Positions 1-64,000 of a stretch of DNA of 64,000 bases are shown piece after piece (the stretch's first letter is position 1; the number at the start of each line of letters is the position of its first letter). A program made the translations under genes and the position numbers. The DNA is from Candidatus Lustribacter sp. (GTDB taxonomy: Bacteria > Vulcanimicrobiota > Vulcanimicrobiia > Vulcanimicrobiales > Vulcanimicrobiaceae). Location: the NCBI GenBank assembly GCA_965277805.1, contig OZ255842.1, positions 3,616,001-3,680,000 of the forward strand. Reading direction: 5' to 3'. Under the pieces are notes generated by a model that saw only the letters and a list, made by a program, of their open reading frames with translations, was not told the origin of the DNA and did not search any database.

Positions 1-173
1 CGGTACGAGATCGCGACGCACACCATGATCGCGGTGACGACGACGAGCGCGAGCGGCGTCGCGCTGCCGCCGGCCGCGACCATCGGACCGAACGCGGTTG
101 CGAGCGAAAACGCCGGGCCGATCGCCGCGGCGGCGATCAGCAGCAGATCGCCGAAGCCGAGGACGCGGCGCAC
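1..173 (-). CDS. APC-family amino acid permease, N-terminal part (runs off window start)
   Basis: Manual translation from GTG at 173: MRRVLGFGDLLLIAAAAIGPAFSLATAFGPMVAAGG...; resembles APC TM1-2; starts 3 nt after stop of the upstream permease. Confidence 0.7.
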   Translation of the reverse strand, partial: MRRVLGFGDLLLIAAAAIGPAFSLATAFGPMVAAGGSATPLALVVVTAIMVCVAISY

Positions 174-176
174 GCC

Positions 177-1601
177 CTACGTTTCGCGCAGGCGCGAGTG
201 ACGGTAACCGTAGGCCGCGTACACGCCGACGCCGACGAGAAACCACACGACGAAGCGGATCCAAGTCAGCGTGCCGAGACCCGTCATCACGAGCAGGCAC
301 AGGATCGCGCCGAGCGCCGCGGTGACGAGTCCGAAGGGCGCGCGAAAGGGCCGCACCGCGTCCGGTTTGCGCAAGCGCAGCACGAACACGCCGATGCACA
401 CGATCGTGAACGCGGAGAGCGTGCCGACGTTGACCAGCGCCAGCAATTCCGCAATCGGCAGGATGCCGGCGAGGATCGCGACCAGCACGCCGGTCGTCAT
501 CGTCGTGATGATCGGCGTGCACGTGCGCGCGTCGACGCGGGCGACGATCGGCGGCAGCATGCGATCGCGCGCCATCACGAAGAAGATCCGGATCTGTCCG
601 AGCAGCGAGGTGAGCATCACGGTCGTCGTGCCGGCGAAGGCGCCCGCGAACACGACCGCATTCAGCCAACTCGCGTTGCCCGCATGATGCACGGCGTCGG
701 CCATCGCGGCGTTCGGGTCGACGGTTTTCCACGGCACGATGCCGACCGTGACGTAGGCCGCGAGCATATAGATCACGATGCCGATGATCAGCGACCAGAT
801 CACGGCCCGCGGCACGTCGCGCACGGGGTTCTTCGCCTCTTCCGATGCGACCGTCACCGTGTCGAAGCCGATGTAGGCGAAAAACACGAGCGCGGCGCCG
901 GCGATAATCCCGCTGCCGCCGAGCGGAAACGGCGGCATGAAATGCGCCGGCGAGACCGCCCCGAAGAGCGCCAGCACGAACACGATCAGCGCGATGATCT
1001 GAATGCCGACGAAGAGCGTGTTGGTGCGCGTCGATTCGCGAATCCCGATCGCGAGCAGCGCCGAAATACCGAGCACGGCGAGAATCGCCAGCAGATCGAT
1101 CGACGAGTGCGCGAAGTCGATTCCACCCGGCGCGAATACGACGTGCGCGACTTGCAGCGCGGGCGGCAGCGTGATGTGAAACCCGGTGAGGAAACTTTGC
1201 ACCGAGCCCGACCAGGCGGCGGCAGTCGGCGCAACGCTGATGCCGTACTCGAGGATCAAATCCCAGCCGATGATCCAAGCGACGAATTCACCGAGCGTAG
1301 CGTAGGCGTAGGTGTAGGCGCTGCCCGCGATCGGGACCATCGCTGCGAGTTCCGCATAGCACAGCGCGACGAAGATGCAGGCGACGCCGGTGAGTGCGAA
1401 TGACGCCAGCACGCCGCCGGCACCGGCCGCCTGCGCGCCGGAACCGATCGTCGTGAAGATGCCGCCGAGCATCGTGCCGAGGCCGACGCCGATCAGCCCC
1501 GCCACGCCGAGCGCGCGGCGCAGCGGAACGCCGCCTTCGCCGCCGGAGGGCGAGATGCGATCGTACGGCTGCGTCGCGGCGAGCCGCTGCCATACGTTCA
1601 C
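177..1601 (-). CDS. APC-family amino acid permease (YfnA/YhdG-like)
   Basis: LRRALG..GLGTMLGGIF, YAELAAMVPIAGSAYTY, FFAYIGFD, EEAKNP motifs; many hydrophobic segments. Confidence 0.9.
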   Translation of the reverse strand: MNVWQRLAATQPYDRISPSGGEGGVPLRRALGVAGLIGVGLGTMLGGIFTTIGSGAQAAGAGGVLASFALTGVACIFVALCYAELAAMVPIAGSAYTYAYATLGEFVAWIIGWDLILEYGISVAPTAAAWSGSVQSFLTGFHITLPPALQVAHVVFAPGGIDFAHSSIDLLAILAVLGISALLAIGIRESTRTNTLFVGIQIIALIVFVLALFGAVSPAHFMPPFPLGGSGIIAGAALVFFAYIGFDTVTVASEEAKNPVRDVPRAVIWSLIIGIVIYMLAAYVTVGIVPWKTVDPNAAMADAVHHAGNASWLNAVVFAGAFAGTTTVMLTSLLGQIRIFFVMARDRMLPPIVARVDARTCTPIITTMTTGVLVAILAGILPIAELLALVNVGTLSAFTIVCIGVFVLRLRKPDAVRPFRAPFGLVTAALGAILCLLVMTGLGTLTWIRFVVWFLVGVGVYAAYGYRHSRLRET

Positions 1602-2509
1602 GAAGCGGCGAGGTTCACGACGCGCGGGCGCAGCTTCAACTCGATCAGCACGCGTTCGTAGTCGGCCGCCGTGACTTCAGCCCACGTTTTTCCGAGCAGC
1701 GCGAGCAGTGCCGCCTCGACGACGTTCGTGCCGAACGAGCGGCCGTCGAAATCGGGCGTCGTCGTGACCAGCATCGCGACGCCGCGCGTGCGCAGCTCTT
1801 CGACGTCGTTGGCGGTGAGGGTATTGGTCAGCACCATCTTGCCGTCGAGCCGGTCTGGCATGTACTGCCGCATGAAGTGGAAGTCGCCGGCGATGATATC
1901 GGCGTCGTCGTAGTATTCGGGATACTTGGGCTCGGGCTTGCGGTCTTGCTTCTTGCCGGTGGGATAGAAGAACTGAAACGGCAGCTTGCAGGCATCGGGC
2001 AGATACTTGCGCGCCATCTCTTCAAATTCATCGAGGCCGCGCACCGGCCGGTCGAGATCGAGCGCGAAGATGAAATCTCCGAAGATCATGTCGGCCCCGG
2101 CCGCCACCAAGGCCTGCGCCATTCCGAACCGGTCGAGCGCGCTGACCATCAGCACGCGCTTCCCGCCGAGCTCCATCCCGAGTTCACGCTGCAGATACTC
2201 CACCGCTTCGCGCTCGAGCGTATTCTTGAGCCCGCTACCGTCGACCACCGGCGTCTTCTTCACCGCATTCAACAGCCGCAGCCCGTCTTTCAACGCGAAC
2301 CGCTGCGTGCCGGCATACAAATACACATCGATCCCGCCGAGCCCGATCGCATCGACCGTCCCATCCAACTCGCGCAACCGCTTGAGCGCGCGATCGATGC
2401 TCCCGTCCATCCCCTCCCGAGAAATAGCAAACTGCTCCCCCAACAACTCCACCATCGCCCGATGATCCCGCGACGAAGACCCGAGACTAACCGAAACAAT
2501 CGTCTTCAT
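1598..2509 (-). CDS. Conserved protein of unknown function (family often auto-annotated 'quinate 5-dehydrogenase')
   Basis: 303 aa, VSVSLGSSSRDH, GLGGID, VVDGSGLKNTLE, GRSFGTNVVEA; stop overlaps permease start. Confidence 0.7.
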   Translation of the reverse strand: MKTIVSVSLGSSSRDHRAMVELLGEQFAISREGMDGSIDRALKRLRELDGTVDAIGLGGIDVYLYAGTQRFALKDGLRLLNAVKKTPVVDGSGLKNTLEREAVEYLQRELGMELGGKRVLMVSALDRFGMAQALVAAGADMIFGDFIFALDLDRPVRGLDEFEEMARKYLPDACKLPFQFFYPTGKKQDRKPEPKYPEYYDDADIIAGDFHFMRQYMPDRLDGKMVLTNTLTANDVEELRTRGVAMLVTTTPDFDGRSFGTNVVEAALLALLGKTWAEVTAADYERVLIELKLRPRVVNLAAS

Positions 2510-2513
2510 TCCA

Positions 2514-2544
2514 TGTCATCCCGAGCTTGTCGAGGGACCGCCAC
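2514..2544 (+). repeat. REP-like dispersed repeat, copy 1
   Basis: TGTCATCCCGAGCTTGTCGAGGGACCGCCAC, identical to 40410-40440. Confidence 0.9.
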
Positions 2545-2549
2545 AATCT

Positions 2550-3659
2550 TCATCGTGTTGCCGCTTTTCGGGCGTCGGCGGCGGCGCGGGTGGCGGCGAT
2601 GCTTTCGGGGGAGATGACTTTGTCGAAGGCTCGCATGTCGGCGAGTTCGAAGCCGGCGCGGGCGGCGAGGGTATCGATTTCGCGGACTTTTTCGAGATTG
2701 ACGCCGCGTCCGACGGTGTAGGATTCGCAGCGGTTTTCGAGTGCGAGAACCATCGTTTCCGACATGCATGCAAGCGCGGTACCGGGTGATAGCGCGAGGT
2801 CGAAGTCGGTGCCGGGTTCGCGCACGCGTTCGGCCCGGAACGAACCCGGGACGCGCATGTTGCCGCCTTCGACGACCAGCACGTCGGGCCGCTCGAGTGC
2901 AACGCGGCGGCTCACATCGTGTGGCAGCGAAACCTCGCACACGACCGCGCCCGGGCGCAAATTCTCAGGCTCAATCACGTCCTGCGTAGACGATGTCGCG
3001 GTCAAGATGAGGTCTGATTCGCGCAACGCGGCGGCAAGATCGACCGTGTAGCGTAATTCGCACTTCACCCGCGGCTGCAAATCGGCCACGAGTGCCTTCA
3101 ATCGCGTCTCGTTTCGGGCGACACAAATCACCGTGTGGACGCGGTCCCCGATCAATTGCACGCAGGCCGCGCCGATCGACCCGGTCGCTCCCACTACAAC
3201 GGCCGTCGACGTTGCAACATCGATGCCCATCTCATCGGCGCCACGAAAGAGCCCGCGCACGGCCGCCGCGATCGTCAGCGAATTCCCGGTCGTCACCGGA
3301 ATCGGCGAACGTTCGGCAATCGTCACGCCGCCGTCACCGACGACGCCGGTAAAGGCACCGAGGCCGGCCACCTTCGCGCCAAGCGATACGCCCACGTCGA
3401 TCGCCGCGAGTATCCGCGCATACACATCATCGCGCGGAAACGCGAGCATCTGCTCCGGGAGCAAGGGCGCGGCAACGAACCAGCCTTCGGTTTCGCGCCC
3501 ATCCGGGGTTCGTATCCCGGTGAGGTGAGCCGCCGCATAGGCCGGCATCCACTCCAGGATCTTGGCCACGATCGGCTTCCCCTTGCCGGCCGCGCCCGGC
3601 TCGTAGCGGATCACGTCCTCGAACGACAGGGGATGGATAACGAAACAGAACGGGACCAT
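2550..3659 (-). CDS. Acyl-ACP/acyl-CoA reductase-like NAD(P)-dependent oxidoreductase (cyanobacterial AAR-like)
   Basis: LGAFTGVV, VTTGNSLT, VVVGATGSIG, ACMSETMVLALE..SYTVGR parallel AAR motifs LGGFTSI, TTGNTHT, VVGATGDIG, ACFAEAMLLEFE..FSWGR. Confidence 0.75.
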   Translation of the reverse strand: MVPFCFVIHPLSFEDVIRYEPGAAGKGKPIVAKILEWMPAYAAAHLTGIRTPDGRETEGWFVAAPLLPEQMLAFPRDDVYARILAAIDVGVSLGAKVAGLGAFTGVVGDGGVTIAERSPIPVTTGNSLTIAAAVRGLFRGADEMGIDVATSTAVVVGATGSIGAACVQLIGDRVHTVICVARNETRLKALVADLQPRVKCELRYTVDLAAALRESDLILTATSSTQDVIEPENLRPGAVVCEVSLPHDVSRRVALERPDVLVVEGGNMRVPGSFRAERVREPGTDFDLALSPGTALACMSETMVLALENRCESYTVGRGVNLEKVREIDTLAARAGFELADMRAFDKVISPESIAATRAAADARKAATR

Positions 3660-3671
3660 GCCCGGCTAGTC

Positions 3672-4133
3672 TTAGCGAACGACGCGCCGCGCCCTAGCCG
3701 ACGTTTCCGCCTCTGCCTTGAGCGCGGCCAGCATCATCTCGGCGTTTTCGCGGACTTTTTTCTCCAGGGTCGGGCCGATCAGTTCGGCTAAGGTCGGCAC
3801 GCCGAAGTCGTAGGTTACGTCGAGCGTGACCAGCGTGCCGGCGGGGTCGGAGACGAACGTCCAGGCGCCTTCGAAGGTGTCGAGGTCGCCTTCGAGCAGT
3901 TTGTAGTCGATGCGCAGCGCGGCGTCATCGAAGCGGTCTTCTTCGAGCCACTCGATCGGCGCGTCTTCGATCAGCGTTTTCCAGCGCGTCAGCACGCGGT
4001 CATCGTGGCGCTCGACGACCGTCACCGATTCGACGTCGGGCATGAACTGCGGAAAGCGTTCCTGATCCTTGGCGAGTTCGTAAATCAGCGCGGCGGGCGC
4101 GTCGATCACGATCGAGGTGGCTACGTAGGGCAC
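3672..4133 (-). CDS. SRPBCC/START-fold (polyketide cyclase/CoQ10-like) ligand-binding protein
   Basis: 153 aa; IDAPAALIYELAKDQERFPQFMPDV, GDLDTFEGAWTF. Confidence 0.85.
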   Translation of the reverse strand: MPYVATSIVIDAPAALIYELAKDQERFPQFMPDVESVTVVERHDDRVLTRWKTLIEDAPIEWLEEDRFDDAALRIDYKLLEGDLDTFEGAWTFVSDPAGTLVTLDVTYDFGVPTLAELIGPTLEKKVRENAEMMLAALKAEAETSARARRVVR

Positions 4134-5395
4134 GCGAGAACTCCGAGACGTTCGACTGCCACCGCGACGGCTTCATCGAACGCCCGCAGCGCCGTCGCGA
4201 TTTGCGTCGCATCGACGATCAACGGGGGCTCGAGGCGGATCACACGCTGCTGGTTCAGCGTCCAAGCCGCCGTGACGCCACGCTTGAGCAGTTCGGGGAT
4301 GATCGTACCGCCATACCCTTCGTTGCGCAGTTCGACACCAACCAGCAATCCGACGCCGCGGACATCGGCGATGACATCCTGGTAATTTGCTGCGATCTCG
4401 CGTGCGCCGGCCAGCAGTTCGGCGCCGCGCGCCCGCGCGTTGGCGGCGAGGTCATCCTCAACCAGCACGTCGAGTGCAGCGAGCGCCGCCGCACAGGCTA
4501 GCGGGTTCCCACCGAAGGTGGAGGTGTGCAGTAGCGGGTCCTTCGCGTAGGCCGCGTTCCACACGGCCGGGCGCGCGACGTACGCGCCGATGGGCATCAC
4601 GCCACCGGATAGCCCTTTGGCGAGCGTCATCACGTCGGGTACGACGCCGGCCAGATCGCAGGCGAAGAGCGCACCGCAGCGGCCGAGGCCGGTCTGCACT
4701 TCATCGGCGATAAAAACCGCGCCCGACCGGTCGCACAACTCGCGGACGCCGCGCAGATACGCGGGCGGCGGGACGTTGACGCCGCCCTCGCCTTGCACGG
4801 GTTCGACGATCACGGCCGCCGCATCGTCGACCAGTGCCGCGAGCGCCGCGAGATCGCCGAACGGCGCGTGCACCACATCGGCGAGCAGCGGCGCGAACGG
4901 CGCGCGGAACGCGTCGCGTCCGCTGACCGACAGCGCGCCGAACGTCTTGCCATGAAACGCGCCGTGCGTACCGACGAGCTTCGTACGCTTCGTCGCGGCG
5001 CGCGCGAGCTTGAGCGCGCCCTCGACCGCTTCCGTTCCGCTATTGGCAAAAAACGAAATCTTCAAATCGCCCGGCGTCAGCTCGGCGAGCCGTTTCGCCA
5101 AGCGTCCCAAGAGCGGGTTGAACATCGTGCGGCCCGACAGCGCCATTTCATCGAGCTGCGCGCGCACCGCCGCGACGACGCGCGGATGGCGATAACCCAC
5201 CGTGAACACGCCGTACCCGCCGGCGAAATCGAGGTAACGTTTGCCGTTGTGATCGACGATCGTCACGCCCTGCGCCGACACTTCGACCGGGCTGCCGGAG
5301 AGCTTCATCACCCGCGCGAGCGGCGGGTTTACGTATTCGCGATAATTCTCGTACGTCTCGTCGTAAAGAGCCTGCGCGTCAGCGCCGTCGGTCAC
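4121..5395 (-). CDS. Class III PLP aminotransferase (omega-transaminase, putrescine/acetylornithine-type)
   Basis: NSGTEAVEGALK, FHGKT, FIADEVQTGLGRCG, TLAKGLSGG, HTSTFGGNP; GTG start at 5395 overlaps dusB stop (GTGA). Confidence 0.9.
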   Translation of the reverse strand: MTDGADAQALYDETYENYREYVNPPLARVMKLSGSPVEVSAQGVTIVDHNGKRYLDFAGGYGVFTVGYRHPRVVAAVRAQLDEMALSGRTMFNPLLGRLAKRLAELTPGDLKISFFANSGTEAVEGALKLARAATKRTKLVGTHGAFHGKTFGALSVSGRDAFRAPFAPLLADVVHAPFGDLAALAALVDDAAAVIVEPVQGEGGVNVPPPAYLRGVRELCDRSGAVFIADEVQTGLGRCGALFACDLAGVVPDVMTLAKGLSGGVMPIGAYVARPAVWNAAYAKDPLLHTSTFGGNPLACAAALAALDVLVEDDLAANARARGAELLAGAREIAANYQDVIADVRGVGLLVGVELRNEGYGGTIIPELLKRGVTAAWTLNQQRVIRLEPPLIVDATQIATALRAFDEAVAVAVERLGVLACPT

Positions 5396-6408
5396 GACGC
5401 GACGGCGAATTCGCGCGGCGGCGCTTCGAGCGTGAGGATCGTCTCGGCCACGATGCGCAGCGTCTCGGCCGCGGTTTCCGTACGCATCAAGCGTTCGCGC
5501 AGCGCGCTCGCGCCGGGGAACCCTTTGAGGTAGTAGCCCAAGTGCTTGCGCATCTGCGGCACCGCGCGCGCTTCGCCCCACTCCTCGACCATCGCGTGAT
5601 AGTGGCGCACGGCAAAACGCAGTCGCTCCGGCGCGTTCGGAATGGCGTCGGGCTCGCGGCCTTCCATCAGCGCGCGCAGTTGGCCGACGAGCCAAGGATT
5701 GCCGAGCGTCGCACGGCCGAGCATCACGCCGTCGACGCCGCTCGCGCGCATCTTCGCAAACGCATCGCGCGCATCGGCGAGATCGCCGTTGCCGATGACC
5801 GGAATGTCGACCGCGCGTTTGAGCGCCGCAATGTGGTCCCAATCGGCCGAGCCTTTGTAGAACTGCTTCGCGGTACGCGCGTGCAGCGTCACGGCTTTGA
5901 TGCCGACGGCTTGCGCGCGCTTCGCGACTTCGACGTAAACGAGATCCGTCTCGCTCCAGCCCAGGCGCATCTTCATCGTGACCGGACAATCGACGGCCCC
6001 GACGACCGCACGCATGATCGCCTCGCAGCGGTCGACGTCGCGCAAGCAAGCACTGCCGCCTTCGGTCTTCGTCACCTTCGGCGCCGGGCAGCCGAAGTTG
6101 ATGTCGACGATGTCGGCGCCGCACTCGCGCACGAGCTTCGCGGCCTGCGTCATGATCGAGGGATCGTTCCCCCACAACTGCGTCGAGACAGGACGCTCTA
6201 CGCCGTGCTGGTCGATCATGTCCATCGTGCGTTCGTTCTTGTACTGCAGCGCGTTCGACGAGACGAATTCCGTGACGGTCAAACCGAAGCCGAACGGCTT
6301 GTAGAGGGCGCGCAGCGTCCGGTTCGTCACCCCGGACATCGGGGCAAGAACGATGGGTGGCCAGATGCTGATCGAGCCGATCTCGAGCGGCTTTACGGTG
6401 GGCGTCAC
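5392..6408 (-). CDS. dusB: tRNA-dihydrouridine synthase B
   Basis: LAPMSGVT, DINFGCP, TLHART, VIGNGD, MLGRA; start set at GTG 6408. Confidence 0.9.
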   Translation of the reverse strand: MTPTVKPLEIGSISIWPPIVLAPMSGVTNRTLRALYKPFGFGLTVTEFVSSNALQYKNERTMDMIDQHGVERPVSTQLWGNDPSIMTQAAKLVRECGADIVDINFGCPAPKVTKTEGGSACLRDVDRCEAIMRAVVGAVDCPVTMKMRLGWSETDLVYVEVAKRAQAVGIKAVTLHARTAKQFYKGSADWDHIAALKRAVDIPVIGNGDLADARDAFAKMRASGVDGVMLGRATLGNPWLVGQLRALMEGREPDAIPNAPERLRFAVRHYHAMVEEWGEARAVPQMRKHLGYYLKGFPGASALRERLMRTETAAETLRIVAETILTLEAPPREFAVAS

Positions 6409-6416
6409 AAGAGCGG

Positions 6417-6425
6417 ATTGTATCA
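6417..6425 (-). promoter_or_regulatory. Putative extended -10 (TGaTACAAT) of a leaderless dusB transcript
   Basis: Minus strand reads ggtgTGaTACAATccgctcttGTG; 8 nt to GTG; no SD. Confidence 0.5.
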
Positions 6426-6448
6426 CACCGAGGGCGTACGGCGCGAAC

Positions 6449-7090
6449 GTGAGCGATTCGCCGAATCCGCCGACCCTGCTGAGCCTCATCGTGGCGTTCG
6501 CGAACATCGGACTCACCAGCGTCGGCGGCGCCGGCGGCCCCCTGCGCTACGTCGTCGTCAAGCAGCGCCGCTGGCTCTCCGAAGGCGCGCTGGCCGAACT
6601 TTTCGGCGTCGCGCAGGCACTGCCGGGCGCGACGGCCGTCAACATCGCGGTGATGTTCAGCGACCGTGCAGTGGGCCCGCTCGGTCCGCTCGCAGCGCTC
6701 TTCGGCCTGATCGTTCCCTCGCTGATCATCGCGATCGCCCTGGCCGGCATTGCCACGCAACTCGCGGCGGTCAACTACCGTTTCGCGGCAGCCGAAGTCG
6801 GCGTGACCGCGGCCGTCGCCGGCATCTTTATCTCCAACGGCTTCCGCGTCATGGGTCAGCTGTGGAGCGAAACGCCCGACCTCCAGCTCGTGTGGCGTAG
6901 CTCCCGCGTCGCGATCAGCGCGCTCGGCATCGTCATGGTCGCCGGTTTCCACATCTTCATCCCGTTGACGATGGTGGTACTCGTAACGCTCAGCCTGCTG
7001 CTGGAATGGCGCATCCCCCGTAATCCCGAGCTTGTCGAGGGACCGCCACCCGTCGACCCCATCGACCCGATCGACGAGAAGCAGTCATGA
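6449..7090 (+). CDS. chrA: Short-chain chromate transporter (CHR) subunit 1
   Basis: IGLTSVGGAGG, AQALPGATAVN; GTG start at 6449. Confidence 0.8.
   Translation: MSDSPNPPTLLSLIVAFANIGLTSVGGAGGPLRYVVVKQRRWLSEGALAELFGVAQALPGATAVNIAVMFSDRAVGPLGPLAALFGLIVPSLIIAIALAGIATQLAAVNYRFAAAEVGVTAAVAGIFISNGFRVMGQLWSETPDLQLVWRSSRVAISALGIVMVAGFHIFIPLTMVVLVTLSLLLEWRIPRNPELVEGPPPVDPIDPIDEKQS
7019..7050 (+). repeat. REP-like repeat, copy 2, in-frame inside chrA 3' end
   Basis: cgtaATCCCGAGCTTGTCGAGGGACCGCCACC encodes RNPELVEGPPP. Confidence 0.85.
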
Positions 7091-7617
7091 TCGGTGAGCT
7101 ACAGCAACTCTGGACGCTAGCGCTGCACTTCGCGCTGATCTCGTTCTTCGCAGTCGGCGGCGGCGTCAGCATGCTCGTCCCGCAGATGCATGCGGAGTTC
7201 GTTCAACAATTCCACTGGCTCAGCGAACGCTCGTTCCTCGAATTGCTCGCGGTCGCGCAAGCCGCGCCGGGCCCGAACTTCCTCTTGGTGCCGCTGATCG
7301 GCTATCGCGTCGCCGGCTGGCCCGGCGCCATCGTCAGCATCACCGGGTTCCTGATTTTCCCGGTCATCATCTCGTTTTGCGTCGGACGCATCTTACATCA
7401 GCACGAAAACGAATGGATCGTCCGCTTCCGCCGCGGCTTCCGCCCCGTCACCGGCGGTCTCTGGATCGCCTCGGGCCTCGTCGTCGCCGCTACCGTCGAC
7501 CACAGCCCCGTCCCCATCATCGTCACCGTCGCCGTCGCCATCATCTCGGTCATCATCGACATCAGCCCGATCTGGTGGTGCATCATCGCCGGCGTCGCCG
7601 GCTACGCACTCGCATAA
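7087..7617 (+). CDS. chrA: Short-chain chromate transporter (CHR) subunit 2
   Basis: SFFAVGGG, AQAAPGPNF, IGYRVAGWPGA; ATGA overlap with subunit 1. Confidence 0.85.
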   Translation: MIGELQQLWTLALHFALISFFAVGGGVSMLVPQMHAEFVQQFHWLSERSFLELLAVAQAAPGPNFLLVPLIGYRVAGWPGAIVSITGFLIFPVIISFCVGRILHQHENEWIVRFRRGFRPVTGGLWIASGLVVAATVDHSPVPIIVTVAVAIISVIIDISPIWWCIIAGVAGYALA

Positions 7618-8118
7618 GTGTTTGATTATCAGCCGCACCTGAGCGGTGAATTGCTGACGATGCGTCCCGTGACGCAGGCGGACTACAAGGCGCTCTCGCG
7701 GCTCGGCCACGACCCGGGTGTCTGGGAACTGCATCCGGAGAGCGACCGCTATCAAGAACCGCGCTTCGCTGAATACTTCGCCGAGGGCTTAGCATCGGGC
7801 GGCGCACTCGTCGCCGTCACCAAGGAGACGGGCGCCATCGCCGGCTGGTCGCGCTTCTCGAGCGACAATGTTGGGCCGGACGAAATCGAGATCGGCTGGA
7901 CGTTCCTCGGCCGCGCCTACTGGGGCGGCGCCTACAACCGCGACATGAAGCGCATGATGCTCGCCCACGCGTTCCGCTACGTCAACCGCGTGATCTTCCG
8001 CATCGGCCCCACGAACTGGCGCTCCCGCCGCGCCGTAGAAAAACTCGGCGCCATCCTCATCAAACAAACGGAATCACGAGTCATTTATGCACTGACTGCA
8101 GCCCTAAATTGTCATTAG
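7618..8118 (+). CDS. GNAT N-acetyltransferase (RimJ/RimL-like)
   Basis: EIGWTFLGRAYWGG, N.RSRRAVEKLG. Confidence 0.85.
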   Translation: MFDYQPHLSGELLTMRPVTQADYKALSRLGHDPGVWELHPESDRYQEPRFAEYFAEGLASGGALVAVTKETGAIAGWSRFSSDNVGPDEIEIGWTFLGRAYWGGAYNRDMKRMMLAHAFRYVNRVIFRIGPTNWRSRRAVEKLGAILIKQTESRVIYALTAALNCH

Positions 8119-8131
8119 TTTGTGTTTAGAT

Positions 8132-8178
8132 TGTCATTCCGAGCAGCGCCGTAGGCGCGTCGACGAGGAACGCGCCAC
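8132..8178 (+). repeat. REP-like repeat, variant copy 3 with internal GCGCC-gta-GGCGC hairpin
   Basis: TGTCATTCCGAGCagcgccgtaggcgcgtcgacGAGGaacgCGCCAC shares both ends with the 31-bp consensus. Confidence 0.7.
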
Positions 8179-8213
8179 GATCTATAATCTCGAGTGCGAT
8201 GCGCGAAGGCGCG

Positions 8214-8251
8214 AGCAGTGGACAACTCTTCTGTTTTTTTACTCCACTGCT
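8214..8251. terminator. Inverted repeat between convergent genes, possible terminator
   Basis: AGCAGTGGA (8214-8222) / TCCACTGCT (8243-8251) with 20-nt T-rich loop. Confidence 0.4.
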
Positions 8252-8254
8252 AAA

Positions 8255-9199
8255 CTATGCGAAGCCGGAGGCGATTATTTCTGAGGCCATGACTGGGCGT
8301 TCGATGACTTTGTAGCGCGCTGCCATGTCCAGCAAAGGTTGGATGTAGGCGGGGTTTAGGGATGTGGAGAGTGGGTTGCGCTGCATGGTGTGGACGACGG
8401 CCGGGTCGACTTTGGTGATGCCGGCTTCAACGGTTGCGGACTCGGCTTTGTGGGTGTTGGCCCATTTGCCGGCTTGGTAGAAGGCGGATGCGAGCGAGTG
8501 CGCGAGGTCGGTGTTGGCGGCGATCCAATCGCGGCGCGCAAACCAGCCGAAGATGTAGAACAGTTTTGCGACCGTGTCGAACGGCACGCCGATCGGACGG
8601 ATCGCGTCTTTGTTTTCCGTGAGGAACGGCTCGCCGATCAGCGCCGCATCGACCGTGCCGCGGGTCAGTCCCGGCGTCATCTCGGGGAAGTGGAGCTCGA
8701 AAAACTTTACCTGCGACGCATCCGCGCCGTTCTTCGTGAGCCATTCCCGCGTCGTGATCTCCATCGTCGCGTGCAGGCTGATGATCGCGACGGTCTTGCC
8801 TTCGAGATCCTTGGCGGTCTTGATCGGGCTGTTCTTGGCGACGTTCAGCACCAGGGTCGGTGCATCGCGCGAGGAGAGCGGGCCTCCGGCAAAGTATGCG
8901 AACGGCAAGCCTTTCACGTACGCTTGCGCGATCGCCGTCGGGTCGACCATGCCGATGTCGATCGCGCCGGCCGCCAGCGCTTCGGCGTAGGCGCCCGGGT
9001 TGGCGGCGTGCACGATCTCGTAGTCGATGTTCAGCTTCTTGAACAACCCGAGGTTCTCGGCGTAGTACGGCTGCATGAACGCATCGTCGATGCCCGCACC
9101 GATACGCACGTGCCGGTTCGTTTGCGCGCGGGCGGGAAACGCCGTAAAGGCGAGCGGCGCAGCAGCCGCGAGCCCGAGCGCGTGGCGGCGCGAGATCAT
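8255..9199 (-). CDS. ABC substrate-binding protein, SsuA/THI5-like, Tat signal
   Basis: MISRRHALG twin-Arg; KDLEGKTVA, GTVDAALIGEPF; ATG overlaps Rieske stop. Confidence 0.85.
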   Translation of the reverse strand: MISRRHALGLAAAAPLAFTAFPARAQTNRHVRIGAGIDDAFMQPYYAENLGLFKKLNIDYEIVHAANPGAYAEALAAGAIDIGMVDPTAIAQAYVKGLPFAYFAGGPLSSRDAPTLVLNVAKNSPIKTAKDLEGKTVAIISLHATMEITTREWLTKNGADASQVKFFELHFPEMTPGLTRGTVDAALIGEPFLTENKDAIRPIGVPFDTVAKLFYIFGWFARRDWIAANTDLAHSLASAFYQAGKWANTHKAESATVEAGITKVDPAVVHTMQRNPLSTSLNPAYIQPLLDMAARYKVIERPVMASEIIASGFA

Positions 9200-10473
9200 C
9201 GCGGCACCAGCGTCTTCGTCGCGTCGCGCCAACCCGTCTTGTAGTCGACGCTGTCGGGGATGATCGCCGAGATGACGGCGATATCGCTCATGTCGTTGTC
9301 GGCCTCGCTGCGCACGACGTGCGGCGGCGTTTCGCCCTTCTGCACGCCGCGAATCGCATCGATGATGAGGCGGCGCGCGGTGGTAATGCAGACGTCGCTT
9401 GTGGCCAGATGCTCGCGCGTGCGGTCGTGAATCGGGCCCGGCGATTCGGTCGCGAAGGCGTCTTGCGCGGGAAAGTACGGCCCCATGCCGCTGAACGTCT
9501 TGGTCTTCATCTCATCGCGATCTTGGAGATAGCGATTCGCGGCGTTGCGCACGAGGAAGCCGTCGGGACGGATTTCGCCCGCCATCGTGGCTTCGCTGAA
9601 CTCTTTGTTCGGCGCGTGGTGGCGGTTGAAGACGTAGTCGATGCGCATGTGCGTTACGTCGTCCACCGGCACGTGCCAGTGCGCGCTGTAGCCCTCGCCG
9701 ATGCGGCCCTCGTTGCCGATGATCGCGGCCATGTGCGGCAAGATGTAGTTCGTGATGCGAAGGTAGCGCTTGTCGGGCCCGGCGCGCCGCACCGAGAAGT
9801 TGCGCATCCCGTAGTGCGTCTTCTCGACCTCGAGTTTCGGCGCCGAATCGACCTTGTAGAGCTGATCGGCCGGCACGCTGCCGCCCGGAACGGGCCGCGT
9901 GTCGACCTTCCCGATCGGCACGTGCAGATAGGAGAGATGCGAGGGATCGATCTCGCCTTCGAGCGACTGCAGCCAGTTGCAGTTAAGGAACGTGCGGGTG
10001 AGCAGCCGGTGCTCCTCGCCGTAGCTGAAGAACTCGTAGTTGGGCAAGAGCGGCGGATCGTCCGTGCCCAAATACGCGAAGATCAGGCCGCCGCGCTCTT
10101 CGCACGGATAGGCGAGATGGCGCACTTTGTCTTTGTACGTGCTCTCGGGCGGCTCGGCCGGCATCTCGAGCACGCGGCCCGCGATGTCGTAGAGCCAACC
10201 GTGGTAGAGACAGCGCAAACCGCCGTTTTCGACGCGCCCGTAGCTCAGATCGGTGCAGCGATGCGCACACAACAGGCCGAGCAACCCCGCCCGGCCGGCA
10301 TCGTCGCGGAAGAGCACCAGATCCTCGCTGAGGATGCGGACCGGTTTGGGGGCGCCGCCGGGCGGCAGTTCCGATGTGAGCGCGATCGGATGCCAGTACT
10401 TGCGCATGAACGCGCCGCCCGGCGTGCCGGGGCCGGTCTGCGTGACGAGATCGTTTTCTTCTTTGGTCAGCAT
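9196..10473 (-). CDS. Rieske non-heme iron oxygenase alpha subunit (phthalate 4,5-dioxygenase/LigXa-like)
   Basis: CAHR...CLYHGW Rieske motif; EGEIDPSHLSYLH iron site; GPGTPGG N-terminus. Confidence 0.9.
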   Translation of the reverse strand: MLTKEENDLVTQTGPGTPGGAFMRKYWHPIALTSELPPGGAPKPVRILSEDLVLFRDDAGRAGLLGLLCAHRCTDLSYGRVENGGLRCLYHGWLYDIAGRVLEMPAEPPESTYKDKVRHLAYPCEERGGLIFAYLGTDDPPLLPNYEFFSYGEEHRLLTRTFLNCNWLQSLEGEIDPSHLSYLHVPIGKVDTRPVPGGSVPADQLYKVDSAPKLEVEKTHYGMRNFSVRRAGPDKRYLRITNYILPHMAAIIGNEGRIGEGYSAHWHVPVDDVTHMRIDYVFNRHHAPNKEFSEATMAGEIRPDGFLVRNAANRYLQDRDEMKTKTFSGMGPYFPAQDAFATESPGPIHDRTREHLATSDVCITTARRLIIDAIRGVQKGETPPHVVRSEADNDMSDIAVISAIIPDSVDYKTGWRDATKTLVPR

Positions 10474-10474
10474 G

Positions 10475-11587
10475 TTACACGGCCGCCGCGGCGAGCATGG
10501 CGCGCGATTTCGCGATGCGCGGGAACATGCGCAGCGGGTTGTCGTGCACGATCGCGATCTTGTCTTCGGTGGTGAGCCAGTCGTAGCTGTCAATCAGCGC
10601 CAGCACGTCGTCGGCCGCGGCCTGCGTTTCGGGATTGAAGATATCCGAGCCGCTGCCGGGGACCTCGGTGCCGAACACCATCCGGTTGACGCCGCGCTGC
10701 TTGATCACCGCGCCGAGGAAGTGCGGATCGTAACAGCACGTATCGAAGAACAGGTTGTTCGTGACGTCGACTTTCTTCTTTTTGGGCGCCGCCTTTTTCG
10801 CGATGCCGACGCTGCCGCCGGTCTCTTCACCGCTATCGGTCGCGATCGTGTCTTCGCCGTGCGACTGCTTGACGTAGTCGACCGGTTTGCCTTTGTAGAG
10901 GAAACGGTTGAGCGCGCCGCCGCAGTGGCAGATCACGATGCGCAGCTTCGGATAGCGCGCAAACACGTCGCTCTGCTCGAGCAAGAGCGTCGCGAGCCAC
11001 TCTTCCTTGACGTTGTTGTATTGATAGGAGTGCGGCAGAATCTCGAAGCGCGGGTCTTTCGAGATCGAGGGATGCACGACCAGCGTCATGTCGAGTGCTT
11101 CGGCGCTTTCATACAGCGCGAACCAGTACGGATCGTTCATGCCGGGCGTGAGGCCGTCGGCGCCGGGATCGGGGTTGACCGTTGCGCCGACGAAGCCCAT
11201 GTTCGCGCAGCGTTCGAGTTCTTCGACACAGTTGTCGCTATCGCGGTCGCGGCTCTGCGGCAGCTGCGCGATGCCGACGAAGCGGTCGCCCCAGATCTCG
11301 CACTGCGAATTGATGATGTCGTTGGTGACGCGGGTCCACGGCTCCACCAGATACGGGCTCTCCCAGTGCATCATCGCAACCGGACGCGGGGAGATCATCT
11401 GCACGTCGATGTTGTGCGAATCGAGCATCCGCAAATGTCGGTCGATCGGCCCCTTCATCTGCTGCTCGGAGAGCATCAGTTCGTCTCCCGGCGTGCGCAG
11501 TGCGATCAAGTTGTACGCATATGCGCGAAACTGCGGCGGCGTCGACATATGGCCGTGGCAGTCGATGACTTTCTTGCCGTGAAACAT
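10475..11587 (-). CDS. Amidohydrolase_2 family hydratase/decarboxylase (LigJ-like)
   Basis: IDCHGH, ISPRP, VNPDPG, HCGG, FDTCCY, FGTEVPGS; SD GAGGAG. Confidence 0.75.
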   Translation of the reverse strand: MFHGKKVIDCHGHMSTPPQFRAYAYNLIALRTPGDELMLSEQQMKGPIDRHLRMLDSHNIDVQMISPRPVAMMHWESPYLVEPWTRVTNDIINSQCEIWGDRFVGIAQLPQSRDRDSDNCVEELERCANMGFVGATVNPDPGADGLTPGMNDPYWFALYESAEALDMTLVVHPSISKDPRFEILPHSYQYNNVKEEWLATLLLEQSDVFARYPKLRIVICHCGGALNRFLYKGKPVDYVKQSHGEDTIATDSGEETGGSVGIAKKAAPKKKKVDVTNNLFFDTCCYDPHFLGAVIKQRGVNRMVFGTEVPGSGSDIFNPETQAAADDVLALIDSYDWLTTEDKIAIVHDNPLRMFPRIAKSRAMLAAAAV

Positions 11588-11600
11588 GACGGGAGTCTCC

Positions 11601-12365
11601 TCAAAGTGTTAGGTAATGAGCGCGCAGTCCATAGAGCACGAGATGGGGTTCGACGCGTTCGATGACCGGGGTTTCTCCGCCGATCACCGCCGCAAGACCC
11701 CCTGACGCGATAACGCGGGCATTGGCGCCGATCTCGGCACGGATGCGGGCGACGATCGCCTCGGCGGCACCGATCGCGCCGTACACGATGCCGGCTTGAA
11801 TCGAGGTGACCGTGTCGCGGCCCACGACGATCCCCGGGGCGTGGAGCGCCACCTGCGGCAGCTTCGCGGTGCGTCCGACCAGGGCGTCGAGCGACACTTG
11901 CAGCCCGGGCGCGATCGCGACGCCGGCGTAGCCGCCTTCGGCATCGATCACGCCGTAGGTCGTCGCTGTCCCGAAGTTGATCGCAATCGCAGGCGCGCCG
12001 AGCAGCTCGCGCGCGGCGATCGCGGCGGCGATCAAGTCGGCGCCGACGTCCGCCGGGCGGTCGGTGTGGATCGGCATGATCGTTTGCTTGGCGGCCGTGA
12101 ACGCGATCGGCCGCACGCCGAAGTACTTCTCGCAGCCCTCGAACAGCGGCCGGTCGACGATCGGCACCACCGAAGCGACGACGATCGCCGTCACGTCGCG
12201 GATCGGGAAGTGCGCGGCCGAGAAGAACGAGGAGAACAGGATCCCGTACTCATCCGCGGTGCGGCGCGGCGCGGTCGTGATGCGCCACGTGCCGGCGATC
12301 GCGCCCGAATCGTCGAACGCGCCGAGCTTGGTTTCGGTATTGCCGACGTCGATGACCAGCAGCAT
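11601..12365 (-). CDS. coaX: Type III pantothenate kinase
   Basis: IDVGNTET, VGAD, FGTATT, APG, ASGG; follows coaBC. Confidence 0.9.
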   Translation of the reverse strand: MLLVIDVGNTETKLGAFDDSGAIAGTWRITTAPRRTADEYGILFSSFFSAAHFPIRDVTAIVVASVVPIVDRPLFEGCEKYFGVRPIAFTAAKQTIMPIHTDRPADVGADLIAAAIAARELLGAPAIAINFGTATTYGVIDAEGGYAGVAIAPGLQVSLDALVGRTAKLPQVALHAPGIVVGRDTVTSIQAGIVYGAIGAAEAIVARIRAEIGANARVIASGGLAAVIGGETPVIERVEPHLVLYGLRAHYLTL

Positions 12366-12367
12366 CG

Positions 12368-13561
12368 TCAGTTACGCGCTTCGCGGCGGATGGCGACGAT
12401 CGCGTCCCACAAGCCGGCCGCCAGCACGCGCTTCGACGCCGTCGGCAACGCGCGCCGGCCGGAGTCGCCCCACAGCACGACGAGCGAGCTTTCGCCCGGA
12501 CCGAACCCGCGTTCGCCCGCGACGTCGTTGACCGCGATCGCATCGAGGTGCTTGCGCACGAGCTTCTCGCGTGCGTTCGCTTCGTGCGCGTCCGTTTCGG
12601 CGGCAAAGCCCACCAGGAACATCCCGTTCTTGCGCTCGCCGAGCGCGGCAAGAATATCCGGATTGCGCTCGAGCCGCAACGGCGGCGCATCGTCCGTTTT
12701 TTTCACCTTTGACGCATGCGTGTCCGCCGGGCGCCAGTCGGCGACGGCGGCGGTGGCGATCGCGATCGTCGCGCCGCCCGCCCGGGCCAGCGTCGCCGTC
12801 TCCATCTCGCGCGCGGTCGTCACGCGTTCCACGAGCGCACCGCCGGGCGGTGTCAGCGACGTCGGCCCGAGCACGAGGTCGACCGTCGCACCGCGCGCCA
12901 GCGCTTCGCGCGCCAGCTCGATTCCCATCGTGCCGGTCGATGCGTTGGATAGAAAGCGCACGGGATCGATCGGCTCGCGCGTCGGTCCGGCGGTGATCAG
13001 CACGCGCTCGCCGTTGAGGTCGTGCGTACGGGCCAGCACCGCTTCGATCGCGGCGACAATGGCGTCTTCATTCGCGAGGCGGCCCGCGCCGCTCTCGCGC
13101 TCGGCGAGGAACCCGCTCTCGGGCGCAACGATCGTCACGCCGCGAGCTTCGAGCGTGCGCAGGTTTTCCATCGTCGCCGGATGTTCGAGCATCGCCGTGT
13201 TCATCGCCGGCGCGACGATGAGCGGAATGCGCGCCGCGAGCGCGGCGTTGGTGAGCAAATCGTCGGCGATGCCCTGCGCGAGTTTCGCGATCGCGTTTGC
13301 GGTCGCGGGGACGATCGCAAACACGTCCGCTTCGCGCACGAGCGCAATGTGCGGGATTTCTTCCGTGCGTTCCCACATCGACGTCCACACCTTGCGCCGC
13401 GCGAGCGCCGCGAACGTCGCCGCGCCGATGAAATGCTGCGCTTCCGCGGTGAGGATGACGTCGAGGTCCACGCCGCGCTGCACGAGCCGGCTCGCTAGCG
13501 CGGCAGCCTTGTAGGCGGCGATTCCGCCGCACACTCCGAGCAGCACCCGGCGTCCGTTCAC
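12368..13561 (-). CDS. coaBC: Phosphopantothenoylcysteine decarboxylase/synthase
   Basis: GGIAAYK, PATANAIAK, PAMN, TAGPTREPIDPVRF, GFAAET; GTG 13561 overlaps panC stop. Confidence 0.95.
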   Translation of the reverse strand: MNGRRVLLGVCGGIAAYKAAALASRLVQRGVDLDVILTAEAQHFIGAATFAALARRKVWTSMWERTEEIPHIALVREADVFAIVPATANAIAKLAQGIADDLLTNAALAARIPLIVAPAMNTAMLEHPATMENLRTLEARGVTIVAPESGFLAERESGAGRLANEDAIVAAIEAVLARTHDLNGERVLITAGPTREPIDPVRFLSNASTGTMGIELAREALARGATVDLVLGPTSLTPPGGALVERVTTAREMETATLARAGGATIAIATAAVADWRPADTHASKVKKTDDAPPLRLERNPDILAALGERKNGMFLVGFAAETDAHEANAREKLVRKHLDAIAVNDVAGERGFGPGESSLVVLWGDSGRRALPTASKRVLAAGLWDAIVAIRREARN

Positions 13562-14454
13562 GAAGAAACGCTTTCGTGCAGCACGGCGTTCGTCGGCACC
13601 GCCGGAACAACGAGCTCGACATTGTCGATCAACCGCGTCGAGCCGAGCCAGGCACTGCCGATGGCAAGAAGGCGGCTGTCCGGCCCACCTGTGACATGCG
13701 CGATGTCGTTCACTCCTTCGAACGTAATCTGGTCGACGACATCGAGGTAGGCTTCGCGTAGGGGGGCGGCGATTTGCGCGCGGCCGAACGCGACGATGCG
13801 ATCGCGGTTCGTTTCGCCGCGCGTTACGGCGTCGGCCATCGCTTGCAGTGCGAGATAGAGTCCGGGCGCAGCCGCGCGTTCGGGCGGGCGAAGATAAGCA
13901 TTGCGGCTCGAGAGCGCAAGCCCGTCCGCGTCGCGCACCGTCGGTACCACAACGATCTCGGTCGGAATGCAGAGATCGCGCACGATCTGCCGCAGCACCG
14001 CGACCTGTTGCGCGTCCTTCGCGCCGAAGTACACGCGCTCGGCGCGCGCGATCGCGAAAAGCTTCATGCACACCGTGGCGACGCCGCGGAAGTGTCCAGG
14101 CCGCAACGCGCCTTCGAAACGCGTCGCGATCGCGCCGGGGTCGACGGCCGTATCGAAACCGGGCGGATACATTTCCTCGACGCTCGGCGCGAACAGCAGA
14201 TCGACGCCGGCCGCTTCGAGCTGGCGCGCATCGTCGGCAAACGCGCGAGGATAGCGCGAGAAGTCTTCCGTCGGCCCGAACTGCAGCGGGTTGACGAAGA
14301 GCGACGCCATCACGGAGGCGTTCTCGCGACGCGCTTGCGCCACCAGCGCCAGATGACCGGCGTGCAGGGCGCCCATCGTCGCGACGAGCGCCAGGGGCCG
14401 GGGCAAGCCGGCCGCCGCCTGCGCCGCTTCCGCGGCAGTCCGAAGGGTCTCCAT
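13558..14454 (-). CDS. panC: Pantoate--beta-alanine ligase
   Basis: TMGALHAGH, FVNPLQF, RPGHF, FGAKDAQQ, GLALSSRN, RLIDN. Confidence 0.95.
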   Translation of the reverse strand: METLRTAAEAAQAAAGLPRPLALVATMGALHAGHLALVAQARRENASVMASLFVNPLQFGPTEDFSRYPRAFADDARQLEAAGVDLLFAPSVEEMYPPGFDTAVDPGAIATRFEGALRPGHFRGVATVCMKLFAIARAERVYFGAKDAQQVAVLRQIVRDLCIPTEIVVVPTVRDADGLALSSRNAYLRPPERAAAPGLYLALQAMADAVTRGETNRDRIVAFGRAQIAAPLREAYLDVVDQITFEGVNDIAHVTGGPDSRLLAIGSAWLGSTRLIDNVELVVPAVPTNAVLHESVSS

Positions 14455-14456
14455 GT

Positions 14457-14750
14457 TTAGCCTTTGATCACCCGCAGTATCGTACGCCCGACCGTGAACG
14501 CTTGCCCGACCGCCAAGGGTTGCGGTGATGCGACGGGCCGGCCGTCAACCTGGGTACCATTGCGGCTAGAGAGATCTGCTAGCTGGAGATCGCCCGCTTC
14601 CTCGTAGAGCTTCGCGTGTTTTCGGGAAATATACCGATCTATAGTGATACAGGCGCCCGCTACGGCGTCATCCCGGCCGATGGTGATCTCTTGCTCGAAG
14701 GTCCATGTCTTGCCGTCGAGCGGCCCACTCATCACTTCCAAGACATACAT
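14457..14750 (-). CDS. Stand-alone FHA domain protein
   Basis: ITIGR, ISRKHA, DLSSRNGT. Confidence 0.85.
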   Translation of the reverse strand: MYVLEVMSGPLDGKTWTFEQEITIGRDDAVAGACITIDRYISRKHAKLYEEAGDLQLADLSSRNGTQVDGRPVASPQPLAVGQAFTVGRTILRVIKG

Positions 14751-14806
14751 CACTGACCGCCTTCGCCCGCGCGCGACCGGCGGTCCTCTCCAAACGAAAT
14801 GACTGT

Positions 14807-15007
14807 ATGACCGAAGACCTTGCCGCCGACATCGACCCCGACGGTCTGCGTGAAGCCGAACTCATGCAAGCGCGAGCGATGCTGCAGCGCCTGGTGGGCC
14901 GGACGATCCGCGATCTGCGGGTGGAAGAGACGCGCATCGCGCTCGAAACCGACGATGGCGTGACCTACTACTTCTATGGCTTCATGGGCGAGGACGTCCC
15001 GGAATAG
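14807..15007 (+). CDS. Small acidic hypothetical protein (66 aa)
   Basis: MTEDLAADIDPDGLREAE...YYFYGFMGEDVPE; fills gap, GC3-rich codons. Confidence 0.6.
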   Translation: MTEDLAADIDPDGLREAELMQARAMLQRLVGRTIRDLRVEETRIALETDDGVTYYFYGFMGEDVPE

Positions 15008-16242
15008 ACCGCGTCGGCAGCCAGGATCGCGCCTAGAGCGGTGTGCTCGGCGACGATCCCGCCCTGCAGATAGACGTCCCATGGCGCGCGCAGCGGTGCG
15101 TCGCACGACAGATCGATCGTGGACCCGCTGATGAACGAGCCGCTCGACATGATGACCGGGTCGGTATATCCCGGTACCGGCCCGGGCTCGGGCATGAAAC
15201 GGGCGTTGATCGGCAGCGCCGATTGCAGCCCGCGCGCAAAGGCGATCAGCGCCTCGCGCGAGCCCAGCCGAATCGCCTGCACGATGTCGGTGCGCAGTTC
15301 GCCCGGCAGCGGATCCACCTCGTACCCGAGCAGCGCGAACAGCGAGGCCGCAAAGTCGAGCCCGCGCAGCGTTTCGCCGATGACGAGCGGCGCGTAGAAG
15401 AGCCCCTGCATCAGCGTGCGCCCGAAGCCGAGCGAGGGCCCAAGGCCGGCGCCGATGCCGGGCGCGAACACGCGGGCCGCGATGCGATCGATCAGCTCGG
15501 TGGTGCCGGCGATGTAGCCGCCGGTCGGCGCGAGCCCGCCGCCGACGTTCTTGATCAGCGAACCCGCGATGACGTCGGCACCGACTTCGAGCGGTTCGCG
15601 TTCCTCGACGAGTTCGCCGTAGCAGTTGTCGACGAAGACGATCGTGGCCGGCGCGTGCTCGTTGCAGACGTCGACGATGTGTTCGATCGCCGCGATCGAA
15701 AGCGAACGCCGCGATGCGTAGCCGCGCGAGCGCTGCACGAAGAGGACCGCCGGCGGATCGTCGCGCAACGCCTCGGCCAGCGCCACGAGGTCGGGCTCGC
15801 CGGTGAGCGTGCGCCCGACCTCACCGTACTGCACGCCGCGCGCGACGAGCGAATGCGGCGCATCGGCCAGCGCGTAACGCAGCGTGTCGTACGGCGCGCC
15901 GTTCGCGCACAAGAGCAATTGCCCGGGAACGAGCAGCGCGTCGAGCGCGGCGACGATGGCGTGCGTACCGCTGACGATCGACAAGCGCGCCAGCACGCGC
16001 TCGGCGCGAAAGACGCGCGCCAGCAGCGATTCGTAGCGGTCGCGCGCCGCATCGTCATAGCCGTAACCGGTCGAGCCGGCCAAGTCGCTTTCGGCGACGC
16101 CTTCGGCCAGAAACGCATCGAGCACGCGCATGCGCACGGCGCGCCGGCGTGGGTCGTGTTCGTTCAGGCGCGCCAGGGCCGTCTCCGCCGCCGTGCGCAC
16201 CTTCGGAGCGACGGTCCGGCCGCCGAGGATCGCATCGATCAT
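14974..16242 (-). CDS. YnbB-like PLP enzyme (methionine gamma-lyase/aluminium-resistance family)
   Basis: STGYGYDD, SGTHAI, PYDTL, QRSRGY, FVDNCYGE, GSLIKNVGG. Confidence 0.9.
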   Translation of the reverse strand: MIDAILGGRTVAPKVRTAAETALARLNEHDPRRRAVRMRVLDAFLAEGVAESDLAGSTGYGYDDAARDRYESLLARVFRAERVLARLSIVSGTHAIVAALDALLVPGQLLLCANGAPYDTLRYALADAPHSLVARGVQYGEVGRTLTGEPDLVALAEALRDDPPAVLFVQRSRGYASRRSLSIAAIEHIVDVCNEHAPATIVFVDNCYGELVEEREPLEVGADVIAGSLIKNVGGGLAPTGGYIAGTTELIDRIAARVFAPGIGAGLGPSLGFGRTLMQGLFYAPLVIGETLRGLDFAASLFALLGYEVDPLPGELRTDIVQAIRLGSREALIAFARGLQSALPINARFMPEPGPVPGYTDPVIMSSGSFISGSTIDLSCDAPLRAPWDVYLQGGIVAEHTALGAILAADAVYSGTSSPMKP

Positions 16243-17453
16243 GGTTTGGCCAGTTCCATCGCTTCATACATCCGCACGAACGGCAGATAGATCGCGCCGG
16301 CCACCAGGATGTTCAGCAAGAGCAACGGGATCGCGCGCCAGTCGAGCGTCGTGAGGAACACGTTTAGGAACAACGGCAGCGTTGAGGGCAAGTAGTAGAT
16401 CGGCGCGCGCACGAGATGAAACCACAGCGCAGCATACGTCGTGCACACGAGCGCGAGCGGCGCGAGCAAGTACGGGATACCGAGTATCGGATTGTAGACC
16501 ATCGGCAAACCGAACATCACGGGTTCGTTCGTGTTGATCAGCGACGGCACGAGCGTGGCATAGGCAAACTTGCGCAAACGCGGCACGCGGCTGCGCAACA
16601 TGAGCAGCACCATCGGCAGCGTGGCACCGCAGCCACCCGGGAACACGAACATGAACGTCGACACGGCGACGTAGTGCGGCAAGTCATGGCCTTCATGGAA
16701 CGCGGCGGTGTTCTGCACTTGGAAGTTCAGGTACACCGGCAACACGATCGCGGCCAGCAGCGCCGGTCCGTGAATGCCGAAGAGCCACAGGAACGATTCG
16801 ATGCCCGCGATGAGGAAGAGCGCGACGAAACTGTCGCCCAGAAATCCGAGCGGCGCGAGCAACGCCGCAAGCAGCGCCGCGACCGATACGTGCGCCGCGA
16901 ACAGCAGCGCGGACACCGCCGCGACGGCGACGATGCCGATCGCGGTGCCGCCGCTACCGGCAACGTACCGGCGCGCGAGCACGATCGCGCCGGCCGACGC
17001 GAGACAGCACAAGATCGCGGTGAAGAGCCCCGACGTGCCGAGCGTTGCGGCCAGCACGGTGAACGACTTCCACACCGCGCGCGGCAACGCGAAACCGAAC
17101 GCGCACATCGCCGCGCCGAGCACGGCACCGATCGGCAAGACCAGGCGTTGCGCCAAGCGCACCGCGAGCACGAGCAGCAGCAGGATCGACATCACGGCGA
17201 AACCGCCGGGAATGCTGAGCTTCAGCCGATTGACGAACGAACCGGGTTCGAAGAAGACGATCAGCACGCCGAGCGCGATCAGCAATCCGCCGAAGCTGAT
17301 CGGCAGCGCTTCCCGCAGCGCGAGGACTGCCGGCGCGTTGCCGAAGCGCTGGGCAAACGGCGCAACGCGCCGCTCGAGCCAGCTCAGCCCTTGGACAACA
17401 CGCGGTTCAGAGCCGTCTGACGACTGCCTCGACGCGTCCGACGACCGTAACAT
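16239..17453 (-). CDS. PTS EIIC component, cellobiose/lactose (CelB/ChbC-like) family; start uncertain
   Basis: LWLFGIHG, GGCGATL, NTNEPVMFGLP, IYLPFVRMYE; longest ORF overlaps lexA by 47 nt. Confidence 0.8.
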   Translation of the reverse strand: MLRSSDASRQSSDGSEPRVVQGLSWLERRVAPFAQRFGNAPAVLALREALPISFGGLLIALGVLIVFFEPGSFVNRLKLSIPGGFAVMSILLLLVLAVRLAQRLVLPIGAVLGAAMCAFGFALPRAVWKSFTVLAATLGTSGLFTAILCCLASAGAIVLARRYVAGSGGTAIGIVAVAAVSALLFAAHVSVAALLAALLAPLGFLGDSFVALFLIAGIESFLWLFGIHGPALLAAIVLPVYLNFQVQNTAAFHEGHDLPHYVAVSTFMFVFPGGCGATLPMVLLMLRSRVPRLRKFAYATLVPSLINTNEPVMFGLPMVYNPILGIPYLLAPLALVCTTYAALWFHLVRAPIYYLPSTLPLFLNVFLTTLDWRAIPLLLLNILVAGAIYLPFVRMYEAMELAKP

Positions 17454-18048
17454 CGTCGACGTAGATTGGCTCCATAGTTCGATTCTCCGGCTGAAGCCGG
17501 ATGCGATTCGCTTCGCGGTAGAACGTCTTCACGGTTGCTTCGCCCTCGATCATCGCCACGACGATCTCGCCATTGTTTGCGGTGGGCTGGGGTTGGACCA
17601 CGATCAGGTCGCCGTCGAGGATCGCAGCGTCGACCATCGAGTCGCCCTTGACGCGCAACATGAACGAACCGCCGCCCTTGCCCACAAAGCTCGAGGGCAA
17701 CACGAAGGTATCTTCGAGGTTCTCGGTCGCCGTGATCGGCACACCGGCCGCGACCCGGCCCACAATCGGGAGAGAGATCGTCTCGGGGCCGGATTCGCGG
17801 CGTGCCGGTGGTGCTACCGCACGCAGCACCATGTCGGCCGGCACCAGGGCGCGGGGCTTCGTGGGATCGCGGCGCAATAGGCCGCGGCGCTCCAACGTCT
17901 TCAGATGGGATTGGACGGTCGACGACGAGGACAGCCCAACGCGCTCGCCGATCTCGCGGACGGACGGCGGGTAGCCCATTTCAGCCGTAAACTCGCGGAT
18001 GACGTCGAGGATGCGCAGCTGCTTCTCGGTCGTTCCTCGATCGATCAT
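17407..18048 (-). CDS. lexA: SOS repressor LexA
   Basis: GYPPSVREI, GRVAAGVP cleavage site, GDSM, EATVK; SD GGAGG before ATG 18048. Confidence 0.95.
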   Translation of the reverse strand: MIDRGTTEKQLRILDVIREFTAEMGYPPSVREIGERVGLSSSSTVQSHLKTLERRGLLRRDPTKPRALVPADMVLRAVAPPARRESGPETISLPIVGRVAAGVPITATENLEDTFVLPSSFVGKGGGSFMLRVKGDSMVDAAILDGDLIVVQPQPTANNGEIVVAMIEGEATVKTFYREANRIRLQPENRTMEPIYVDDVTVVGRVEAVVRRL

Positions 18049-18176
18049 GGTTCCTCCGATCGGCGGCAGACCCCAAAACTTCAACGAAGCTCATCGGTAG
18101 TGCCACCCAGTAGGCACAGCGTTAGCGCACGCTGCCCGTATTGGGTCCGATCCTAGCACGATTGCGTCCCAAAATG

Positions 18177-18190
18177 CAAACGTATGTTCG
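18177..18190. promoter_or_regulatory. LexA (SOS) box 1
   Basis: Minus strand CGAACATACGTTTG matches B. subtilis CGAACRNRYGTTYG. Confidence 0.85.
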
Positions 18191-18199
18191 AGAGACATC

Positions 18200-18229
18200 T
18201 TGACGCTTGCCCGGCGGCGGGTGTATCAT
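18200..18229 (+). promoter_or_regulatory. Sigma70-type promoter of the LysM gene
   Basis: TTGACG-18 nt-TATCAT, flanked by the two SOS boxes. Confidence 0.7.
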
Positions 18230-18237
18230 CTGGTGGA

Positions 18238-18251
18238 CGAACAAGCGTTTG
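18238..18251. promoter_or_regulatory. LexA (SOS) box 2
   Basis: CGAACAAGCGTTTG matches CGAACRNRYGTTYG. Confidence 0.85.
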
Positions 18252-18278
18252 GCACTATATCTAGGGAGTACACGAGAA

Positions 18279-18566
18279 ATGCGCGGAACGCCGAGAAAAC
18301 GATTCACCCTGATGCCGCTGATCGCGATCGCAGGCCTCAGCCTGGTGGTCACGCTGCCCGCACTCTCCGCCACTCAGCTCCACGCCGCCAAGCCGGTCAC
18401 GTACACGAACGTGACGGTCAAGTCGGGCGACAGCCTGTGGAATCTGGCCGACGATCGCACGCCCCGCGGCGGCGACGTCCAAGCGACGGTCGACGCAATC
18501 ATCGCCGTCAACCACCTCCACGGCGCCGAGATCGCCCCCGGCCAGCACCTCAGCATCCCCCAATAA
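18279..18566 (+). CDS. yneA: TM + LysM protein, YneA-like SOS division inhibitor
   Basis: Hydrophobic N-terminus then VTVKSGDSLWNLA...IAPGQHLSIP; divergent from lexA. Confidence 0.75.
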   Translation: MRGTPRKRFTLMPLIAIAGLSLVVTLPALSATQLHAAKPVTYTNVTVKSGDSLWNLADDRTPRGGDVQATVDAIIAVNHLHGAEIAPGQHLSIPQ

Positions 18567-18608
18567 CTTCGCCCTAGGGCACAAGCCGCGGTCGGACCGC
18601 CGGCCAGG

Positions 18609-18640
18609 AAAGGAGCCGTATCAAGCACGGCTCCTTTTTC
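18609..18640 (+). terminator. Rho-independent terminator
   Basis: AAAGGAGCCGT-atcaagc-ACGGCTCCTTTTTC. Confidence 0.85.
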
Positions 18641-18667
18641 TATTCGGTCGGCACTAAAAGGGCAACG

Positions 18668-18698
18668 TGCTCGGCACGGCGCTCCGCTCGGAATGACA
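18668..18698 (-). repeat. REP-like repeat, variant copy 4 (reverse orientation)
   Basis: Minus strand TGTCATTCCGAGCggagcgccgtgccgagca, similar to copy 3. Confidence 0.65.
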
Positions 18699-18727
18699 CG
18701 CATCTGGGCCACGCCTCTTTGGTCGCG

Positions 18728-19888
18728 CTATTTTGACCAAAGCTCCGCCGAGGCGAGTTTGGCGCCTTCGACGAGTGATTGGAATTTGGCCCAGACGATC
18801 GTCTCGTGGATTTCGGGGACGCCGCCGGGATTGGTGGCGAAGCCGCAGTCGCTGCCGGCGATCACGCGCTCTTTGCCGAGGGTGCGGGCGTAGCGGATGA
18901 TCCGTTGCGAGACGACTTCGGGGTGCTCGACCAGCGGGCTCGTGTGGGTGATCACGCCGGGAATAATGAGCGCGTCGTCGGGCAGCTTGGCCTCGCGCCA
19001 GAGCTTCCATTCATGTTCGTGCCGCGGGTTCGCGGCCTCGAACGAGAACGCGCCGGCCTTGACGCTCATCACGAGGTCGACGAAGTGCTTGAGTTCGAGA
19101 TCCGAGGTGCGCGGCCCGATGTTGATGCCGTAGCAGGTGTGGTAGCGGATCTTCTCCTTCGGGATATCGCGAACTGCATGGTTGAGCGCCTCGACGCGCA
19201 GCGTTCCCCATTTCACCACGTCCGCGACGGTTGAATTGGGATCGACCATGTAGTGCATGGCGAGGAACGGGTCGTCGAGCTGCAAGATGAAGCCCGCGTC
19301 GACGATAGCGTGATACTCGTGGCGCATTGCATCGGCGATCGCGAAAAGATACTCGTCGTCTTTTTTGTAGTAGCTGTTCTTCTGCCAGCCTTCGACGCTT
19401 GCCGGCGAGGCGCTCGGTACGAACACGTCCGCGACCGGCTTGCCGGCCGTGGCACGCTTGAGGTTCGCCAAGTCGCGCTTGAGCTGCGCGTCGCCCTTGT
19501 AGGTGATCGGCCCCGTGCAGATCACGCTGTCGACGTGACCGCCCGGACCGCGGTGCTCCGCGTAGTATTCCGGAAAGTTGAGCAGCTCGCGCGAGCCGGC
19601 AAACGGAACGCGCCCGGGCGGCGTCGGAAAGGGCTCGTAGCCGCCGAGCCGCTCGTTCAGATACGCGATAAAACCGGCCTTCGACTGCTCGCCATCATCG
19701 ACGACATCGATCCCGAGTGCGACTTGCTTTTCGACGATCGCATCGACCGCGTCGGCGACGGCCGCATCGTATTTCAAATCCGACACATCGACGCCGCGCG
19801 CCCGTTTCATTGCCAGATCGACCAGCGCGTCCGGCCGCGGCAAACTGCCGGTGTGCGTCGTGAGTATCCGTTCAGTGCTGCGTGTCAT
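18728..19888 (-). CDS. Cobalamin-independent methionine synthase II family protein
   Basis: THTGSLPRP, DGEQSK, HTCYG, AGSDCGF zinc ligands; single catalytic barrel. Confidence 0.85.
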   Translation of the reverse strand: MTRSTERILTTHTGSLPRPDALVDLAMKRARGVDVSDLKYDAAVADAVDAIVEKQVALGIDVVDDGEQSKAGFIAYLNERLGGYEPFPTPPGRVPFAGSRELLNFPEYYAEHRGPGGHVDSVICTGPITYKGDAQLKRDLANLKRATAGKPVADVFVPSASPASVEGWQKNSYYKKDDEYLFAIADAMRHEYHAIVDAGFILQLDDPFLAMHYMVDPNSTVADVVKWGTLRVEALNHAVRDIPKEKIRYHTCYGINIGPRTSDLELKHFVDLVMSVKAGAFSFEAANPRHEHEWKLWREAKLPDDALIIPGVITHTSPLVEHPEVVSQRIIRYARTLGKERVIAGSDCGFATNPGGVPEIHETIVWAKFQSLVEGAKLASAELWSK

Positions 19889-19897
19889 AACTCTGCT

Positions 19898-21079
19898 TCA
19901 TAGTAAATACCCGTGCGGACGGCTCGCTCGCACCCACGTGTGTTTCGCGGCGTCCCACTGCGCCATTTCCTCGGCGTTCTCGCCGATCCCGCGCTGTCCG
20001 CCGTCGCTCATGTCGTACACGCCGTCGATGCCGACCCACCCATGAAGATGGACCAGGTAATCGTGAATCGCCGCAGCACTCGCATCCGGGCCGAACTTAC
20101 GCAACGCATCGATCAGCATGATCGTCGGATCCCACGGCAAGTTGGTCGCGAAATCCGGGCGCACGCCGACGGCCTTGAGCGATTTTACATACGCCGCTTG
20201 CGCATCGCGAATGGGACCCGCCGGCGTGCCCTCCGGCGTCGACGCCAGCAAAGTCGGGAAGAATAACCGCTTCGGCAAGAACTTCTCATACGCCGCGAGC
20301 TGTGCGTAAATCAAGTTGGAGCTCGGAATCTGCACCGGCACGTCGAGTCCGGCATCGCTGATCGCGCGCAGCGCGGTCGCAACGGGCGTACCGGTCGTCC
20401 ACAACAGAATCGCATCGGGCTTCGCCGCCACGATGCGCGCGATCTGCGCGGACACGCTCACGTCGGCGGGACCGAAGCGTTCGCGCGCCACGAGTTGCAC
20501 GTCCTTGTTTTCCGGGAGCGCGAGCGTCTGCATCGTCTTTGCGTCGTAGTCCGAGCCGGTCGCATCGGTCGACGTGATCATCGCTAGCCGCTTCCAGCCG
20601 CGCAAGCGGAAGTTGCGCACGCCGACGTTGATGATGTCGCTCGCGCCCGTACTCGCCGAGAAGACGTAGCCGAACGGCGTCGTCTTCACGAGCGGCGAGA
20701 GACAGTAATCGACCGGTCCGGCCTTGTCGACCAGCGGAACGGAGGCGTTGCACACCGTGCTCGGTCCGCCGTCGATGAACAGCGCATCGTGTTTGGCGAT
20801 GAAGCCGTTCACGATCTGCACGCCGAGTTGCGCCGACGTCTGCGAATCGACGGTGGCGATCTTGAGCGGCCGCCCGCGAATGCCGCCGGTCTCGTTGGTG
20901 AGAATTTCGATAGCGCGAAACGCATTGATATACGCCGTCGCCAGAAACGCCCCGCCGCCCGTGCTCGGCACGATCGCATCGATCACGACCGGCGCGCCGG
21001 ACACGCCGGGAGCGCCGGCGCCCAACAGCCCAACGACCAGACCAACCACGCCAAACCGGTATAGTCTCTGTACTATCAT
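19898..21079 (-). CDS. ABC substrate-binding protein, branched-chain (LivK-like) type
   Basis: Signal peptide; NETGGIRGRPL, DVSVSAQIARI..AKPDAI. Confidence 0.85.
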   Translation of the reverse strand: MIVQRLYRFGVVGLVVGLLGAGAPGVSGAPVVIDAIVPSTGGGAFLATAYINAFRAIEILTNETGGIRGRPLKIATVDSQTSAQLGVQIVNGFIAKHDALFIDGGPSTVCNASVPLVDKAGPVDYCLSPLVKTTPFGYVFSASTGASDIINVGVRNFRLRGWKRLAMITSTDATGSDYDAKTMQTLALPENKDVQLVARERFGPADVSVSAQIARIVAAKPDAILLWTTGTPVATALRAISDAGLDVPVQIPSSNLIYAQLAAYEKFLPKRLFFPTLLASTPEGTPAGPIRDAQAAYVKSLKAVGVRPDFATNLPWDPTIMLIDALRKFGPDASAAAIHDYLVHLHGWVGIDGVYDMSDGGQRGIGENAEEMAQWDAAKHTWVRASRPHGYLL

Positions 21080-21109
21080 GGTCCGACATATATCGCATCA
21101 CCCGGCATT

Positions 21110-21163
21110 TGTCATCCCGAGCTCGTCGCTGTCATTCCGAGCTGGTCGAGGGACCGCCACCAG
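21110..21163 (+). repeat. REP-like repeat, tandem partial + full copies (5/6)
   Basis: TGTCATCCCGAGCTCGTCG-c-TGTCATTCCGAGCTGGTCGAGGGACCGCCACCAG. Confidence 0.85.
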
Positions 21164-21171
21164 CCGCGTTT

Positions 21172-21657
21172 TTAGCGGAGGATCTCCACCAGCAGCACCC
21201 AGGAGTTGAGGAAGGCGACGATGATGGCGATGAGCATCGAGAAGGCCAGCGCGTACAGGCCGGCCTCGACGCCGAAGCAGAGGGCGATCGCGCCGGCCAA
21301 CGCGGGCAGCGCGGCAAGCTGGACGATGAACGCGCTTAGCCGCGTACCCGAAGCGTACGCTTTCGGCGCGCGCGAGGCCGCGATCGTGAGCCGGACGGTG
21401 AACACGAAGGCGATGGCGGTCGTCACGAACTCTTCGGCTCCGGTGGCAAACGTCGGCTGATGCGGCCAGAGCCCAATCAGCGCTTCAATCACCGAGCCGA
21501 GAAGCAGCACGATCGTTACACCGGCACGCGGCGGCAACCACGGCTGTTTGATGATGCTTTCGATGTTGATCGATAGCGCGACGAAGAGCAGGCCGGCGAG
21601 CGCGGCGCCCGCGCCGGCCTGCGCTACGAAGAAGTCGTGCCACCCTTCCAGTTCCAA
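21172..21657 (-). CDS. Conserved small membrane protein
   Basis: GWHDFFVAQAGAGAALAGLLFVALSIN...NSWVLLVEILR; TTG start assumed. Confidence 0.75.
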   Translation of the reverse strand: MELEGWHDFFVAQAGAGAALAGLLFVALSINIESIIKQPWLPPRAGVTIVLLLGSVIEALIGLWPHQPTFATGAEEFVTTAIAFVFTVRLTIAASRAPKAYASGTRLSAFIVQLAALPALAGAIALCFGVEAGLYALAFSMLIAIIVAFLNSWVLLVEILR

Positions 21658-21667
21658 CCGCCATGCC

Positions 21668-22567
21668 TCAAAAGCCGTAACCCGTGACTTGTTCGGCGAC
21701 GGCGACCAGGTTGAGGTGATTGGCCGGCCCGTCGATTCCATACAACTCTACCACGTACGGCGTAGCGGACGGCGCGGCGACGGTGGTGAGCGGCACGACG
21801 GTCCCGGTCGCGATGCCGATACCGTCGTAGAATGAGGTGGGTGCGGCCGCGAGGGCCGACGTTACCGCCGGGTTGACCACCGCCGCGCTCACCGCCGAGA
21901 CCACCGGCGCCGCGACGCTCGATGCGCCCGTAAGCGTCGCCGGAACGCCGCCGGCAACGTCGCCGAAGCCGACCGATTTGAGTGGGGTTGTCGCGCTGAA
22001 TGCGGGCGCCGCGTTCTGCGAGATCGCCTCGGCGCCGGCGGGCGCGGAGACGAAGCTCGGCTCGCCGTACACGTAGAGTCCGAGCGTATGCGTCGCCGCC
22101 GTTCCACCGAGCACGATCGTCTCTCGCGCCGCGTTTCCGTTCACGCCCGGTGCGATCGTCGTTACTGCGATCGCTGAGGTCCCGAAGTAGGGTCCCGGCG
22201 CGGTCGCACACTCGGAACCCGCGGGTCCGGCGAACGCGCCGAGCGCCGGATAAACCGCCACCGTATGGCTGATGCCTCCGCCGACGGCGTAGAGACTCGT
22301 CGATGCGCTGCCGTACGAAACCGACGGCGTGGTGACGAGCAAGGGCGTCTGATCGATGCAGACGTCGGCCGATGCATAGTCCGGCGAGCCCTCCACGAAC
22401 CGCAAGAGCGCGGTGCTCGTTCCACCGGGCTGATAGGTGCCGCTCGATCCGCCGGCATTGTTCGGCGTTCCCGCAAACGGCAACGCGGTACCGTTTCCAC
22501 CCGAACACGCCGTAGCCGTGAGGGCGAATGCGGCCAGCGCCGCCAGACGCGCGAAATGATGCTTCAT
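21668..22567 (-). CDS. Lipoprotein (DUF4397-like beta-rich)
   Basis: Lipobox ATAC; LRFVEGSPDYASADV. Confidence 0.7.
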   Translation of the reverse strand: MKHHFARLAALAAFALTATACSGGNGTALPFAGTPNNAGGSSGTYQPGGTSTALLRFVEGSPDYASADVCIDQTPLLVTTPSVSYGSASTSLYAVGGGISHTVAVYPALGAFAGPAGSECATAPGPYFGTSAIAVTTIAPGVNGNAARETIVLGGTAATHTLGLYVYGEPSFVSAPAGAEAISQNAAPAFSATTPLKSVGFGDVAGGVPATLTGASSVAAPVVSAVSAAVVNPAVTSALAAAPTSFYDGIGIATGTVVPLTTVAAPSATPYVVELYGIDGPANHLNLVAVAEQVTGYGF

Positions 22568-22583
22568 CACTGCGGTGACCTCT

Positions 22584-25196
22584 CTAGAATCGGACCGCGA
22601 AGTCGACCGCTTCACGATTTTGGCTATAGTTGAACGCCGGCACGACGTAGTCGGTGTACTGCTGGTTGCCGAAGAGCACGCCGATGGATTGCGTCGTGCG
22701 CGGAATCGTGTAATTCAAACTCGCCGATGCGTCGTTCTTGTGCTGCGCGATATTTTGACCGAGCGTCGTACCGTACGAGCCGTGATAGGTCTGCATGTCG
22801 TACACCGCATTGAAGGTGAGATGACGCGTGAGTGGGACCGACACCGACGGCGCGATCGTGCCGTGATACTCATCGACGAAGTTCGGATAGAACAGCACCG
22901 GCGTGGCGCCGCCCGCGAGGTAAGCGTTGTCCGCCGCACTGGCAGCAGAATCGGCGCTGCCGCTCGCGAGATTGAACGGCACGTAGGCATACGCGGTCTG
23001 GTCGCGGCGCGAGAGGTGTTCGGTGCCGATCGTCAAGTTCGCAGTGGCGCGCGAGCCGTGCAGCGGCAGGCCGAGCTGGAAACCACCCTCGAGTTTATCG
23101 AACTTCGCCGCCGTGCCGGATGCGAAACCCGGACCGTAGGTGATCTGTCCGAACGCATCGGGCGTTATCTCGGAGAGCCGTTGCGCGCGAACGAACACCG
23201 AGTTGCCCCACACCGCGTTGCCGATCGGAATCGTCAGCTCGCCGGAGAAGCCGCGCGTATTGGGCGCGTAATTGCTGAAGAATTCCGGTCCGCTGGCGGC
23301 AAACGGATTGAAGACCGGATAGATATAGGTCAATGCCGGATTGCGGCTCGTGCACGCGGTGGTGCAGCCGGGCGTCACGGCGCCGTCGAACGTTTGATTG
23401 ATGGCGAGGTTGTTCGCGAAGCCGAAGAAGCCGGGCATGAAGGTGCCGCGCCACCCGGCGAACGTTGCCGGCGCGGGCCCGAGATATTCGAGCGGTCCGC
23501 CGTCGAGGAAGTTTGCGCCCACGGCCTGATACTGAACGGTCGCACGCGCGCCGAACGCGCGCAGGCGCAGTCCTAGTACCGCGGCACTATCGGTAACCGG
23601 AGCGAGGTTGAACGCATCGGGCGTGTACTTGCTGTAGGCACCTTCGGCGTAGAGCACCGGCTGCACCGCGCGCACGACACCCGCCGGGACGAACGTAAGC
23701 GGAATGCGCGCGTCCACACCCATGACCGTGTCGCTGAGCGCGCCGTAGCCATTGCCGAAGTACGTGGGAACGGTCGGCGAGGTGCCGGCGTCGACGATGC
23801 GGCTGAGCGAGAAGCCGACTTCGGTGCCGGGCAGCAGCGGAATTTCTTGGTTCACGCGCGCGGTGAAATGCTCGCGCGTGTAGCCGAATTGCGATGGGCC
23901 GGCACTACTCCCGGTGCCGGCGCCGGTGTTGTACGAGACTTGGACGATCGAGCCGGCGGGCAGCGGCGCTTGAAAGACGACCTGGTTCGTTTGATCGATG
24001 TAATACCAGGTGCCGGGGCGGATCGGGCACGGCGCACCGCCGGGCGTGAGACCGGCCGGCGTGCAGACGGTGCCGTTGACCGCCGAGATGTAGACGCTGC
24101 CGATCGCCGCCTTCTGGCTCAGATAGAGCGAGGGAACGGGGCCGGCACTAGCCGTGTACGTATCGGTGTGCACCGTCCCCGTCAGCGCCGTCGCCGCGCC
24201 GCTTTGAAAGTAGCTCGACTGACCGGGCGTGACGGTCAAGAAGTAGTTGTTGTAGGGCGCGCCCGGAAACGTGTCGACCATCGACTGATCGATCGTCGAC
24301 CACGCAACTTGAAACTGCGTCGTTCGGCCGAGCCGGCCCCCGAGTTCGATGCCGTTTTCATACGGCTGCGCGGGATTTTGGAAATCGCCGCCCTGCTTCG
24401 TGGCATCGGGCGCGCTGTAGGTGAGGCCGAGGCGCGATGATGCGAGATTGTCGAGCTGTCCGCCGCGCACGTAGAAGTCGTGCAGCCCGGCGAAGTGCCC
24501 CACGTTCAGGACGAGCGCCGGCTCGAAGACGTAACCGCCGGGCGAGGTGAACGGACTATCGTACTGCTGCACGTGGATCGGCAGCGAAAGCGCGACGTTT
24601 TCGTTGAAAGCGTACGTCGGGCTGACCTTCGTATCGAAACGCAGGACGTTCGTATTCGGCTGGTGGTCGAAGGGATCGTTATCGGCCGGGCTCGTCAAGT
24701 AGGCGTTGATGAACGGGTCGAGATCGGTCCCCGTCATTGCCGGATGCAGGATCACATCTCGGAACGACTGGTCCGCGACCACCGCGCCTTGCACGGAGAA
24801 ACCTTGCTGCGAGGGCCGCTGACCGGCCGGCAGCAACGCGTCGCTCACCGACGTGATGCGAACGCCGATCAGCACGAGTTCGTAGCGGTAGTCGTCTGCG
24901 AGACGCTGCAGGCGCGCGAGATCCGCACGCGAGACATTGCCGGCGCGCCGAGCTTTGGCGATCGCGCGCGCGATCAGCTTCGCCACGTCGGCCCGCGTGC
25001 GCGGACGATCGCCGCGAAATGCGTGATCGGGATAGCCGTCGAGCAGACCGTCGGCGGCCAGTTTGTCGATCGCCGCGTACGTCCACGGTTCGGGAATTTC
25101 GTACGAGGGCGCCGCGGCTGCGGTCAGCGTTGCGGCGCCGAACAGCGCGGCCGAAACGGACGCTGCGCTGATGAGGGAAGCGATGCGGTTGATCAT
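22584..25196 (-). CDS. SLH-domain outer-membrane protein, OmpM/SlpA-like, unusually long
   Basis: Signal peptide; SLH WTYAAIDKLAADGLLDGYPDHAFRG; helical linker; amphipathic strands; C-terminal ...AVDFAVRF. Confidence 0.75.
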   Translation of the reverse strand: MINRIASLISAASVSAALFGAATLTAAAAPSYEIPEPWTYAAIDKLAADGLLDGYPDHAFRGDRPRTRADVAKLIARAIAKARRAGNVSRADLARLQRLADDYRYELVLIGVRITSVSDALLPAGQRPSQQGFSVQGAVVADQSFRDVILHPAMTGTDLDPFINAYLTSPADNDPFDHQPNTNVLRFDTKVSPTYAFNENVALSLPIHVQQYDSPFTSPGGYVFEPALVLNVGHFAGLHDFYVRGGQLDNLASSRLGLTYSAPDATKQGGDFQNPAQPYENGIELGGRLGRTTQFQVAWSTIDQSMVDTFPGAPYNNYFLTVTPGQSSYFQSGAATALTGTVHTDTYTASAGPVPSLYLSQKAAIGSVYISAVNGTVCTPAGLTPGGAPCPIRPGTWYYIDQTNQVVFQAPLPAGSIVQVSYNTGAGTGSSAGPSQFGYTREHFTARVNQEIPLLPGTEVGFSLSRIVDAGTSPTVPTYFGNGYGALSDTVMGVDARIPLTFVPAGVVRAVQPVLYAEGAYSKYTPDAFNLAPVTDSAAVLGLRLRAFGARATVQYQAVGANFLDGGPLEYLGPAPATFAGWRGTFMPGFFGFANNLAINQTFDGAVTPGCTTACTSRNPALTYIYPVFNPFAASGPEFFSNYAPNTRGFSGELTIPIGNAVWGNSVFVRAQRLSEITPDAFGQITYGPGFASGTAAKFDKLEGGFQLGLPLHGSRATANLTIGTEHLSRRDQTAYAYVPFNLASGSADSAASAADNAYLAGGATPVLFYPNFVDEYHGTIAPSVSVPLTRHLTFNAVYDMQTYHGSYGTTLGQNIAQHKNDASASLNYTIPRTTQSIGVLFGNQQYTDYVVPAFNYSQNREAVDFAVRF

Positions 25197-25205
25197 GGTC
25201 TCCCC

Positions 25206-25805
25206 TTACTGCAGCGGGTTTTGCGGATCGGTAACCGCAACGGTGATGGAGCCGCCGGCGCCGGTGGTCGCCGGGGTCGTATTACCGATGACGACGTTGG
25301 CGGTAACCGTCACGCAGTACGGATATGTCGTCGTAAGCGTTGAGCCGGCGGGCGCCGGAATCGTGGGCGGCGGGCTGAACAGCACGTTCGCTTCGTTGGT
25401 CGGATCGATCGTGATGTAGATCGAGAAGTCGGTCGTGTACGGCGTCGTGACGCCGCCCGTCGTCCTCGTAATCGTCGCGCATGCTCGCGTATCGCCGGCT
25501 GCATCGTAGGCGTACGTTCCGCCCGAGACGAGCGTCGCGCTCCAGAGGAACCGGTTGTTGCTGAGGATGCCGTTCGTTGATCCCGCCGTCGCGACCGCAG
25601 CGAGTGCGAGGCTGCCGCCGGGAACGACTCGCGCAACATTGACCGGCGCGGCAACGCTGACGGAGACGTTGCTCGGCGTTTGATTCGATGTGGTGCTTAG
25701 CACTGCGCCGCCGTTGCCGCACGCACTCAGCGCGCCAACAGCAAACGCTGCAGCTACCCATAACATGAAGCGATGCATACGGGCCCGCCGGTTCGCATGC
25801 ATCAT
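25206..25805 (-). CDS. Lipoprotein, Thr-rich
   Basis: Lipobox LSAC; SD AAAGGAG. Confidence 0.75.
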   Translation of the reverse strand: MMHANRRARMHRFMLWVAAAFAVGALSACGNGGAVLSTTSNQTPSNVSVSVAAPVNVARVVPGGSLALAAVATAGSTNGILSNNRFLWSATLVSGGTYAYDAAGDTRACATITRTTGGVTTPYTTDFSIYITIDPTNEANVLFSPPPTIPAPAGSTLTTTYPYCVTVTANVVIGNTTPATTGAGGSITVAVTDPQNPLQ

Positions 25806-25810
25806 CTGCG

Positions 25811-25852
25811 CTCCTTTCGATTTTTTGAAAGGAGAATATCCGACTTTTCGGA
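25811..25852 (-). promoter_or_regulatory. Tandem 5'-UTR hairpins, one masking the SD
   Basis: mRNA: TCCGA-aaag-TCGGA then CTCCTTTC-aaaaaatc-GAAAGGAG-cgcag-ATG. Confidence 0.5.
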
Positions 25853-25885
25853 GTATGCGGAGAGCGCTGCCGGGCGCTCGCCTGC

Positions 25886-26098
25886 TTAATTCGACTTCGA
25901 GACGATCACTAAACTATGGCCGTCGTGGCGTTCGAGAAACTCCATGCCGTCCATAATCCACGTGTCGAGGCCGCCACTCACGTGCTTGAGCACTTCACGC
26001 ACGAGGTGACGGCGATTGCGCAGCCACGTCAGCTCCGTGCGCGTCGTTGCGAGCCACACGGCTTCCTCGCACTCCTCGCACTGATACCCGACGCGCAC
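25886..26098 (-). CDS. Small CxxC protein (70 aa), putative zinc-binding
   Basis: YQCEECEE...ERHDGH; 2 nt after sucD stop. Confidence 0.7.
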   Translation of the reverse strand: MRVGYQCEECEEAVWLATTRTELTWLRNRRHLVREVLKHVSGGLDTWIMDGMEFLERHDGHSLVIVSKSN

Positions 26099-26100
26099 GC

Positions 26101-26982
26101 CTACGCGCGAACGGTTTTGAGACGTTCGGCGAGCAGCTTCGGAATGTCCGACGGACGGTCGGCAACGGGCGCGCCGATCGCTTCGAACGCTTTGACCTTG
26201 CTCTCCGGCGTGCCGGTGTTGCCCGAGATAATCGCGCCGGCGTGACCCAGCCGCGCACCCTTCGGAGCCGAGCGGCCGCCGATGAACGCGACGACCGGCT
26301 TGTTCGGCATGTGCTTGCCGATGAATTCCGCCGCCGCTTCTTCCGCCGCGCCGCCGATTTCGCCGGCCACGACGACCGCGTGCGTTTCCGGATCGTTGGC
26401 GAACTCGCGCAGGCAGTCGACGAACGACGTGCCGATGATCGTATCGCCGCCGATGCCGACGCAGGTCGACTGACCGAGGCCCGCGCGCGTGAGACCGTCG
26501 ACGATTTCATACGTCAGCGTTCCCGAACGCGAGATCATCCCGACGTTACCGGCCTTGAACACTTGGCTCGGCATGATGCCGACGAGCGACTTGCCGGGCG
26601 AAATCACGCCCGGGCAATTGGGCCCGATGATGCGCATGCCTTTGGTCGTCGCGACGACCTTGAGCATCTCGTGCACCGGAATGCCCTCGGTGATGCACAC
26701 CGCGAACTCGATGCCCGCATCGTAGGCTTCATAGAGCGCATCGGAGCCGGCCTGCGGCGGAACGAAGATGATCGAGTGCGTGGCACCGGTCGCGTCGACC
26801 GCATCTTTGACCGTGTTGAACACCGGCTGACCGGTCTCGATCTTGGTGCCGCCCTTGCCGGGCGTGACGCCGCCGACGATGTTCGTGCCGTACGCGATCA
26901 TCTTTTGCGTGTGGAAGAGGCCTTCGCGGCCGGTGATCCCTTGAACGATCACCTTAGAGTTCTTATCGAGGAAGATCGCCAC
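26101..26982 (-). CDS. sucD: Succinyl-CoA synthetase alpha
   Basis: [26 protein letters not shown]. Confidence 0.97.
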
Positions 26983-26984
26983 GG

Positions 26985-28175
26985 CTACTTCGCACCTTTC
27001 GTGAGCGCGACAGCTTTGGCCGCACCTTCATCCATCGTTTCGACCGGATAGAATCCGGCGTCGGCCAAAATCTTGCGGCCCTCTTCAGCGTTCGTGCCGG
27101 TCAAGCGAATGACCATCGGCACCTTACGCACGTCGTCGCCCTTGAGCGCATCGACGATGCCGAGCGCAACTTGATCGCCGCGCGTGATCCCGCCGAAGAT
27201 GTTGATGAACATCGCCTTGACCCGCGGATCGCTCGTGACGAGGTTGTAGCTCTTTTTCACGAGGTCGGCTTGCGCGCCGCCGCCGATATCGAGGAAGTTC
27301 GTCGCGCCGCCGCCGGCGTTTTTGACCGCGTCCATCGTGCCCATGCCGAGGCCGGCACCGTTCGCGATCGTGCCGATTTCTTTGGCCGGCTCGCCCGCTT
27401 CATCGAGCAGTTTCTTATAGTTGAACATGCCGAGCCCGATCGCGAGCGCGGCTTCCTGATCCTCATCCGACGGTGCGGCTTTGTTCCAGGCCTGCACGTC
27501 GGGATGTTTCCAGAGGCCGTTGTCGTCGAGGTCGACCTTCGCATCGGCCGCGATCACGGTGCCTTCTTTGGTGAGGACGAGCGGGTTGATCTCGAGCAAG
27601 TTCGCGCCGTACGTCATGAACAGTTCGTAGAGTCCGGCGCAAATTTTCGGGAACGTCTTGCCGTAACCGGCCGGCAGCCCCGCGGCGAAGAACAGCGAGC
27701 GCGCGATGTAGGGCGAGAAGCCGATCGCCGGATCGACTTCGTACTTCACGATCGCATCCGGATCGTGCTCGGCGACTTCTTCGACGTCCATGCCGCCCTT
27801 GGCGCTGCAGATGAACACCGGCCGGCGCGCGTCGCGATCGACCGTGATCGAGATGTACGCCTCGCTCTCGATGTTCGTCTTCTCTTCGACCAGCAGCGAC
27901 TTCACCGTCTCCCCGTCGGGATTTTGAATCGAGACGAGGTGCTTGCCGATCAATTCTTTCGCGAGCGTTTCGCCTTCAGCGGCAGTGTCGGCGAATTTGA
28001 TGCCGCCCGCTTTGCCGCGGCCGCCCATCATGACTTGGCTCTTGAGGACCCACGAACCGGGGTTCTTCTCGATGAACGCCTTGACTTCGGCGGGCGTGGT
28101 GGCAAAGACGCCGTTCGGGGTCGGGATACCGACGCGCCGGAACAGGTCCTTGCCCTGATATTCGATCAATTTCAT
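26985..28175 (-). CDS. sucC: Succinyl-CoA synthetase beta
   Basis: EYQGK, GGRGKAGG, EINPL, NGAGL, NIFGGI. Confidence 0.97.
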   Translation of the reverse strand: MKLIEYQGKDLFRRVGIPTPNGVFATTPAEVKAFIEKNPGSWVLKSQVMMGGRGKAGGIKFADTAAEGETLAKELIGKHLVSIQNPDGETVKSLLVEEKTNIESEAYISITVDRDARRPVFICSAKGGMDVEEVAEHDPDAIVKYEVDPAIGFSPYIARSLFFAAGLPAGYGKTFPKICAGLYELFMTYGANLLEINPLVLTKEGTVIAADAKVDLDDNGLWKHPDVQAWNKAAPSDEDQEAALAIGLGMFNYKKLLDEAGEPAKEIGTIANGAGLGMGTMDAVKNAGGGATNFLDIGGGAQADLVKKSYNLVTSDPRVKAMFINIFGGITRGDQVALGIVDALKGDDVRKVPMVIRLTGTNAEEGRKILADAGFYPVETMDEGAAKAVALTKGAK

Positions 28176-28227
28176 GGCCCGAGTCGGTTCCCCGGACGTC
28201 CCGGCGCACCCTGGACGACTTAGGTCG

Positions 28228-30018
28228 TCATCGAACCTGAAGCGGGATGACGAGCTTCTCGGTGTCGTTGGGATGGAAATCGGGAATGCGATTGAGGAAC
28301 GGCGTCAACGTGAGACGGTACGTGCCTGGAACGGCCGGCGCGACCACCCTCCCGAGGGCGTACGCCGTTTCGCCTTGCGCAATCGTGTCCGGAACGAACA
28401 GTATCGCCGCCGCGCTCGCCGGACCGGACACATCCACACGAACGCGCGCTTGGCCGTTCCAGTATCCGGAGCGGTAACCATACAAGCGAGACGAACCTCG
28501 ATTTTGCAGCGTCGCGACGAGCGCGATCGGCTCGCCCGCGCTTGCGGTGAGCACCCGCGCCGGTTCCATACCGGCTTCACGAACGCTGGTCGGCGCGAAT
28601 GCGACGTGCGCGAGATATTGCGGCACGTCGAGCCGGTTGCGCTGGAACTTGCGGAATGTCGCGGCGGCGTCCCGCTGCACCTGACTGTCGTTGACAATCC
28701 ACACCCGCGCCGGATCGATGTCGATGTCGACCGGGATTCCGCTCCACTGACTTTCCTCTTCACCATTCGCGCCGGCGAATTGAACCCCGACGGACGCAAA
28801 CAGCAGCACCACGAACGCCGCGGAGACGACGGTGCGAGCGAGGCTACCGCGCCAGAACTCGAACGGCTTCTCCGGCAGAACGTAAATGAGCAGCAGCGCT
28901 CCGATACCGGCGATGTCCGTCAGGTAGCGAGCGCCGAACGACGCGCCGCCCCACCATCCGGTGAAGAAGCTGTATTGCAGGATCAAGACGGCGGCCGCCG
29001 CCGTAAGAGCGAGCACCAAGCGCGCGGGCGCCGTACGGGCACGAGCGGCATACCACACGCCTGCGACCGAAAACACGAACAGGGGTGTAAAGACGAAAAG
29101 CCCTTTCCCCGGACTGATCAGCAAGCCGACTAGGCTTTCGGCAAACTGCGCGAGCGTGACGACGTAGCGCGGACCGAGCCCGCCGTAACCGCCGATCAGC
29201 GTACCGAACGAGTACTCATTCCATAGCGCTCCGGGCGCGAGGCCGATCGCCGTTCCGACGGCAAACGGCCACGAACTCCGGCGAAATTCCCAGACCGTAA
29301 ACGCGAACGCAGCGACGAGAAAGAGCGCCGCCGTCGGGCGCACCACCGGCAAGAAGCCCGCGCAAACGCCGGCGAAAAACAGCCACCACCCAAGCGACCT
29401 GCCGCGCGCGCGCGTGGCGGCGAGCAACGCGCACGTCATCGTCAGCACAACGAGATTGACCGGCCCATGCTGCCACAACGCTTGCGAGCCGATCGTCCAC
29501 ATTTCCGTGCCGGCCGCGAAGAACACGGTGACGATCAGCGCGCGCGTGAGGCCGCCGATCTGGCGAGCGCAGAGAAACATCATCACCGCGGCAAGCGCCG
29601 CGAGCGACATTGCGGCCAACTTCTCGTAATGAACGCGAACGCGTTCGAAGTCGACGGACGTTATGTCGACCGGTTGATGCTTTGCGTGTAACTGGGCGTC
29701 GAAGGCCGCATACAGCAGCGCGCTCAGCAGCGCCGTACCGATCGGGAAAAACGAGGTGATTTGGCCGGCTCGGCCCGGCACAAAGATATATGAAGCGCCG
29801 AAACCCTGAAAGTAGCTGGTGCGAAAGTCGTCAAATTCGAGCTCGTGATGTTCGAGCACGTTGAACGTCCACAGCGAGTTCGGCGCACTGTCGAAGGTGT
29901 AGATGTAGGTATCGCCGTTCGAGCGGTAGAGCGCGAGGCACGCAACGACGATCAAGACCGAAATCGCGACGTTTTGCCGGATGACGGACTGCCGGAGGCG
30001 TTGGACGAGCCTATTCAC
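28228..30018 (-). CDS. Polytopic membrane protein, GT-C-like glycosyltransferase with C-terminal Ig-like domain
   Basis: D after TM1 (FDSAPN), SQALWQH, VRP, SPGKGLFVFTP, WWGGASFGARY. Confidence 0.65.
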   Translation of the reverse strand: MNRLVQRLRQSVIRQNVAISVLIVVACLALYRSNGDTYIYTFDSAPNSLWTFNVLEHHELEFDDFRTSYFQGFGASYIFVPGRAGQITSFFPIGTALLSALLYAAFDAQLHAKHQPVDITSVDFERVRVHYEKLAAMSLAALAAVMMFLCARQIGGLTRALIVTVFFAAGTEMWTIGSQALWQHGPVNLVVLTMTCALLAATRARGRSLGWWLFFAGVCAGFLPVVRPTAALFLVAAFAFTVWEFRRSSWPFAVGTAIGLAPGALWNEYSFGTLIGGYGGLGPRYVVTLAQFAESLVGLLISPGKGLFVFTPLFVFSVAGVWYAARARTAPARLVLALTAAAAVLILQYSFFTGWWGGASFGARYLTDIAGIGALLLIYVLPEKPFEFWRGSLARTVVSAAFVVLLFASVGVQFAGANGEEESQWSGIPVDIDIDPARVWIVNDSQVQRDAAATFRKFQRNRLDVPQYLAHVAFAPTSVREAGMEPARVLTASAGEPIALVATLQNRGSSRLYGYRSGYWNGQARVRVDVSGPASAAAILFVPDTIAQGETAYALGRVVAPAVPGTYRLTLTPFLNRIPDFHPNDTEKLVIPLQVR

Positions 30019-31159
30019 CCAGGCGGCCGACCAGATCGCGGGAGATGATCACTTGCTGTATCTCTGAGGTGCCCTCGTAGATCTCGGTGATTTTGGCATC
30101 GCGGTAATAGCGCTCGACCGGGAACTCCGTCGTGTAGCCGTAGCCGCCGTGAATTTGCACGGCTTCGGAGGCGTGCGTCCGTGCGGCGGTCGATGCGAAG
30201 AGCTTGGCCTTGCTCGCGGCGATCGTGAAGGGTTCACCGGCGTCGCACAACGCGGCGGCGCGATAGGTCAGCAAGCGCGCCGCATCCAGATCGGTTGCCA
30301 TCTGCGCGATCTTGAACGCGATGCCTTCGAACGCGCCGATCTTCCGTCCGAATGCGACACGCTCGGTGGCGAACTTCACCGATGCATCGAGGCACGCGGC
30401 GAGAATCCCCACGGCCTGCGACGCGATGCCGATACGGCCCGCGCCCAAGGTCGCGAGCGCCGAGGTAAAGCCCGTGCCCTCGACACCGATCCGCGCGCTC
30501 GCCGGCACGCGCACGTCGGTGAACACGAGATCGACCGTGTTGCTCGTATGGATGCCGAGTTTTTCGGTGACTTTCTCCACCTCGACACCCGGCAGCGACA
30601 TATCGATGAGAAATGCCGAGATACCGTGCGCGCCGGCGTCGCCGGTGCGGAACATCGCCATGACGACGGCGGCGTAACCGCCGTTCGTGCACCACTGCTT
30701 GCGGCCGTTGAGGACGTAGTTCTCGCCGTCGGGCACCGCGCGCGAACGGATCGCCGCCGCGTCGGAGCCGGCATCGGGTTCGGTCAGCGCAAAGCCCGCG
30801 AGCGCGTCCTTGGTCGCGAGTTCCGGTAACCAGCGCTCGCGCTGTTCTTCGCTGCCGAGCTTCGCGATCGCATTGCAGATCATCGAATGCACCGAGAGCG
30901 TCGTCGCCGTGCCCGCATCGACGCGCGCGATCTCTTCGATCGTCAGCGCGTAGCTGACGTAGTCCGCCGCGCTGCCGCCGTACGCTTCGGGAACTTGCAA
31001 CCCCATGAGCCCGGCATCGGTGAGCGTCGTGAAGAGCGCACGCGGAAACGTATGCTCGCGGTCCCAGCCGGTGACGTGTGGCGCGATCTCGCGCACGGCA
31101 ATTTCGCGCGCAAGTTCACCGACCGCGCGCTGGTCGTCAGTCGGCTCGAACGGCGTCAC
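30011..31159 (-). CDS. Acyl-CoA dehydrogenase (short-chain type)
   Basis: FALTEPDAGSD, NGRKQW, YYRDAKITEIYEGTSEIQ; GTG 31159. Confidence 0.95.
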   Translation of the reverse strand: MTPFEPTDDQRAVGELAREIAVREIAPHVTGWDREHTFPRALFTTLTDAGLMGLQVPEAYGGSAADYVSYALTIEEIARVDAGTATTLSVHSMICNAIAKLGSEEQRERWLPELATKDALAGFALTEPDAGSDAAAIRSRAVPDGENYVLNGRKQWCTNGGYAAVVMAMFRTGDAGAHGISAFLIDMSLPGVEVEKVTEKLGIHTSNTVDLVFTDVRVPASARIGVEGTGFTSALATLGAGRIGIASQAVGILAACLDASVKFATERVAFGRKIGAFEGIAFKIAQMATDLDAARLLTYRAAALCDAGEPFTIAASKAKLFASTAARTHASEAVQIHGGYGYTTEFPVERYYRDAKITEIYEGTSEIQQVIISRDLVGRLGE

Positions 31160-32022
31160 ACCGCCGCCGGAACCGTTACCGTGCCGCGATAGTCGTAAAA
31201 GCCGCGGCCCGACTTCTTTCCGAGCCAGCCGGCGGCAACGTATTGCTTGAGCAAAGGGCACGCACGGTACTTCGAATCGCCGAAGCCGTCGTAGAGCACG
31301 TTCATGATCGCGAGACACGTATCGAGACCGATGAAGTCGGCCAACGTCAACGGACCCATCGGATGATTCATGCCCAGCTTCATCACGGTGTCGATCGCGT
31401 CGATCGACGCCACGCCTTCGTACACGGCGAAGATCGCTTCGTTGATCATCGGCATCAGGATCCGGTTGGCGATGAAGCCCGGGAAATCGCGCACTTCGAC
31501 CGGCGTCTTGCCGAGCGAGGTGGCCAGCTCGATGATCGCGCGCGCCGTGGCATCGCTCGTTGCGATGCCGCGAATCACTTCGACCAGCATCATGACCGGA
31601 ACCGGATTCATGAAGTGCATCCCGATCACACGTTCGGGCTTGCTCGTCGTCGCGCCGAGCGTGGTGATCGAGATCGAGCTCGTGTTGCTGGCGAGAATCG
31701 TGTCGGGCGCGGTGTTCTCATCGAGCCGGTGGAACAGATCGACCTTCGTATCGAAGTCTTCCGTCGCCGCCTCGATCGCGAGCGCCACGTCGAGATCCTC
31801 GAAGTGCGGACGCGCGTCGATGTGCTCGAGCACCTTGCCGCGCGCATCGGCCGTCATGCGGCCCTTGTCGACGTCGCGTTGCAAGCGCTTCGCGATGCCG
31901 TCGATGCCGCGCGCGATGCGCACCTCATCGACGTCGTTGAGTAGTACCTCGTGCCCGTGCATGGCAAAGACTTGCGCGATGCCGGCTCCCATCTGGCCGG
32001 CACCGACAACCATCAGACGCAT
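31156..32022 (-). CDS. hbd: 3-hydroxybutyryl-CoA dehydrogenase
   Basis: GAGQMGAG, SNTSS, GMHFMNP, PGFIANR, HPMGP. Confidence 0.95.
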   Translation of the reverse strand: MRLMVVGAGQMGAGIAQVFAMHGHEVLLNDVDEVRIARGIDGIAKRLQRDVDKGRMTADARGKVLEHIDARPHFEDLDVALAIEAATEDFDTKVDLFHRLDENTAPDTILASNTSSISITTLGATTSKPERVIGMHFMNPVPVMMLVEVIRGIATSDATARAIIELATSLGKTPVEVRDFPGFIANRILMPMINEAIFAVYEGVASIDAIDTVMKLGMNHPMGPLTLADFIGLDTCLAIMNVLYDGFGDSKYRACPLLKQYVAAGWLGKKSGRGFYDYRGTVTVPAAV

Positions 32023-32025
32023 GGA

Positions 32026-33345
32026 TTATCCGACGCGTACCAGGATCGCGTCACCTTGGCCGCCACCGCTGCAGATCGCGGCGATGCCGAGGCCGCCGCC
32101 GCGCCGGCGCAGCTGGTGAATGACCGACGCGGTCACTCGCGCGCCCGACGCGCCGAGCGGATGACCGAACGCGACCGCGCCGCCTTGCACGTTGATCGTG
32201 GTCGGATCGAGACCGAGGCGTCCCGCCGCCGTGAGCGCGACCGCGGCGAAGGCTTCGTTGAATTCCCACACCGCGATGTCGGAGGTCTTGAGCTTCATGC
32301 GATCGAGCAGTTTCTGCGTGGCCATCGCGGGCGTCAGTGCGAGATACGGCGGATCCCACGCGGCGCCGGCGTGCCCTTCGATCGAACCGAGCACTTCGAC
32401 CCCGTTGCGCTTGGCATAGTCGGCGCTCGCGAGCACGAGCGCTGCGGCGCCGTCGTTCACGCCGGGCGCGTTGCCGGCCGTCACGGTACCGTCTTTATCG
32501 AGCGGCTTGAGTTTCGCCATCGCTTCGATCGACGCGTCGGCACGCACCGGTTCGTCGCGATCGACGAGGGTCGCCGGCACGTCGCCGGTGACGTACGCGC
32601 TGTACTTCTTCGGATCGGCGACCATCGCCGAGGGATGTCCCCAGACGGAGCCATTGCCGCCCGCGGCAACCGGCACGCGCTCGCGCGCCGGGATCGGAAG
32701 TTCGTCGACGACGATCTTGCCCTTCGCCTTCGTCGCTACGCGAATCGGCGCAATTTCAGCGGCCAGATATCCGGCTTCGTGCGCGGCATGCGCGCGCGCA
32801 TGCGACTGGTACGCGAACTGATCTTGCACTTCGCGCGTCAGGCCGAGTTCGGCCGCGACCTTGGCCGCTTGCGACGCCATCGCCTCATCGAAGTAGTAGT
32901 CGAGCAGCCCGTCGTTGATCATGAGATCGACCAGCTCGCCGTTGCCGAAGCGGTACCCCGACCGCGCGTTGGGCAGCAAGTAGGGCGCGTTGGACATCGA
33001 TTCCATGCCGCCGGCGACCACCACATCGTGCTCGTTGCCGTCGATCAGCCGCATGCCCATTGCGACCGCGACCATGCCCGACGCGCAGACCTTGTTGATC
33101 GTCTCGGCGGTGGTCGTTTTGGCCAGGCCGGCCTTGAACATCGCCTGGCGGGCAGGAGCCTGGCCGGCGCCCCCTTGGAGCACCTGGCCCATGATCACGT
33201 GCTCGATCTCGGCCGGATCGATGCCGGCCCGCGCTACGGCGTTGCGGATTGCATCGCCGCCGAGCGTCGTGGCGGAGAGGGACGACAGCGCGCCACCGAG
33301 GCGGCCGAACGGGGTACGGGCGGTAGCGAGAACGACGGTCGGCAT
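32026..33345 (-). CDS. Acetyl-CoA acyltransferase (thiolase) with ~48-aa insertion
   Basis: NKVCASG, NEAFA, GHPLGASG, CSGGGQG. Confidence 0.95.
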   Translation of the reverse strand: MPTVVLATARTPFGRLGGALSSLSATTLGGDAIRNAVARAGIDPAEIEHVIMGQVLQGGAGQAPARQAMFKAGLAKTTTAETINKVCASGMVAVAMGMRLIDGNEHDVVVAGGMESMSNAPYLLPNARSGYRFGNGELVDLMINDGLLDYYFDEAMASQAAKVAAELGLTREVQDQFAYQSHARAHAAHEAGYLAAEIAPIRVATKAKGKIVVDELPIPARERVPVAAGGNGSVWGHPSAMVADPKKYSAYVTGDVPATLVDRDEPVRADASIEAMAKLKPLDKDGTVTAGNAPGVNDGAAALVLASADYAKRNGVEVLGSIEGHAGAAWDPPYLALTPAMATQKLLDRMKLKTSDIAVWEFNEAFAAVALTAAGRLGLDPTTINVQGGAVAFGHPLGASGARVTASVIHQLRRRGGGLGIAAICSGGGQGDAILVRVG

Positions 33346-33374
33346 AGGGCGCTCCTTACTTTTTTTGGGGAGCG

Positions 33375-34331
33375 TTACGTTCCGGACGTGGAAACGGGCT
33401 CCCTCGCATGCGGGTCAACTTGGGTGCAGACCACGCGGTCGTCCTCGGCGCACGATTCGCATTCGAACTGGACGGTCACGTGGGCGATCCCGTAAGCGTC
33501 GTGCATGGCCGTGGTGATCCGGTTGAGGACGGCCGTCGCCTCGCTCAGCCGGCGGTCGTCGAGCACGACGTGCGCCGAGAGCGCATGCGAGCCCGTGCCG
33601 ATCGTCCAGACGTGCAGGTCGTGCACCGCGACGACGCCGTCGCACGTTTCGATCGTTGCACGCACGAGCGGCAGGCGCGCGTGATCGGGGACCGACTCCA
33701 ACAACACGTGCATCGCCTGGCGCGCGACGTTGATGATGCCGGCAAGGATGATCGCCGCAACGAAGAGCGAGAGCGCGGGATCGATCCAGCTCATCCCCGT
33801 GGCGAGGATCACGAACCCGCCGGCAACGACCGCGATCGCGCCGAGCGCATCGCCGCCGACGTGCAAAAGCGCCGCGCGCATGTTGAGCGATTGTTTGTTC
33901 GCGCGCAGCAGCATCAGGCCGATCCCAAGATTTACCACGAAACCGATCGACGCGATCTCCGCCATCAGCATGCCTTCGGGCAACTGCGGCTGCACGAAGC
34001 GCTTGATCGCCTCGACGGCGATCAGCACGGTCACCGCGAGCAAGAGCGCGCTGTTGCCGAGCCCCGCCAGAATCTCGAGCCGCGCAAAGCCGAACGTCTG
34101 GCGCTCGTTCGCCGGCCGCGTCGACTGAATGCTCGCGGCGAGCGCGATCGCGAGCGCGACGACGTCCATCGTGACGTGCGCCGCGTCGGAGAGCAGCGCT
34201 AGCGAATGCGCTGCAAAGCCGCCGGCCGCTTCCAGGATCGCGACGGCTGCCGTCGCGACGAGGGCAATCTTCAGTTGGCCACTACCAGCTGCACCATGAT
34301 CGTCGTGCGCGTGGTCGTGGTGGCCGCTCAT
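33375..34331 (-). CDS. Cation diffusion facilitator (CzcD/ZitB-like)
   Basis: His-rich N-terminus, SDAAH, HVGGD, HDLHVW; ATGA overlap. Confidence 0.9.
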   Translation of the reverse strand: MSGHHDHAHDDHGAAGSGQLKIALVATAAVAILEAAGGFAAHSLALLSDAAHVTMDVVALAIALAASIQSTRPANERQTFGFARLEILAGLGNSALLLAVTVLIAVEAIKRFVQPQLPEGMLMAEIASIGFVVNLGIGLMLLRANKQSLNMRAALLHVGGDALGAIAVVAGGFVILATGMSWIDPALSLFVAAIILAGIINVARQAMHVLLESVPDHARLPLVRATIETCDGVVAVHDLHVWTIGTGSHALSAHVVLDDRRLSEATAVLNRITTAMHDAYGIAHVTVQFECESCAEDDRVVCTQVDPHAREPVSTSGT

Positions 34332-34921
34332 TTTTTCCATGCCTTGACAGCGAGCGCGACGCACATCGCGCCGAACGTCAGGAAGGTGCGCGACTCGGCA
34401 CTCCCGATCACCGCCGGGTCGTATTCGCCCTGCCGGCTGCCGCCTGGCGACGTCCGCGGCAGGACGCGCGGCACGGCGGCGACGTATTCGTCGAACTCGG
34501 CACCGAAGGTCGAGCGCAGGTACCGCTCTTCGTGCGGCACGACCACGCTGTACACGCCGAGCATCGCACCGAGCGCACCGGTGACGAGCGCCGCGCGCAC
34601 GGCAGCGCTGTTCGCGCCGGTGAACGCGATCGCAAAGCCGGCCGCCGTGATGAAGTTGCCGACGTAGAGCGGATTACGAACGTACGCGTACGGTCCGTTC
34701 GTGACGAGCGCCGGCGCGGTGACGGCATCGCCGCGCGTCGTCACGCCGGAATAGCCGACGGCCCACGCGCGCACGGCTTCGCCGGCGAACGCGAGCGGCA
34801 GCCCGACGGCGATAGAAAATGCGCTCGGACGTCCGAACGCGGCAAGCACGACCGCCGGAACGGCCAGCAATTCTCCGCGGCGCGCGAAGACGAACGTGTC
34901 GATATCGCCGCCTTCGCTCAC
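34328..34921 (-). CDS. Isoprenylcysteine carboxyl methyltransferase (ICMT/PEMT) family
   Basis: LVTNGPYAYVRNPLYVG, EERYLRSTFG. Confidence 0.85.
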   Translation of the reverse strand: MSEGGDIDTFVFARRGELLAVPAVVLAAFGRPSAFSIAVGLPLAFAGEAVRAWAVGYSGVTTRGDAVTAPALVTNGPYAYVRNPLYVGNFITAAGFAIAFTGANSAAVRAALVTGALGAMLGVYSVVVPHEERYLRSTFGAEFDEYVAAVPRVLPRTSPGGSRQGEYDPAVIGSAESRTFLTFGAMCVALAVKAWKK

Positions 34922-35838
34922 GAACGAGCCGCCTGGTAGATGTCGCGCAACGATTCCGTCAGCGTGAACCGCGGCTCCCAGCCCAGTTCGGCGCGCAGTT
35001 TCGTCGAGTCACCGCTGAGCAGCGGCAATTCGGACGCGCGCATACGTTCCGAGTCCTCGCGAATCTCAACCGGAACCCGGGCGATGGTGATCAACTGCCG
35101 CAGTACCTCTCGAATGGCGACCGGATGGCCGCTACTAATGTTAAACACTTCGCCCGAACGTCCGTTTGCAAGCAACAGCACGTAGGCCGCGACGACGTCG
35201 CGCACGTCGAGGAAATCACGCTGTGCCTCGAGGTTGCCGACCTGCAGCAACGGCGGCGCGCCGGCCGCGATATCTGCCAATTGCCTGGCAAATGACGCCA
35301 CGACGAAACGCGGATCTTGCCCGGGACCGATATGGTTGAACGGCCGCGCTACGATGGAATCGAGGTCGTATGAGCGATGCCAGGCGAGTGCATAGGCTTC
35401 GGCCGCAACTTTGCTGGCAGCGTACGCATTTCCGGGCCGCAGCACGGTTGTTTCATCGAGCGGCATCCGCTCAGGCCGCTGGATACCATACACTTCGGCG
35501 CTGCTCACGACGAGCACGCGCAACGGCGCCTTGACTCGATCGCGATACGCACGCGCGGCTTCGAGGACATGCGCGGTTCCGGTCGCGTTGACCGCGAGCG
35601 TCGCCAACGGATCGGCAACGCTTTGCGGTACGAATGCTTGGCCGGCCAGATTGACGATCGCATCCGGCGCAGCCGCATCGACCGCAGCGCGCACCGCCGC
35701 CGCATCGAGGATATCGAACGTCAGCGGCGGCGCATCGTGCGGACCGCCGGCGGGAATCGGTTCGTGGCCCGCAGCACGCAACGCCTCGACCAGATGCCGG
35801 CCGACGAAACCTGTCGCACCGGTAACGAGGACACGCAT
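34918..35838 (-). CDS. rmd: GDP-4-keto-6-deoxy-D-mannose reductase (Rmd-like)
   Basis: TGATGFVG, SSAEVYG, YAASK, RPFNHIGPGQ; follows gmd. Confidence 0.8.
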   Translation of the reverse strand: MRVLVTGATGFVGRHLVEALRAAGHEPIPAGGPHDAPPLTFDILDAAAVRAAVDAAAPDAIVNLAGQAFVPQSVADPLATLAVNATGTAHVLEAARAYRDRVKAPLRVLVVSSAEVYGIQRPERMPLDETTVLRPGNAYAASKVAAEAYALAWHRSYDLDSIVARPFNHIGPGQDPRFVVASFARQLADIAAGAPPLLQVGNLEAQRDFLDVRDVVAAYVLLLANGRSGEVFNISSGHPVAIREVLRQLITIARVPVEIREDSERMRASELPLLSGDSTKLRAELGWEPRFTLTESLRDIYQAARS

Positions 35839-35841
35839 GAG

Positions 35842-37529
<1,688 letters not shown>

Positions 37530-37567
37530 TATCTCATAGGTTTCCCGGCGGGCGAATAAGTTCCGGC

Positions 37568-38989
37568 CTAGAGGTCGGCTAGTTGCGAGCAGAAGGCCGC
37601 GCGGACGGCGGCCAGATCGGCATCACTGCCGATCCAGTCATCGATGCTCAAGGCGAAGATCAGCGTCCCGTGGGTTCGCGTGATCACGTAGCCGGCGAGA
37701 CCGCGCACATGCGACATCGAGCCCGTCTTGGCAATGACGTGGCCTTCCGCGGGCGTCCCGCGCATCGCGCCGCGCAGGTCGCCGCGCACACCGGCCATCG
37801 GCAGCGCGTTGAGGACGGTTTGACGATTCGGACCGTGCCAGTCGTGGCTGAGGATCGCGACGAGCGCGCGCGGCGTGAGACGGTTGTACTGCGAGAGACC
37901 GCTGCCGTCGGCGAGCGTTAGCGTGGCCGGATCGACGCCGATGCCGCGCAACCACGTCCGCTCGAGCGCGTGGCCGCCTTCGAGCGTCCCGGCATGCGCG
38001 TTCGCCGCGACGTCGACTTCGCGCAACAATTCTTCAGCGATGAGGTTGTCTGACGGCAGCCACATGTCGGCGAGCAGCGCGGCGAGCGGCTCGCCGTCGT
38101 GACGCCACACTACCGTTGGGGCTGCCGGCGCCGGCGTGAACGGCGCGTCGACGACATCGGGGATCGGGCCGGGCCATGACATTGACGGTTCGACCGTCAC
38201 GCCGCGGCGCTGCAGCGCATCCGCGAAGTAGCGCAGCGCGAGCACTTCGGGCTGATCGACCGCAGCGTCGACGTGCGAGGGAGCGCCGAGCGGCGCCTCG
38301 CCGGTGATGACGACGTCGCCGCACGGGCCGGCGTGCACGTCCGTCGTGTCGGCGCGGCCTTGCGCGACCGTTCGCGCGGCCATCGTGAACGCCAGCAGCG
38401 TCGGTCCCGGACGGCACGGCACCGTCGTCGCATCGATCGGCACGAACGGCACCGGCAGCTGCAACACCGGCGGCGCGCCGATTGCGGCGCCCGGCGCGAG
38501 CGTGAGCGCGAGAACGTTCTCTTCGAACGGTAACCCGTTCACCACGGGCGCGTAATCTTGCAGCACGTCGTCGACCGACCAGCCCGGCGCGCGACGTTCG
38601 GCCGGCGTCACGTGCGACTCATCGAGCACCACGTGCGCGCTGACGATGCCGGCGCGTTGCACGGCATCGGCTGCCGCATCGAGATCGACGCGGTGCAGCA
38701 GCGGATCGCCGCCGCCATGGAGCACGAGCGTATCGCCGTCGCCGTGCGCGAGGACGGTCGCAAAGCGATAAGCGGGACCGAGCCGTTCGAGCGCGACGCT
38801 GCCGACGAGCAGCTTCATCGTCGACGCGGGCTGGATCGTGTCGTCGGCGTCGTGGCTGTAGAGCGTTTGGCCGTCGCTGGCCGTTACGAGCGTCGCAACG
38901 TGCGCGGCGTGCAGCGTCGGAGCAGCGAGGATGTGGTCGAGGGCGGCCGTCAAACCGAGGCCGGCTGCGACTGCAACGGCTACGAGCAA
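37568..38989 (-). CDS. dacB: D-Ala-D-Ala carboxypeptidase/endopeptidase (PBP4, S13); start uncertain
   Basis: PASTMK, SDN, DGSGLS, AKTG. Confidence 0.9.
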   Translation of the reverse strand: MLVAVAVAAGLGLTAALDHILAAPTLHAAHVATLVTASDGQTLYSHDADDTIQPASTMKLLVGSVALERLGPAYRFATVLAHGDGDTLVLHGGGDPLLHRVDLDAAADAVQRAGIVSAHVVLDESHVTPAERRAPGWSVDDVLQDYAPVVNGLPFEENVLALTLAPGAAIGAPPVLQLPVPFVPIDATTVPCRPGPTLLAFTMAARTVAQGRADTTDVHAGPCGDVVITGEAPLGAPSHVDAAVDQPEVLALRYFADALQRRGVTVEPSMSWPGPIPDVVDAPFTPAPAAPTVVWRHDGEPLAALLADMWLPSDNLIAEELLREVDVAANAHAGTLEGGHALERTWLRGIGVDPATLTLADGSGLSQYNRLTPRALVAILSHDWHGPNRQTVLNALPMAGVRGDLRGAMRGTPAEGHVIAKTGSMSHVRGLAGYVITRTHGTLIFALSIDDWIGSDADLAAVRAAFCSQLADL

Positions 38990-39837
38990 CGCGCCTCGAT
39001 GAATTCATCGAGCGCCGTCTGCCAGCGCGGCAGCGGCGGGAGTCCCAACGCGGCAAACGTCGTGTTATCGAGCGCCGAATACATCGGCCGCTGCACGGGA
39101 TTGTTGAACGATGCGTAGGGGACGGGCTCGATTTCCGCATCGCCCAAGCCCGCCTTGACAAACGCCGCTTGCACGAACTCGAACCACGTGCACGCCCCGG
39201 CGTTCGTGACGTGATGTATTCCATACGCTTGCGCATCGATCAAACCGTGGATCGCGCGCGCAACGTGCGGTGCGTACGATGGCGAGAACGTCATGTCGGC
39301 GACCATACGCGTCGGCTCGCCGCGTTCGGCTTGGCCCAGCACCTTGTTGATGAGCGTGTAGCCCTTGCTCGACGTACCGGTCGTGCCGAAGACGCCGCTC
39401 GTGCGAATGACGTAGTGCTTGGGCCCGCTGCGACGGGTGAGCAACTCGCCGCCGAGTTTCGAGACGCCGTACGCGGTGCGCGGACCGGTGGCATCGGATT
39501 CGCGATACGGTCGCGGCGCGGTCCCTTCGAACACGTAGTCGGTGCTGATCGTCATGAAGGGGACGTCGCGTTGCGCGCACGCGCGGGCAAAGCCGTCGAC
39601 GGCCAGCGTATTCGCGGCAAACGCTTTATCCGGTTCGCGTTCGCACAGATCGACGTTGTGAAACGCCGCGCAGTTGATGGCGATATCGTACTTCGCGCCA
39701 TCGAGCAAGGCTGCCGGATCGTCGGAAACGAGATCGAATGCAACGTGCGCCGGCGCAGAGATCTCCGCGCCGGACAATTCCGCCCGCAGCGCGGTTCCCA
39801 GCTGCCCCGACCCGCCGATGAGCAGGATCCGTTTCAT
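38980..39837 (-). CDS. rfbD: dTDP-4-dehydrorhamnose reductase
   Basis: GGSGQLG, ISTDYVF, YGVSK, RPMYSALD. Confidence 0.9.
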   Translation of the reverse strand: MKRILLIGGSGQLGTALRAELSGAEISAPAHVAFDLVSDDPAALLDGAKYDIAINCAAFHNVDLCEREPDKAFAANTLAVDGFARACAQRDVPFMTISTDYVFEGTAPRPYRESDATGPRTAYGVSKLGGELLTRRSGPKHYVIRTSGVFGTTGTSSKGYTLINKVLGQAERGEPTRMVADMTFSPSYAPHVARAIHGLIDAQAYGIHHVTNAGACTWFEFVQAAFVKAGLGDAEIEPVPYASFNNPVQRPMYSALDNTTFAALGLPPLPRWQTALDEFIEARCS

Positions 39838-39881
39838 CACGGCGGAGGTTCGCTCGAACGGCGAGGCCAACCCCCGGCGCA

Positions 39882-40406
39882 ATGGCGCTCCAAGTACGCG
39901 ACCTGACGATCGCCGGTGCCCGCGTATTCACCCCCGATGTGTTCCGGGACGAACGCGGATATTTCAAAGAAATTTACACAACCTCGAAATACCGGTCGCT
40001 CGGCATTCCCGACGAGTTCGTTCAGGACAGCGTCTCGTTTTCCACCAAGAACGTGCTACGCGGTTTGCACGGCGATCCGGAGATGAGCAAACTCGTGACC
40101 GTGCTCGCCGGCAAGGTGTGGGACGTCATCGTCGACGTGCGCAAAGACTCACCCACCTATAAGAAGTGGGAAGGCCTCGAACTGAGCGGCGACAACCACG
40201 CGCAACTCTACATCCCGAAGGGCTGCGCGCACGGATTCCTCACGCTCACCGATAACGTCGTCTTCGCCTACAAACACGGCGCGCTGTACGACCCGCAACG
40301 CGAGTTCGCATACCGGTGGAACGACCCGGCGTTCGCAATCACGTGGCCGCTCACCGGCGACCCGATCCTCTCCCCCAAAGACCGCGCAGCGCCGCTCTTC
40401 GAGTAG
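39882..40406 (+). CDS. rfbC: dTDP-4-dehydrorhamnose 3,5-epimerase
   Basis: DERGYF, VLRGLH, DVRKDSPT, GCAHGF, WNDP. Confidence 0.95.
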   Translation: MALQVRDLTIAGARVFTPDVFRDERGYFKEIYTTSKYRSLGIPDEFVQDSVSFSTKNVLRGLHGDPEMSKLVTVLAGKVWDVIVDVRKDSPTYKKWEGLELSGDNHAQLYIPKGCAHGFLTLTDNVVFAYKHGALYDPQREFAYRWNDPAFAITWPLTGDPILSPKDRAAPLFE

Positions 40407-40409
40407 TCT

Positions 40410-40443
40410 TGTCATCCCGAGCTTGTCGAGGGACCGCCACCAG
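40410..40443 (+). repeat. REP-like repeat, copy 7
   Basis: TGTCATCCCGAGCTTGTCGAGGGACCGCCACCAG. Confidence 0.9.
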
Positions 40444-40445
40444 GC

Positions 40446-40471
40446 TGGAACTTTCGCGCGCGGGCTGCGTA
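40446..40471 (+). promoter_or_regulatory. ECF sigma autoregulatory promoter
   Basis: TGGAAC-N16-CGTA, close to the SigW consensus TGAAAC-N16-CGTA. Confidence 0.7.
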
Positions 40472-40504
40472 TCTAGGATGGTGCCCACTCTCGCAGAGGG
40501 ACGG

Positions 40505-41137
40505 ATGATCATCGAAGAGGCCGCCGACGAGCAGCTCGTCGGCCAGATACTTGCCGGAGACCGGGACGCTTTCGCTCTCCTGGTCGAGCGGTATAAGCGT
40601 GGAATCGCGAATTTTATCGGCGCGGGCGTTCGCTCGTCCTCGGACGTGGCGGATCTAACCCAGGAGACGTTTCTCCGGGCCTACGCCCATTTGGGGACTT
40701 ACAACGCCGAGCTCGGCCGGTTCTCGACCTGGCTCTACCACATCGCCCGCAACGTCGTGCGGACGTTCCTCGGCCGCTCGCAGCGCCGCCCCGTGGCCGC
40801 CGAGCTCGGCGAGGACCGCACGCTCGAGAACAGCCTGCCCGACGCCTCGGCCGATGCCGACCCGATGGGCGGGGTGCTGCGCAGCGAAGCCGAGGCCGAA
40901 GTGCGCGCCGCACTGGCCGATCTGCCGGAACGCACGCGCACGGTGCTCGCGCTGCGCTACTACGACAACATGGATTACCAGTCGATCGCGACCACGATGG
41001 GTCTCTCGCTCGGCAACGTCAAGACGCTGATCCATCGCGGCAAACTCGCGCTTGCGCAGAAGTTCCGCGAACGCGAAGCCGCCGCCGTTGCGGGCGCCGG
41101 CATTATACGGGGACACGGTGATCTGCAGCTGGTGTGA
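40505..41137 (+). CDS. ECF RNA polymerase sigma factor
   Basis: DLTQETFLRA, FSTWLYHIARN, GNVKTLIHRGK; alternative ATG at 40478. Confidence 0.9.
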   Translation: MIIEEAADEQLVGQILAGDRDAFALLVERYKRGIANFIGAGVRSSSDVADLTQETFLRAYAHLGTYNAELGRFSTWLYHIARNVVRTFLGRSQRRPVAAELGEDRTLENSLPDASADADPMGGVLRSEAEAEVRAALADLPERTRTVLALRYYDNMDYQSIATTMGLSLGNVKTLIHRGKLALAQKFREREAAAVAGAGIIRGHGDLQLV

Positions 41138-41663
41138 GGAGCGCTTCGAGCGCTTCATCGACGGTGAGCTGAGCGACGGCGAACGCGCGCGTTTGCTCGC
41201 GCACGTCGACACCTGCGATGCATGCCGCGGCTTGCTGGAAGAGCTGCGCGTCGTCGATGCGCTGCTGCTGACACCGCGCACGATCGAGCTGCCGGAAAAC
41301 TTCACCTTCGCGACGATGGCCGACGTGAAGGCGCTGCCGCACCCGTGCCCGTTACGGACGCCGCTCGCCGCCACGCTGATCGCATACGTGGTCGGCGCAT
41401 GGTCACTGCTCGGCGCGGCCGCGCTCATCGCGCCGCAACACGTGATCGCTGCCTGCCAAAGCATTTTCGCCGTGGCCGGCACGGTGATGGCCGCCTTCGG
41501 CGGACTCTGGCATACGTTCGTGCACCTGGGCGATCGCAGCGGACTCGGATCCGTGACGACGCTTGCGGGCGGCGCGCTCCTGGCCGACGGCATCGTACTG
41601 CTGGCCATCGTGCTCTTGCTGCGCGCCGCACGGCCGCTCATCGCCGAGCGTTTGCGCTGGTGA
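41118..41663 (+). CDS. Zinc-binding anti-sigma factor (zf-HC2) with TM segments
   Basis: HVDTCDAC HxxxCxxC; two hydrophobic segments. Confidence 0.85.
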   Translation: MICSWCEERFERFIDGELSDGERARLLAHVDTCDACRGLLEELRVVDALLLTPRTIELPENFTFATMADVKALPHPCPLRTPLAATLIAYVVGAWSLLGAAALIAPQHVIAACQSIFAVAGTVMAAFGGLWHTFVHLGDRSGLGSVTTLAGGALLADGIVLLAIVLLLRAARPLIAERLRW

Positions 41664-42520
41664 TCGCGCGTTTGCGCCCATTGCTGCTGCTCGCGCTCGT
41701 CGTGCTCGCCTTCGCGGCGATCGCACCGCGCGCGGCGAGCGCGCACATCGACGATCACGGCAAGACGGTCTTCTTTCACAACGTCACGATCGGCTCGGAT
41801 GAAACCGTCGACGGCGACCTGACCGTGGTTTTCGGCGACGCGCACGTCGCCGGCCACGTCCGCGGTGACGTCAACACGATCTTCGGCAAGTGCTTCATCG
41901 AAGACGGCGCGCAGGTCGACGGTCAAGCCAACTGCATCACCGACGACGGTGCGCGCGCGCTCGCGCCGTGGTTCATGAACTCGGCCGCGTTCGATGCGTT
42001 CAAGAATCAGGACAAGCACCTGTTGGTGCGGTTCGGCGCGAGCGTGATCGTCCTACTCGTCTTCTTACTCTTTCCGGTGCGCATGCGTATGGCGCTCGAC
42101 CGGGTGGAACGGCACCCGGGGCTCTCGGCATTCGCCGGCATCGCCGCGGTGATGGCGTTCTTTCCGGTGGCCATCATGCTCGCGATTACGATCGTCGGCA
42201 TCCCGCTGATCGTCCTCGAATGCGCTGCGGTGTTCGTCGGGATCTGGCTCGGAACGGGCGCGATCGCGCTGCTGGTCGGCAAACGGCTGACGGAACTGAT
42301 CATGCCGTCGATCACGCCCTCGCCGCTGTGGGCCCTCATTTTGGGCCTCGTGATCGTCAGCGCCGCAGAGACGGTACCGTACATCGGCTGGGCCGTCACC
42401 GCCCTCGTGTGGCTGGTGGGCCTGGGGGCGTCGATCCTCGCGTTCTTGGGAACATCACCGATAGCAACGATGCGCCGGGTCGGGATTGGCGGGCCGCCGA
42501 TGCCCACGCGGCAAATCTAA
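41660..42520 (+). CDS. Membrane protein with N-terminal bactofilin-like beta-helix repeats
   Basis: VDGDLTVVFGDAHVAGHVRGDVNTIFG then ~5 TM helices. Confidence 0.7.
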   Translation: MIARLRPLLLLALVVLAFAAIAPRAASAHIDDHGKTVFFHNVTIGSDETVDGDLTVVFGDAHVAGHVRGDVNTIFGKCFIEDGAQVDGQANCITDDGARALAPWFMNSAAFDAFKNQDKHLLVRFGASVIVLLVFLLFPVRMRMALDRVERHPGLSAFAGIAAVMAFFPVAIMLAITIVGIPLIVLECAAVFVGIWLGTGAIALLVGKRLTELIMPSITPSPLWALILGLVIVSAAETVPYIGWAVTALVWLVGLGASILAFLGTSPIATMRRVGIGGPPMPTRQI

Positions 42521-42561
42521 ACGCCCCTCCGTTCCGCTACCCGTCCAAGCGAGGTCCTTCC

Positions 42562-42999
42562 GTGCCTTTCGTCGTGACCGGAATTTCCCAAGATGGTGAC
42601 ACCGCTGCCCTCGAGCAGACGCTAACGGCGGCCGGGCTGTCGCTCGAAGCGTTTGAGGTGTTAGGCCCCGAGAGCACGGGCGAATCTCACATCGGCGCCG
42701 GACTGGTCGATACGAGCATCTTGACCGGGGGCGGACTCGAAACGGGGACCGGCGTTCCCGGCCTCACCGGCAGCGGCGTTCCCGGGGTTTCCGGTGCTCC
42801 GAGCATCACCCAGATCGGCACCGAATCGCTGTGGGAACGCCTCGCGGATTTCGCGATCCCCGACGATGAAGTCGAGAATTACGCCGAAGCGTTGGAAGCC
42901 GGCCGAAGTATCGTCGCCTACCACGCTGACTCGAAGAGCGTGGCCAAGGTCGAGGGGCTGTTCAGCAGCGCCGGACTCTCGAAGATCAAGACGTTCTAG
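42562..42999 (+). CDS. General-stress (YflT/DUF1269-like) protein
   Basis: Gly-rich middle; IPDDEVENYAEALEAGRSIV; SD GAGG before GTG. Confidence 0.65.
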   Translation: MPFVVTGISQDGDTAALEQTLTAAGLSLEAFEVLGPESTGESHIGAGLVDTSILTGGGLETGTGVPGLTGSGVPGVSGAPSITQIGTESLWERLADFAIPDDEVENYAEALEAGRSIVAYHADSKSVAKVEGLFSSAGLSKIKTF

Positions 43000-44237
43000 C
43001 GTCCGAGAAATCGGCGCGCGACATTGCGGATTCTGGCCTTCAGCAGCGGGGGCGTTCGCTCCGCGATGGGCCGGACAAGTTCTTCGAAGTGCGTCGCCTC
43101 GCGCGGCAGCATCTCAAACCACGTGACGTGTTCGGAAACGAGATCGAGCGAGAACTGATGTTCCGGCGGCGGAACGGGTAGCGAAAACGTCGCGGAGACG
43201 TCGTCGCCGGGGTTGACGCCGTCCGCCGATACCGGGATGCGTGCATAGTTCGGATTGACGATGTCGCCGTTCGGCCCGACGAGCCGTACGCCGAGGCCGA
43301 CCGAGCCGATCGTTTCACCGGACGGCAACCACTTCGCCGTGCCGGTATTGCGCGCAGTGAACGTCACGACGGTGCCGTCCGCGCCGTAGTCGATCGTCGA
43401 GGTTAGGTTGCCGGCAAGACCGCGGGCACTGCGGCTATCGGTCGCTTCCGAGCCGGGCTTCCGCAAAAAGAACGTGCGGGTGACGAGACTCGCCCCGATC
43501 GCACCCAACACGGCCTCGGCTTCGCCGGGGGAAAATTGGCCGGAGATGCGGCGGTTGAACGACGCGACGTCCAGCAGATTCGCCGCCGGCGTATAAAACG
43601 CGACCTCCATCGGGAGGAAGCCGATCTCGCCGGCAAAGCGATCGAGATCCTCGATCACGATGTCGTTTTCGATGACGTCATGATGCGTCATTTCATATTG
43701 TGATTGCGGCGATCGCGAATGCTCCGGGCCGGGCTCGGCGAATGCGATGCGGCCGCCCGGACGAAGGATGCGGTAAAACTCACGCAGCGTACCGGCTTGA
43801 TCTGCGACGTGATGAAACGAGTCCATGCAGACGATCCGGTCGACGTCTTCATCCGGTAACGGGATGCCCTTGGCGTCCGTGCGCGCGAACGCGATCGGCA
43901 AATCGCGCGCGATCGGATCCTCGGCTTTGATACGCGCACCCTGCTCGAGGGCACGTGCAGACACGTCGGTGGCAATCACATCGCAACCGAGATACGCGAA
44001 GATGATGCTCAGCCAACACGTGCCGGCACCGAAATCGAGCAGGCGAAGGCCCGGGCGCAGGTCGAGATTATCGAGAATCAACGACAGGGCGCGGGTGATG
44101 CCTTGCGCCTCCATAGCGTTCATCCAAGGCTTGCGCCGAAGGAGCCAGTTATCGCCGATGCCTTCGAAATACGCGTCGGCCCGCGCTGCGTGTTCCTCCG
44201 GCGAATACCGGGCAATCAAATCCCGGACATCAATCAT
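42996..44237 (-). CDS. Class I SAM methyltransferase with C-terminal Ig-like domain
   Basis: LLDFGAGTCW, SFHHV, LRPGG. Confidence 0.85.
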   Translation of the reverse strand: MIDVRDLIARYSPEEHAARADAYFEGIGDNWLLRRKPWMNAMEAQGITRALSLILDNLDLRPGLRLLDFGAGTCWLSIIFAYLGCDVIATDVSARALEQGARIKAEDPIARDLPIAFARTDAKGIPLPDEDVDRIVCMDSFHHVADQAGTLREFYRILRPGGRIAFAEPGPEHSRSPQSQYEMTHHDVIENDIVIEDLDRFAGEIGFLPMEVAFYTPAANLLDVASFNRRISGQFSPGEAEAVLGAIGASLVTRTFFLRKPGSEATDSRSARGLAGNLTSTIDYGADGTVVTFTARNTGTAKWLPSGETIGSVGLGVRLVGPNGDIVNPNYARIPVSADGVNPGDDVSATFSLPVPPPEHQFSLDLVSEHVTWFEMLPREATHFEELVRPIAERTPPLLKARIRNVARRFLGR

Positions 44238-44279
44238 CCGGGCCGATTCTCTAGCGCCAGTGCGCTATCCGCCCACACG

Positions 44280-45005
44280 TTAGTGCTCGGCGCGTTTTGC
44301 CGCGACGAGCTGGCTGGCGCGAAAAAGGCTCTCGAATTGGCCGGCGTCCGTCCACCAGCCATCCAAGATGTCATAGCGCAAATCGCCGGCCGCCACATAG
44401 GCGTTGTTGACGTCGGTGATTTCCAGCTCACCGCGCTTCGAAGGCTTCAAGACGCGGCAATAGTCGAACACGCGACCGTCGTACATGTAGATGCCGGTAA
44501 CCGCGTATTTGCTTTTCGGCACCTTCGGCTTCTCTTCGATGCTGACGATGCGGTCGCCGTCGAGTTCGGGCACGCCGAAACGTTCGGGATCTTCGACTTC
44601 CTTGAGCAGCAAACGCGCACCGCTCTTCTGCGCCTTGAACTTCTCGACGTACGGCGTGATGTCGTCTTCGATGATATTGTCGCCAAGAATCACGCACACC
44701 GAGTCGCCTTTGGCGAAATGTTCGCACAGCTTGAGCGCATCGGCAATCCCGCCTTCGCCCTCCTGATACGTGTACGAGATATCGTTCAAGCCGAACTCGC
44801 GGCCGTTGCCGAGCAGGCGCAGAAAGTCGCCGGCCGAGTTACCGCCGGTGACGACCATGATTTCGCTGATGCCTGCCTGGCACAACGTCTCGAGCGGATA
44901 GTAGATCATCGGCTTGTCGTACACCGGCAGCAGATGCTTGTTCGTGACCTTCGTCAGGGGCCGTAGACGCGAACCGAGTCCGCCGGCGAGAATGATGCCC
45001 TTCAT
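44280..45005 (-). CDS. rfbA: Glucose-1-phosphate thymidylyltransferase (short SpsI/RmlA type)
   Basis: GIILAGGLGSRL, KHLLPVYDKPM, EEKP, GELEITD. Confidence 0.9.
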   Translation of the reverse strand: MKGIILAGGLGSRLRPLTKVTNKHLLPVYDKPMIYYPLETLCQAGISEIMVVTGGNSAGDFLRLLGNGREFGLNDISYTYQEGEGGIADALKLCEHFAKGDSVCVILGDNIIEDDITPYVEKFKAQKSGARLLLKEVEDPERFGVPELDGDRIVSIEEKPKVPKSKYAVTGIYMYDGRVFDYCRVLKPSKRGELEITDVNNAYVAAGDLRYDILDGWWTDAGQFESLFRASQLVAAKRAEH

Positions 45006-45067
45006 GCGTCGGCTCGGGTTCGCCGAGGGGAGCGATAGCACCGTCCATGCGAACATAGGCCAACGCA

Positions 45068-45838
45068 ATGGATCTGCGCTTATCGCTCGCCGGCCTCATC
45101 GTGGGCATCTTCGTCGGTCTTTCCGGCGTGGGCGGGAGCGCAATCTTGGCCCCGGTGCTCATTTTGCTCTTGGGCGTGAAGCCCACGCTCGTGATTGGCA
45201 CCGACCTGCTCTACAGCGTACCGACGAAGATCTTCGCGGCCGTGCTCCACTATCGGCAAGGCACGATCGACTGGGCCGTGACGCGCATGCTCCTTGCCGG
45301 CGGTGTCCCCGGGGCGATTGCCGGCATCATCACCTTCGGCGAGTTGCGAGCGCACCTGCCCGTCGACGTCTTCGAGACGGCCCTGCGGCACGGCATCGGC
45401 GTCGCGATCCTCTTGGCCAGCGGCGGGTCGCTCTTGCTGATTTTCCGTCCGCGCCCACCGCAATCGGAATCGGCCAACGCGTTGCCGGAACGCCCGGTCG
45501 CGGTCGCCGCAATCGGTGCGGTCGTTGGTGCGCTCGTCGCGCTGACGTCGGTCGGCAGCGGCTCGATCACGCTGCCGTTGCTACTGCTCACACTGCCCGC
45601 GATCGCGATGCGGCGGCTGATCGGCTCGGAGATTGCGTTCGCCGCATTTCTCGTGCCCGTTGCCGCGGTCGGCCAAGGCGCGTTCGGAAACGTCAGCTGG
45701 CCGATGGCCGGCGCGCTGCTTTTGGGCTCGGTCCCCGGCGTATGGATCGGCGCGAAACTCTGCAGCTGGCTCGGTGACGCGTGGCTGCGTCCCGCGATCG
45801 TTATCGTATTGGCGTTCGCCGGCTCGCGACTGCTCTAA
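45068..45838 (+). CDS. TauE/SafE sulfite exporter family
   Basis: GLSGVGGSA, IGTDL, TSVGSGS. Confidence 0.85.
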   Translation: MDLRLSLAGLIVGIFVGLSGVGGSAILAPVLILLLGVKPTLVIGTDLLYSVPTKIFAAVLHYRQGTIDWAVTRMLLAGGVPGAIAGIITFGELRAHLPVDVFETALRHGIGVAILLASGGSLLLIFRPRPPQSESANALPERPVAVAAIGAVVGALVALTSVGSGSITLPLLLLTLPAIAMRRLIGSEIAFAAFLVPVAAVGQGAFGNVSWPMAGALLLGSVPGVWIGAKLCSWLGDAWLRPAIVIVLAFAGSRLL

Positions 45839-45846
45839 CCGCCGCG

Positions 45847-46857
45847 CTAGCGCGAAGCGTACTGCGTCTTGTAGTACTCGCGGAATTCGCCGGACTTGAT
45901 CGGCCGCCACCAGGCTTCATTCGTGCGGTACCATTCCACCGTGTCGCGCAGCCCGCGTTCGAAATCGACGGTGGGCGTCCAGCCTAAGCGCGCGGCTTTC
46001 GAGGCATCGAGCGAATAGCGGCGGTCGTGTCCGGCGCGATCCGTCACGTGGCGCACGTGCGTGTCCCACGTGCGGCCGGTGGCCGCGAGCAAGACCTTCG
46101 TGATCTCGAGGTTCTCGCGGCTGTTGCCGCCGCCGAGGTTGTAGATCTCCCCGAGCGTGCCGTGCTCGAGCACGTGCAGGATGCCGCGCGCGTGATCGTC
46201 GACGTGCATCCAATCGCGGATCTGTTTGCCGTCACCGTAGACCGGCACCGGCGCGTCGTCGATCAGATTGGTCGCGAAGAGCGGTATCAGCTTTTCCGGA
46301 TATTGATACGGGCCGTACGTGTTGGAACCGCGCGTGATGAGGACGGGCGTATCGTAGGTCGTCGCGTACGCAAGGACTTGCAGGTCGCCGCCGGCTTTCG
46401 ATGCGGCGTAGGGCGAGCGCGGCCGGATCGGATCTTCTTCGGTCGAGCTGCCGCGCTCGATGTCGCCGTAGACTTCGTCGGTCGAAACTTGAAGGAAGCG
46501 CGCGATCTTCTGTTCGCGCACCGCTTCGAGCAGCACGTGCGTGCCGAGCACGTCCGTCTTGATGAACTGCTCGGGCGCGAGGATCGAGCGATCGACGTGC
46601 GACTCCGCGGCGAAATTCACGATCGCGGTTGCGCCGGTGCCGATTGCCTCACGCACCGCGCTCGCATCGCAGATGTCGCCGCGGACGAACCGATAGCGTG
46701 CGTCGCCGGCGACCTCGCGCACGTTCTCGGGGTTGGCCGCATAGGTCATCGCATCAAGCACGGTCACGTGAAGGCCGGGACGCTCGCGTACGATCATCCG
46801 GACGAACGCCGATCCGATGAAGCCGAGACCACCCGTGACAACCCAGTGCTGGTTCAC
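45847..46857 (-). CDS. rfbB: dTDP-glucose 4,6-dehydratase
   Basis: TGGLGFIG, AAESHVDRS, STDEVYG, YPEKLIP, GHDRRY. Confidence 0.95.
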   Translation of the reverse strand: MNQHWVVTGGLGFIGSAFVRMIVRERPGLHVTVLDAMTYAANPENVREVAGDARYRFVRGDICDASAVREAIGTGATAIVNFAAESHVDRSILAPEQFIKTDVLGTHVLLEAVREQKIARFLQVSTDEVYGDIERGSSTEEDPIRPRSPYAASKAGGDLQVLAYATTYDTPVLITRGSNTYGPYQYPEKLIPLFATNLIDDAPVPVYGDGKQIRDWMHVDDHARGILHVLEHGTLGEIYNLGGGNSRENLEITKVLLAATGRTWDTHVRHVTDRAGHDRRYSLDASKAARLGWTPTVDFERGLRDTVEWYRTNEAWWRPIKSGEFREYYKTQYASR

Positions 46858-46942
46858 GTTAGCGGCCTGCGCGAACGGAGCATGCCGCTCCTTCCTTCAT
46901 GAGACGCGAGGGGCGGGATTCAAGGGACAAGAAACGCGGGGA

Positions 46943-48817
46943 GTGCACGCTAAATCGTGGATGTTCTACGCCGCGACGGCCATCCTCGCGTTTCTCGGCG
47001 CATTCTTCATCATGCACCTGTGGGACATGCATCTGAACGTCCCGCTCTACTTTGCCCGCGGCGGCGACGAGTTACCGACGCTGGTTTGGGTCAAAGCGAT
47101 GATGGACGACGGGTGGGTCAATACGATCACGCACCTCGGTGCACCAACCGCCCTTTCGACCGGCGATTTTCCGGTCACGGCGCTCGTCCATCTCGGCGTT
47201 CTCAAAATTCTGACGCTCATCGTGCACGACGTCGGAACCGCGATCAACCTGTATTTCATCGCGGGCTTCTCGCTGATTGCGATATCGAGCGCTTATGTCT
47301 TGCGACGCTTCGGCATCTCGTGGCCGGCGGCGATGATGGTTTCCGTCGTATACGCGCTGTTGCCGATGCGTTTCTATCGCAACGAAGCGCATCTTCCGTA
47401 CGGACAATACTTTCTCTATCCCATCCTTGCGCTCGCGACGCTTTGGATCTACCGGGGCGAACGGCTATTCGACGCGAGCAAGCGACGCCCAACCCGCGAC
47501 GGCTACATTTATCTCATCGGGCTCGTTGCCGTCGCGTGGGATAACCCGTTGCTCGCGGCCTTCGCGATTATGATCCTCGCGCTGGCGGGACTAGCATCGG
47601 CGATACGGACGCGCACGTGGAAAGGCGCGATGACCGCCGTAGCCGGCGTCGTGCTTCTCGTCGTTGCATTGGAAGCGAGCATGCTTCCGAACATACTCTA
47701 CGTCAAGCAGCACGGCAAGAACCCCGTCGCGATGGCCTACTCGGGAGAAGGCACCGAGCTTTACGCCTTGACGCTGCCCCAACTCGTGTTACCGATTCAG
47801 TCACATCGCATTCCGGCTCTTGCGCAGGTACGTGCTCGCTTCGATTCGGGCATACCGATGTTTTCGAACGAAAACAGCTCGGCCACGCTCGGGCTCCTGG
47901 CGACGCTCGGCTTCGTAGGATCGATTGTTGCATTTCTGCTGTTCCGGGCCAACGCGTTCGAGGCACTCTGGCCCGATCTCGCGCGGCTCAACATCGCCAC
48001 GTTTCTCTTGATCACCATTGGGTCAGTCGGCGCGCTGATCGGATTCTATTTCGAGCCCGACCTTCGCGGCTACAACCGGTACTCGCCGATGATCGGATTC
48101 CTATCGCTCGCGACCGTTGCAATCGCGCTCGACGCGATCCGGCGACGCTGGCCGGAAACGCGCGCTCGGGACGGCGCCTGGATCGCAGCGCTGCTCCTCA
48201 TCGGCGTGCTCGCGATCCTCGATCAAACCTCCGACGCGTTTGTCCCGGCATACGCAGCCGATCTTCAAGCCTACACCGGGGATGCGCACTATGCGGCGGT
48301 GCTCGAGAAGCACTTCGCCCCGAACGCCGCCCTCTATCAGATCCCATACGTGCCGTTCCCCGTCTGGCCCACCGTCGTGAACCTCGGGTCGTGGGAACAG
48401 ACGGCGCTCTATTTGCATTCGACCACCCTGCGGTACAGCTACGGTTCGACGAACGGACGCCCCAGCGGTGAGTGGCAAGAGTACGTTGCCGCCCAAGACC
48501 CGCGGCAGTTTCTCGAACAGATTATCCTCGGCGGCTTCGACGGCGTTCTCGTGTATCGTCGCGGCTATAAGGACAACGGCGCCGCGATCGAAAAAGACCT
48601 CGGCTCGCTGCTGCGCCAAACGCCGATCGTCCGCGACGACGGCACGATTGCAGCCTACGATATCAGCAAACTACAAGCAAGCTACGAAGCCCGCGCCGGC
48701 ACGGCGCTTGTAGATCACGTGCGGACAGAATTGCTGACGCCCAAAGTCGACTGGGATACGTCGCTGACAGCGGCGACGAAAATCGTCGACCAGCTGCTCG
48801 CGGAGACGTCCCGTTGA
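46943..48817 (+). CDS. Polytopic membrane protein, GT-C-like (paralog A)
   Basis: GGDE after TM1; many TMs; C-terminal extracellular domain; GTG 46943 with SD GGGGA. Confidence 0.6.
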   Translation: MHAKSWMFYAATAILAFLGAFFIMHLWDMHLNVPLYFARGGDELPTLVWVKAMMDDGWVNTITHLGAPTALSTGDFPVTALVHLGVLKILTLIVHDVGTAINLYFIAGFSLIAISSAYVLRRFGISWPAAMMVSVVYALLPMRFYRNEAHLPYGQYFLYPILALATLWIYRGERLFDASKRRPTRDGYIYLIGLVAVAWDNPLLAAFAIMILALAGLASAIRTRTWKGAMTAVAGVVLLVVALEASMLPNILYVKQHGKNPVAMAYSGEGTELYALTLPQLVLPIQSHRIPALAQVRARFDSGIPMFSNENSSATLGLLATLGFVGSIVAFLLFRANAFEALWPDLARLNIATFLLITIGSVGALIGFYFEPDLRGYNRYSPMIGFLSLATVAIALDAIRRRWPETRARDGAWIAALLLIGVLAILDQTSDAFVPAYAADLQAYTGDAHYAAVLEKHFAPNAALYQIPYVPFPVWPTVVNLGSWEQTALYLHSTTLRYSYGSTNGRPSGEWQEYVAAQDPRQFLEQIILGGFDGVLVYRRGYKDNGAAIEKDLGSLLRQTPIVRDDGTIAAYDISKLQASYEARAGTALVDHVRTELLTPKVDWDTSLTAATKIVDQLLAETSR

Positions 48818-51084
48818 GCAGAACTCGCGTCGGCCCCTACATTTGGAGCGCGCTCGTTGCGTTGATCGGCGCCGTCGTCGTCATGCACCTGTGGCACATG
48901 CGCGTCGGCATCCCGCTCTACTACAGCCGCGGCGGCGAAGAGCTGATGGTCCTTACGTGGACGAAGGCGATGCTCGACGGCGGATGGTACGGCACGATCG
49001 CGCACCTCGGCGCGCCGTTTGCGATGTCAACGGCCGACTATCCGCTCCCGGACCTGCTGCACACCCTGGTGCTGCGCGTCATCACCCTTGTGGTGCATCA
49101 CGCACCGGTTGCCGTGAACCTTTACTTCATCGCGGGCTTTCCGTTGATCGCACTGGCCGGCACCTACGCTCTGCGGCGTCTGGGCGTCTCGTCGGGCGCG
49201 GCCGTTGCGATGTCGGTCATCTACGCGCTGTTGCCGTTTCGCTTCATGCGCAACGAAGGGGCCCTGTTCGCCTCTCAGTACTACATCCTGCCGCTGCTGG
49301 TGCTCGCAGTTGTCTGGGTTCTGCGCGAACACGCGCTGTTCGATCCGGGCCGCCGCAGGCCGACGCGAGACGGCTACATCTTTCTCGTAAGCCTGCTCGC
49401 GCTCTCGTGGGATAACACCTACGATGCCGCCTTCGGCGTGATGCTTCTCGCCTTCGCGGCGGCGGCGTCGTATGCACGCACGCGCGCTTGGCGCGGCGCA
49501 GCGGCGGCGCTCGTGGGGATCATCGTGATCTTCGCCGGTGCCGAGATCGAACTTCTGCCGTCGACCATCTACCAGCTCCAGCACGGCAAGGATGCCGCCA
49601 TCGTCTCCCTAGCGCCGCAGACATCCGAGTATAACGCGTTGACGCTGGCGCAACTCGTCCTCCCGATCCAGAACCACCGCATCCCGAAACTGGCTCGCAT
49701 GCGGGCGAAGTTTGATTCGGGGCTTGTTGACTTTATCAACGAGAACTCCTCAGCCACGCTCGGAGTGGTGGGCGCGCTGGGCTTTCTCGGCACCTTGGCG
49801 GCGCTGCTGCTCGTGCGCACCGAGCGCGACGGCGATCTGTGGCCCGAGCTCTCGCGATTGAATCTAGCGATGTTTTTCATCGCGACCATCGGCGGGGTGG
49901 GGGCGCTGATCACGTACTATCTCGTTCCACAGCTGGATCTCTACAATCGCATCTCGCCGCTGATCGCCTTCGTTTCTCTGGCGGCGGTCGCGCTCGTTCT
50001 CGATACGATCCGGCGACGCCGGCTCGCGGAGTGGAACGGCGTGTGGGCGATGGGCCTCACGCTTTTGACGGCGGTTGCGATCTTCGATCAAACCTCAGCC
50101 ACCTACGTGCCGAACTATAACGCCGACATTCAAGCGTATAACGCTGATACCGGATTCGCGACAATGCTCGAAAGCCGCCTCGGGCCCAATGCGCAGGTGT
50201 ATCAGTTACCGCACGTCGCGTTCCCGAGCATCGCCCCAGTCGAGCGGCTCCAACCCTGGGACCAAACGGCGCTCTACCTGCAATCGCACACCCTGCACTA
50301 CAGCTTTGGGACGACCGTCGGGCGCAAAGACGACGATTGGCAACTCGCCACGAACGCGCTGCCCTTGCATGCATCGCTCATGGAACTCGTACTTGCCGGG
50401 TTCCAGGGCATCGTGGTCTACACAGCCGGCTACGCGGACAACGGGAACGCCGAGATCGGCGCGCTATCATCGCAGCTGGGAACCGACCCGGTCCTTCGCG
50501 ACGACCGCATGGCCGCGTTCTTCGACCTCAGCAAGCTGCACGCGCGCTACATCGCGGCCGTCGGAGCCGATAAGGCGGCCTCCGTACGCGCGACGATCAT
50601 TCACGCCGTACCCGGCGGCATCCAGCATCCGCCTGAGGACATTGCTATGGCAATGGGTACGGCCGGGCGATTACTCGACGCGGTGAGCACGCCGCCGGCG
50701 ACGGCAATCGACGTCACCTTCGCGGCGGGCTGCTACGCGCCGGAGCGAAACGCCACATCGGATTGGCATTGGTGCGGCAACTCAGCCCTCCTGACACTTC
50801 TGAACCATGGCCCGGCGCAACGCATCGTGCTGAAGTACACGTTGACAACCGGCGCGCCGGCGCAGGTGACGGCTGCCGCAAATGGGACGCGCGCAATACT
50901 CGAGGGTTCGCCGCAAGGAAGTTCCGTCAATGAAACACTCCTCGTTCCGCCCGGACGAACCGCCCTGCGGCTCACCACCAGCGCGCAGCCCATCGCGGCA
51001 CCCGCCGATCCGCGCCGTCTTACGATGCAAATTGCGAATTTACGGGTATTTCAAACACACGCAGGTAACGTAACACCGCCTTGA
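48814..51084 (+). CDS. Polytopic membrane protein, GT-C-like (paralog B, extra C-terminal beta domain)
   Basis: GGEE after TM1; shared blocks with paralog A (QLVLPIQ.HRIP, NENSSATLG). Confidence 0.6.
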   Translation: MSRTRVGPYIWSALVALIGAVVVMHLWHMRVGIPLYYSRGGEELMVLTWTKAMLDGGWYGTIAHLGAPFAMSTADYPLPDLLHTLVLRVITLVVHHAPVAVNLYFIAGFPLIALAGTYALRRLGVSSGAAVAMSVIYALLPFRFMRNEGALFASQYYILPLLVLAVVWVLREHALFDPGRRRPTRDGYIFLVSLLALSWDNTYDAAFGVMLLAFAAAASYARTRAWRGAAAALVGIIVIFAGAEIELLPSTIYQLQHGKDAAIVSLAPQTSEYNALTLAQLVLPIQNHRIPKLARMRAKFDSGLVDFINENSSATLGVVGALGFLGTLAALLLVRTERDGDLWPELSRLNLAMFFIATIGGVGALITYYLVPQLDLYNRISPLIAFVSLAAVALVLDTIRRRRLAEWNGVWAMGLTLLTAVAIFDQTSATYVPNYNADIQAYNADTGFATMLESRLGPNAQVYQLPHVAFPSIAPVERLQPWDQTALYLQSHTLHYSFGTTVGRKDDDWQLATNALPLHASLMELVLAGFQGIVVYTAGYADNGNAEIGALSSQLGTDPVLRDDRMAAFFDLSKLHARYIAAVGADKAASVRATIIHAVPGGIQHPPEDIAMAMGTAGRLLDAVSTPPATAIDVTFAAGCYAPERNATSDWHWCGNSALLTLLNHGPAQRIVLKYTLTTGAPAQVTAAANGTRAILEGSPQGSSVNETLLVPPGRTALRLTTSAQPIAAPADPRRLTMQIANLRVFQTHAGNVTPP

Positions 51085-51956
51085 AGATTTGCACCAATTG
51101 CAGCACTCGCTACGACGGGCCGAATTGGGACTGCCCGAATTGTTCGTTCAAACCCGATCGGTTGGCATCCCACATTCGCTTCGCACCGGAAGTCGCGACG
51201 GAGACGGCAGGCTTCGAGCCGGAATTCTTCGAGAACCTGTTCGCCCTCGAGGCAAGCAACTTTTGGTTTCGCGCCCGGAACGAACTCATTCTCTGGGCAA
51301 TGAAGGCCTACTTCAGCACGGCGCGATCGATGCTCGAAATCGGATGCGGAACGGGCTTCGTGCTCTCGGGAGTGGAGCGAGCGTTCCCGCAGCTGGTGCT
51401 TTCCGGAACCGAAGTGCTCGATCGCGGGCTGGAGCTGACCGCCAAACGCATCAAGTCCGCGACGCTCTATCAGATGGATGCGCGCTCCATACCCTTTGAG
51501 AATGAGTTCGACGTGATCGGCGCGTTCGACGTCATCGAGCACATCGTGGAAGATTCGCGCGTGCTGGCGGAGATGTACCGCGCCGTGAAACCCGGGGGCG
51601 GCATCCTCGTGACCGTACCGCAGCATCCCTGGCTCTGGAGCCAGGGCGACGTTCACGCTCACCACGAACGCCGGTATGTCGCCGCGGACTTCGCACGACA
51701 GGTGCGCACGGCCGGTTTCCGGATTTCGCGGATGACGTCGTTCGTGTCGCTCCTCTTGCCGCTCTTACTGATTTCACGGCGGCGAAACACGGGAGCGTCT
51801 TTCGATCCCCACGCCGAATTCAAAATCCCCGCCTATCAAAACGCGATCCTCGAATGGGCTCTGGGGATCGAACGCTCCCTGATCCAGGCAGGCGTCAATT
51901 TTCCCGCCGGCGGATCACTGCTCGTCATCGCTCACAAACCGGAGTCTGCCGGATGA
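51081..51956 (+). CDS. Class I SAM methyltransferase with N-terminal CxxC...CxxC
   Basis: CTNC..CPNC; LEIGCGTG, FDVIEH, VKPGG. Confidence 0.85.
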   Translation: MKICTNCSTRYDGPNWDCPNCSFKPDRLASHIRFAPEVATETAGFEPEFFENLFALEASNFWFRARNELILWAMKAYFSTARSMLEIGCGTGFVLSGVERAFPQLVLSGTEVLDRGLELTAKRIKSATLYQMDARSIPFENEFDVIGAFDVIEHIVEDSRVLAEMYRAVKPGGGILVTVPQHPWLWSQGDVHAHHERRYVAADFARQVRTAGFRISRMTSFVSLLLPLLLISRRRNTGASFDPHAEFKIPAYQNAILEWALGIERSLIQAGVNFPAGGSLLVIAHKPESAG

Positions 51957-52681
51957 TCTCCATCGAACCAAACGTCGTCGACGCCGAACTCGAGAAGCGC
52001 GGCTACCTCATTATCAAAGATGCAGCGCTGACCGAGTTGTGCAGCGCCGCTCACGACGAATACTACCGGTGCTTTGAGGCGTCGACGCTACACGCGCCAC
52101 GCGACCGGTTCCACTATACCGACCTGATCAAGAATCCGTGGCGCAAACTGACGATCGGCTCCGGCAACGGGCTCGGCGAAGCGTACGCCCAGAATCTGCA
52201 GACGACGTATTTTCATTTCGACGATCCGAACTACCCGAGGCTCGGCTCGTTGTTCAAGATGATGACCGTCATGCGCAACAAGCTCATGGGCGTTTCCGAG
52301 TCGTTCGGTTCGGATCCCGATCACGATCGCTTTTGGGACGCTTGCCGCGTGCATCACTATCCGCGCGGCGGCGGTTTTATGGCCGTCCACCGCGATACGT
52401 ACTTCCCCCAGATCATCGACGCGCAGATCGGCAAGCCGTACTATCAGATCTGCGTGCTGCTCAGTCGCAAAGGCACGGACTTCGGGACGGGCGGCGGAAT
52501 TATCATCGATAACGACGACGCCAAGGTCGACCTCGAAACGGCGGCCGGCTTCGGCTCGCTCATCCTATTCGATGGCCGCGCGCGCCACGCCGTCGAGGAC
52601 GTCGATCTCGATACCATCATCGACTTCAATCGGGCCGACGGGCGGTTAGCTGCCTTCGTGAACCTCTACGCGGTCCGATAG
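51953..52681 (+). CDS. 2OG-Fe(II) oxygenase-like protein
   Basis: YPRGGG..HRD, GG, LILFDGRARH, GR. Confidence 0.65.
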   Translation: MISIEPNVVDAELEKRGYLIIKDAALTELCSAAHDEYYRCFEASTLHAPRDRFHYTDLIKNPWRKLTIGSGNGLGEAYAQNLQTTYFHFDDPNYPRLGSLFKMMTVMRNKLMGVSESFGSDPDHDRFWDACRVHHYPRGGGFMAVHRDTYFPQIIDAQIGKPYYQICVLLSRKGTDFGTGGGIIIDNDDAKVDLETAAGFGSLILFDGRARHAVEDVDLDTIIDFNRADGRLAAFVNLYAVR

Positions 52682-53599
52682 CGGGCCGCCATAGACCTTG
52701 CGGACGACCGTGAGCGGACGCCGCTTCGTCTCCGAGAGAATGTTCGCGACATAGATGCCCTGAATGCCGAGAATGACCGTCGAGAGCGCGCCGAAAAACC
52801 AGATCGACACGATGATCGATGTGAAGCCGGTGACGGGAACACGTGCAAACGCGTAAAGCAGCACGAAGTACACGATCAGCGCCGCAGCAACGGCCGTCAG
52901 CGCGAGGCCGAGATAGAAGACCATGTAGAGCAGCTTGGTCGACGACGTCGTCAGGTGCTTGACGAAATACTGCACGCGCATGCGGAACGAGTAGGTCGAC
53001 GTCGAGCTCATATGCTTCGTCGCCGCGATGCCGACTTGCCGGAAGCCGGACGACGCCCACAGCTGCGAGATGAGGAACTCGCGATCGCGGTGCTCGAGCA
53101 GCGCGTCGACATAATCTCGCTTCATGAGCCTGGCCGTCATGATGTTGCGCGGAATCCGGTCGGTGCTGAGCTTATCGAGGAGCCAAAAGTAGACTTCGCC
53201 CGTGAACTGCGTCATGAAGCCGCCGCGCCGCTGGGGCTGAAACCCGTACACGACGTCGCAATCGCCTTCCATCAGACGAGCGTAAAAGATGCCGAGCAGT
53301 TCGGGATCTTCATCGAGATCGCTATCGAGCAGAAACACGAGGTCACCGCTCGCATGCGCGAGCCCCGTCATGAGCGCCTTATGGTGCCCGAAATTCCGCG
53401 AGAGGTCGACCACGACGACGCGGGGGTCCAGTTGCCGCAACGCGAGGGCGCGACCGAGACTGTCGTCGGGCGAGCCGTCGTTGACCATGATGAGCTCCAG
53501 CTCGTAGCCGAGGGGTTCGGCTGCCGCCACGGCGCGCAGGTAGAACTCATTGATCGTCCCGGCCGACCGGTACAGCGTCGTCACGATGGACAGCTTCAT
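52646..53599 (-). CDS. GT2 polyprenol-phosphate glycosyltransferase (GtrB/ArnC-like)
   Basis: NDGSPD, LSRNFGH, DSDLD; two C-terminal TMs. Confidence 0.9.
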   Translation of the reverse strand: MKLSIVTTLYRSAGTINEFYLRAVAAAEPLGYELELIMVNDGSPDDSLGRALALRQLDPRVVVVDLSRNFGHHKALMTGLAHASGDLVFLLDSDLDEDPELLGIFYARLMEGDCDVVYGFQPQRRGGFMTQFTGEVYFWLLDKLSTDRIPRNIMTARLMKRDYVDALLEHRDREFLISQLWASSGFRQVGIAATKHMSSTSTYSFRMRVQYFVKHLTTSSTKLLYMVFYLGLALTAVAAALIVYFVLLYAFARVPVTGFTSIIVSIWFFGALSTVILGIQGIYVANILSETKRRPLTVVRKVYGGPLSDRVEVHEGS

Positions 53600-54390
53600 G
53601 CGGCGTTGTTCCAGGGCGTCAGGCGAAGAAACTTCTCCAAGTTCGTTCGGCCGATTGCCTCCGTTTTCTTGTCATCGAGGCCGCCCGCGAGATCCTCAAA
53701 GCGCGCTCGCACGGCTGCGTGCCCGTAGTCGGGAAAATCCGCACCGATGCAGATCCGGCTCTCAAATGCCCGGAAGAGAAACTTCAAATCGAGATCGATC
53801 GAGCTTCCCTGGTATTTCATCATCGTGTGCGAGAGGTCGAGAAGCAGGTTCGGCGAGTGCCGAGCGAGCTGCGCATAGCGCATCAGTTCAACGTCGCCGC
53901 CGTGAACCAGCACCAGACGGCAATCGCCCGCGTCTTGCAGCGCCGCAACCAGATCGTAGAGGGGATCATGGCGCGGATACGCGTCGACCCCGGCGTGAAA
54001 GTACGTGCACAAGAAGACCACGAGATCACGCTCGGCTGCCGCGCGAAATGCGGGCGCCAGCGACGGATCGCGCAGATCAACTCCGGAGTTGCGCGGATGA
54101 ATCTTGATGCCGCGGAACCCGAGCGTGGCGATCGCGTCGAACTGCGCAGTCACGTCTGCAGCGCGCGGGTCGACGCCCGCGATCGGCACGAGTTCCGGAT
54201 ACGGGCGGCACATTGCCGCAAACTCGGCATGCGCGTAGCCCTCGATACCGGCCAGACCGACGGCACAAGCGCGTGCGAAACCATTGTCTCGCATCGACGC
54301 AACGAGCGTTTCGACCCTCGCATCGCGGTCACTGTTCGGCCAGCGGCCGGAGAGTGTCGGATGTGCCAGAGAGTCAAAGAGACCCGTCAT
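53596..54390 (-). CDS. Amidohydrolase_2 family protein
   Basis: GIKIHP, LVHGG, LDLS, GADFP. Confidence 0.75.
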   Translation of the reverse strand: MTGLFDSLAHPTLSGRWPNSDRDARVETLVASMRDNGFARACAVGLAGIEGYAHAEFAAMCRPYPELVPIAGVDPRAADVTAQFDAIATLGFRGIKIHPRNSGVDLRDPSLAPAFRAAAERDLVVFLCTYFHAGVDAYPRHDPLYDLVAALQDAGDCRLVLVHGGDVELMRYAQLARHSPNLLLDLSHTMMKYQGSSIDLDLKFLFRAFESRICIGADFPDYGHAAVRARFEDLAGGLDDKKTEAIGRTNLEKFLRLTPWNNAA

Positions 54391-55583
54391 CCGGGCAGAT
54401 CGGTTTTTCGCCGGACCCCGCTCGCGGCAAGGCTCTTGATCTTGCGCAAGGCTGCAATGAATCGATCCTCGGGTTCAAAGCCAAGCGAGGCGCGCACGAA
54501 CCGGTCCGTACTCGCGCCATACGCCGAGCCCGGAACAACAGAGATCTTATCGTTGATCAGGAGATCGATCGCAAAGTCGTCGGCACTGCCCGGGTAGTTC
54601 TCAATCGAGATGAAGTAGTAAAACGTTCCCGTACCGGCCATCTTGACGAGGCCGATCTCGTCCATGATGCCGGCGATCCGGAGACGCTGCTCGGCGAGAA
54701 GGCGCGCCTGCGGCAATGTCGCCGCCGTCAGCTCATCGAAATAGCGCGCGACATATTGCTGCAGAATCGTCGGCGCGCAGGTAATAATGTGCTGATTGAG
54801 CTTCAGGCATTGTTTGACGAAGGCCGAATCGGCAATGAGATAGCCGAGCCGCCAACCGGCGATGCCCATGCTCTTGGAGAGCGAGTTGACAACGATCGCG
54901 CCGTCTTTATCCGGGACGATGGACGCCAGCGACACGAACTCATCGGCGGAGAGAAAGTCGCTATACGCCTCATCCATCAGGAGATAAACACCGCGCTCGC
55001 GGCACTGCGCGAACACCGATGCAATTTCGCGAGCGCCGTAGACGCGGCCCGCCGGGTTGTTGGGATTGTTGAGGATGAGGAGTTTTGTCCGCGGCGTGAA
55101 CTGCTCGGCAATCCGTGCGATGTCGACGTCGTGCGGAATAAAGCGAGGCACGGCACCGACGATGCCGGCCTGCTCTTGATAGCTCACCCAGGCGGGCTCG
55201 GGGATCGCGACCTCATCGCCCGGCTCGAGAGCCGCGAGCATGACCATGAAGATCGCTACTTTTGATCCGGCGGTAACCAGGATCTCAGTCGCCGGATCGA
55301 CCTGCGCTCCGTAATGCGCGCGATAAAACTCCGCCAGTTTGGCGCGCAGTTCGGCGATACCACGGCTGTCCGAGTAGTTGCTGCCCTTGTCGAGGTCCAT
55401 GGCATCGAAGCTCGGCCAGTCCATCGAAAAGAACGTGTCGCCCAGCGAGAGGACCGTCAGGTCTTCTCCCCTCGCCTTCAAATCGGCCACGATTTGATTC
55501 ATGCGAATCGACGCGGACTCGGCGATGTTGCGGACGCGCCGGCTCAACTGCATCGGCGGGTGCGCCGCGGTCGTTTCGCTCAC
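54387..55583 (-). CDS. Class I/II PLP aminotransferase
   Basis: NNPNNPAG, DEAY, SLSKSMGIAGWRLG. Confidence 0.9.
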   Translation of the reverse strand: MSETTAAHPPMQLSRRVRNIAESASIRMNQIVADLKARGEDLTVLSLGDTFFSMDWPSFDAMDLDKGSNYSDSRGIAELRAKLAEFYRAHYGAQVDPATEILVTAGSKVAIFMVMLAALEPGDEVAIPEPAWVSYQEQAGIVGAVPRFIPHDVDIARIAEQFTPRTKLLILNNPNNPAGRVYGAREIASVFAQCRERGVYLLMDEAYSDFLSADEFVSLASIVPDKDGAIVVNSLSKSMGIAGWRLGYLIADSAFVKQCLKLNQHIITCAPTILQQYVARYFDELTAATLPQARLLAEQRLRIAGIMDEIGLVKMAGTGTFYYFISIENYPGSADDFAIDLLINDKISVVPGSAYGASTDRFVRASLGFEPEDRFIAALRKIKSLAASGVRRKTDLPG

Positions 55584-56590
55584 GCTTCGACGTGTTGAAC
55601 GAGGCCCGAAGCGACGCGCTCCATCGTCTCGACGCTCGGATCGAGCCGATCCACGTCGCCCAAGGCAATGATCAGGCGCTTCGGGTCGACCGGAATCCGC
55701 TGCACCACGCCTTGGAGACGCGAGAGGAAGCTCGAGTGGAATCCGCCGATGCCGATGGCGACATCGAGTGAGGTGGAGCCGCCGCCGTCCGCCATGAGGG
55801 GACGAACGAACTCTTCACCGGCAGCGAGCACGCCGTAAATGTCGATGCCGGTCGGGACATCGAGCTTGTTGCAGATCGCAACGAGCGCTTCGGTTTGCGC
55901 GTTGCCGCCGCCGCGCCCGATACCCTGAAGCGTACAATCAACGATCGCCGCACCCGCGCGGTAGGCAGCCAAGCTGTTTGCATTGGCCATCAAGAGATTG
56001 TTGTGCCCGTGGAAGCCGACCGGGATCGACACGGCTGCGCATGTTTCACGAACGTACGCCGACACTTCATCGGGCAGCATGCAGCCGGCCGAATCGACCA
56101 CCGCGACAACGTCGGCACCCCATTGCTCGACCACGCGGACCGTCTCGGCATATTCCTCGGGTGAGAGCAAATACGATTTCATCGCGTTGTACGAAACGTA
56201 CAAGCCGAGGCTCTTCGCGTACTCGATGAAGGGCCGCGCCTGAGCAACTTCGGTCACGTTCGTGCCGATGCGCAGGAAGCCGAGTCCATGCTCACGTGCG
56301 GCCTTGATGTCTTCTTCACGGCCGATGCCGGGAATGATGAATGCACCGAACCGGGCCGTCGTGAGAACGCTGGTCGCCGCATCGCAGTATTCGATATCCG
56401 TCGCCGCCGCAACGCCGCGTTGCGGGTGCGATCCATTGAGGCCGACACCATGGCCGATCTCGATGAATTGAACGCCGGCATTTTCCAACGCCGAGCAGAT
56501 GGCGCGCGTATGCTGCGTCGTCCATTGGTAGTCGATCGCGTAGCTACCGTCGCGGATCGTGCAATCGAGTAAGGTGAGTGGCTTATTCAT
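55580..56590 (-). CDS. DmpG/MhpE-like class II pyruvate aldolase (DRE-TIM)
   Basis: TIRDG, EIGHGVGL, DSAG, GFHGHNN, GIGRGGGN, C-terminal communication-like domain. Confidence 0.85.
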   Translation of the reverse strand: MNKPLTLLDCTIRDGSYAIDYQWTTQHTRAICSALENAGVQFIEIGHGVGLNGSHPQRGVAAATDIEYCDAATSVLTTARFGAFIIPGIGREEDIKAAREHGLGFLRIGTNVTEVAQARPFIEYAKSLGLYVSYNAMKSYLLSPEEYAETVRVVEQWGADVVAVVDSAGCMLPDEVSAYVRETCAAVSIPVGFHGHNNLLMANANSLAAYRAGAAIVDCTLQGIGRGGGNAQTEALVAICNKLDVPTGIDIYGVLAAGEEFVRPLMADGGGSTSLDVAIGIGGFHSSFLSRLQGVVQRIPVDPKRLIIALGDVDRLDPSVETMERVASGLVQHVEA

Positions 56591-56594
56591 ATAC

Positions 56595-57365
56595 CTATCG
56601 CGCTACTGCGAGATCGACGGCCTCGGCGACCCGAGTGTTGGTGGCAAGCTTATTGACCGCAAAGATGGCCATCCATCGGCCTTCGAATGAGAGCCAATCG
56701 GCGTCTTTCTTCGTATCGATGTTTGCGACGCCGTGCGCCAGCTTCGGGCTGAAGAGGACGACGTCGCCCGGGCTCGTGTGCTTCTCGATCATCTCGATCT
56801 CGCCGTCGGCGCCCCGGACGAAGATGCCGCCTTCGTCGAAATCGCGGCCCAGCTCCGACATCATCAACAACGGCACGACGGCCTGGTGCGGACCGACCGG
56901 ATCGATGTGTTCGTTCATCCCGCCGATGCCCTTCGGATAAAACTGGAACGACAAGCGCGCGATGCAGTCGTCATAGGCCTCATAGCCGAGATAGGCACCG
57001 GGTTCGGCACAGGAGAGCAGATTGCGCAACTCAAAGATGAGCCGCAGCCGGCTGAACAGGCCAAAGACGTCGTCGTTCCACGGGAAGAACGAAAATTGAT
57101 GGAAGCACGCTTTTACATACGAGCGCTCGTCCCAGTGGCTGATGCGATGAAAATTTGAACAGTTCGGGAGGATCGCTTGCCAGCCGGGAAGCGAGCCCCG
57201 GCCGACCTGGCTCAGGTATGCGATCCACGCGGCAATTTCTTTGCGCGAAACGACGTTCCGGATGATGCATATGCGCTCGTCATCGAGCTGCTTCAAGAGC
57301 TCCTGACGGCACGCAGAATCTCGGACCAGATCATTCAACGGAGCTGTTTCGAAAATCTGGGTCAT
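56595..57365 (-). CDS. 2OG-Fe(II) oxygenase-like protein
   Basis: YPKGIG..HID, DFDEGG, PGDVVLF..LAHGV, GRW. Confidence 0.65.
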   Translation of the reverse strand: MTQIFETAPLNDLVRDSACRQELLKQLDDERICIIRNVVSRKEIAAWIAYLSQVGRGSLPGWQAILPNCSNFHRISHWDERSYVKACFHQFSFFPWNDDVFGLFSRLRLIFELRNLLSCAEPGAYLGYEAYDDCIARLSFQFYPKGIGGMNEHIDPVGPHQAVVPLLMMSELGRDFDEGGIFVRGADGEIEMIEKHTSPGDVVLFSPKLAHGVANIDTKKDADWLSFEGRWMAIFAVNKLATNTRVAEAVDLAVAR

Positions 57366-58039
57366 TCGGAGTCGACCTCGCCGGTAGGGATGAACCCAAG
57401 GTATTCGGGGAAAATTGTGTATTTCTTGTCGAAATCGTCCTGCAAGTCGACAAAGATCGTGAACTCGAACGGCATATAGTCCTGCCTGAGCACCACACGC
57501 TTGGAGTAGCTGTACGCCAGGTCCAAGACGGCGCAGGGGTCGGCGTTGTACAAGGACTCGTCCCGGAAGTCCACGCGATCGGTGATGAAGTTGGCGGCGA
57601 AGCCCCGCCGTGCCTTAGCGCGGAAGAGGTCGAAGGTTTCGCGGATAAAGCCCCAGTTGTCGGCCATGCGGAAGTTATAGAGGCCCGACGCCACGATGAC
57701 GTCGTAGCCTTGCGGCAATCCATCCGTCGAAATATCGAGCGCGCGCAGGTCGGCCTCGGGATAGCGCTCGCGGCCGGCTTCGATCAGGCGCGGGTTGAGA
57801 TCGATCCCGTGATAGCGCACATCCGCGCGACCGCTCTGCCGGCAGTAGTCGTACATGTCGCCGAAGCCGCAGCCGAAATCGAGCAAGTCGGCGTTCGCAA
57901 GATTCCAATACGACAGTAATATATCATAGCGGAGGATATGCTGACGCTTCGTCCAGCCGAGCGTGCGCGCGTCATGGCCGTACTGCTTGAGCCGCGCGTT
58001 GTAGCGTTCGAGCGTGGAGCGTTTCTCGTCGTCGTTCAC
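57362..58039 (-). CDS. Class I SAM methyltransferase
   Basis: LLDFGCGFG, YHGIDL, ASG. Confidence 0.85.
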   Translation of the reverse strand: MNDDEKRSTLERYNARLKQYGHDARTLGWTKRQHILRYDILLSYWNLANADLLDFGCGFGDMYDYCRQSGRADVRYHGIDLNPRLIEAGRERYPEADLRALDISTDGLPQGYDVIVASGLYNFRMADNWGFIRETFDLFRAKARRGFAANFITDRVDFRDESLYNADPCAVLDLAYSYSKRVVLRQDYMPFEFTIFVDLQDDFDKKYTIFPEYLGFIPTGEVDSE

Positions 58040-58983
58040 TCCGCAGGTTGTCCGTCGACGCGTTCGGCATACCCGATCCCGGCGCGGCCGTATCCGTTAC
58101 CGGCGTACAGGAGATAGGTCGCGTGCGGGAGCCGCATCAGGCGCGGGTAACATTGCATTTCGCTGTCGAAGTCGCTGCGGGCGAGTTCGAACGGGGCGGG
58201 CAAGCGGGTCCACGTATTCGGCGGTCCCTCGATCGAAGCGAACAGGCGATAACGATGTCCGCGCGCGGTGAAATACATGTAGCGCGTGCCGTCGACGGTA
58301 TCGATGTCGGGCGCGCCGAGCGCGTACTCATCGGGCGGGATAAGATCGACGATCACCGTGCCCGGTCGCTCCCAATGAATGCCGTCCCGCGAGTGCGCTT
58401 CACGAATATGATAGTAGTGGCGCGGCCCATCGGGACGGCGTTCCCAGCGCAAAAAGTTCGTATAGAACATGCGCCAGCCATCAGGCACCCGCTCCACGCA
58501 AATGGATCCGTTGCCCAGCGGTTCTTCATCGGTCATCGGCAACAGCGGCGCGCGCGTGGCGCGCCGGAACGTCTTGCCGCCGTCCGAGCTGATTGCTAAG
58601 CCGATCTGATTGCGAAACGGGATATCGCCGCCGAGCCGATTCCAGCCGACATAGTACATCCAAAGCTCGCCGTCGCGTTCGACGATCCAGGGATAGCTCA
58701 CGCCGTCCATGTCGAAGCATCCCGGCTCGCCTAAATCAAAGACCGGCTCTCGCGTGATTCCCGTCAGTTGCGGCGTGTCGCCCCACTTGAAGGTTGCGAT
58801 GCCGATTCTGCTCCGCACCGACTCATCTCGGCCCGTGAGAAAAAGCCGAACCGTTCCGTCGTCGGAAACGAGCGGGAAGAATGCCCCGAGGCCGCCGCCC
58901 ATCCAGCCGATCGAAAAGTCAGGCCGGAACACGACCCCGCGCGTTGCCCACGCAATCATGGTTTGCCGGTCATGCAGTGGCAA
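58036..58983 (-). CDS. Five-bladed beta-propeller glycosidase-like protein (GH32/GH130-like)
   Basis: FDMDGVSYP, LAISSDGGKTF, SRDGIHW, YAGNGYG. Confidence 0.65.
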   Translation of the reverse strand: MPLHDRQTMIAWATRGVVFRPDFSIGWMGGGLGAFFPLVSDDGTVRLFLTGRDESVRSRIGIATFKWGDTPQLTGITREPVFDLGEPGCFDMDGVSYPWIVERDGELWMYYVGWNRLGGDIPFRNQIGLAISSDGGKTFRRATRAPLLPMTDEEPLGNGSICVERVPDGWRMFYTNFLRWERRPDGPRHYYHIREAHSRDGIHWERPGTVIVDLIPPDEYALGAPDIDTVDGTRYMYFTARGHRYRLFASIEGPPNTWTRLPAPFELARSDFDSEMQCYPRLMRLPHATYLLYAGNGYGRAGIGYAERVDGQPAE

Positions 58984-60202
58984 GGAACGTCAGGGGTTGG
59001 CAAAAGGCTCCATCGGTCGTTTCGAGTCGGATCTGCGAGGCAATGTTCTGTGCGCGCGCAAGCGCCGCCGGCCCATCTTCCGCGACCACGCCGACGTAAC
59101 CGCTGCGTTGCGACGTCCACCTGATCGGCTCGATGATGCCGTCGGACGGTAGCCAGTAGTCGAAGTCGATCACGCCGTCGCTTTCGGGCAGGCCTTCGGG
59201 TACATGCATCGTGCGCGCCGTGCAGGGGGGGAAAGCGAGAAACATGAGCACGGCACCTCGGTGTGCCGGCGAGATGTCAGCGTTGTCGGAGACGTTGCAC
59301 GCGAGACGAGCGGCTTCAACCATCGGATGATAACCACCGGTGTGCGCCGCAAGATCTGGCGTGATGCTGCCGCCGCAACGGGCGGCTAGTTCGATCGGCT
59401 TCGGCCCCTCGCTCGTCAGGGTGAATTCGATGTGCCCCGGACCCTTCGAAATACCGAGCAGCGCGGTGGCTTTATTGCACATCCGCTCGATGGCAGCGAC
59501 CGTTTTGGGATCTGTCTCGCCCGGATAGCCGATCGCCAAGTCGACACGATAGGGCGGTTCCGACTTTATCTTCCGTCCGAGGGCGAGAACGTGCGTCTTT
59601 CCATCCCTCACGAGCAGTTCGGCACTGAATTGCGGACCCGAAAGTGCCTGCTCGACGAGAATGTCGGAGCCTGGCAATGCATGCTCCTGCGCGAATGCGA
59701 AGGCGCCCGCGATATCGGCCTTATCGGAAACGAGGCTCACGCCGCGGGAACCACCGTGACTCATATCCGGCTTGATGATGACGGGCAAGCCGCCCACGGA
59801 GTCGACAGCCCGCATCGCCTCGTCTGCGGATGCAACGGTTTCGTACGGCACCAAGAGTTCGGAATCATCTGCCCAGTGGCGGCGCTGTGCGAGCTTGCTA
59901 ATCGTGCGATCGATAATCGCGCGTGGCAGACCGGGAAGCTTAAAGCGCGGCTGCAGATCGGCGGCACTGAGCATCGCGACTTCATTGATACCGATGATGC
60001 CGTCGACGCCGCCCATGTCGCGAATGGCCGCGTCGAGCGCGTCGACGTCGGCAGGCGCGATTTCGAGTCCGATGTTCGCCTCGGCTAGCGCATACTGCCG
60101 CGGCAGCTTATCTGCGACGGCTACCTCAAAACCGGCAGCACGCAACGCCTTGATCGACCCGATCGTGGAGCGATTGCCCCCGATCATCAATACGCGCGGC
60201 AC
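58970..60202 (-). CDS. ATP-grasp amide ligase
   Basis: PVIIKPD..GGSRGV, LVEQALSGPQFSAE, HIEF, IELAARCGG. Confidence 0.85.
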   Translation of the reverse strand: MPRVLMIGGNRSTIGSIKALRAAGFEVAVADKLPRQYALAEANIGLEIAPADVDALDAAIRDMGGVDGIIGINEVAMLSAADLQPRFKLPGLPRAIIDRTISKLAQRRHWADDSELLVPYETVASADEAMRAVDSVGGLPVIIKPDMSHGGSRGVSLVSDKADIAGAFAFAQEHALPGSDILVEQALSGPQFSAELLVRDGKTHVLALGRKIKSEPPYRVDLAIGYPGETDPKTVAAIERMCNKATALLGISKGPGHIEFTLTSEGPKPIELAARCGGSITPDLAAHTGGYHPMVEAARLACNVSDNADISPAHRGAVLMFLAFPPCTARTMHVPEGLPESDGVIDFDYWLPSDGIIEPIRWTSQRSGYVGVVAEDGPAALARAQNIASQIRLETTDGAFCQPLTFLATA

Positions 60203-60210
60203 GTTTGTGC

Positions 60211-61368
60211 CTACGCTCTAATCGCCGGCGAACCGGCCGAAAACGCGGTAACCGCTTGGATAACGCGCTCCTGCTCTTCGGCAGTCATCGTATTGTACAG
60301 CGGCAGCCGGATCAGACGATCGCTGCTCGATTCGGTTATGGGAAATTGTCCGTTGTGATAGCCGAGCTTCGCGCCATATTCCGACAGATGGAGGGGGACG
60401 TAGTGAAACACCGCGCCGATGTTCAAGCGCGCGAGATAGGCGATCAGCGCATCGCGGTCCTCAGTGGTCGGCAGCAACATGTAATAGAGGTGGTACGGCT
60501 GCGTGCAGTACTCGGGAACGGTCGGCTGTTGCACGCCGGAGCGCGAGCACCATTCGGCGAGTTCGCGCTGGTAGCGATCCCAGATCACTCCCCGGCGGGC
60601 TTGTATCTCGTCGGCCTTCTCTAGTTGCCCAAACAGAAATGCCGCCAGCAAATCGCTTCCAAGATATGAGGAACCGGGCTCGACCCAGCTATACTTGTCG
60701 ACGAGGCCTCTAAAGAAACGGCTCCGGTTCGTGCCCTTTTCGCGCACGATCTCCGCCCGCTCCACAAAGTTCGGATCGTTGACGATGAGCGCCCCGCCCT
60801 CACCGCAGACGATATTTTTGGTCTCGTGAAAGCTTTGGGTCGCGAAGGTCCCGAATGAGCCCAGCGGCCGGCCACGATACGCCCCAAAAAGTCCGTGGGC
60901 GTTATCCTCGACGATGTGCAATCCGTGCCGCGCCGCGATTTCGCTGATCTGATCCATCTCGCAGCTGACGCCGGCGTAGTGCACGATAGCGATCGCGCGC
61001 GTTCGCGGCGTTATCGCCGCCTCGATTAGGCGTTCGTCGATGTTCAGGGTGTCCGGACGAACGTCCACAAAAATCGGGCGGGCTCCCCGCAGGACGAACG
61101 CGTTCGCGGTCGACACGAACGTGAAGGACGGCATGATCACTTCGTCGCCTGGCTCCAAATCCAGCAGAAGCGCGCTCATATCGAGGGCGTGCGTACAGGA
61201 CGTGGTGAAGAGCGCCTTGAGCCCGCCGGTGGCACGTTCGAGCAGTTCGCTTGCCCGCTTCGTATAATGGCCGTCACCCGACAGGTGAGCGCGAGCGATG
61301 GCGTCGGTCATATAACCGACCTCGTCGCCCATGAGCACAGGGCGGTTGAAGGGGACTCGGTCGCTCAC
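60211..61368 (-). CDS. rffA: dTDP-4-amino-4,6-dideoxygalactose transaminase
   Basis: TTSCTHAL, VHYAGV, SFHETKN, EKGTNR, FHYVPLH. Confidence 0.9.
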   Translation of the reverse strand: MSDRVPFNRPVLMGDEVGYMTDAIARAHLSGDGHYTKRASELLERATGGLKALFTTSCTHALDMSALLLDLEPGDEVIMPSFTFVSTANAFVLRGARPIFVDVRPDTLNIDERLIEAAITPRTRAIAIVHYAGVSCEMDQISEIAARHGLHIVEDNAHGLFGAYRGRPLGSFGTFATQSFHETKNIVCGEGGALIVNDPNFVERAEIVREKGTNRSRFFRGLVDKYSWVEPGSSYLGSDLLAAFLFGQLEKADEIQARRGVIWDRYQRELAEWCSRSGVQQPTVPEYCTQPYHLYYMLLPTTEDRDALIAYLARLNIGAVFHYVPLHLSEYGAKLGYHNGQFPITESSSDRLIRLPLYNTMTAEEQERVIQAVTAFSAGSPAIRA

Positions 61369-61457
61369 GCCTGTAGCTTTGCCTCCAGGATACGGGCAAA
61401 CCCTCCCTCGCCGTGGTCTAGGTTCGCATAACCGCTAGCTCGAAACGCGGCACGTAT

Positions 61458-62057
61458 ATGCACATCCGTGACATTCTTAATTATGCGGCGGTCTACCGAG
61501 CGTTTACGGCTGTTGTCGGCGGGACTCGCGGCCGTACGCATTTTTCAGAATTCATTCGCGCGAAGGACGGGGACCGGATTCTGGATCTGGGTTGCGGACC
61601 CGCCGATATTGTTGAGTACCTGCCCAACGTGGAGTATATCGGGCTAGATTCAAATCCCGCATACATCGAAAATGCGCAGCAGCGCTGGGGAGTGAGAGGA
61701 ACGTTCATTTGCGCACCTGTCGCTGAAGCAACCGCTCAGCATGCCGGCACCTTCGACATCGTGCTTGCCATCGGCGTCCTTCATCACCTCACCGATAGCG
61801 AGGTTACCGAACTCTTCAAGGATGCGTTCCTCGCGCTGCGGCCCGGTGGAAGACTCGTCACCCTCGACGGCGTTTACACCAAGCGCCAAAACCCGCTGGC
61901 CCGGTTCTTGCTCTCGCAAGACCGCGGCAGATTCGTTCGCACGCAGACCGAGTACGAACGCCTCGCGCATACATCGTTTGCAAACATCGCATGCCACGTG
62001 GATAATCTCGCTGCACCCGTGCCATACACGCACTTGATCATGGAGTGCGCCAAATAA
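61458..62057 (+). CDS. Class I SAM methyltransferase
   Basis: LDLGCG, GVLHHL, LRPGG. Confidence 0.85.
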   Translation: MHIRDILNYAAVYRAFTAVVGGTRGRTHFSEFIRAKDGDRILDLGCGPADIVEYLPNVEYIGLDSNPAYIENAQQRWGVRGTFICAPVAEATAQHAGTFDIVLAIGVLHHLTDSEVTELFKDAFLALRPGGRLVTLDGVYTKRQNPLARFLLSQDRGRFVRTQTEYERLAHTSFANIACHVDNLAAPVPYTHLIMECAK

Positions 62058-62074
62058 GACGTCCCGGCAGCTCA

Positions 62075-63763
62075 ATGCAACCTGCCACTCTCTATCTATA
62101 CCTCGCCGGCCTAGCCGTCTTTCCGCTAGTATTACTGGCCGTTAATAGCTCGTGGGTGTTCCCACCTGTCGGGTGGCTCGATCCTTGGATTTATTCCGGA
62201 TACCATATGCACTTCAAAATGATGTGGGACGCTTGGCCACACGAGTATTACGGCTCACGCGCGCCTTGGACCGTGCTTGGCTTTATTGTCCACCGATTTT
62301 TTTCACCGGGCAGGTCGCTCATCATTCTTGCGTTGCTGCTCTTTTATGCTTCGGCCTATTCGCTTTTTTACGCGATTTACGCAGTCTTCAAGAATGCCTC
62401 AGCCGGATTTATTGCGGCATGCTGTCTCGGAACGAACTCGTGGTTTCTGCTCGCAATCGGCTGGAACTATGTAGATGGCCCGTCAATCGCCTGTACGCTG
62501 CTGAGCATTGCTGCGTTGGTCGCAACAGCACACGGAAAATGGTGCCGGACCGGCAGTGCCGTTTGGGGTGTCCTGTCGGCGGTATTAGTCGCGCTCTATC
62601 CGTTCAATCTCATCTTACTACCGGTAGAGCTATTGCTGTTTCTCGGAATCGATCGGCTCGCAAACCGACGCGCCGGCCTAAACATCGCCGCCTTTTGGGT
62701 CGCAGGCTTCGCCGGCGGCATCGTCGCGATCGGATTGGCTAACTGGGCCTTTGGGGGGAAGTTCGATTTCATCAGCGCGACGGTCGGCGCACTGCACCTT
62801 TTGACGCCGGCGGCCACAAACTACATCTACGTCGTTCCTTGGCACACGTGGGTGCGCGAGGCAGCGTGGCTGCTGATCCCATCAATCGCCTTTGTCGCTG
62901 GGATTGCACTGGTCGTCGCCAAACGTGAAACACTCGCACGTCGTTGGCAAGCCCCTAGCTCGGCGGCACGAGACGAAGAAGCTAGCACGCTGGTTCTCTC
63001 AATGGGTTTGATCGTGGCTGCTTGCTGCTTCCTTCTCATGCAGGCGTTGCAGTTCAGCGTTCTTGCGTTGTTCTTCCGCGCTAACGCGCTCTTGCCGTTT
63101 GCCTACCTTGCTTTCGGTGGTTTTGTCGCCGTTGCGCTTTCAGGCAAAACGCGCCGCGCTGCCGTAGCATTCTCCATTGCCGCAGCAGTAATACTCTTCG
63201 CACCGTGGCTGCTGGGATATTTTAAGGTCATAACTCTGCCACTACCTGCCGAGGTGTATCAGAACTTATTAACTGGCGTCGTTCGCGAATCGCTCTGGAC
63301 CCTCGCTGGCTCTGCGCTTCTTTTTTGCACGGTGCTATTTCGCTATCGGGTAATCGCACTATTATTGGTTGTGTTTATGGCAGTACTCAACGTCGCCACG
63401 TTGTCGCCGGGCAGTACAATTCACTTACCGCAGGACATGGCCGACCGCGATCGGACACTGGCGACGTTTGCTGCCTCAAAACTCATCGATCACGAGTTTA
63501 GCCGTATCCCGGCTATCTGGTGGGATCATACTGACCCCGAGGCGCCCACGTTTGCAAGCCTTGCCATAATGTACTTGGATCAGGGGCCGGCAGCAACACT
63601 CGCTCACGGCGACCGCGTCGTATTCATCCGCACATCAGGATTCCAGGACCTACTGGCTGTGTCGCCTTTTTCCGATCATCCTCTCCCGCTAACGGGAGTG
63701 CTCCGGCGCCACGTCCAGCGAGGCGCTACGGCTTTCGACCTGATAATCGGAACCGTCAAATGA
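62075..63763 (+). CDS. Polytopic membrane protein, GT-C-like, low GC
   Basis: WLDPWIY after TM1, YYGSR, WNYVD; many TMs. Confidence 0.6.
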   Translation: MQPATLYLYLAGLAVFPLVLLAVNSSWVFPPVGWLDPWIYSGYHMHFKMMWDAWPHEYYGSRAPWTVLGFIVHRFFSPGRSLIILALLLFYASAYSLFYAIYAVFKNASAGFIAACCLGTNSWFLLAIGWNYVDGPSIACTLLSIAALVATAHGKWCRTGSAVWGVLSAVLVALYPFNLILLPVELLLFLGIDRLANRRAGLNIAAFWVAGFAGGIVAIGLANWAFGGKFDFISATVGALHLLTPAATNYIYVVPWHTWVREAAWLLIPSIAFVAGIALVVAKRETLARRWQAPSSAARDEEASTLVLSMGLIVAACCFLLMQALQFSVLALFFRANALLPFAYLAFGGFVAVALSGKTRRAAVAFSIAAAVILFAPWLLGYFKVITLPLPAEVYQNLLTGVVRESLWTLAGSALLFCTVLFRYRVIALLLVVFMAVLNVATLSPGSTIHLPQDMADRDRTLATFAASKLIDHEFSRIPAIWWDHTDPEAPTFASLAIMYLDQGPAATLAHGDRVVFIRTSGFQDLLAVSPFSDHPLPLTGVLRRHVQRGATAFDLIIGTVK

Positions 63764-63842
63764 TTGCGCGATGGAGGATGGCTAAAGGCACTCCAGGATC
63801 GCCAACGCAGGGGCACAGTCTTACAGATAAAACCTGTCTACA

Positions 63843-64000
63843 ATGAAGATCCTCGTGCTTGGTGGAGATGGCTTCTGCGGCTGGCCCTCGGCACTGCACC
63901 TTTCAGCCCGAGGTCACGATGTCACGATCGTCGATAATCTTTCGCGACGAAAAATCGACGTCGAACTCGAGGTCCAGTCTCTAACCCCGATCGCCCCGCT
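63843..64000 (+). CDS. sqdB: UDP-sulfoquinovose synthase, N-terminus (runs off window)
   Basis: Manual translation MKILVLGGDGFCGWPSALHLSARGHDVTIVDNLSRRKIDVELEVQSLTPI. Confidence 0.85.
   Translation, partial: MKILVLGGDGFCGWPSALHLSARGHDVTIVDNLSRRKIDVELEVQSLTPIAP

Follow-up and report, generated by a model that had tools for sequence, protein, structure and literature searches.

A conserved four-gene run in Candidatus Lustribacter as a candidate split route from fatty acyl donors to long-chain amines

The window, that is, the whole stretch of 64,000 nucleotides analysed from Candidatus Lustribacter sp. (contig OZ255842.1), carries near its start a tight run of six minus-strand genes (Table 1). 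They encode, in order of reading, DusB, a class III transaminase (TA), a small SRPBCC protein, a putative acyl reductase (AAR-like), a 303-aa protein called X303, and an APC permease. Overlaps of 4, 13, and 4 nt join dusB to the TA gene, the TA gene to the SRPBCC gene, and the X303 gene to the permease gene, whereas gaps of 12 and 40 nt separate the AAR-like gene from the SRPBCC and X303 genes, respectively. The first of these values takes the TA gene to start at a GTG at 5395, overlapping the dusB stop, although its frame is open upstream to 6952. No minus-strand terminator-like site was found inside 1598-6516. The ORF listing thus agrees with the initial annotation, which had described four close minus-strand genes downstream of dusB.

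Table 1. The six genes of the run at the start of the window, in order of reading
Gene product	Positions	Strand	Remarks
DusB	5392-6516	minus	First gene of the tight run; context, outside the claimed pathway
Class III (omega) transaminase (TA)	4121-5395	minus	Proposed aldehyde-to-amine step
SRPBCC/START-like small protein	3672-4133	minus	Proposed binder or carrier of hydrophobic aldehyde or amine
AAR/PigE-type NAD(P)H-dependent acyl reductase (AAR-like)	2550-3659	minus	Proposed acyl-to-aldehyde step
X303, unnamed 303-aa partner protein	1598-2509	minus	Database label "quinate 5-dehydrogenase"
APC-family amino-acid permease	177-1601	minus	Context; outside the conserved unit

The two outer genes are best regarded as surroundings. 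The dusB assignment is firm (Pfam Dus, 3.5e-89; TIGR00737, 357 bits, above its threshold of 293.3), and dusB also precedes the X303/AAR-like genes in loci from Bacillota and Armatimonadota. At the other end, greA-lysS directly follows X303 in a gut-type locus (L102). This conserved frame, from dusB to greA-lysS, is a housekeeping neighbourhood and is uninformative on lipids. The permease (Pfam AA_permease_2, 2.9e-39) went unmatched at E<=1e-6 among the loci listed from outside Eremiobacterota, and at E<=1e-10 in several Eremiobacterota loci, for example L038-L041; since it is absent from these loci and from L102, it lies outside the conserved unit and is a lineage-specific insertion. Two such permeases had been announced after the genes: one stands whole in the window, but the second would fall before its start and was seen only in a close relative (L003, 9337-10644; Pfam).

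In Pfam, the AAR-like protein matches only the NAD-binding domain of Shikimate_DH (1e-09). It matches the N-terminal half of the NCBIfam PigE model at 199.1 bits (E 1.3e-58; model positions 48-355 of 837) and the cyanobacterial AAR model TIGR04058 at 81.6 bits (6.3e-23), missing the cut-off of 449.7. Its matches in the PDB are PigE (4ppm, 7.8e-36), AAR (6jzq, 7.8e-18), and TAD (9e4x, 7e-07). Phmmer alignments place its ALACMSE segment over FACFAE of AAR (6jzq) and GCMAE of PigE (4ppm), which upholds the earlier reading of ACMSE as the counterpart of ACFAE among cyanobacterial AAR motifs, and the catalytic Cys298 is aligned with C294 of AAR. Cys298 and the three glycines of a GxxGxxG motif (G157/G160/G163) are invariant across 41 relatives; the cysteine is missing in some members of the family (the L056 copy and P0254). 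The motifs are thus observed, and homology suggests that the protein probably has reductase chemistry. As the initial annotation had also claimed, no aldehyde-deformylating oxygenase is found: TIGR04059 has no match in the whole genome (95% complete). The names given by databases, shikimate dehydrogenase for this protein and quinate 5-dehydrogenase for X303, have a negligible probability of being correct. Asked whether it groups with true shikimate dehydrogenases, the AAR-like protein does not: AroE models give 19-21 bits against cut-offs of 248-295, compared with 199 for the PigE half and 81.6 for AAR, and Pfam reports no shikimate-binding N-terminal domain. Likewise, the conserved columns of X303 do not include a Rossmann glycine motif.

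The transaminase and the SRPBCC protein were recognized correctly from the start (Pfam Aminotran_3, 4.5e-108; Polyketide_cyc, PF03364, 7.9e-20 and 71.8 bits, above the gathering cut-off of 23.4). The TA matches the C-terminal half of PigE at 423.2 bits (model positions 372-733 of 837), and a search of the genome with the transaminase half of PigE ranks it first, at 412.8 bits against 266.7 for the runner-up. Its best single-domain model is putrescine aminotransferase (NF008570, 469.2 bits). This match is one reason to consider that the genes might act on a small polar substrate, the reductase turning an activated amino or dicarboxylic acid into a semialdehyde, whose amination would give a diamine, polyamine, or amino acid, and the two APC permeases that follow the genes moving substrate or product. 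The reductase family is also related to glutamyl-tRNA reductase, the partner of a class III enzyme (hemA model, 1e-10; PMC8341465). We nevertheless consider such a substrate improbable: the putrescine aminotransferase score lies under the cut-off of 612, the permeases are absent from the loci of most relatives, and the recurrent companions are the SRPBCC protein with its lipid-type pocket, a PlsY-like membrane domain, and a 4HBT thioesterase. In addition, canonical hemA occurs twice elsewhere in the genome, and the window genes therefore do not replace it.

X303 has no Pfam or NCBIfam match, and its family comprises 924 representative clusters when grouped at 50% identity. Among solved structures, AAR and TAD come nearest to its two-domain alpha/beta fold, but it is without the AAR catalytic cysteine and glycine-rich motif and has no detectable sequence homology to AAR-like proteins. 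Its association with the reductase is shown by fusion and co-occurrence. Three natural proteins fuse the two, and in a sample of 151 genomes from the phylum of Moorella, 103 carry both, 14 only X303, 1 only AAR-like, and 33 neither. The initial annotation had listed X303 as an uncharacterised partner, and partnership is what these fusions and counts bear out. The module thereby offers a testable role for a family that has no Pfam or NCBIfam model.

Across deep lineages of Eremiobacterota, the phylum to which the window belongs, the four genes form a single tight run. This arrangement is not due to chance, since the AAR-like gene occurs in 148 of 151 Eremiobacterota genomes (147 of 150 without G128, which is flagged unpublished) and the SRPBCC, TA, and X303 genes in 61, 61, and 60 of 61 sampled genomes, respectively. 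All co-occurrence counts given in this text are phylogenetically non-independent. The locus of Moorella thermoacetica reads dusB-HTH-X303-AAR-like with a TA gene elsewhere in the genome, and in most Bacillota the TA gene does not adjoin X303/AAR-like. Of the 16 genomes with an SRPBCC gene in the Moorella-phylum sample, 15 have it immediately after the TA gene, and the pair is adjacent in Halonatronum and Heliobacterium too. TA and reductase can also be linked directly. Adjacent TA-then-AAR-like pairs occur in two genomes (G318 and G359), their reductases falling within a tight stand-alone Bacillota group of the tree, and AAR-like matches lie inside open frames of about 870-1080 aa in 18/151 genomes; the three of these long frames that were scanned join an N-terminal TA to a C-terminal AAR-like domain, and in L243, which was aligned, the cysteine motif is kept.

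These distributions bear on whether the amine is the product at all. Reductase and X303 could instead make fatty aldehydes for fatty alcohols, ether lipids, or long-chain diols, with TA-SRPBCC as an optional side branch or unrelated. Consistent with this, X303/AAR-like is far commoner than the other pair in the Moorella-phylum sample (SRPBCC in 16/151 genomes, TA of the window type in 76/151), most Bacillota X303/AAR-like pairs are without a nearby TA gene, and 23 of 41 Deinococcota genomes yielded neither a TA nor an SRPBCC orthologue. Also counting against the amine route, 15 of 104 AAR-like-positive genomes showed neither kind of TA at the search threshold, and the 14 genomes with X303 alone have no AAR-like partner for it. 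However, at least 20 genomes have a TA fused to, or next to, a reductase of the AAR-like family, 71 of 76 genomes with a TA orthologue also carry AAR-like (among 151 genomes), and the tight run in Eremiobacterota and the missing oxygenase speak against such products as well. Another end product is thus unlikely, though it deserves more weight than a polar substrate.

Known producers of alkylamine lipids provide a further comparison. Among 14 named control genomes, only Synechococcus, Thermus thermophilus, and Deinococcus radiodurans have the AAR family. All 81 sampled Deinococcota genomes encode a fusion of the reductase with a PlsY-like G3P_acyltransf domain (6.3e-26), full-length in 80 and in pieces in the remaining one, and X303 is present in 79. 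For M. thermoacetica, N-glyceroyl alkylamines are listed in Table 1 of PMC13274423. The co-occurrence with alkylamine-lipid producers suggested as a check is therefore seen for AAR-like and X303, in Deinococcota and in M. thermoacetica, but only partly for the other two genes: SRPBCC and TA orthologues occur in exactly the same 18 of 41 Deinococcota genomes. The 23 genomes in which they were not found also have no match to a Thermus-type TA query, and they are read as Deinococcales-like because their fusion protein shares only 49-58% identity with the Thermaceae query. Deinococcus makes alkylamines, so either a different transaminase acts there or the reductase is not partnered by the TA. One Thermus-like genome has a 4HBT thioesterase gene directly upstream of the TA gene, and its X303 adjoins efp-accB-accC; like the PlsY-like fusion, these neighbours link the genes to lipids. 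The match between genes and phenotype rests on few named organisms. Moreover, in the reductase tree the PlsY-fused Deinococcota proteins sit on a long branch (3.38), so a function common to them and the window enzyme is not assured.

The best reading of these data is that the four genes divide the reaction pair of PigE and TamH between separate proteins, in primary metabolism, and add two accessory proteins; on balance they probably lead from an acyl donor through a fatty aldehyde to a primary fatty amine for membrane lipids. Cys298 of the AAR-like reductase would accept the fatty acyl chain of an activated donor, and the enzyme would reduce the resulting thioester to a fatty aldehyde with NAD(P)H. 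The analogy to AAR and TamH points to acyl-ACP as this donor; acyl-phosphate is a second possibility, in view of the PlsY-like fusion of Deinococcota. The transaminase would then convert the aldehyde to a primary long-chain amine, a step suggested by PigE/TamH homology, gene adjacency, and fusion. The SRPBCC protein, encoded beside the window-type TA, may hold or pass on the hydrophobic intermediate, and X303 would assist the reductase, either as one of its subunits or by presenting the substrate. The amine would end up in membrane lipids akin to the N-glyceroyl alkylamine phosphoglycolipids, a destination suggested by which organisms carry the genes. Essentially this route, from acyl thioester through an SRPBCC-carried aldehyde to a long-chain amine for a membrane lipid, had been proposed in the initial annotation, and homology, fusions, co-occurrence, and spread all lend it support; the computational checks suggested there came out in its favour.

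A bolder extension, possible but rather doubtful, is that these genes supply the alkylamine branch that has long been missing from N-glyceroyl alkylamine phosphoglycolipid synthesis, with a far wider spread, an X303 subunit, and a PlsY-like role. A 2022 paper on Thermus lipids still gives the alkylamine step as only a probable pathway (PMC9636437), and the literature searched yielded no paper assigning genes to it. If the extension holds, fatty-amine membranes would extend far past Deinococcota, to Eremiobacterota, Armatimonadota, and most Moorella relatives; X303 would represent a novel type of subunit, shaped like AAR without its active site and required by the reductase; and the diverged PlsY-like domain of Deinococcota would handle acyl-phosphate to feed the reductase or, bolder still, N-acylate the new amine from a glyceroyl phosphate donor. 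The module supplies candidate genes for the alkylamine lipids of Thermus, Deinococcus, and some Bacillota, and it predicts unusual membrane chemistry in the barely cultured Eremiobacterota; for the sole cultured member of the window's phylum, PMC9758169 reports unidentified polar lipids only. Stand-alone reductases, transaminases, and carrier proteins from thermophiles would also be of interest for fatty-amine biocatalysis.

Among known systems, PigE, with its reductase-TA order, is a closer sequence match to the window than TamH, which is likened by description. PigE (NF053554; PDB 4ppm) begins with a thioester reductase domain of the AAR type and continues with a class III transaminase; the window has matches to both, the cysteine is aligned, and the order proposed for PigE is thioester to aldehyde to amine (PMC8341465). 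By contrast, PigE is a single protein of 837 aa that works with PigD and PigB on a 3-acetyloctanoyl thioester in a pigment cluster. In place of one fused protein scoring at least 850 bits, the window has two, at 199.1 and 423.2 bits, split by the SRPBCC gene and accompanied by X303, and the neighbours are dusB, SRPBCC, X303, and the APC permease instead of PigD and PigB. With PigE as the best family match, one might suppose a cassette for secondary metabolites, like those for prodigiosin MAP or the tambjamines, and one Bacillota genome (L245) does encode a genuine PigD-PigE pair, its PigE scoring 1348.7 bits where the cut-off is 850. This is very improbable for the window, whose genes are core genes of whole phyla in a housekeeping neighbourhood with no PigD, PigB, or ANL-ACP gene alongside; the true PigE domain also has a long branch (4.2) of its own in the reductase tree.

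TamH unites a TA with an AAR-family reductase and was found experimentally to convert C12 acyl-ACP (TamA) into dodecylamine (PMC9594044), which confirms the earlier statement that this tambjamine enzyme fuses a thioester reductase and an omega-transaminase to make fatty amines. The domain types are those of the window, where they are separate genes; the domain order is that of the Bacillota fusions of about 900 aa. TamH of the YP1 tambjamine pathway is fused, needs the dedicated ANL-ACP TamA, and belongs to a natural-product cluster, whereas the run of six genes in the window has no TamA-like gene. The cyanobacterial AAR plus ADO system (TIGR04058; 6jzq) shares the catalytic cysteine and the NAD(P)H glycine motif with the window reductase, but the score is far under the cut-off, the genome has no ADO, and the downstream enzyme is a transaminase. 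TAD (PDB 9e4s/9e4x), the putative terminal amidation domain of the carmabin pathway, is, unlike the window proteins, an NRPS/PKS assembly-line domain in the accessible text of 10.1101/2024.10.28.620694. Finally, GluTR-GSAM (HemA-HemL) acts on Glu-tRNA, unlike the window proposal, but offers an analogy, drawn in PMC8341465, for its central step: a Cys-dependent NADPH reductase hands an aldehyde to a class III PLP enzyme.

The genes that run on the minus strand from dusB to an APC permease are tightly packed, with intergenic gaps or overlaps of 4 to 40 nt in the ORF listing, and no terminator-like site was found on the minus strand within 1598-6516. Family scans upheld the gene calls that the initial annotation had made in this run, which include a class III transaminase (TA), a small START-like protein (SRPBCC), a reductase of the AAR/PigE type (AAR-like) and a 303-aa protein (X303). 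The same annotation had counted two APC permeases, of which only one is complete in the window; a near-identical relative (L003) shows the second, where it is followed downstream by greA and then by a class II aminoacyl-tRNA synthetase gene. The window belongs to Eremiobacterota (also called Vulcanimicrobiota or WPS-2), the names that its closest public loci bear. Divergent from dusB lies a pair of half-size chromate-transporter (CHR) genes.

Location of the genes in the window and of two loci from Deinococcales-like genomes
Feature	Location	Strand	Basis or remark
dusB	5392-6516	-	first gene of the tight minus-strand run
class III transaminase (TA)	4121-5395	-	ORF listing and family scans
SRPBCC protein	3672-4133	-	ORF listing and family scans
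AAR/PigE-type reductase (AAR-like)	2550-3659	-	ORF listing and family scans
X303, 303 aa, without family	1598-2509	-	ORF listing
APC permease	177-1601	-	ORF listing and family scans
two adjoining half-size CHR genes	6353-7090, 7087-7617	+	Pfam Chromate_transp, 2.6e-20 and 2.1e-33
glutamate-dehydrogenase/X303 loci	L239:7457-11218, L232:5835-11995		Pfam check on the two glutamate-dehydrogenase genes of L239

The reductase and the transaminase correspond to the two halves of PigE. On the curated model, which is 837 positions long, AAR-like aligns with positions 48-355 in the N-terminal half (199 bits) and TA with positions 372-733 in the C-terminal half (423 bits), each staying below the whole-protein cut-off of 850 bits because the model describes the fused protein. 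Against the cyanobacterial AAR model AAR-like reaches 81.6 bits (cut-off 449.7), and the solved structures that it matches are those of PigE (4ppm), AAR (6jzq) and the putative terminal amidation domain of the carmabin pathway; shikimate dehydrogenase models give 19-21 bits only. The catalytic segment had been quoted correctly, ACMSE of AAR-like being aligned with ACFAE of AAR and GCMAE of PigE, and Cys298 and the glycines G157, G160 and G163 are invariant across 41 relatives. Two other members of the reductase family (L056:2567-3631 and P0254) carry a serine in place of the catalytic cysteine, with a cysteine two residues past the substituted position in P0254. A role of AAR-like as a replacement for glutamyl-tRNA reductase was rejected, the genome having two canonical hemA genes. 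As for TA, it is by far the best match in the genome to the transaminase half of PigE (412.8 bits, with 266.7 for the runner-up), and its score with the putrescine aminotransferase model falls under the cut-off of that model. The initial annotation had also pointed to the absence of an aldehyde-deformylating oxygenase, and none was detected across the 95%-complete genome.

The fourth protein, X303, gave no match in Pfam, NCBIfam or PDB sequence searches, and tblastn against plasmids returned none either, although its family comprises 924 representative clusters (E<=0.001). Profile-profile comparison with the reductase family revealed no sequence similarity, and neither a cysteine nor a glycine-rich loop is among the conserved columns; X303 is therefore treated as a protein that has the shape of AAR but not its active site, and not as a demonstrated AAR homologue. 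Natural fusions of X303 with AAR-like are found in three representative proteins (P0142, P0185 and P0254). In another, P0159 (762 aa), an Aminotran_1_2 domain (1.9e-36) precedes X303 at the C-terminus; X303 is here joined to a PLP enzyme of a second kind, a class I/II aminotransferase fold that we read as of the oxoamine-synthase type. Shorter and more distant X303 paralogues (282 aa, about 40% identity) with no adjoining AAR-like gene occur in Neomoorella carbonis (L156:9022-9870) and Moorella mulderi (L164:3239-4087), and in the former the biotin genes bioD and bioA appear, on reading the sequences, to lie a few kb upstream.

Within Eremiobacterota the four genes are core genes and not a strain-specific cassette. 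AAR-like is found in 148 of 151 genomes, a count that takes in one genome flagged as unpublished (G128), and the phylum sample for the other genes gives 61/61 for SRPBCC, 61/61 for TA and 60/61 for X303, the sole miss being a 300-contig assembly. In deep lineages of the phylum the four genes are contiguous, as on contig 1 of G048 (X303 2285-3184, AAR-like 3232-4269, SRPBCC 4278-4712, TA 4722-5957). Many close relatives have unrelated opposite-strand genes between SRPBCC and AAR-like, for example an insertion of about 2 kb at L014:3272-5000, and because of such inserted genes the operon is not intact in these lineages. The same locus has a small gene, possibly OsmC-like by reading, between AAR-like and X303 (L014:6240-6717). 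The APC permeases are missing from several lineages.

Outside this phylum, neighbours were clustered at 91 loci, with family names checked on representatives. X303 is present in 83 of these loci and AAR-like in 51, together with a GreA cluster (37), a class II synthetase cluster (32), DusB (28), a small helix-turn-helix (HTH) protein (26) and a type III pantothenate kinase (25), and the usual gene order in Bacillota and Armatimonadota is dusB, HTH, X303, AAR-like, greA, synthetase. This frame from dusB to greA and the synthetase is a housekeeping neighbourhood, which by itself gives no functional hint. Genes were also counted in 151 genomes sampled from the phylum to which Moorella thermoacetica belongs, and these counts are not phylogenetically independent. 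X303 occurs in 117 genomes, 103 of them with AAR-like and 14 without; AAR-like occurs in 104, of which one lacks X303; and 33 genomes have neither. A TA orthologue, defined by E<=1e-95 to the Heliobacterium copy, is found in 76 of the 151, of which 71 are also AAR-like-positive. SRPBCC is present in 16, all of them TA-positive, and lies directly downstream of TA in 15; the two genes also adjoin in Halonatronum saccharophilum and Heliobacterium mobile. M. thermoacetica itself has dusB, HTH, X303 and AAR-like clustered and a TA elsewhere in the genome.

In 18 of the 151 genomes the AAR-like domain sits within an open frame of about 870-1080 aa, and the three such frames examined (L243:4169-6895, L244:2647-5346 and L242:3149-6313) have a class III transaminase at the N-terminus and AAR-like at the C-terminus, the domain order of TamH. 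The cysteine motif is retained in L243, the one fusion aligned (about 900 aa), whose reductase domain also has a long insertion in its Rossmann part relative to the window protein. In two further genomes (G318 and G359) the TA gene is directly upstream of a stand-alone AAR-like gene, and their reductases group in the tree with the stand-alone ones of Heliobacterium and Moorella (support 87/75). The module is seen split and clustered, as two pairs, as adjacent TA and reductase, as a TA-reductase fusion and as an X303-reductase fusion, and it is this variety, more than the counts, that argues for the four proteins acting together. An 844-aa reductase-transaminase protein of a Bacillota genome (G366) was rejected as a module fusion and dropped from the counts, since it is a true PigE (1348.7 bits, cut-off 850) whose gene immediately follows a PigD-like one (468 bits; L245:175-4115). 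The pair is of the prodigiosin-MAP type but occurs here outside Proteobacteria and Actinobacteria, in a genome that also carries an X303/AAR-like pair and a TA-SRPBCC pair.

Of the 14 named genomes used as controls, only Synechococcus elongatus, Thermus thermophilus and Deinococcus radiodurans gave a match to the AAR model. In Thermaceae a 559-aa protein combines a G3P_acyltransf (PlsY) domain at its N-terminus (6.3e-26) with the reductase at its C-terminus, and this fusion occurs in all 81 sampled Deinococcota genomes (full-length in 80, in pieces in 1), 79 of which have X303, unlinked to it. The fused domain was rejected as the housekeeping PlsY, scoring 86-102 bits against 170-175 for the stand-alone copies that are also present; it is a diverged paralogue. 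The same 18 of 41 Deinococcota genomes have SRPBCC and a TA that is clearly orthologous (380-426 bits, 48-52% identity); in these 18 the fusion protein shares at least 62% identity with the Thermaceae query, and we read them as Thermales-like. Neither protein was found in the other 23, and a Thermus-type TA query of five of these gave no orthologue. One complete, Thermus-like genome has a 4HBT thioesterase gene immediately before TA, X303 upstream of efp, accB and accC, and genes for a hexapeptide transferase and an SDR after the fusion gene. An SDR gene comes after the fusion gene in Thermaceae (L230:6936-8603; L219:3145-3909), in one case with a hexapeptide-repeat transferase in between, and both could represent further steps of the same pathway. 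Of three Deinococcales-like genomes inspected, two (G174 and G218) have glutamate-dehydrogenase genes directly upstream of X303, and efp and a biotin carboxylase gene appear, by reading, to follow X303 in L232.

The motifs, fusions, adjacency and co-occurrence of the module are direct observations; from its chemistry and chain length to the acyl donor and the fate of the amine, what follows is what we infer. An activated fatty acyl donor would acylate AAR-like at Cys298, with release of a fatty aldehyde that TA would convert to a primary amine; SRPBCC may shield or hand on the hydrophobic intermediate, and X303 would act together with AAR-like. The initial annotation had proposed such an amine for an amide-linked membrane lipid. 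Alkylamines are present in Thermus and Deinococcus phosphoglycolipids, and a pathway proposal of 2022 gives no genes for the amine (PMC9636437). M. thermoacetica is listed with N-glyceroyl alkylamines (PMC13274423, Table 1), and the same source refers to Bale et al. 2025 for the dominance of these lipids in several Bacillota. For Vulcanimicrobium alpinus, the cultured member of Eremiobacterota, only unidentified polar lipids and glycolipids are reported (PMC9758169). No gene assignment for alkylamine synthesis was found in a literature search of partial coverage, and such papers may exist. The main points against the mechanism are that Deinococcales-like genomes yielded neither TA nor SRPBCC, yet Deinococcus makes alkylamines; that the Deinococcota reductases form a long branch in the tree; that X303 or AAR-like occurs in some genomes unaccompanied by the partners; and that the cysteine is missing from some reductase-family members. 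The module is of high interest because tractable hosts allow a direct test.

The two-step reductase-transaminase chemistry is already known from PigE and TamH. With a thioester mimic as substrate, both reduction and transamination were shown to need PigE (PMC8341465). TamH, with a reductase domain that is assigned to the AARs, binds PLP and aminates C7-C14 aldehydes, as experiments showed, and conversion of C12 acyl-ACP to the amine was demonstrated for TamH with TamA (PMC9594044). In a Streptomyces tambjamine pathway the same two steps are carried out by unrelated stand-alone enzymes (bioRxiv 10.1101/2025.08.11.669332). Compared with these systems, what is new is a split form that belongs to the core genes of whole phyla and sits in a housekeeping neighbourhood, the constant presence of two more partners (SRPBCC and X303, whose family has no name), the fusion with a PlsY-like domain in Deinococcota and the proposed link of the module to alkylamine membrane lipids.

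Follow-up and report, generated by a model that had tools for sequence, protein, structure and literature searches.

Flips of strand skew at coding third positions beside a short repeat resembling Ssn-related motifs in Candidatus Lustribacter

Introduction

SsnA is a single-domain GIY-YIG nuclease specific for single-stranded DNA (Chenal et al. 2025, PMC11893778). This 94-aa enzyme cuts just upstream of a short repeated motif, the Neisseria NTS or Ssn-related motif (SRM), and in other bacteria related motifs are bound as single-stranded DNA by small GIY-YIG nucleases, which cut a few bases to their 5' side (PMC11893778). Ssn enzymes cut only the motif-bearing strand, and the three bases preceding the palindrome matter most for cleavage (PMC11893778). 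Their described role is to restrict transforming single-stranded DNA. What Ssn nucleases and their genomic target motifs, which number in the hundreds, do outside Neisseria is unknown according to the Discussion of that paper (PMC11893778). The same Discussion summarises a report that Neisseria meningitidis genes next to dRS3 repeats show raised divergence. The word 'skew' does not occur in the main text of PMC11893778, and at the level of abstracts no skew effect at REP, REPIN, dRS3 or Ssn is evident among the literature matches listed. No REP or RAYT paper among those matches contained 'GC skew'. Papers containing both 'GC skew' and 'dRS3' among the matches listed are, by title, Neisseria lactamica genome papers.

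Strand composition is known to be asymmetric at replication origins. There, and in the Pol I footprint beside the ColE1 origin, G and T are in excess on the strand that runs 5'->3' away from the start, and the ColE1 footprint has a length scale of a few hundred nucleotides. Here, we describe flips of the same sign and similar extent at a short repeat in a 64-kb window, by which we mean the whole stretch of Candidatus Lustribacter DNA that was analysed.

The repeat and its relatives

The repeat core, GTCATYCCGAGC, occurs eight times in the window at no more than one mismatch, against 1.4 occurrences expected, and none of 100 shuffles reached eight or more. Seven of these matches (2515+, 7020+ with one mismatch, 8133+, 18697-, 21111+, 21131+ and 40411+) are the copies listed in an earlier, sequence-only reading of this DNA, which also gave the orientations of the neighbouring genes correctly (Table 1). 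The eighth (283-294), within a permease gene, is probably a chance match. Six of the seven copies have GTCAT followed by YCC, and copies 1, 2, 6 and 7 carry CCC-GAGCTTGTCGA-GGGA-C. The consensus over 147 sites in other genomes is GTCATCCCGAGCTTGTCGAGGGATCTC. The core 12-mers are found in six papers; judged by titles and the opening lines of abstracts, none concerns bacterial repeats.

Table 1. Repeat copies, skewed blocks in the flanking genes, and peaks of the position-blind flip scan (200-nt arms). C-rich and G-rich refer to the + strand; block composition is for third positions of the coding strand.
Feature	Position	Strand	Notes
Repeat copy 1	2510..2545	+	Core GTCATCCCGAGC at 2515; occupies the entire 40-nt spacer; minus-strand genes on both sides
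Repeat copy 2	7012..7049	+	Core mutated, GTAATCCCGAGC; ORF 6353-7090 (ChrA N-half) reads across it with its C-terminal tail
Repeat copy 3	8128..8180	+	Long variant, inner GC hairpin; GNAT 7618-8118 (+) and NMT1-like 8255-9232 (-) converge on it
Repeat copy 4	18660..18700	-	Reversed orientation; between convergent genes, 18200/18312-18566 (+) and MetE-like 18728-19888 (-)
Repeat copies 5 and 6	21106..21160	+	Truncated copy, then full copy 20 nt on; minus-strand genes on both sides
Repeat copy 7	40406..40440	+	RmlC 39882-40406 (+) left, ECF sigma factor gene 40478-41137 (+) right
C-rich block	2119..2501	-	First ~130 codons of gene 1598-2509 (no Pfam family); G 0.53, T 0.26, C 0.21, A 0; holds the most extreme 60-nt window of the 64 kb (G-C = -24)
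G-rich block	2552..2768	-	Last ~70 codons of gene 2550-3659 (NAD-binding, shikimate-DH-like); C 0.68, A 0.24, G 0.03, T 0.05
C-rich block	7953..8118	+	GNAT gene 3' end
G-rich block	8255..8544	-	NMT1-like gene 3' end; holds the window's most G-rich 60-mer (+26)
C-rich block	18327..18605	+	Spans the larger part of the short + gene to the left of copy 4
G-rich block	18728..18940	-	MetE-like gene 3' end
C-rich block	40155..40406	+	RmlC 3' end, within the conserved domain
Flip peak, copy 1	2533		F(200) = 80, window maximum
Flip peak, copy 3	8170		F = 53
Flip peak, copy 4	18730		F = 51
Flip peak, copies 5 and 6	21181		F = 46
Flip peak, copy 7	40408		F = 44

The repeat has the architecture of an SRM: an oriented motif that begins with a conserved GTC(A/T) head and continues with a short palindrome, which is followed by a C that is likewise conserved. 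Compared by eye with the published NTS sequence (CGTCATTCCCGCGMAVGCGGGAATCYRG), it shares the GTCAT head, the short C-rich/G-rich palindrome and the C that follows; like NTS and SRMs, it is also extragenic, oriented, multi-copy and spread over phyla. Unlike them, the window copies finish in ...GGGACCGCCAC rather than ...GGGATCTC, and they fold weakly. The published SRM string, HGTCWYN(0-2)YYVSBRHN(0-5)WNVSBRGN(0-2)RNCYNB, has no match on either strand of the window, nor in any of the seven copies or six sites; the repeat stem has A where the string requires B. The window repeats appear to be a local variant of this family of short hairpin motifs headed by GTCAT.

No ssn or GIY-YIG nuclease gene was found within the window (66 proteins scanned against Pfam; tblastn). 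In other genomes, Pfam GIY-YIG was hit twice among 93 repeat-flanking ORFs, the ones of up to 450 aa out of 140 candidates. With tblastn, the total came to five loci in five genomes, in each of which a GIY-YIG ORF of 94-97 aa lies within about 60 nt of the motif, an arrangement like that of Ssn genes and their motifs. The solved structure nearest to these ORFs is that of UPF0213 protein BH0048. The earlier suggestion that a GIY-YIG nuclease serves this repeat is thus borne out for the repeat family at these five loci, though not by any such gene in the window. Its other candidate, a RAYT, finds no such backing: no Y1 transposase was detected, whether in the 66 proteins scanned from the window or in the 93 repeat-flanking ORFs of other genomes.

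The repeat is like REP and REPIN elements in being short, extragenic and downstream of genes, and in other genomes it forms REPIN-like inverted doublets 130-190 nt apart. It is unlike REP/REPIN-RAYT systems in lacking both a stable palindrome and, among the proteins scanned, the Y1 transposase. The copies fold as DNA at -2.2 to -11.2 kcal/mol (z +0.80 to -0.91) with no stable GC-rich palindrome, and 36 to 157 of 200 shuffles folded at least as well as each copy. The label 'REP-like', under which the repeat was first reported, consequently overstates its palindrome. An extended palindrome, in which the left flank would be the reverse complement of the right, was rejected (best identity 0.36-0.40 against 0.36-0.38 for the null). 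No Rfam family reached its gathering score in the window, and only chance-level hits (E 2.9-4) fell at two of the repeats.

Skew flips at the repeat

We measured the flip as F, the G-C count of the right arm minus that of the left arm, with arms directly adjoining the repeat and one rule for all sites. The sequence-only reading had counted G and C by hand in 11 windows of 60 nt and proposed that skew flips at the repeats; all 11 counts were reproduced exactly, and by blind scan and junction ranks the flip is stronger than first described. The standard deviation of G-C per 60 nt is 5.0 across the window, and of all 60-nt windows in the 64 kb, those counted at 2401 (-24) and 8341 (+25) deviate most. 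Five further hand-counted windows lie within the outer 1.5% tails, and those at 8041, 21181 and 40561 are ordinary (percentiles 0.07, 0.88 and 0.83).

A position-blind scan for C-rich sequence on the left and G-rich sequence on the right placed its five highest peaks, with 200-nt arms, at repeat sites (Table 1). At other arm lengths, repeats supplied three of the top nine peaks (100 nt), four of the top seven (150 nt) and four of the top five (300 nt). Measured against all window positions, five of the six repeat sites had p<0.05 with arms of 120, 200 and 300 nt. Ranked by F among 65 gene junctions, the six repeat junctions stood at 1, 2, 3, 5, 9 and 43 with 60-nt arms (Mann-Whitney p 0.001), at 1, 2, 3, 4, 6 and 28 with 120 nt (p 0.0003), at 1, 2, 3, 5, 6 and 46 with 200 nt (p 0.0012) and at 1, 2, 3, 5, 8 and 36 with 300 nt (p 0.0006). 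The low rank in each list (28-46 of 65) belongs to copy 2, which had already been singled out as showing no clear flip. It is the sole copy without one, and its head reads GTA instead of GTC. The different behaviour of a copy mutated in the trinucleotide before the palindrome parallels the sequence requirement of Ssn cleavage.

Gene junctions without the repeat do not flip to the same degree. At ten such junctions with spacers of at least 40 nt, F(200) ranged from -13 to +20; at the five intact copies it ranged from 32 to 79. With arms of both 120 and 200 nt, all five intact copies exceeded all ten. These ten junctions, together with five repeat-free 3' ends that lack the effect, also dispose of a confound with operon ends. 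The evidence base for the flip is five sites in one 64-kb window of one genome.

The likeness to a miniature replication origin, drawn when the flips were first reported, holds in part. The flips have the same sign as origins and the ColE1 footprint, with a G+T-rich outward strand, and like the latter they extend a few hundred nucleotides. Unlike origins, the switch is local (+/-300 nt) and occurs five times in 64 kb over a flat large-scale skew: the cumulative GC skew drifts by only -0.22 over the window with no switch, and no origin features are present there.

Codon positions and geometry

At synonymous sites the flip not only persists but is concentrated. Pooled F with 150-nt arms was 131 at third positions against 33 at positions 1 and 2, which offer twice as many sites. 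At copies 1, 3 and 4, the flip is carried by third and 4-fold sites (p 0.001-0.019), not by positions 1 and 2 (p 0.1-0.6). At copies 5/6 and 7, it is not significant at 4-fold sites (p 0.15-0.73), and at copies 5/6 it is weak at third positions and falls partly on positions 1 and 2 in the signal-peptide region of a binding protein. Third-position specificity rules out sequencing error, and assembly error 3' of hairpins was likewise rejected, the reading frames and Pfam domains being intact. Antisense ORFs across the repeats (e.g. 1877-2617, +) were rejected as an explanation: they are out of phase with the effect, and our own translation gives an arginine-rich junk product.

The G+T-rich strand is the one whose 5' end faces the repeat. 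In successive 90-nt bins, pooled outward-strand third positions have a GC skew of 0.40, 0.43, 0.27, 0.10, 0.08 and 0.00, and a TA skew of 0.64, 0.63, 0.38, 0.13, 0.05 and 0.12. The profiles are similar left and right of the repeats and have faded by ~300 nt, giving a flip zone of ~600 bases. The flip occurs regardless of gene orientation (two -/-, one +/+ and two convergent junctions) and of repeat orientation (copy 4 is reversed), with a shift of 0.199 upstream and 0.180 downstream of the motif. Both flanks of a site shift by like amounts (Pearson r=0.86, n=5, p=0.06), and the 5'-adjacent block of gene 1598-2509 is shifted as strongly as the 3'-adjacent blocks.

Two-fold codons shift by transitions, in the sense expected of outward synthesis: in the 3'-adjacent blocks they have C:T 76:10 and A:G 36:28, against 2929:1234 and 911:1713 across the window. 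At 4-fold sites the change is mainly an exchange of G for C (C from 44 to 64%, G from 41 to 22%), so transitions alone are insufficient. The non-coding spacer beside the repeats (277 nt) has nearly no skew, with outward G81/C76 and T66/A54.

The same repeat in other genomes

Elsewhere the repeat shows no skew: its 23-mer was measured at 114 sites spread over 62 genomes, and F(200) averaged -0.2 (sd 16.9), with six sites at 32 or above and three at -32 or below. Pooled outward skew is about zero at 109 sites, 10 of them in Eremiobacterota. Normalised by locus, z averages -0.19 (81 sites) or -0.14 (79 sites) with a maximum of 2.2; the window copies score 1.9-6.4 under the same procedure. In the nearest relative compared, an Eremiobacterota MAG, three sites have F(200) of 12, 29 and 0. 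The RmlC orthologue on an Elarobacter contig shares only ~50% identity, not enough to derive a substitution spectrum, and over 53 aligned codons its last third has no skew (C25 G22 against C32 G13 here).

In high-GC loci of other genomes, 35 repeat-adjacent gene 3' ends are not C-rich (p=0.6). One result runs against this lack of effect: 17 repeat-adjacent 5' ends in such loci are more G-rich than other 5' ends (G-C +5.2 against -5.0, p=0.007; third positions p=0.001). We give it little weight because genes were taken to begin at their earliest start codon and most of the controls lie inside operons.

Possible causes

We tentatively favour reading the flips as a mutational footprint, specific to this lineage, that is left by repair synthesis heading away from the motif. 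Every copy whose head is intact would be a recurrent start of DNA repair synthesis, triggered by a nick or by a break with resection and then fill-in, and synthesis would run outward on both sides for up to about 300 nt. The outward-running strand, whether new or displaced, would accumulate G and T over evolutionary time. From established enzymology, G.T mispairs would enrich a nascent strand in G and T, and deamination of C and A would do the same to a displaced strand. Were deamination to act on resected 3' tails or on fork-stall gaps, the sign should be the opposite. We propose that purifying selection would strip changes at codon positions 1 and 2, so that the scar would be visible at silent third positions only.

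Nicking and outward synthesis at the repeat had been suggested with the first description of the flips, and the present results divide on it. A G+T-rich strand with its 5' end facing the repeat fits outward synthesis, and the head-mutated copy without a flip agrees. The spacers, the two-sidedness and the other genomes count against it, as do the lack of a nuclease gene in the window, the exchange of G for C at 4-fold sites and the non-significant 4-fold flips at copies 5/6 and 7. A neutral footprint should peak in the spacers, unless hairpins constrain the spacer or the spacer is young, and Ssn cuts one strand, yet both sides shift equally. Given spacers with almost no skew and 114 null sites elsewhere, we infer a mutational origin rather than observe it. 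As for the agent, it is possible, if doubtful, that an Ssn-type nuclease, or another enzyme at its motif, acts on the resident chromosome as well as on incoming DNA and thereby starts recurrent outward repair synthesis, leaving an origin-like skew in miniature at the silent sites of adjacent genes. The scar's size would then log the duration and frequency of cutting at each copy, and one base change in the motif head would turn it off. The dRS3 case is alike in that coding sequence beside this class of repeat evolves unlike the rest of the genome; it differs in that the report, as summarised in PMC11893778, is about between-strain identity rather than strand composition and invokes recombination.

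If the repair-synthesis footprint is real, it would be the first evolutionary read-out of Ssn motif processing in a chromosome, and would offer a purely computational assay for active copies and active lineages. It would also mean that a short repeat can alter, across several hundred bases, which codons the housekeeping genes next to it use. Local skew anomalies this large could mislead skew-based origin finders, as well as codon-usage screens for horizontal transfer.

Selection on the transcript would be expected to leave the same base pattern, and we consider it an unlikely alternative. Any RNA entering a repeat is C/A-rich and G/U-poor over the preceding 200-300 nt, as in an unstructured, Rho-loading (rut-like) tract; repeat and tract together would act as a terminator or attenuator, and the skew would be adaptive codon choice. 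REP-type elements can attenuate transcription via Rho. Gene 3' ends make up seven of the ten skewed flanks, and their last 66 codons have third-position C 0.61 and G 0.21, against 0.44 and 0.33 at other gene ends. Over the last 198 nt, coding-strand G-C averages -24 at repeat-adjacent ends (n=7, with copy 2) and -3.4 +/- 10.9 at others (n=53); third-position G-C of -20 or lower over 66 codons is found at five of the seven and two of the 53. Avoidance of G with preference for C would also account for the gain of A and loss of T at third positions, and the restriction to coding third positions, with near-skewless spacers, fits at least as well as under mutation. Against this, the strongest block is the 5' end of the gene downstream of copy 1, where the RNA is G/U-rich and useless to rut, and copy 1 itself sits in a 40-nt spacer within what looks like an operon. 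The five repeat-free 3' ends whose spacers reach 40 nt or more show no C-richness (G-C +22, -11, +6, +4 and -21), and the 35 repeat-adjacent 3' ends elsewhere lack the effect. On the transcript strand, C is not enriched in the spacers, and a tract of ~270 nt is long for a rut site. Should selection for C-rich transcript ends be the cause instead, this repeat class would be tied to the way transcription terminates in a high-GC lineage about which little is known.

The skew could also be cause rather than consequence, with the motif landing or surviving only where a C-rich stretch meets a G-rich one. Such a preference would explain the skewless spacers, possibly brought by the element, and how a one-strand nuclease is associated with a two-sided pattern. 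We regard it as quite improbable: copy 2 lies at an unskewed junction, the same motif shows no such preference in 62 other genomes, and the smooth, repeat-centred decay would be a coincidence. To our knowledge, no transposition mechanism senses composition over 300 nt.

Outward, antisense transcription from bidirectional promoters at the repeat would expose the outward non-template strand and make it G+T-rich, in agreement with both the sign and the bilateral symmetry. Copy 3 bears divergent promoter-like sites (8160-8188 on the + strand, 8137-8108 on the - strand), which are two of the three found in 20 kb. Copies 1, 4, 5/6 and 7 have none by a scan whose consensus may not suit this phylum, and strong, short antisense RNAs would be required; we think this very improbable.

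Equally slight is the chance that heterogeneous causes merely coincide, such as convergent genes whose codons end in C, a signal peptide rich in codons that start with G, and alanine-rich tails, combined with the few spacers large enough to host a repeat. Coding strands do favour C over G at third positions (skew -0.12), so convergent pairs yield a positive flip by default; the flip at copies 5/6 falls partly on positions 1 and 2 of a signal-peptide region, and the right flank of copy 7 is ordinary. Nevertheless, the average F of four repeat-free convergent junctions varies with arm length between -3 and +12.5 (largest single value 21), against 35-78 at the two that bear repeats. The top five peaks of the blind scan all lying at repeats, F of 32 or more at six of 114 sites elsewhere against five of six here, and the smooth, symmetric decay with distance also argue against coincidence.

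On reasoning alone, three further models were rejected because the skew they predict has the wrong sign: deamination of 3' tails resected after a break, gaps left where a lagging-strand polymerase stalls, and sense transcription. Integration of Ssn-cut transforming DNA with a strand bias was rejected too, since its effect should be one-sided or depend on orientation, and neither is seen. A scan of 20 kb for intrinsic terminators returned 19 against 14.5 expected, too small an excess to carry weight.

Strength of the skew flip

The flip of G/C strand skew at the repeats, in which the plus strand is C-rich to the left and G-rich to the right, exceeds chance. All 11 hand counts of the sequence-only reading were reproduced exactly, and seven of the eight occurrences of the repeat core GTCATYCCGAGC in the window (at most one mismatch; 1.4 expected) correspond to its seven copies. 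The window is 64% G+C and 96% coding. A codon model with the window itself as training set called 65 genes, and Pfam marks most of these as ordinary genes of a chromosome. Two large neighbouring genes with no Pfam family, 46943-48817 and 48814-51084 (+), are paralogues with 76% identity over an 89-nt stretch close to their 5' ends. G-C per 60 nt has a standard deviation of 5.0 across the window, and its extremes over all 64 kb lie at 2401 (-24) and 8341 (+25).

A single fixed statistic, F, was defined as (G-C) in the right arm minus (G-C) in the left arm. Counting copies 5 and 6 as one, five of six repeat sites fall within the top 0.1-5% of all window positions for arms of 120-300 nt. With 200-nt arms, F(200), repeat junctions rank 1, 2, 3, 5 and 6 among 65 gene junctions; copy 2, already noted as an exception, indeed ranks 46. 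Repeat and other junctions differ over four arm lengths (Mann-Whitney p 0.0003-0.0012). In a position-blind scan, the top five peaks (2533, 8170, 18730, 21181 and 40408) are all at repeats with 200-nt arms, a clean result that weakens at other lengths, where repeats supply 3 of the top 9 (100 nt), 4 of the top 7 (150 nt) and 4 of the top 5 (300 nt). At ten repeat-free junctions whose spacers measure 40 nt or more, one of the comparisons that the sequence-only reading had proposed, F ranges from -13 to +20; intact copies give 32 to 79.

A G-rich block with no nearby repeat, at 60308-60551 within an aminotransferase gene (60211-61368), produces a flip peak that ranks sixth in the window (F=42), with a negative counterpart (-46).

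Make-up and reach of the flip

The flip resides at third codon positions and persists at synonymous sites, a check that the sequence-only reading had also proposed: summed F over five sites (150-nt arms) is 131 at codon position 3 versus 33 at positions 1+2. At 4-fold sites, where the change is chiefly G-to-C exchange, it is significant at copies 1, 3 and 4 and not at copies 5/6 and 7. Third-position TA skew flips in the same sense as GC (31, 19, 9, 11 and 10 at the five sites; 1.7 +/- 5.5 at other junctions). On the outward strand, which runs 5' to 3' away from the repeat, third-position skew in successive 90-nt bins is 0.40, 0.43, 0.27, 0.10, 0.08 and 0.00 for GC and 0.64, 0.63, 0.38, 0.13, 0.05 and 0.12 for TA, with similar left and right profiles.

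Seven genes have a 3' end adjoining one of the five flipping sites. Third positions in their last 66 codons are A 0.14, C 0.61, G 0.21 and T 0.04 (remaining gene ends: 0.10, 0.44, 0.33 and 0.12). Their mirror image is seen in the first 66 codons of gene 1598-2509, whose start adjoins copy 1 (G 0.53, T 0.26, C 0.21, A 0). The flip is independent of both gene and repeat orientation; shifts upstream and downstream of the motif are equal (0.199 vs 0.180) and correlate per site (r=0.86, n=5, p=0.06). The 277 nt of non-coding spacer beside the repeats is almost without skew (G81/C76, T66/A54), and no extended palindrome was found across the repeat flanks.

Copy 2 (7012-7049) has the head GTA in place of GTC and shows no flip. 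The ChrA N-half ORF (6353-7090, +) runs through it, with the Pfam domain stopping at residue 210 of 245, copy 2 encoding residues ~220-232, and the stop codon overlapping the start of the ChrA C-half gene (7087). No other genes of the window prefer C3 as strongly over their whole length as this one and a GNAT acetyltransferase gene (together 7087-8118, +), the pair that separates copies 2 and 3 (GC4 skew -0.45 and -0.30, respectively). Gene 7087-7617 has G3-C3 of -50 over its last 66 codons, though without an adjoining repeat.

Identity of the repeat

The label 'REP-like' overstates the palindrome: shuffled sequence folds as well as the copies do, and the repeat is not a classic REP. No Rfam family fits it in a search of the window. 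No RAYT gene, the Y1 transposase of REP elements, was found among window proteins or, elsewhere, among the 93 of 140 candidate repeat-flanking ORFs that measure at most 450 aa. Copies 1, 2, 6 and 7 additionally share ...TKGTCGAGGGACCGCCAC; in copies 3, 4 and 5 the common part is limited to the 12-13-nt head.

A 23-nt pattern scan, with one genome per species, gave at least 127 loci, the window's own genome lying outside them. Matches listed include Verrucomicrobiota, Chloroflexota, Kiritimatiellia, Eremiobacterota, Firmicutes, Bacteroidales, candidate phyla and others, with the form GTCATCCCGAGCTTGTCGAGGGATCTC and frequent inverted doublets. The 12-nt core is less reliable by itself: it occurs by chance at L038 ~4840 (also in L039 and L040), encoding ELGMT within an aldo/keto-reductase-like ORF, so 12-mer-only matches elsewhere include false positives and 23-mer counts are safer. 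On one 6.8-kb Aquilonibacter contig, tandem arrays of 5-7 copies at ~35-nt spacing (L023:7-202 and L024:3981-4201) sit at both ends; either the array is genuine or the assembly broke off at the repeat.

Of the two nuclease types proposed to be flanked by the repeat, GIY-YIG was recovered, in other genomes. Single-domain ORFs of 94-97 aa adjoin it in at least five loci of five genomes from three phyla, with pairwise identity of 45-63%; the two bracketed by repeat copies have an IS-like arrangement.

GIY-YIG ORFs at repeat copies in other genomes
Locus and position	Strand	Relation to repeat
L022:4143-4436		lies between two copies
L048:139-423		adjoins repeat
L053:4124-4405	-	lies between two copies
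L002:3668-3955		adjoins repeat
L025:4049-4330		adjoins repeat

According to PMC11893778, the Neisseria motif NTS (CGTCATTCCCGCGMAVGCGGGAATCYRG) and Ssn-related motifs (SRMs) flank a 94-aa GIY-YIG nuclease, Ssn, which binds its motif exclusively as single-stranded DNA and cleaves a few bases upstream, on the motif-bearing strand only, depending most on the three bases preceding the palindrome. The window repeat shares the NTS architecture, but the degenerate SRM search string published there matches 0 window copies; the repeat is therefore best called an SRM-like variant, not a proven member.

Possible causes

Direction-blind symmetry, smooth decay over ~300 nt and the null head-mutated copy together speak for a DNA-level process with the motif at its centre. 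On established enzymology, an outward-running strand, nascent or displaced, would acquire the observed skew sign. The observation is confirmed, and the proposal of nicking and outward synthesis, a candidate cause, is partly supported: the class of nuclease is right, and geometry and sign fit. A simple scar is disfavoured by the almost unskewed spacers, by one-strand cutting of Ssn enzymes, by the predominance of G-to-C exchange, and by the effect's absence at repeat sites of other genomes among the matches listed.

The skew does not generalise to the same repeat elsewhere. Among the matches listed, 114 sites in 62 other genomes have mean F(200) -0.2 (sd 16.9), with F >=32 at 6 and <=-32 at 3; no genome with at least four sites shows a positive trend, and pooled outward skew at 109 sites is ~0. 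Locus-normalised z for these matches averages -0.19 and -0.14 (maximum 2.2); run on the window's own copies, the script returns 1.9-6.4. In high-GC loci of the listed matches, 35 repeat-adjoining 3' ends have ordinary composition and 17 repeat-adjoining 5' ends show a modest G excess (p=0.007, with crude starts and controls). No report of comparable local skew is evident among the literature matches listed or in the main text of PMC11893778.

Selection for rut-like transcript ends, C-rich and G-poor, would give the base composition seen at all seven repeat-adjoining 3' ends, yet it leaves three things unaccounted for: the 5' block at copy 1, which is rich in G/U, the spacers without skew, and five ordinary repeat-free 3' ends. 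Divergent promoters at the repeats would draw on divergent promoter-like sites at copy 3, but among the copies scanned these are confined to that copy. On established enzymology, the skew sign contradicts sense transcription, gaps at stalled forks and deamination of resected tails.

Features beside copies 1 and 4

At 2507-2520, 9 nt upstream of the ATG of gene 1598-2509, the repeat head is present as its reverse complement, GGGATGAC, which might act as the ribosome-binding site of this gene. In the copy-4 spacer, between convergent genes, a hairpin at 18618-18650 flanked by an A-run and a T-run (AAAGGAGCCGT...ACGGCTCCTTTTT) looks like a putative bidirectional intrinsic terminator.

Follow-up and report, generated by a model that had tools for sequence, protein, structure and literature searches.

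The window, a 64,000-nucleotide stretch of DNA from Candidatus Lustribacter sp., contains nine minus-strand open reading frames at 52646-61368 that are all present and, from their coordinates in the window, translationally coupled: neighbours overlap by 4 nt in six cases and by 14 nt in one, and are otherwise 4 or 8 nt apart. This agrees with the tightly coupled nine-gene operon described in an earlier sequence-only reading. The operon is flanked by an oxygenase-like gene paralogous to one inside it, by two methyltransferases and by three polytopic membrane proteins, with RmlA and RmlB encoded upstream; a second 2OG oxygenase (ox1) and two more methyltransferases (MT1 and MT3) had been rightly named as flanks. 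In order of position, the features are:

44280..45068, minus strand: RmlA, glucose-1-phosphate thymidylyltransferase (PF00483, E 4e-59; TIGR01207 at 256.8 bits, under its 360.65 cut-off)
45068..45838, plus strand: TauE/SafE-family membrane protein between rmlA and rmlB (PF01925, E 3e-42; six hydrophobic segments)
45847..46857, minus strand: RmlB, dTDP-glucose 4,6-dehydratase (TIGR01181 at 436.9 bits, cut-off 365.1)
46961..48817, plus strand: mem1, polytopic membrane protein with a large C-terminal domain, candidate GT-C (nine hydrophobic segments)
48814..51084, plus strand: mem2, candidate GT-C transferase, YfhO/DUF6311-like (YfhO E 0.002, under cut-off)
51081..51956, plus strand: MT1, class-I SAM methyltransferase with an N-terminal CxxC...CxxC motif (Methyltransf_11, E 3e-14)
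51953..52681, plus strand: ox1, 2OG/Fe(II)-oxygenase-like, paralog of the in-operon "cupin" (weak PhyH and 2OG-FeII_Oxy_3 matches)
52646..53599, minus strand: GT2, GtrB/ArnC/PgfS-type polyprenyl-phosphate glycosyltransferase (GtrB 5EKP, E 6e-38; ArnC, E ~1e-27; both full length)
53596..54390, minus strand: Amidohydro_2 TIM-barrel protein (PF04909, E 3e-15)
54387..55583, minus strand: class-I (AspAT Ib-like) aminotransferase, translationally coupled to the aldolase (PF00155, E 5e-55)
55580..56590, minus strand: HMGL-family class II pyruvate aldolase of a distinct clade (HMGL-like; NF006049 at 300.6 bits against 229; TIGR03217 at 270.7, under 286)
56595..57365, minus strand: "cupin", 2OG/Fe(II)-oxygenase-like (in Pfam, sub-threshold Cupin_2 only; Atlas neighbours in Fe2OG/Oxygenase-NA families)
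57362..58039, minus strand: MT2, class-I methyltransferase of the conserved core (Methyltransf_12 and _25)
58036..58983, minus strand: cytoplasmic five-bladed beta-propeller, GH130/GH137/GH43-like (AlphaFold2 model and Foldseek)
58970..60202, minus strand: LAL-type ATP-grasp ligase (ATP-grasp_4; LAL_C2 at 29.2 bits, cut-off 29.4)
60211..61368, minus strand: RffA/WecE-type dTDP-4-amino-4,6-dideoxyhexose aminotransferase, DegT family (NF008687 at 558 bits, cut-off 375; TIGR02379 at 516.9, cut-off 434.85)
61458..62057, plus strand: MT3, class-I methyltransferase, divergent from rffA (Methyltransf_25, E 9e-16)
62045..63763, plus strand: mem3, polytopic membrane protein (ten hydrophobic segments)

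Co-occurrence was assessed over 56 loci with a relative of the ATP-grasp gene and 7 loci with only a distant ATP-grasp. Partners among the 56 were the aldolase (46), a DegT aminotransferase (47), MT2 (35), an RmlB-like protein (35) and a GT2 (28); none of these occurs in the other 7. The aldolase lies on the ATP-grasp strand in 45 of its 46 loci, mostly directly upstream, and the two genes co-travel over many phyla. They can also be fused: P0289 joins an ATP-grasp to an aldolase 39% identical to the window's, with the same Tyr/His hallmarks (see below), and P0268 and P0066 join an ATP-grasp to an MT2-like domain. Co-occurrence had been set beforehand as a test of the sequence-only reading, and the aldolase count, these fusions and the gene order of locus L002 all speak for it; in L002 a single strand carries rmlB-rmlA-rffA-aldolase-ATP-grasp-propeller-MTase-cupin-amidohydrolase-ox1, the three sugar genes standing immediately before aldolase-ATP-grasp. 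Because locus L001 shows full synteny of operon and flanks (76-100% protein identity, with 96% for MT3 and 76% for mem3) and the core is found again in other phyla, the arrangement is not due to chance. Only in a few loci does the DegT partner resemble WecE (46-58% identity); elsewhere it belongs to other subfamilies, for example alongside WbpB/WbpD-like genes in L004; since its subfamily varies between loci, the amine acceptor is not constant.

All relatives inspected lie in envelope or flagellar glycan loci: the closest have the cassette in flagellar islands, acidobacterial loci combine it with GT2, LPG_synthase_TM and GT87, and in L035 it accompanies a GT2-GtrA fusion. The label "secondary-metabolite-like" was therefore misleading. 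We consider it very unlikely that the pathway ends in a diffusible small molecule, in the form of a glycoside like nikkomycin or the aminoglycosides, instead of a surface glycan; the aldolase, transaminase, ATP-grasp, oxygenases and methyltransferases do recall peptidyl-nucleoside pathways as outlined in the available part of PMC11641026, but the GT2 is a lipid-phosphate transferase, the relatives sit in flagellar islands or O-antigen- or Arn-like loci, and no gene for an exporter, resistance or a regulator was seen in 42996-63763.

The supply of a dTDP-sugar precursor, as earlier proposed, is matched by RmlA (whose true start, taken from the translation, is probably the ATG at 45005) and RmlB in the window. 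By family assignment these would yield dTDP-4-keto-6-deoxyglucose, which RffA, with an SFHETKN motif in its translation, would convert to dTDP-4-amino-4,6-dideoxyhexose. Since RmlC and RmlD are encoded in the window as well, rhamnose synthesis may be the main task of RmlA and RmlB. The TauE/SafE gene has a counterpart in 0 of the 63 loci compared. RmlA, RmlB and a WecE-equivalog aminotransferase are shared with the ECA and O-antigen pathways to dTDP-Fuc4NAc and dTDP-Qui4N(acyl), but the window has an ATP-grasp and an acid-building module in place of a WecD- or VioB-type acetyltransferase. A Pfam scan of the ORFs in 42996-63763 found no acetyl- or formyltransferase, as had been noted for the surroundings of rffA, and the ATP-grasp is thus the sole candidate acylating enzyme in this interval; the GNAT nearest to the operon lies at 7618-8118 in the window.

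The GT2 is, judging from its full-length matches, a genuine GtrB/ArnC-type polyprenyl-phosphate transferase, which bears out the lipid-carrier role first ascribed to it, and would load the nucleotide-activated sugar onto polyprenyl phosphate. Its best NCBIfam match is PgfS (132 bits), with ArnC at 99.7 bits, both far under equivalog cut-offs, and its C-terminus has two hydrophobic segments. Of the membrane proteins, mem1 and mem2 are paralogous (50% identity over 590 aa); mem1 has no Pfam match, mem2 gave zero matches in a PDB sequence search, and mem3 has neither a Pfam or NCBIfam match nor similarity to the other two. YfhO is matched by only 3 of 32 mem2-family sequences, 30 of which carry D or E at first-loop position 42; among the 36 mem2 relatives (35 without the window's own), some have PF19830 and some the JGI name "phosphoglycerol transferase". 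Three GT-C-like flanking genes had been claimed: as polytopic membrane proteins they stand, but a GT-C identity is only weakly suggested by sequence, with mem2 below threshold and mem3 in no family. The window contains no flippase gene; LPG_synthase_TM genes in L001, past the point matching the window's end, are flippase candidates. The setting recalls the GtrA/GtrB/GT-C systems (CsbB-GtcA-YfhO; Pgf of S. mutans), where, in the available parts of PMC8035078 and PMC5836110, a GtrB-type GT2 adjoins large polytopic membrane proteins, and the PgfS match and the weak YfhO likeness of mem2 fit this. Those systems move plain Glc, GlcNAc or Gal, whereas the window adds a nine-gene tailoring operon, lacks GtrA and has YfhO similarity only below threshold.

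In the PDB the ATP-grasp comes closest to the L-amino-acid ligase 3vot (E 4e-14), at low similarity, and its relatives form 61 representative clusters at E<=1e-30. Characterized LALs couple one amino acid to another, not an acid to a sugar amine, and this, with the low resemblance, weakens the proposed sugar-acylating role. An ordinary amino-acid ligase, making a dipeptide or peptidyl side chain from an aldolase-derived amino acid while another enzyme makes the sugar link, or while no link is made and the sugar amine is methylated, seems unlikely to us but deserves consideration: the LAL_C2 domain, the L-amino-acid ligases among the best PDB matches and the three methyltransferases at hand are all consistent with it, and Qui4N with a peptidyl N-acyl group, hydroxybutyryl-alanyl for instance, has precedent (PMC10609480, in the part available). 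Against it, 42996-63763 encodes no second acylating enzyme, whether GNAT, hexapeptide or formyltransferase, adenylating enzyme or NRPS; the DegT co-occurrence (47/56 loci) would be left without a linking enzyme.

The aldolase aligns with DmpG 1nvm (E 4e-53), keeping R, D, H and H, with His21 replaced by Tyr17 and Tyr291 by His285; the positional swap of Tyr and His recurs in 43/44 and 44/44 cassette aldolases, in which metal and enolate residues are preserved. It thus shares with the DmpG/BphI 4-hydroxy-2-oxovalerate aldolases the HMGL TIM barrel, the metal ligands and the enolate-stabilising Arg, but differs in this swap, in its frequent fusion to a Rossmann-like or ATP-grasp domain and in its anabolic context. 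Counting against the scheme favoured below are the loss of the DmpG catalytic His21 and Tyr291 from their usual positions, a score under the equivalog cut-off and the lack of a DmpF dehydrogenase partner. The class-I aminotransferase, with AspAT 1o4s as best PDB match (E 3e-45) and an SLSKS PLP-lysine motif in its translation, occurs in only 7 of the 56 loci, and the nearest relatives outside Eremiobacterota (L002 and L003, and L011 and L012 from Roseomonas) lack it, which also tells against the scheme and against an amino acid as the acyl group; in about 30 loci the aldolase is instead fused to a Rossmann-like domain.

Among the tailoring genes, MT1 has a homolog in L003 (41% identical) placed after the amidohydrolase. 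The real ATG of ox1 is at 51953, not 51854, and overlaps the MT1 stop codon; its homologs in L002 and L003 are 53-63% identical. A PDB sequence search with the "cupin" gave zero matches, and HxD...H plus an Arg is present in 11/11 aligned cupin and ox1 sequences. The Amidohydro_2 protein, found in 15 of the 56 loci, has only weak PDB matches, to the decarboxylases IDCase and LigW, and characterized members of its family are decarboxylases, lactonases and hydratases and are not known to include amidases. This bears on a strict analogy with Arn, in which a transient acyl group would drive transamination and satisfy the GT2, after which the Amidohydro_2 protein would strip the lipid-linked sugar as ArnD does, so that a free cationic 4-amino sugar is displayed. 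The series DegT, acylase, ArnC-like GT2 and hydrolase does parallel arnB, arnA, arnC and arnD, the Amidohydro_2 gene is translationally coupled to the GT2, and the latter is ArnC-like over its full length; we nonetheless regard this reading as quite unlikely, given the decarboxylase matches, the lack of known amidases in the family, the presence of Amidohydro_2 in flagellar-island cassettes without a GtrB-type GT2 (L002, L011, L012) and the extravagance of a leaving group decorated by so many enzymes.

No Pfam family reached its cut-off for the propeller. Its AlphaFold2 model is all-beta (pLDDT 94.8), and the top Foldseek matches are five-bladed GH137, GH130, GH32 and GH43 enzymes (TM ~0.7, identity 15-18%), including BT_0996 and 1,2-beta-oligomannan phosphorylase at TM ~0.7; nearly all of its 110 relatives are unnamed or labelled hypothetical. 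A glycosidase- or phosphorylase-like propeller would find a role if it cleaved the nucleotide off the amino sugar, to whose aldehyde the aldolase then added pyruvate, giving a higher 3-deoxy-2-ulosonic acid, a nonulosonic-acid-like product that the ATP-grasp amidates, and pyruvate-dependent aldolases can indeed produce ulosonic acids. We give this possibility the least credence: the propeller is in 6/56 loci against 46/56 for the aldolase, the scanned ORFs yielded neither a CMP-sugar synthetase nor another activating enzyme, and a GtrB-type GT2 requires a nucleotide sugar donor. Propeller and cupin are conserved together in the window's clade, and the propeller falls outside the scheme proposed below, which counts against it.

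On balance we favour, with modest confidence, reading the operon as a cassette that tailors a sugar for envelope glycosylation by an Arn-like route dependent on a lipid carrier. In this route the ATP-grasp would acylate the amino group of dTDP-4-amino-4,6-dideoxyhexose with an (amino) acid that derives from a pyruvate aldol and is methylated or hydroxylated. Family assignment supports the RmlA/RmlB, RffA and GT2 steps, and we infer all others. The aldolase would join pyruvate to a carbonyl compound, forming a 4-hydroxy-2-oxo acid, which the aminotransferase would here convert to an amino acid, its position being taken in some 30 other loci, we suggest, by the fused Rossmann-like domain. MT2, possibly MT1 and MT3, and the two oxygenase-like proteins may methylate or hydroxylate the acid or its conjugate, and the Amidohydro_2 protein may act as a lactonase or cyclase on the 4-hydroxy acid in its lactone or lactam form. 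The ATP-grasp would activate the acid as an acyl phosphate and pass it to the 4-amino group, in place of the Arn formyltransferase or the ECA acetyltransferase; after flipping, polytopic membrane proteins would move the sugar to an envelope acceptor.

The Arn system (PmrHFIJKLM, L-Ara4N on lipid A) likewise has a DegT-made 4-amino sugar nucleotide that is N-acylated before an ArnC-type GT2 loads it on undecaprenyl phosphate, followed by flipping and transfer by a polytopic membrane transferase, for which the window offers only candidates. It differs in using UDP-Ara4N and not a dTDP-6-deoxyhexose, in a formyl-THF transferase where the window has an ATP-grasp with a purpose-built acid, and in its deformylase, the window having no ArnD-family member. 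The sequence-only reading had not made this close comparison with Arn. The acid of nikkomycin is built by an aldolase and a transaminase. In nikkomycin and polyoxin assembly, ATP-grasp enzymes (NikS, PolG) join a non-proteinogenic acid to an amino-sugar nucleoside amine, and BlsL too links an acid to an aminonucleoside (PMC11641026, in the part available); the likeness is one of enzyme types, and the window differs in its glycan context and in its acceptor, which would be a nucleotide sugar on its way to a lipid carrier or flagellin. A literature search found no paper tying aminoacyl or oxoprolyl amino-sugar structures to such genes, and the cassette may be the missing biosynthetic route of these known sugars. 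The sequence-only interpretation as a whole is thus partly supported, by co-occurrence, fusions, GT2 type and precursor supply, and loses, besides its label, the novelty of the product class: to call it an "undescribed aminoacyl-sugar" was an overstatement, as 3- and 4-amino-6-deoxyhexoses bearing amide-linked amino acids or oxoprolyl groups are already well documented in the available parts of PMC7685785 and PMC10609480. The latter excerpt lists viosamine carrying 2,4-dihydroxy-3,3,4-trimethylpyroglutamoyl, along with amino-6-deoxyhexoses that bear other methylated hydroxy-oxoprolyl groups.

From its sequence, the best-supported reading of the nine genes at 52646-61368 is an acylated amino-sugar scheme resembling the Arn pathway, in which a DegT aminotransferase, an N-acylation step, the GT2 ArnC, a flippase and a GT-C enzyme bring L-Ara4N to lipid A. 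The coupled minus-strand operon claimed by the sequence-only reading is borne out by the ORF listing, Pfam and NCBIfam, with six 4-nt overlaps, one 14-nt overlap and gaps of 4 and 8 nt at its junctions. A promoter and terminator scan of 51000-62200 gave counts at the level of shuffled sequence (4 versus 3.2 and 10 versus 9.4) and is therefore uninformative.

Genes of the operon, in order of transcription, and of its flanks (window positions)
60211-61368, minus strand, RffA/WecE aminotransferase (rffA), first
58970-60202, minus strand, LAL-type ATP-grasp ligase, second
58036-58983, minus strand, propeller protein of 315 aa with no Pfam family, third
57362-58039, minus strand, class-I methyltransferase (MT2), fourth
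56595-57365, minus strand, "cupin" protein of 256 aa, fifth
55580-56590, minus strand, HMGL-type aldolase, sixth
54387-55583, minus strand, class-I aminotransferase, seventh
53596-54390, minus strand, Amidohydro_2 protein, eighth
52646-53599, minus strand, GT2 glycosyltransferase, ninth
44280-45068, RmlA, just upstream
45847-46857, RmlB, just upstream
ATG at 46961, plus strand, polytopic membrane protein (mem1)
48814-51084, plus strand, polytopic membrane protein (mem2)
51081-51956, plus strand, methyltransferase (MT1)
ATG at 51953, overlapping the MT1 stop, plus strand, paralog of the cupin protein (ox1)
61458-62057, methyltransferase (MT3), other side of the operon
62045-63763, polytopic membrane protein (mem3), other side of the operon

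The RffA/WecE assignment lies above curated cut-offs (NF008687, 558 bits against 375; TIGR02379, 516.9 against 434.85; PF01041, E 3e-92), and the two curated descriptions name different C4 epimers (galacto or gluco) of the RffA product. Likewise, genes for the supply of dTDP-4-keto-6-deoxyglucose are present: RmlB scores 436.9 against a TIGR01181 cut-off of 365.1, and RmlA is recognized by PF00483 (E 4e-59) and falls under the cut-off of TIGR01207. By family assignment, RmlA, RmlB and RffA would make a dTDP-4-amino-4,6-dideoxyhexose. Counting against an Arn-like reading, RmlC and RmlD are also encoded in the window, so supplying rhamnose may be the main task of RmlA and RmlB. A second deoxysugar block (34918-40406) carries a GDP-mannose 4,6-dehydratase with an epimerase/reductase, a PilZ protein, a D-Ala-D-Ala carboxypeptidase, RmlD and RmlC, and is followed by an ECF-type sigma factor (40316-41137). 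Between rmlA and rmlB lies a TauE/SafE-family permease (45068-45838, plus strand) with a counterpart in no related locus.

At the other end of the operon, the GT2 (PF00535, E 2e-22) aligns over residues 2-304 with Synechocystis GtrB (5EKP, E 6e-38) and over its full length with the ArnC structures 9HWJ, 9BHC and 8VXH (E ~1e-27). Because these GtrB/ArnC matches are full-length and two hydrophobic segments (at 221 and 245) lie at its C-terminus, it is classed as a polyprenyl-phosphate glycosyltransferase, and by family assignment it would place the sugar on polyprenyl phosphate. It scores well under the equivalog cut-offs for PgfS (132 versus 500 bits) and ArnC (99.7 versus 529 bits), and is thus a GtrB/ArnC family member that is an ortholog of neither. 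Systems that pair GtrB with a GT-C enzyme are established (PMC8035078 and PMC5836110).

The three flanking membrane proteins had been called GT-C-like. All are polytopic, with 8-9 hydrophobic segments in mem1 and mem2 (50% identical to one another) and 10 in mem3, and an acidic residue of the first extracytoplasmic loop (D or E, position 42) is kept in 30 of 32 aligned members of the mem1/mem2 family; however, the match to YfhO is sub-threshold (E 0.002, with 3 of all 32 members matching YfhO in Pfam), and mem3 matches nothing in Pfam or NCBIfam, nor mem1 or mem2. A search with mem2 found 36 relatives, including the window's own protein, some named "phosphoglycerol transferase" by JGI and some carrying DUF6311, and the mem1/mem2 profile gave chance-level matches only against PDB sequences. 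GT-C candidate is a reasonable label for the three, and delivery of the lipid-linked sugar by them is conceivable. A fourth GT-C candidate within the window, encoded ~22 kb away from the operon (28228-30018, minus strand), is a polytopic membrane protein of 596 aa that matches PMT_2 weakly (E 0.0017).

When compared with the Arn pathway, the operon shares the aminotransferase and an ArnC-type GT2, its acylating enzyme is a matter of prediction, and an ArnD-family protein and any flippase gene are absent from the window. The DNA past the window's end can be viewed in a close Eremiobacterota relative, a metagenome-assembled genome whose locus L001 matches the operon and flanks in full synteny at 76-100% identity. 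Downstream of mem3, L001:1-6444 encodes two further polytopic proteins, of 624 and 579 aa, along with a pair of LPG_synthase_TM paralogs that are flippase candidates and a PMT_2-like fragment; the run of envelope membrane proteins there is unusually long.

The acylation step is assigned to the ATP-grasp protein (ATP-grasp_4, 54 bits against a cut-off of 27), which lies just under the LAL_C2 cut-off (29.2 against 29.4) that its relatives clearly exceed. Three observations point to it as the N-acylating enzyme: other acyltransferases are absent, a DegT aminotransferase co-occurs with it, and NikS, PolG and BlsL, which couple acids to aminonucleosides according to passages of PMC11641026, provide a precedent. 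As the sequence-only reading had noted, no acetyl- or formyltransferase lies next to rffA; none is encoded within 42996-63763, and the nearest GNAT gene is at 7618-8118. Genomic context argues for the sugar amine as the likely nucleophile, and the ATP-grasp would join an acid to the 4-amino group. Against this, characterised LALs ligate two amino acids.

The acid itself would begin with the aldolase, which is predicted to convert pyruvate to a 4-hydroxy-2-oxo acid. It matches the DmpG structure 1nvm (E 4e-53) and retains R13, D14, H194 and H196 in the places of DmpG Arg17, Asp18, His200 and His202; H194 and H196 are conserved in all 44 cassette aldolases, R13 and D14 in 43. We take Asp18, His200 and His202 of DmpG to be metal ligands, and Arg17, His21 and Tyr291 to have catalytic roles. 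At the last two of these positions the residues are exchanged: Tyr17 aligns with DmpG His21 and His285 with DmpG Tyr291, and this swap is family-wide (Tyr17 in 43 of 44, His285 in 44 of 44). Because the swap is held across the family, and because the window's enzyme passes the subfamily model NF006049 and fails the equivalog TIGR03217 (270.7 against 286), these aldolases form, by sequence, a distinct and uncharacterised HMGL clade. Among the scanned ORFs there is no DmpF-type acylating aldehyde dehydrogenase. A reading of the operon in terms of an ulosonic acid has a low probability.

The class-I aminotransferase coupled to the aldolase, whose nearest kin are aspartate aminotransferases of class Ib (1o4s, E 3e-45), would aminate the aldol acid. 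In 30 of the 44 called aldolase genes, the aldolase is instead fused to a C-terminal domain of ~370 aa (for example L004:8807-9925, from an acidobacterial locus), and in the window and the Bacteroidota loci a separate class-I aminotransferase stands where this domain would be. The domain has no Pfam match, and its profile gave chance-level matches only against PDB sequences. A model built from 23 of the 30 sequences (pLDDT 90.2) only loosely resembles generic two-lobed Rossmann-like proteins in Foldseek (DpaA, FolD, ATCase and D-2-hydroxyacid dehydrogenases), with TM values of 0.27-0.44; with similarity of this generic kind, a dehydrogenase acting on the 2-oxo group stays a lead drawn from the model. 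The Amidohydro_2 protein has weak PDB matches, to decarboxylases. It may act on the 4-hydroxy acid in a lactone or lactam form. An ArnD-like role is disfavoured because the gene also occurs in flagellar-island cassettes with no evident lipid-linked step.

Further decoration of the acid would fall to the methyltransferases and to a pair of oxygenase-like proteins. These two, cupin and ox1, are paralogs (27-30% identity) that had been called 2OG oxygenases. This is upheld by their residues, since the facial triad (HxD and a distal H) and the GR motif expected to bind the 2OG C5 carboxylate are retained in 11 of 11 aligned sequences, but every match to a curated family is sub-threshold (PhyH and 2OG-FeII_Oxy_3, E ~2e-3; Cupin_2, E 7e-3). 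Atlas neighbours that include Fe2OG families serve as leads, and a search of PDB sequences with the cupin protein returned no match.

The label of beta-propeller for the third gene proved right. An AlphaFold2 model from 56 sequences (the window's and 55 of 110 relatives; pLDDT 94.8) matches five-bladed GH137, GH130, GH32 and GH43 enzymes in the PDB by Foldseek (E ~1e-12, TM ~0.7, identity 15-18%), a fold that by itself gives no function. Sequence matches to GH43 (E 0.011) and GH130 (E 0.047) lie under their cut-offs, and R52, D53, D91, D200 and E219 are conserved in the alignment. A glutaminyl-cyclase-like propeller that makes oxoprolyl groups is unsupported, as all the listed Foldseek matches are glycosidase or phosphorylase propellers. 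A metagenomic protein labelled WbqC-like (P0219) shares 57% identity with the propeller over one third of its length, and may be a fragment or chimera; WbqC-family genes are found in O-antigen loci. The propeller has no place in the Arn-like scheme, which counts against it.

It is informative to examine these genes in light of their company in other genomes. A profile from 33 ATP-grasps (the window's and 32 of 120 listed matches) retrieved 63 loci from species-representative genomes that carry two peptide patterns, a scope in which relatives lacking the patterns, including any in Vibrio or Plesiomonas, are missed. Neighbours were counted by tblastn with the window's 18 proteins at >=50% coverage, and the counts are lower bounds because several loci run into contig ends.

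Partner genes at 56 loci with relatives of the ATP-grasp
DegT aminotransferase, at least 47
Aldolase, at least 46 (45 on the same strand, mostly directly upstream)
MT2, at least 35
RmlB-like dehydratase/epimerase, at least 35
GtrB-like GT2, at least 28
Amidohydro_2, at least 15
Class-I aminotransferase, at least 7
Propeller, cupin and ox1, at least 6 each

Conserved co-occurrence had been proposed as a check, and these counts bear it out; the remaining seven loci (L056-L062), with distant ATP-grasps only, have none of the counted partners. Fusions tell the same story of association. Pfam scans of 17 longer ATP-grasp matches revealed an HMGL aldolase fused to a cassette-type ATP-grasp (P0289), this aldolase being 39% identical to the window's and bearing the same RDGxY and HSS hallmarks, and two proteins in which the ATP-grasp is fused to a methyltransferase (P0268 and P0066), the domain in P0268 aligning with MT2 over 209 residues (31% identity, E 6e-30). 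More distant ATP-grasp members are fused to TauD or GNAT domains. Neighbourhood counts and fusions together tie aldolase, ligase and MT2 into one pathway. With respect to the Arn-like scheme, few relatives have the class-I aminotransferase, and the DegT subtype differs between loci, so that the amine acceptor would differ too; both points weigh against it.

The cassette ranges across Eremiobacterota, Acidobacteriota, Bacteroidota, Gemmatimonadota, Actinomycetota, Alphaproteobacteria and one haloarchaeon, and 61 ATP-grasp clusters at E<=1e-30 came to light when 1.84 billion representatives were searched exhaustively. In a member of the Dongiaceae (L002), rmlB-rmlA-rffA-aldolase-ATP-grasp-propeller-MT2-cupin-amidohydrolase-ox1 lie on a single strand amid the flagellar genes FlgE, FlgH and FlgA; in Roseomonas (L011) the cassette adjoins a flagellin gene; and in Acidimicrobiales (L035) there is an additional GT2-GtrA fusion. 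Where the core occurs in acidobacterial loci, of which L004 is an example, it is accompanied by WbpB/D/E-like genes, a GtrB-like GT2, LPG_synthase_TM, a dehydratase, another DegT and a protein of family GT87. In a quick, midpoint-rooted tree of 51 ATP-grasps, the propeller/cupin-associated sequences (the window, L001, L002, L003, L011, L012 and L035) form one clade (SH-aLRT 100), and the nesting of the Eremiobacterota pair among Alphaproteobacteria suggests transfer between phyla in one direction or the other. The operon is also mosaic in its affinities. The nearest versions of its ATP-grasp, propeller, MT2 and cupin are alphaproteobacterial (61-70% identity); its aldolase is nearer the acidobacterial fused type (46-49%) than that of L002 and L003 (37%), and beside this aldolase the segment 54387-56590 has a class-I aminotransferase that is missing from L002 and L003.

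Neither the PDB matches nor the NCBIfam equivalogs nor the searchable literature include a characterised member of the conserved core. With regard to the sequence-only reading, what it observed in the operon is confirmed, and its interpretation as a displayed aminoacyl-sugar is partly supported. We know of no demonstration that an ATP-grasp acylates a nucleotide-sugar amine for surface glycans.

It is also worth considering which acyl groups such a core might make. Amide-linked glycine, alanine, serine and threonine occur on E. coli O-antigen sugars (passages of PMC7685785), and sections of PMC10609480 describe 2,4-dihydroxy-3,3,4-trimethylpyroglutamoyl on viosamine in V. anguillarum V-123, 3-hydroxy-2,3-dimethyl-5-oxoprolyl on Qui3N in P. 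shigelloides O74 and 3-hydroxy-3-methyl-5-oxoprolyl on Fuc3N in V. cholerae O5. The V-123 skeleton could be read as a pyruvate-pyruvate aldol with C-methylations, which makes the cassette a candidate for such chemistry. We therefore put forward, as a speculation that is probably wrong, that the aldolase-ATP-grasp-methyltransferase core is the missing route to branched, methylated, hydroxylated N-acyl groups of glutamate/5-oxoproline type on bacterial amino sugars. The His/Tyr-swapped HMGL aldolase would join two units of pyruvate type; the product would next be C-methylated, hydroxylated and aminated; and the ATP-grasp would then acylate the nucleotide-sugar amine. Delivery in Eremiobacterota would use an Arn-like lipid carrier, possibly with a new GT-C family, and flagellin would be what the cassette modifies in Alphaproteobacteria. 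A literature search, in which subscription journals were mostly uncovered, found no paper on an aldolase/ATP-grasp cassette for sugar N-acylation, none on ATP-grasp and viosamine, none joining ATP-grasp, flagellin glycosylation and aldolase, and no biosynthetic genes for most unusual N-acyl groups, amino-acyl and oxoprolyl included.

Unusual N-acyl groups on amino sugars shape the antigenicity of O-antigens, capsules and flagellins. The finding offers a cassette that crosses phyla, fusions that tie aldolase, ligase and methyltransferase together, and cultured carriers such as Roseomonas, and it would give a first handle on the envelope glycan chemistry of Eremiobacterota, a soil phylum that is for the most part uncultured. 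Should the idea be confirmed, N-acylation by ATP-grasp enzymes would join the nucleotide-sugar tailoring repertoire.

Elsewhere in the window, 22584-25196 (minus strand) encodes an 870-aa secreted protein with a single SLH-like match at its N-terminus (20.2 bits; cut-off 20.8). It may be a wall-anchored outer-layer protein and could conceivably act together with a modified wall polymer. Finally, at 2550-6952 (minus strand), a protein of 943 aa, which ends in a class-III aminotransferase domain and whose N-terminal 550 aa are unassigned, adjoins polyketide-cyclase-like and shikimate-DH-like proteins, and this region may be an unrelated small biosynthetic cluster.
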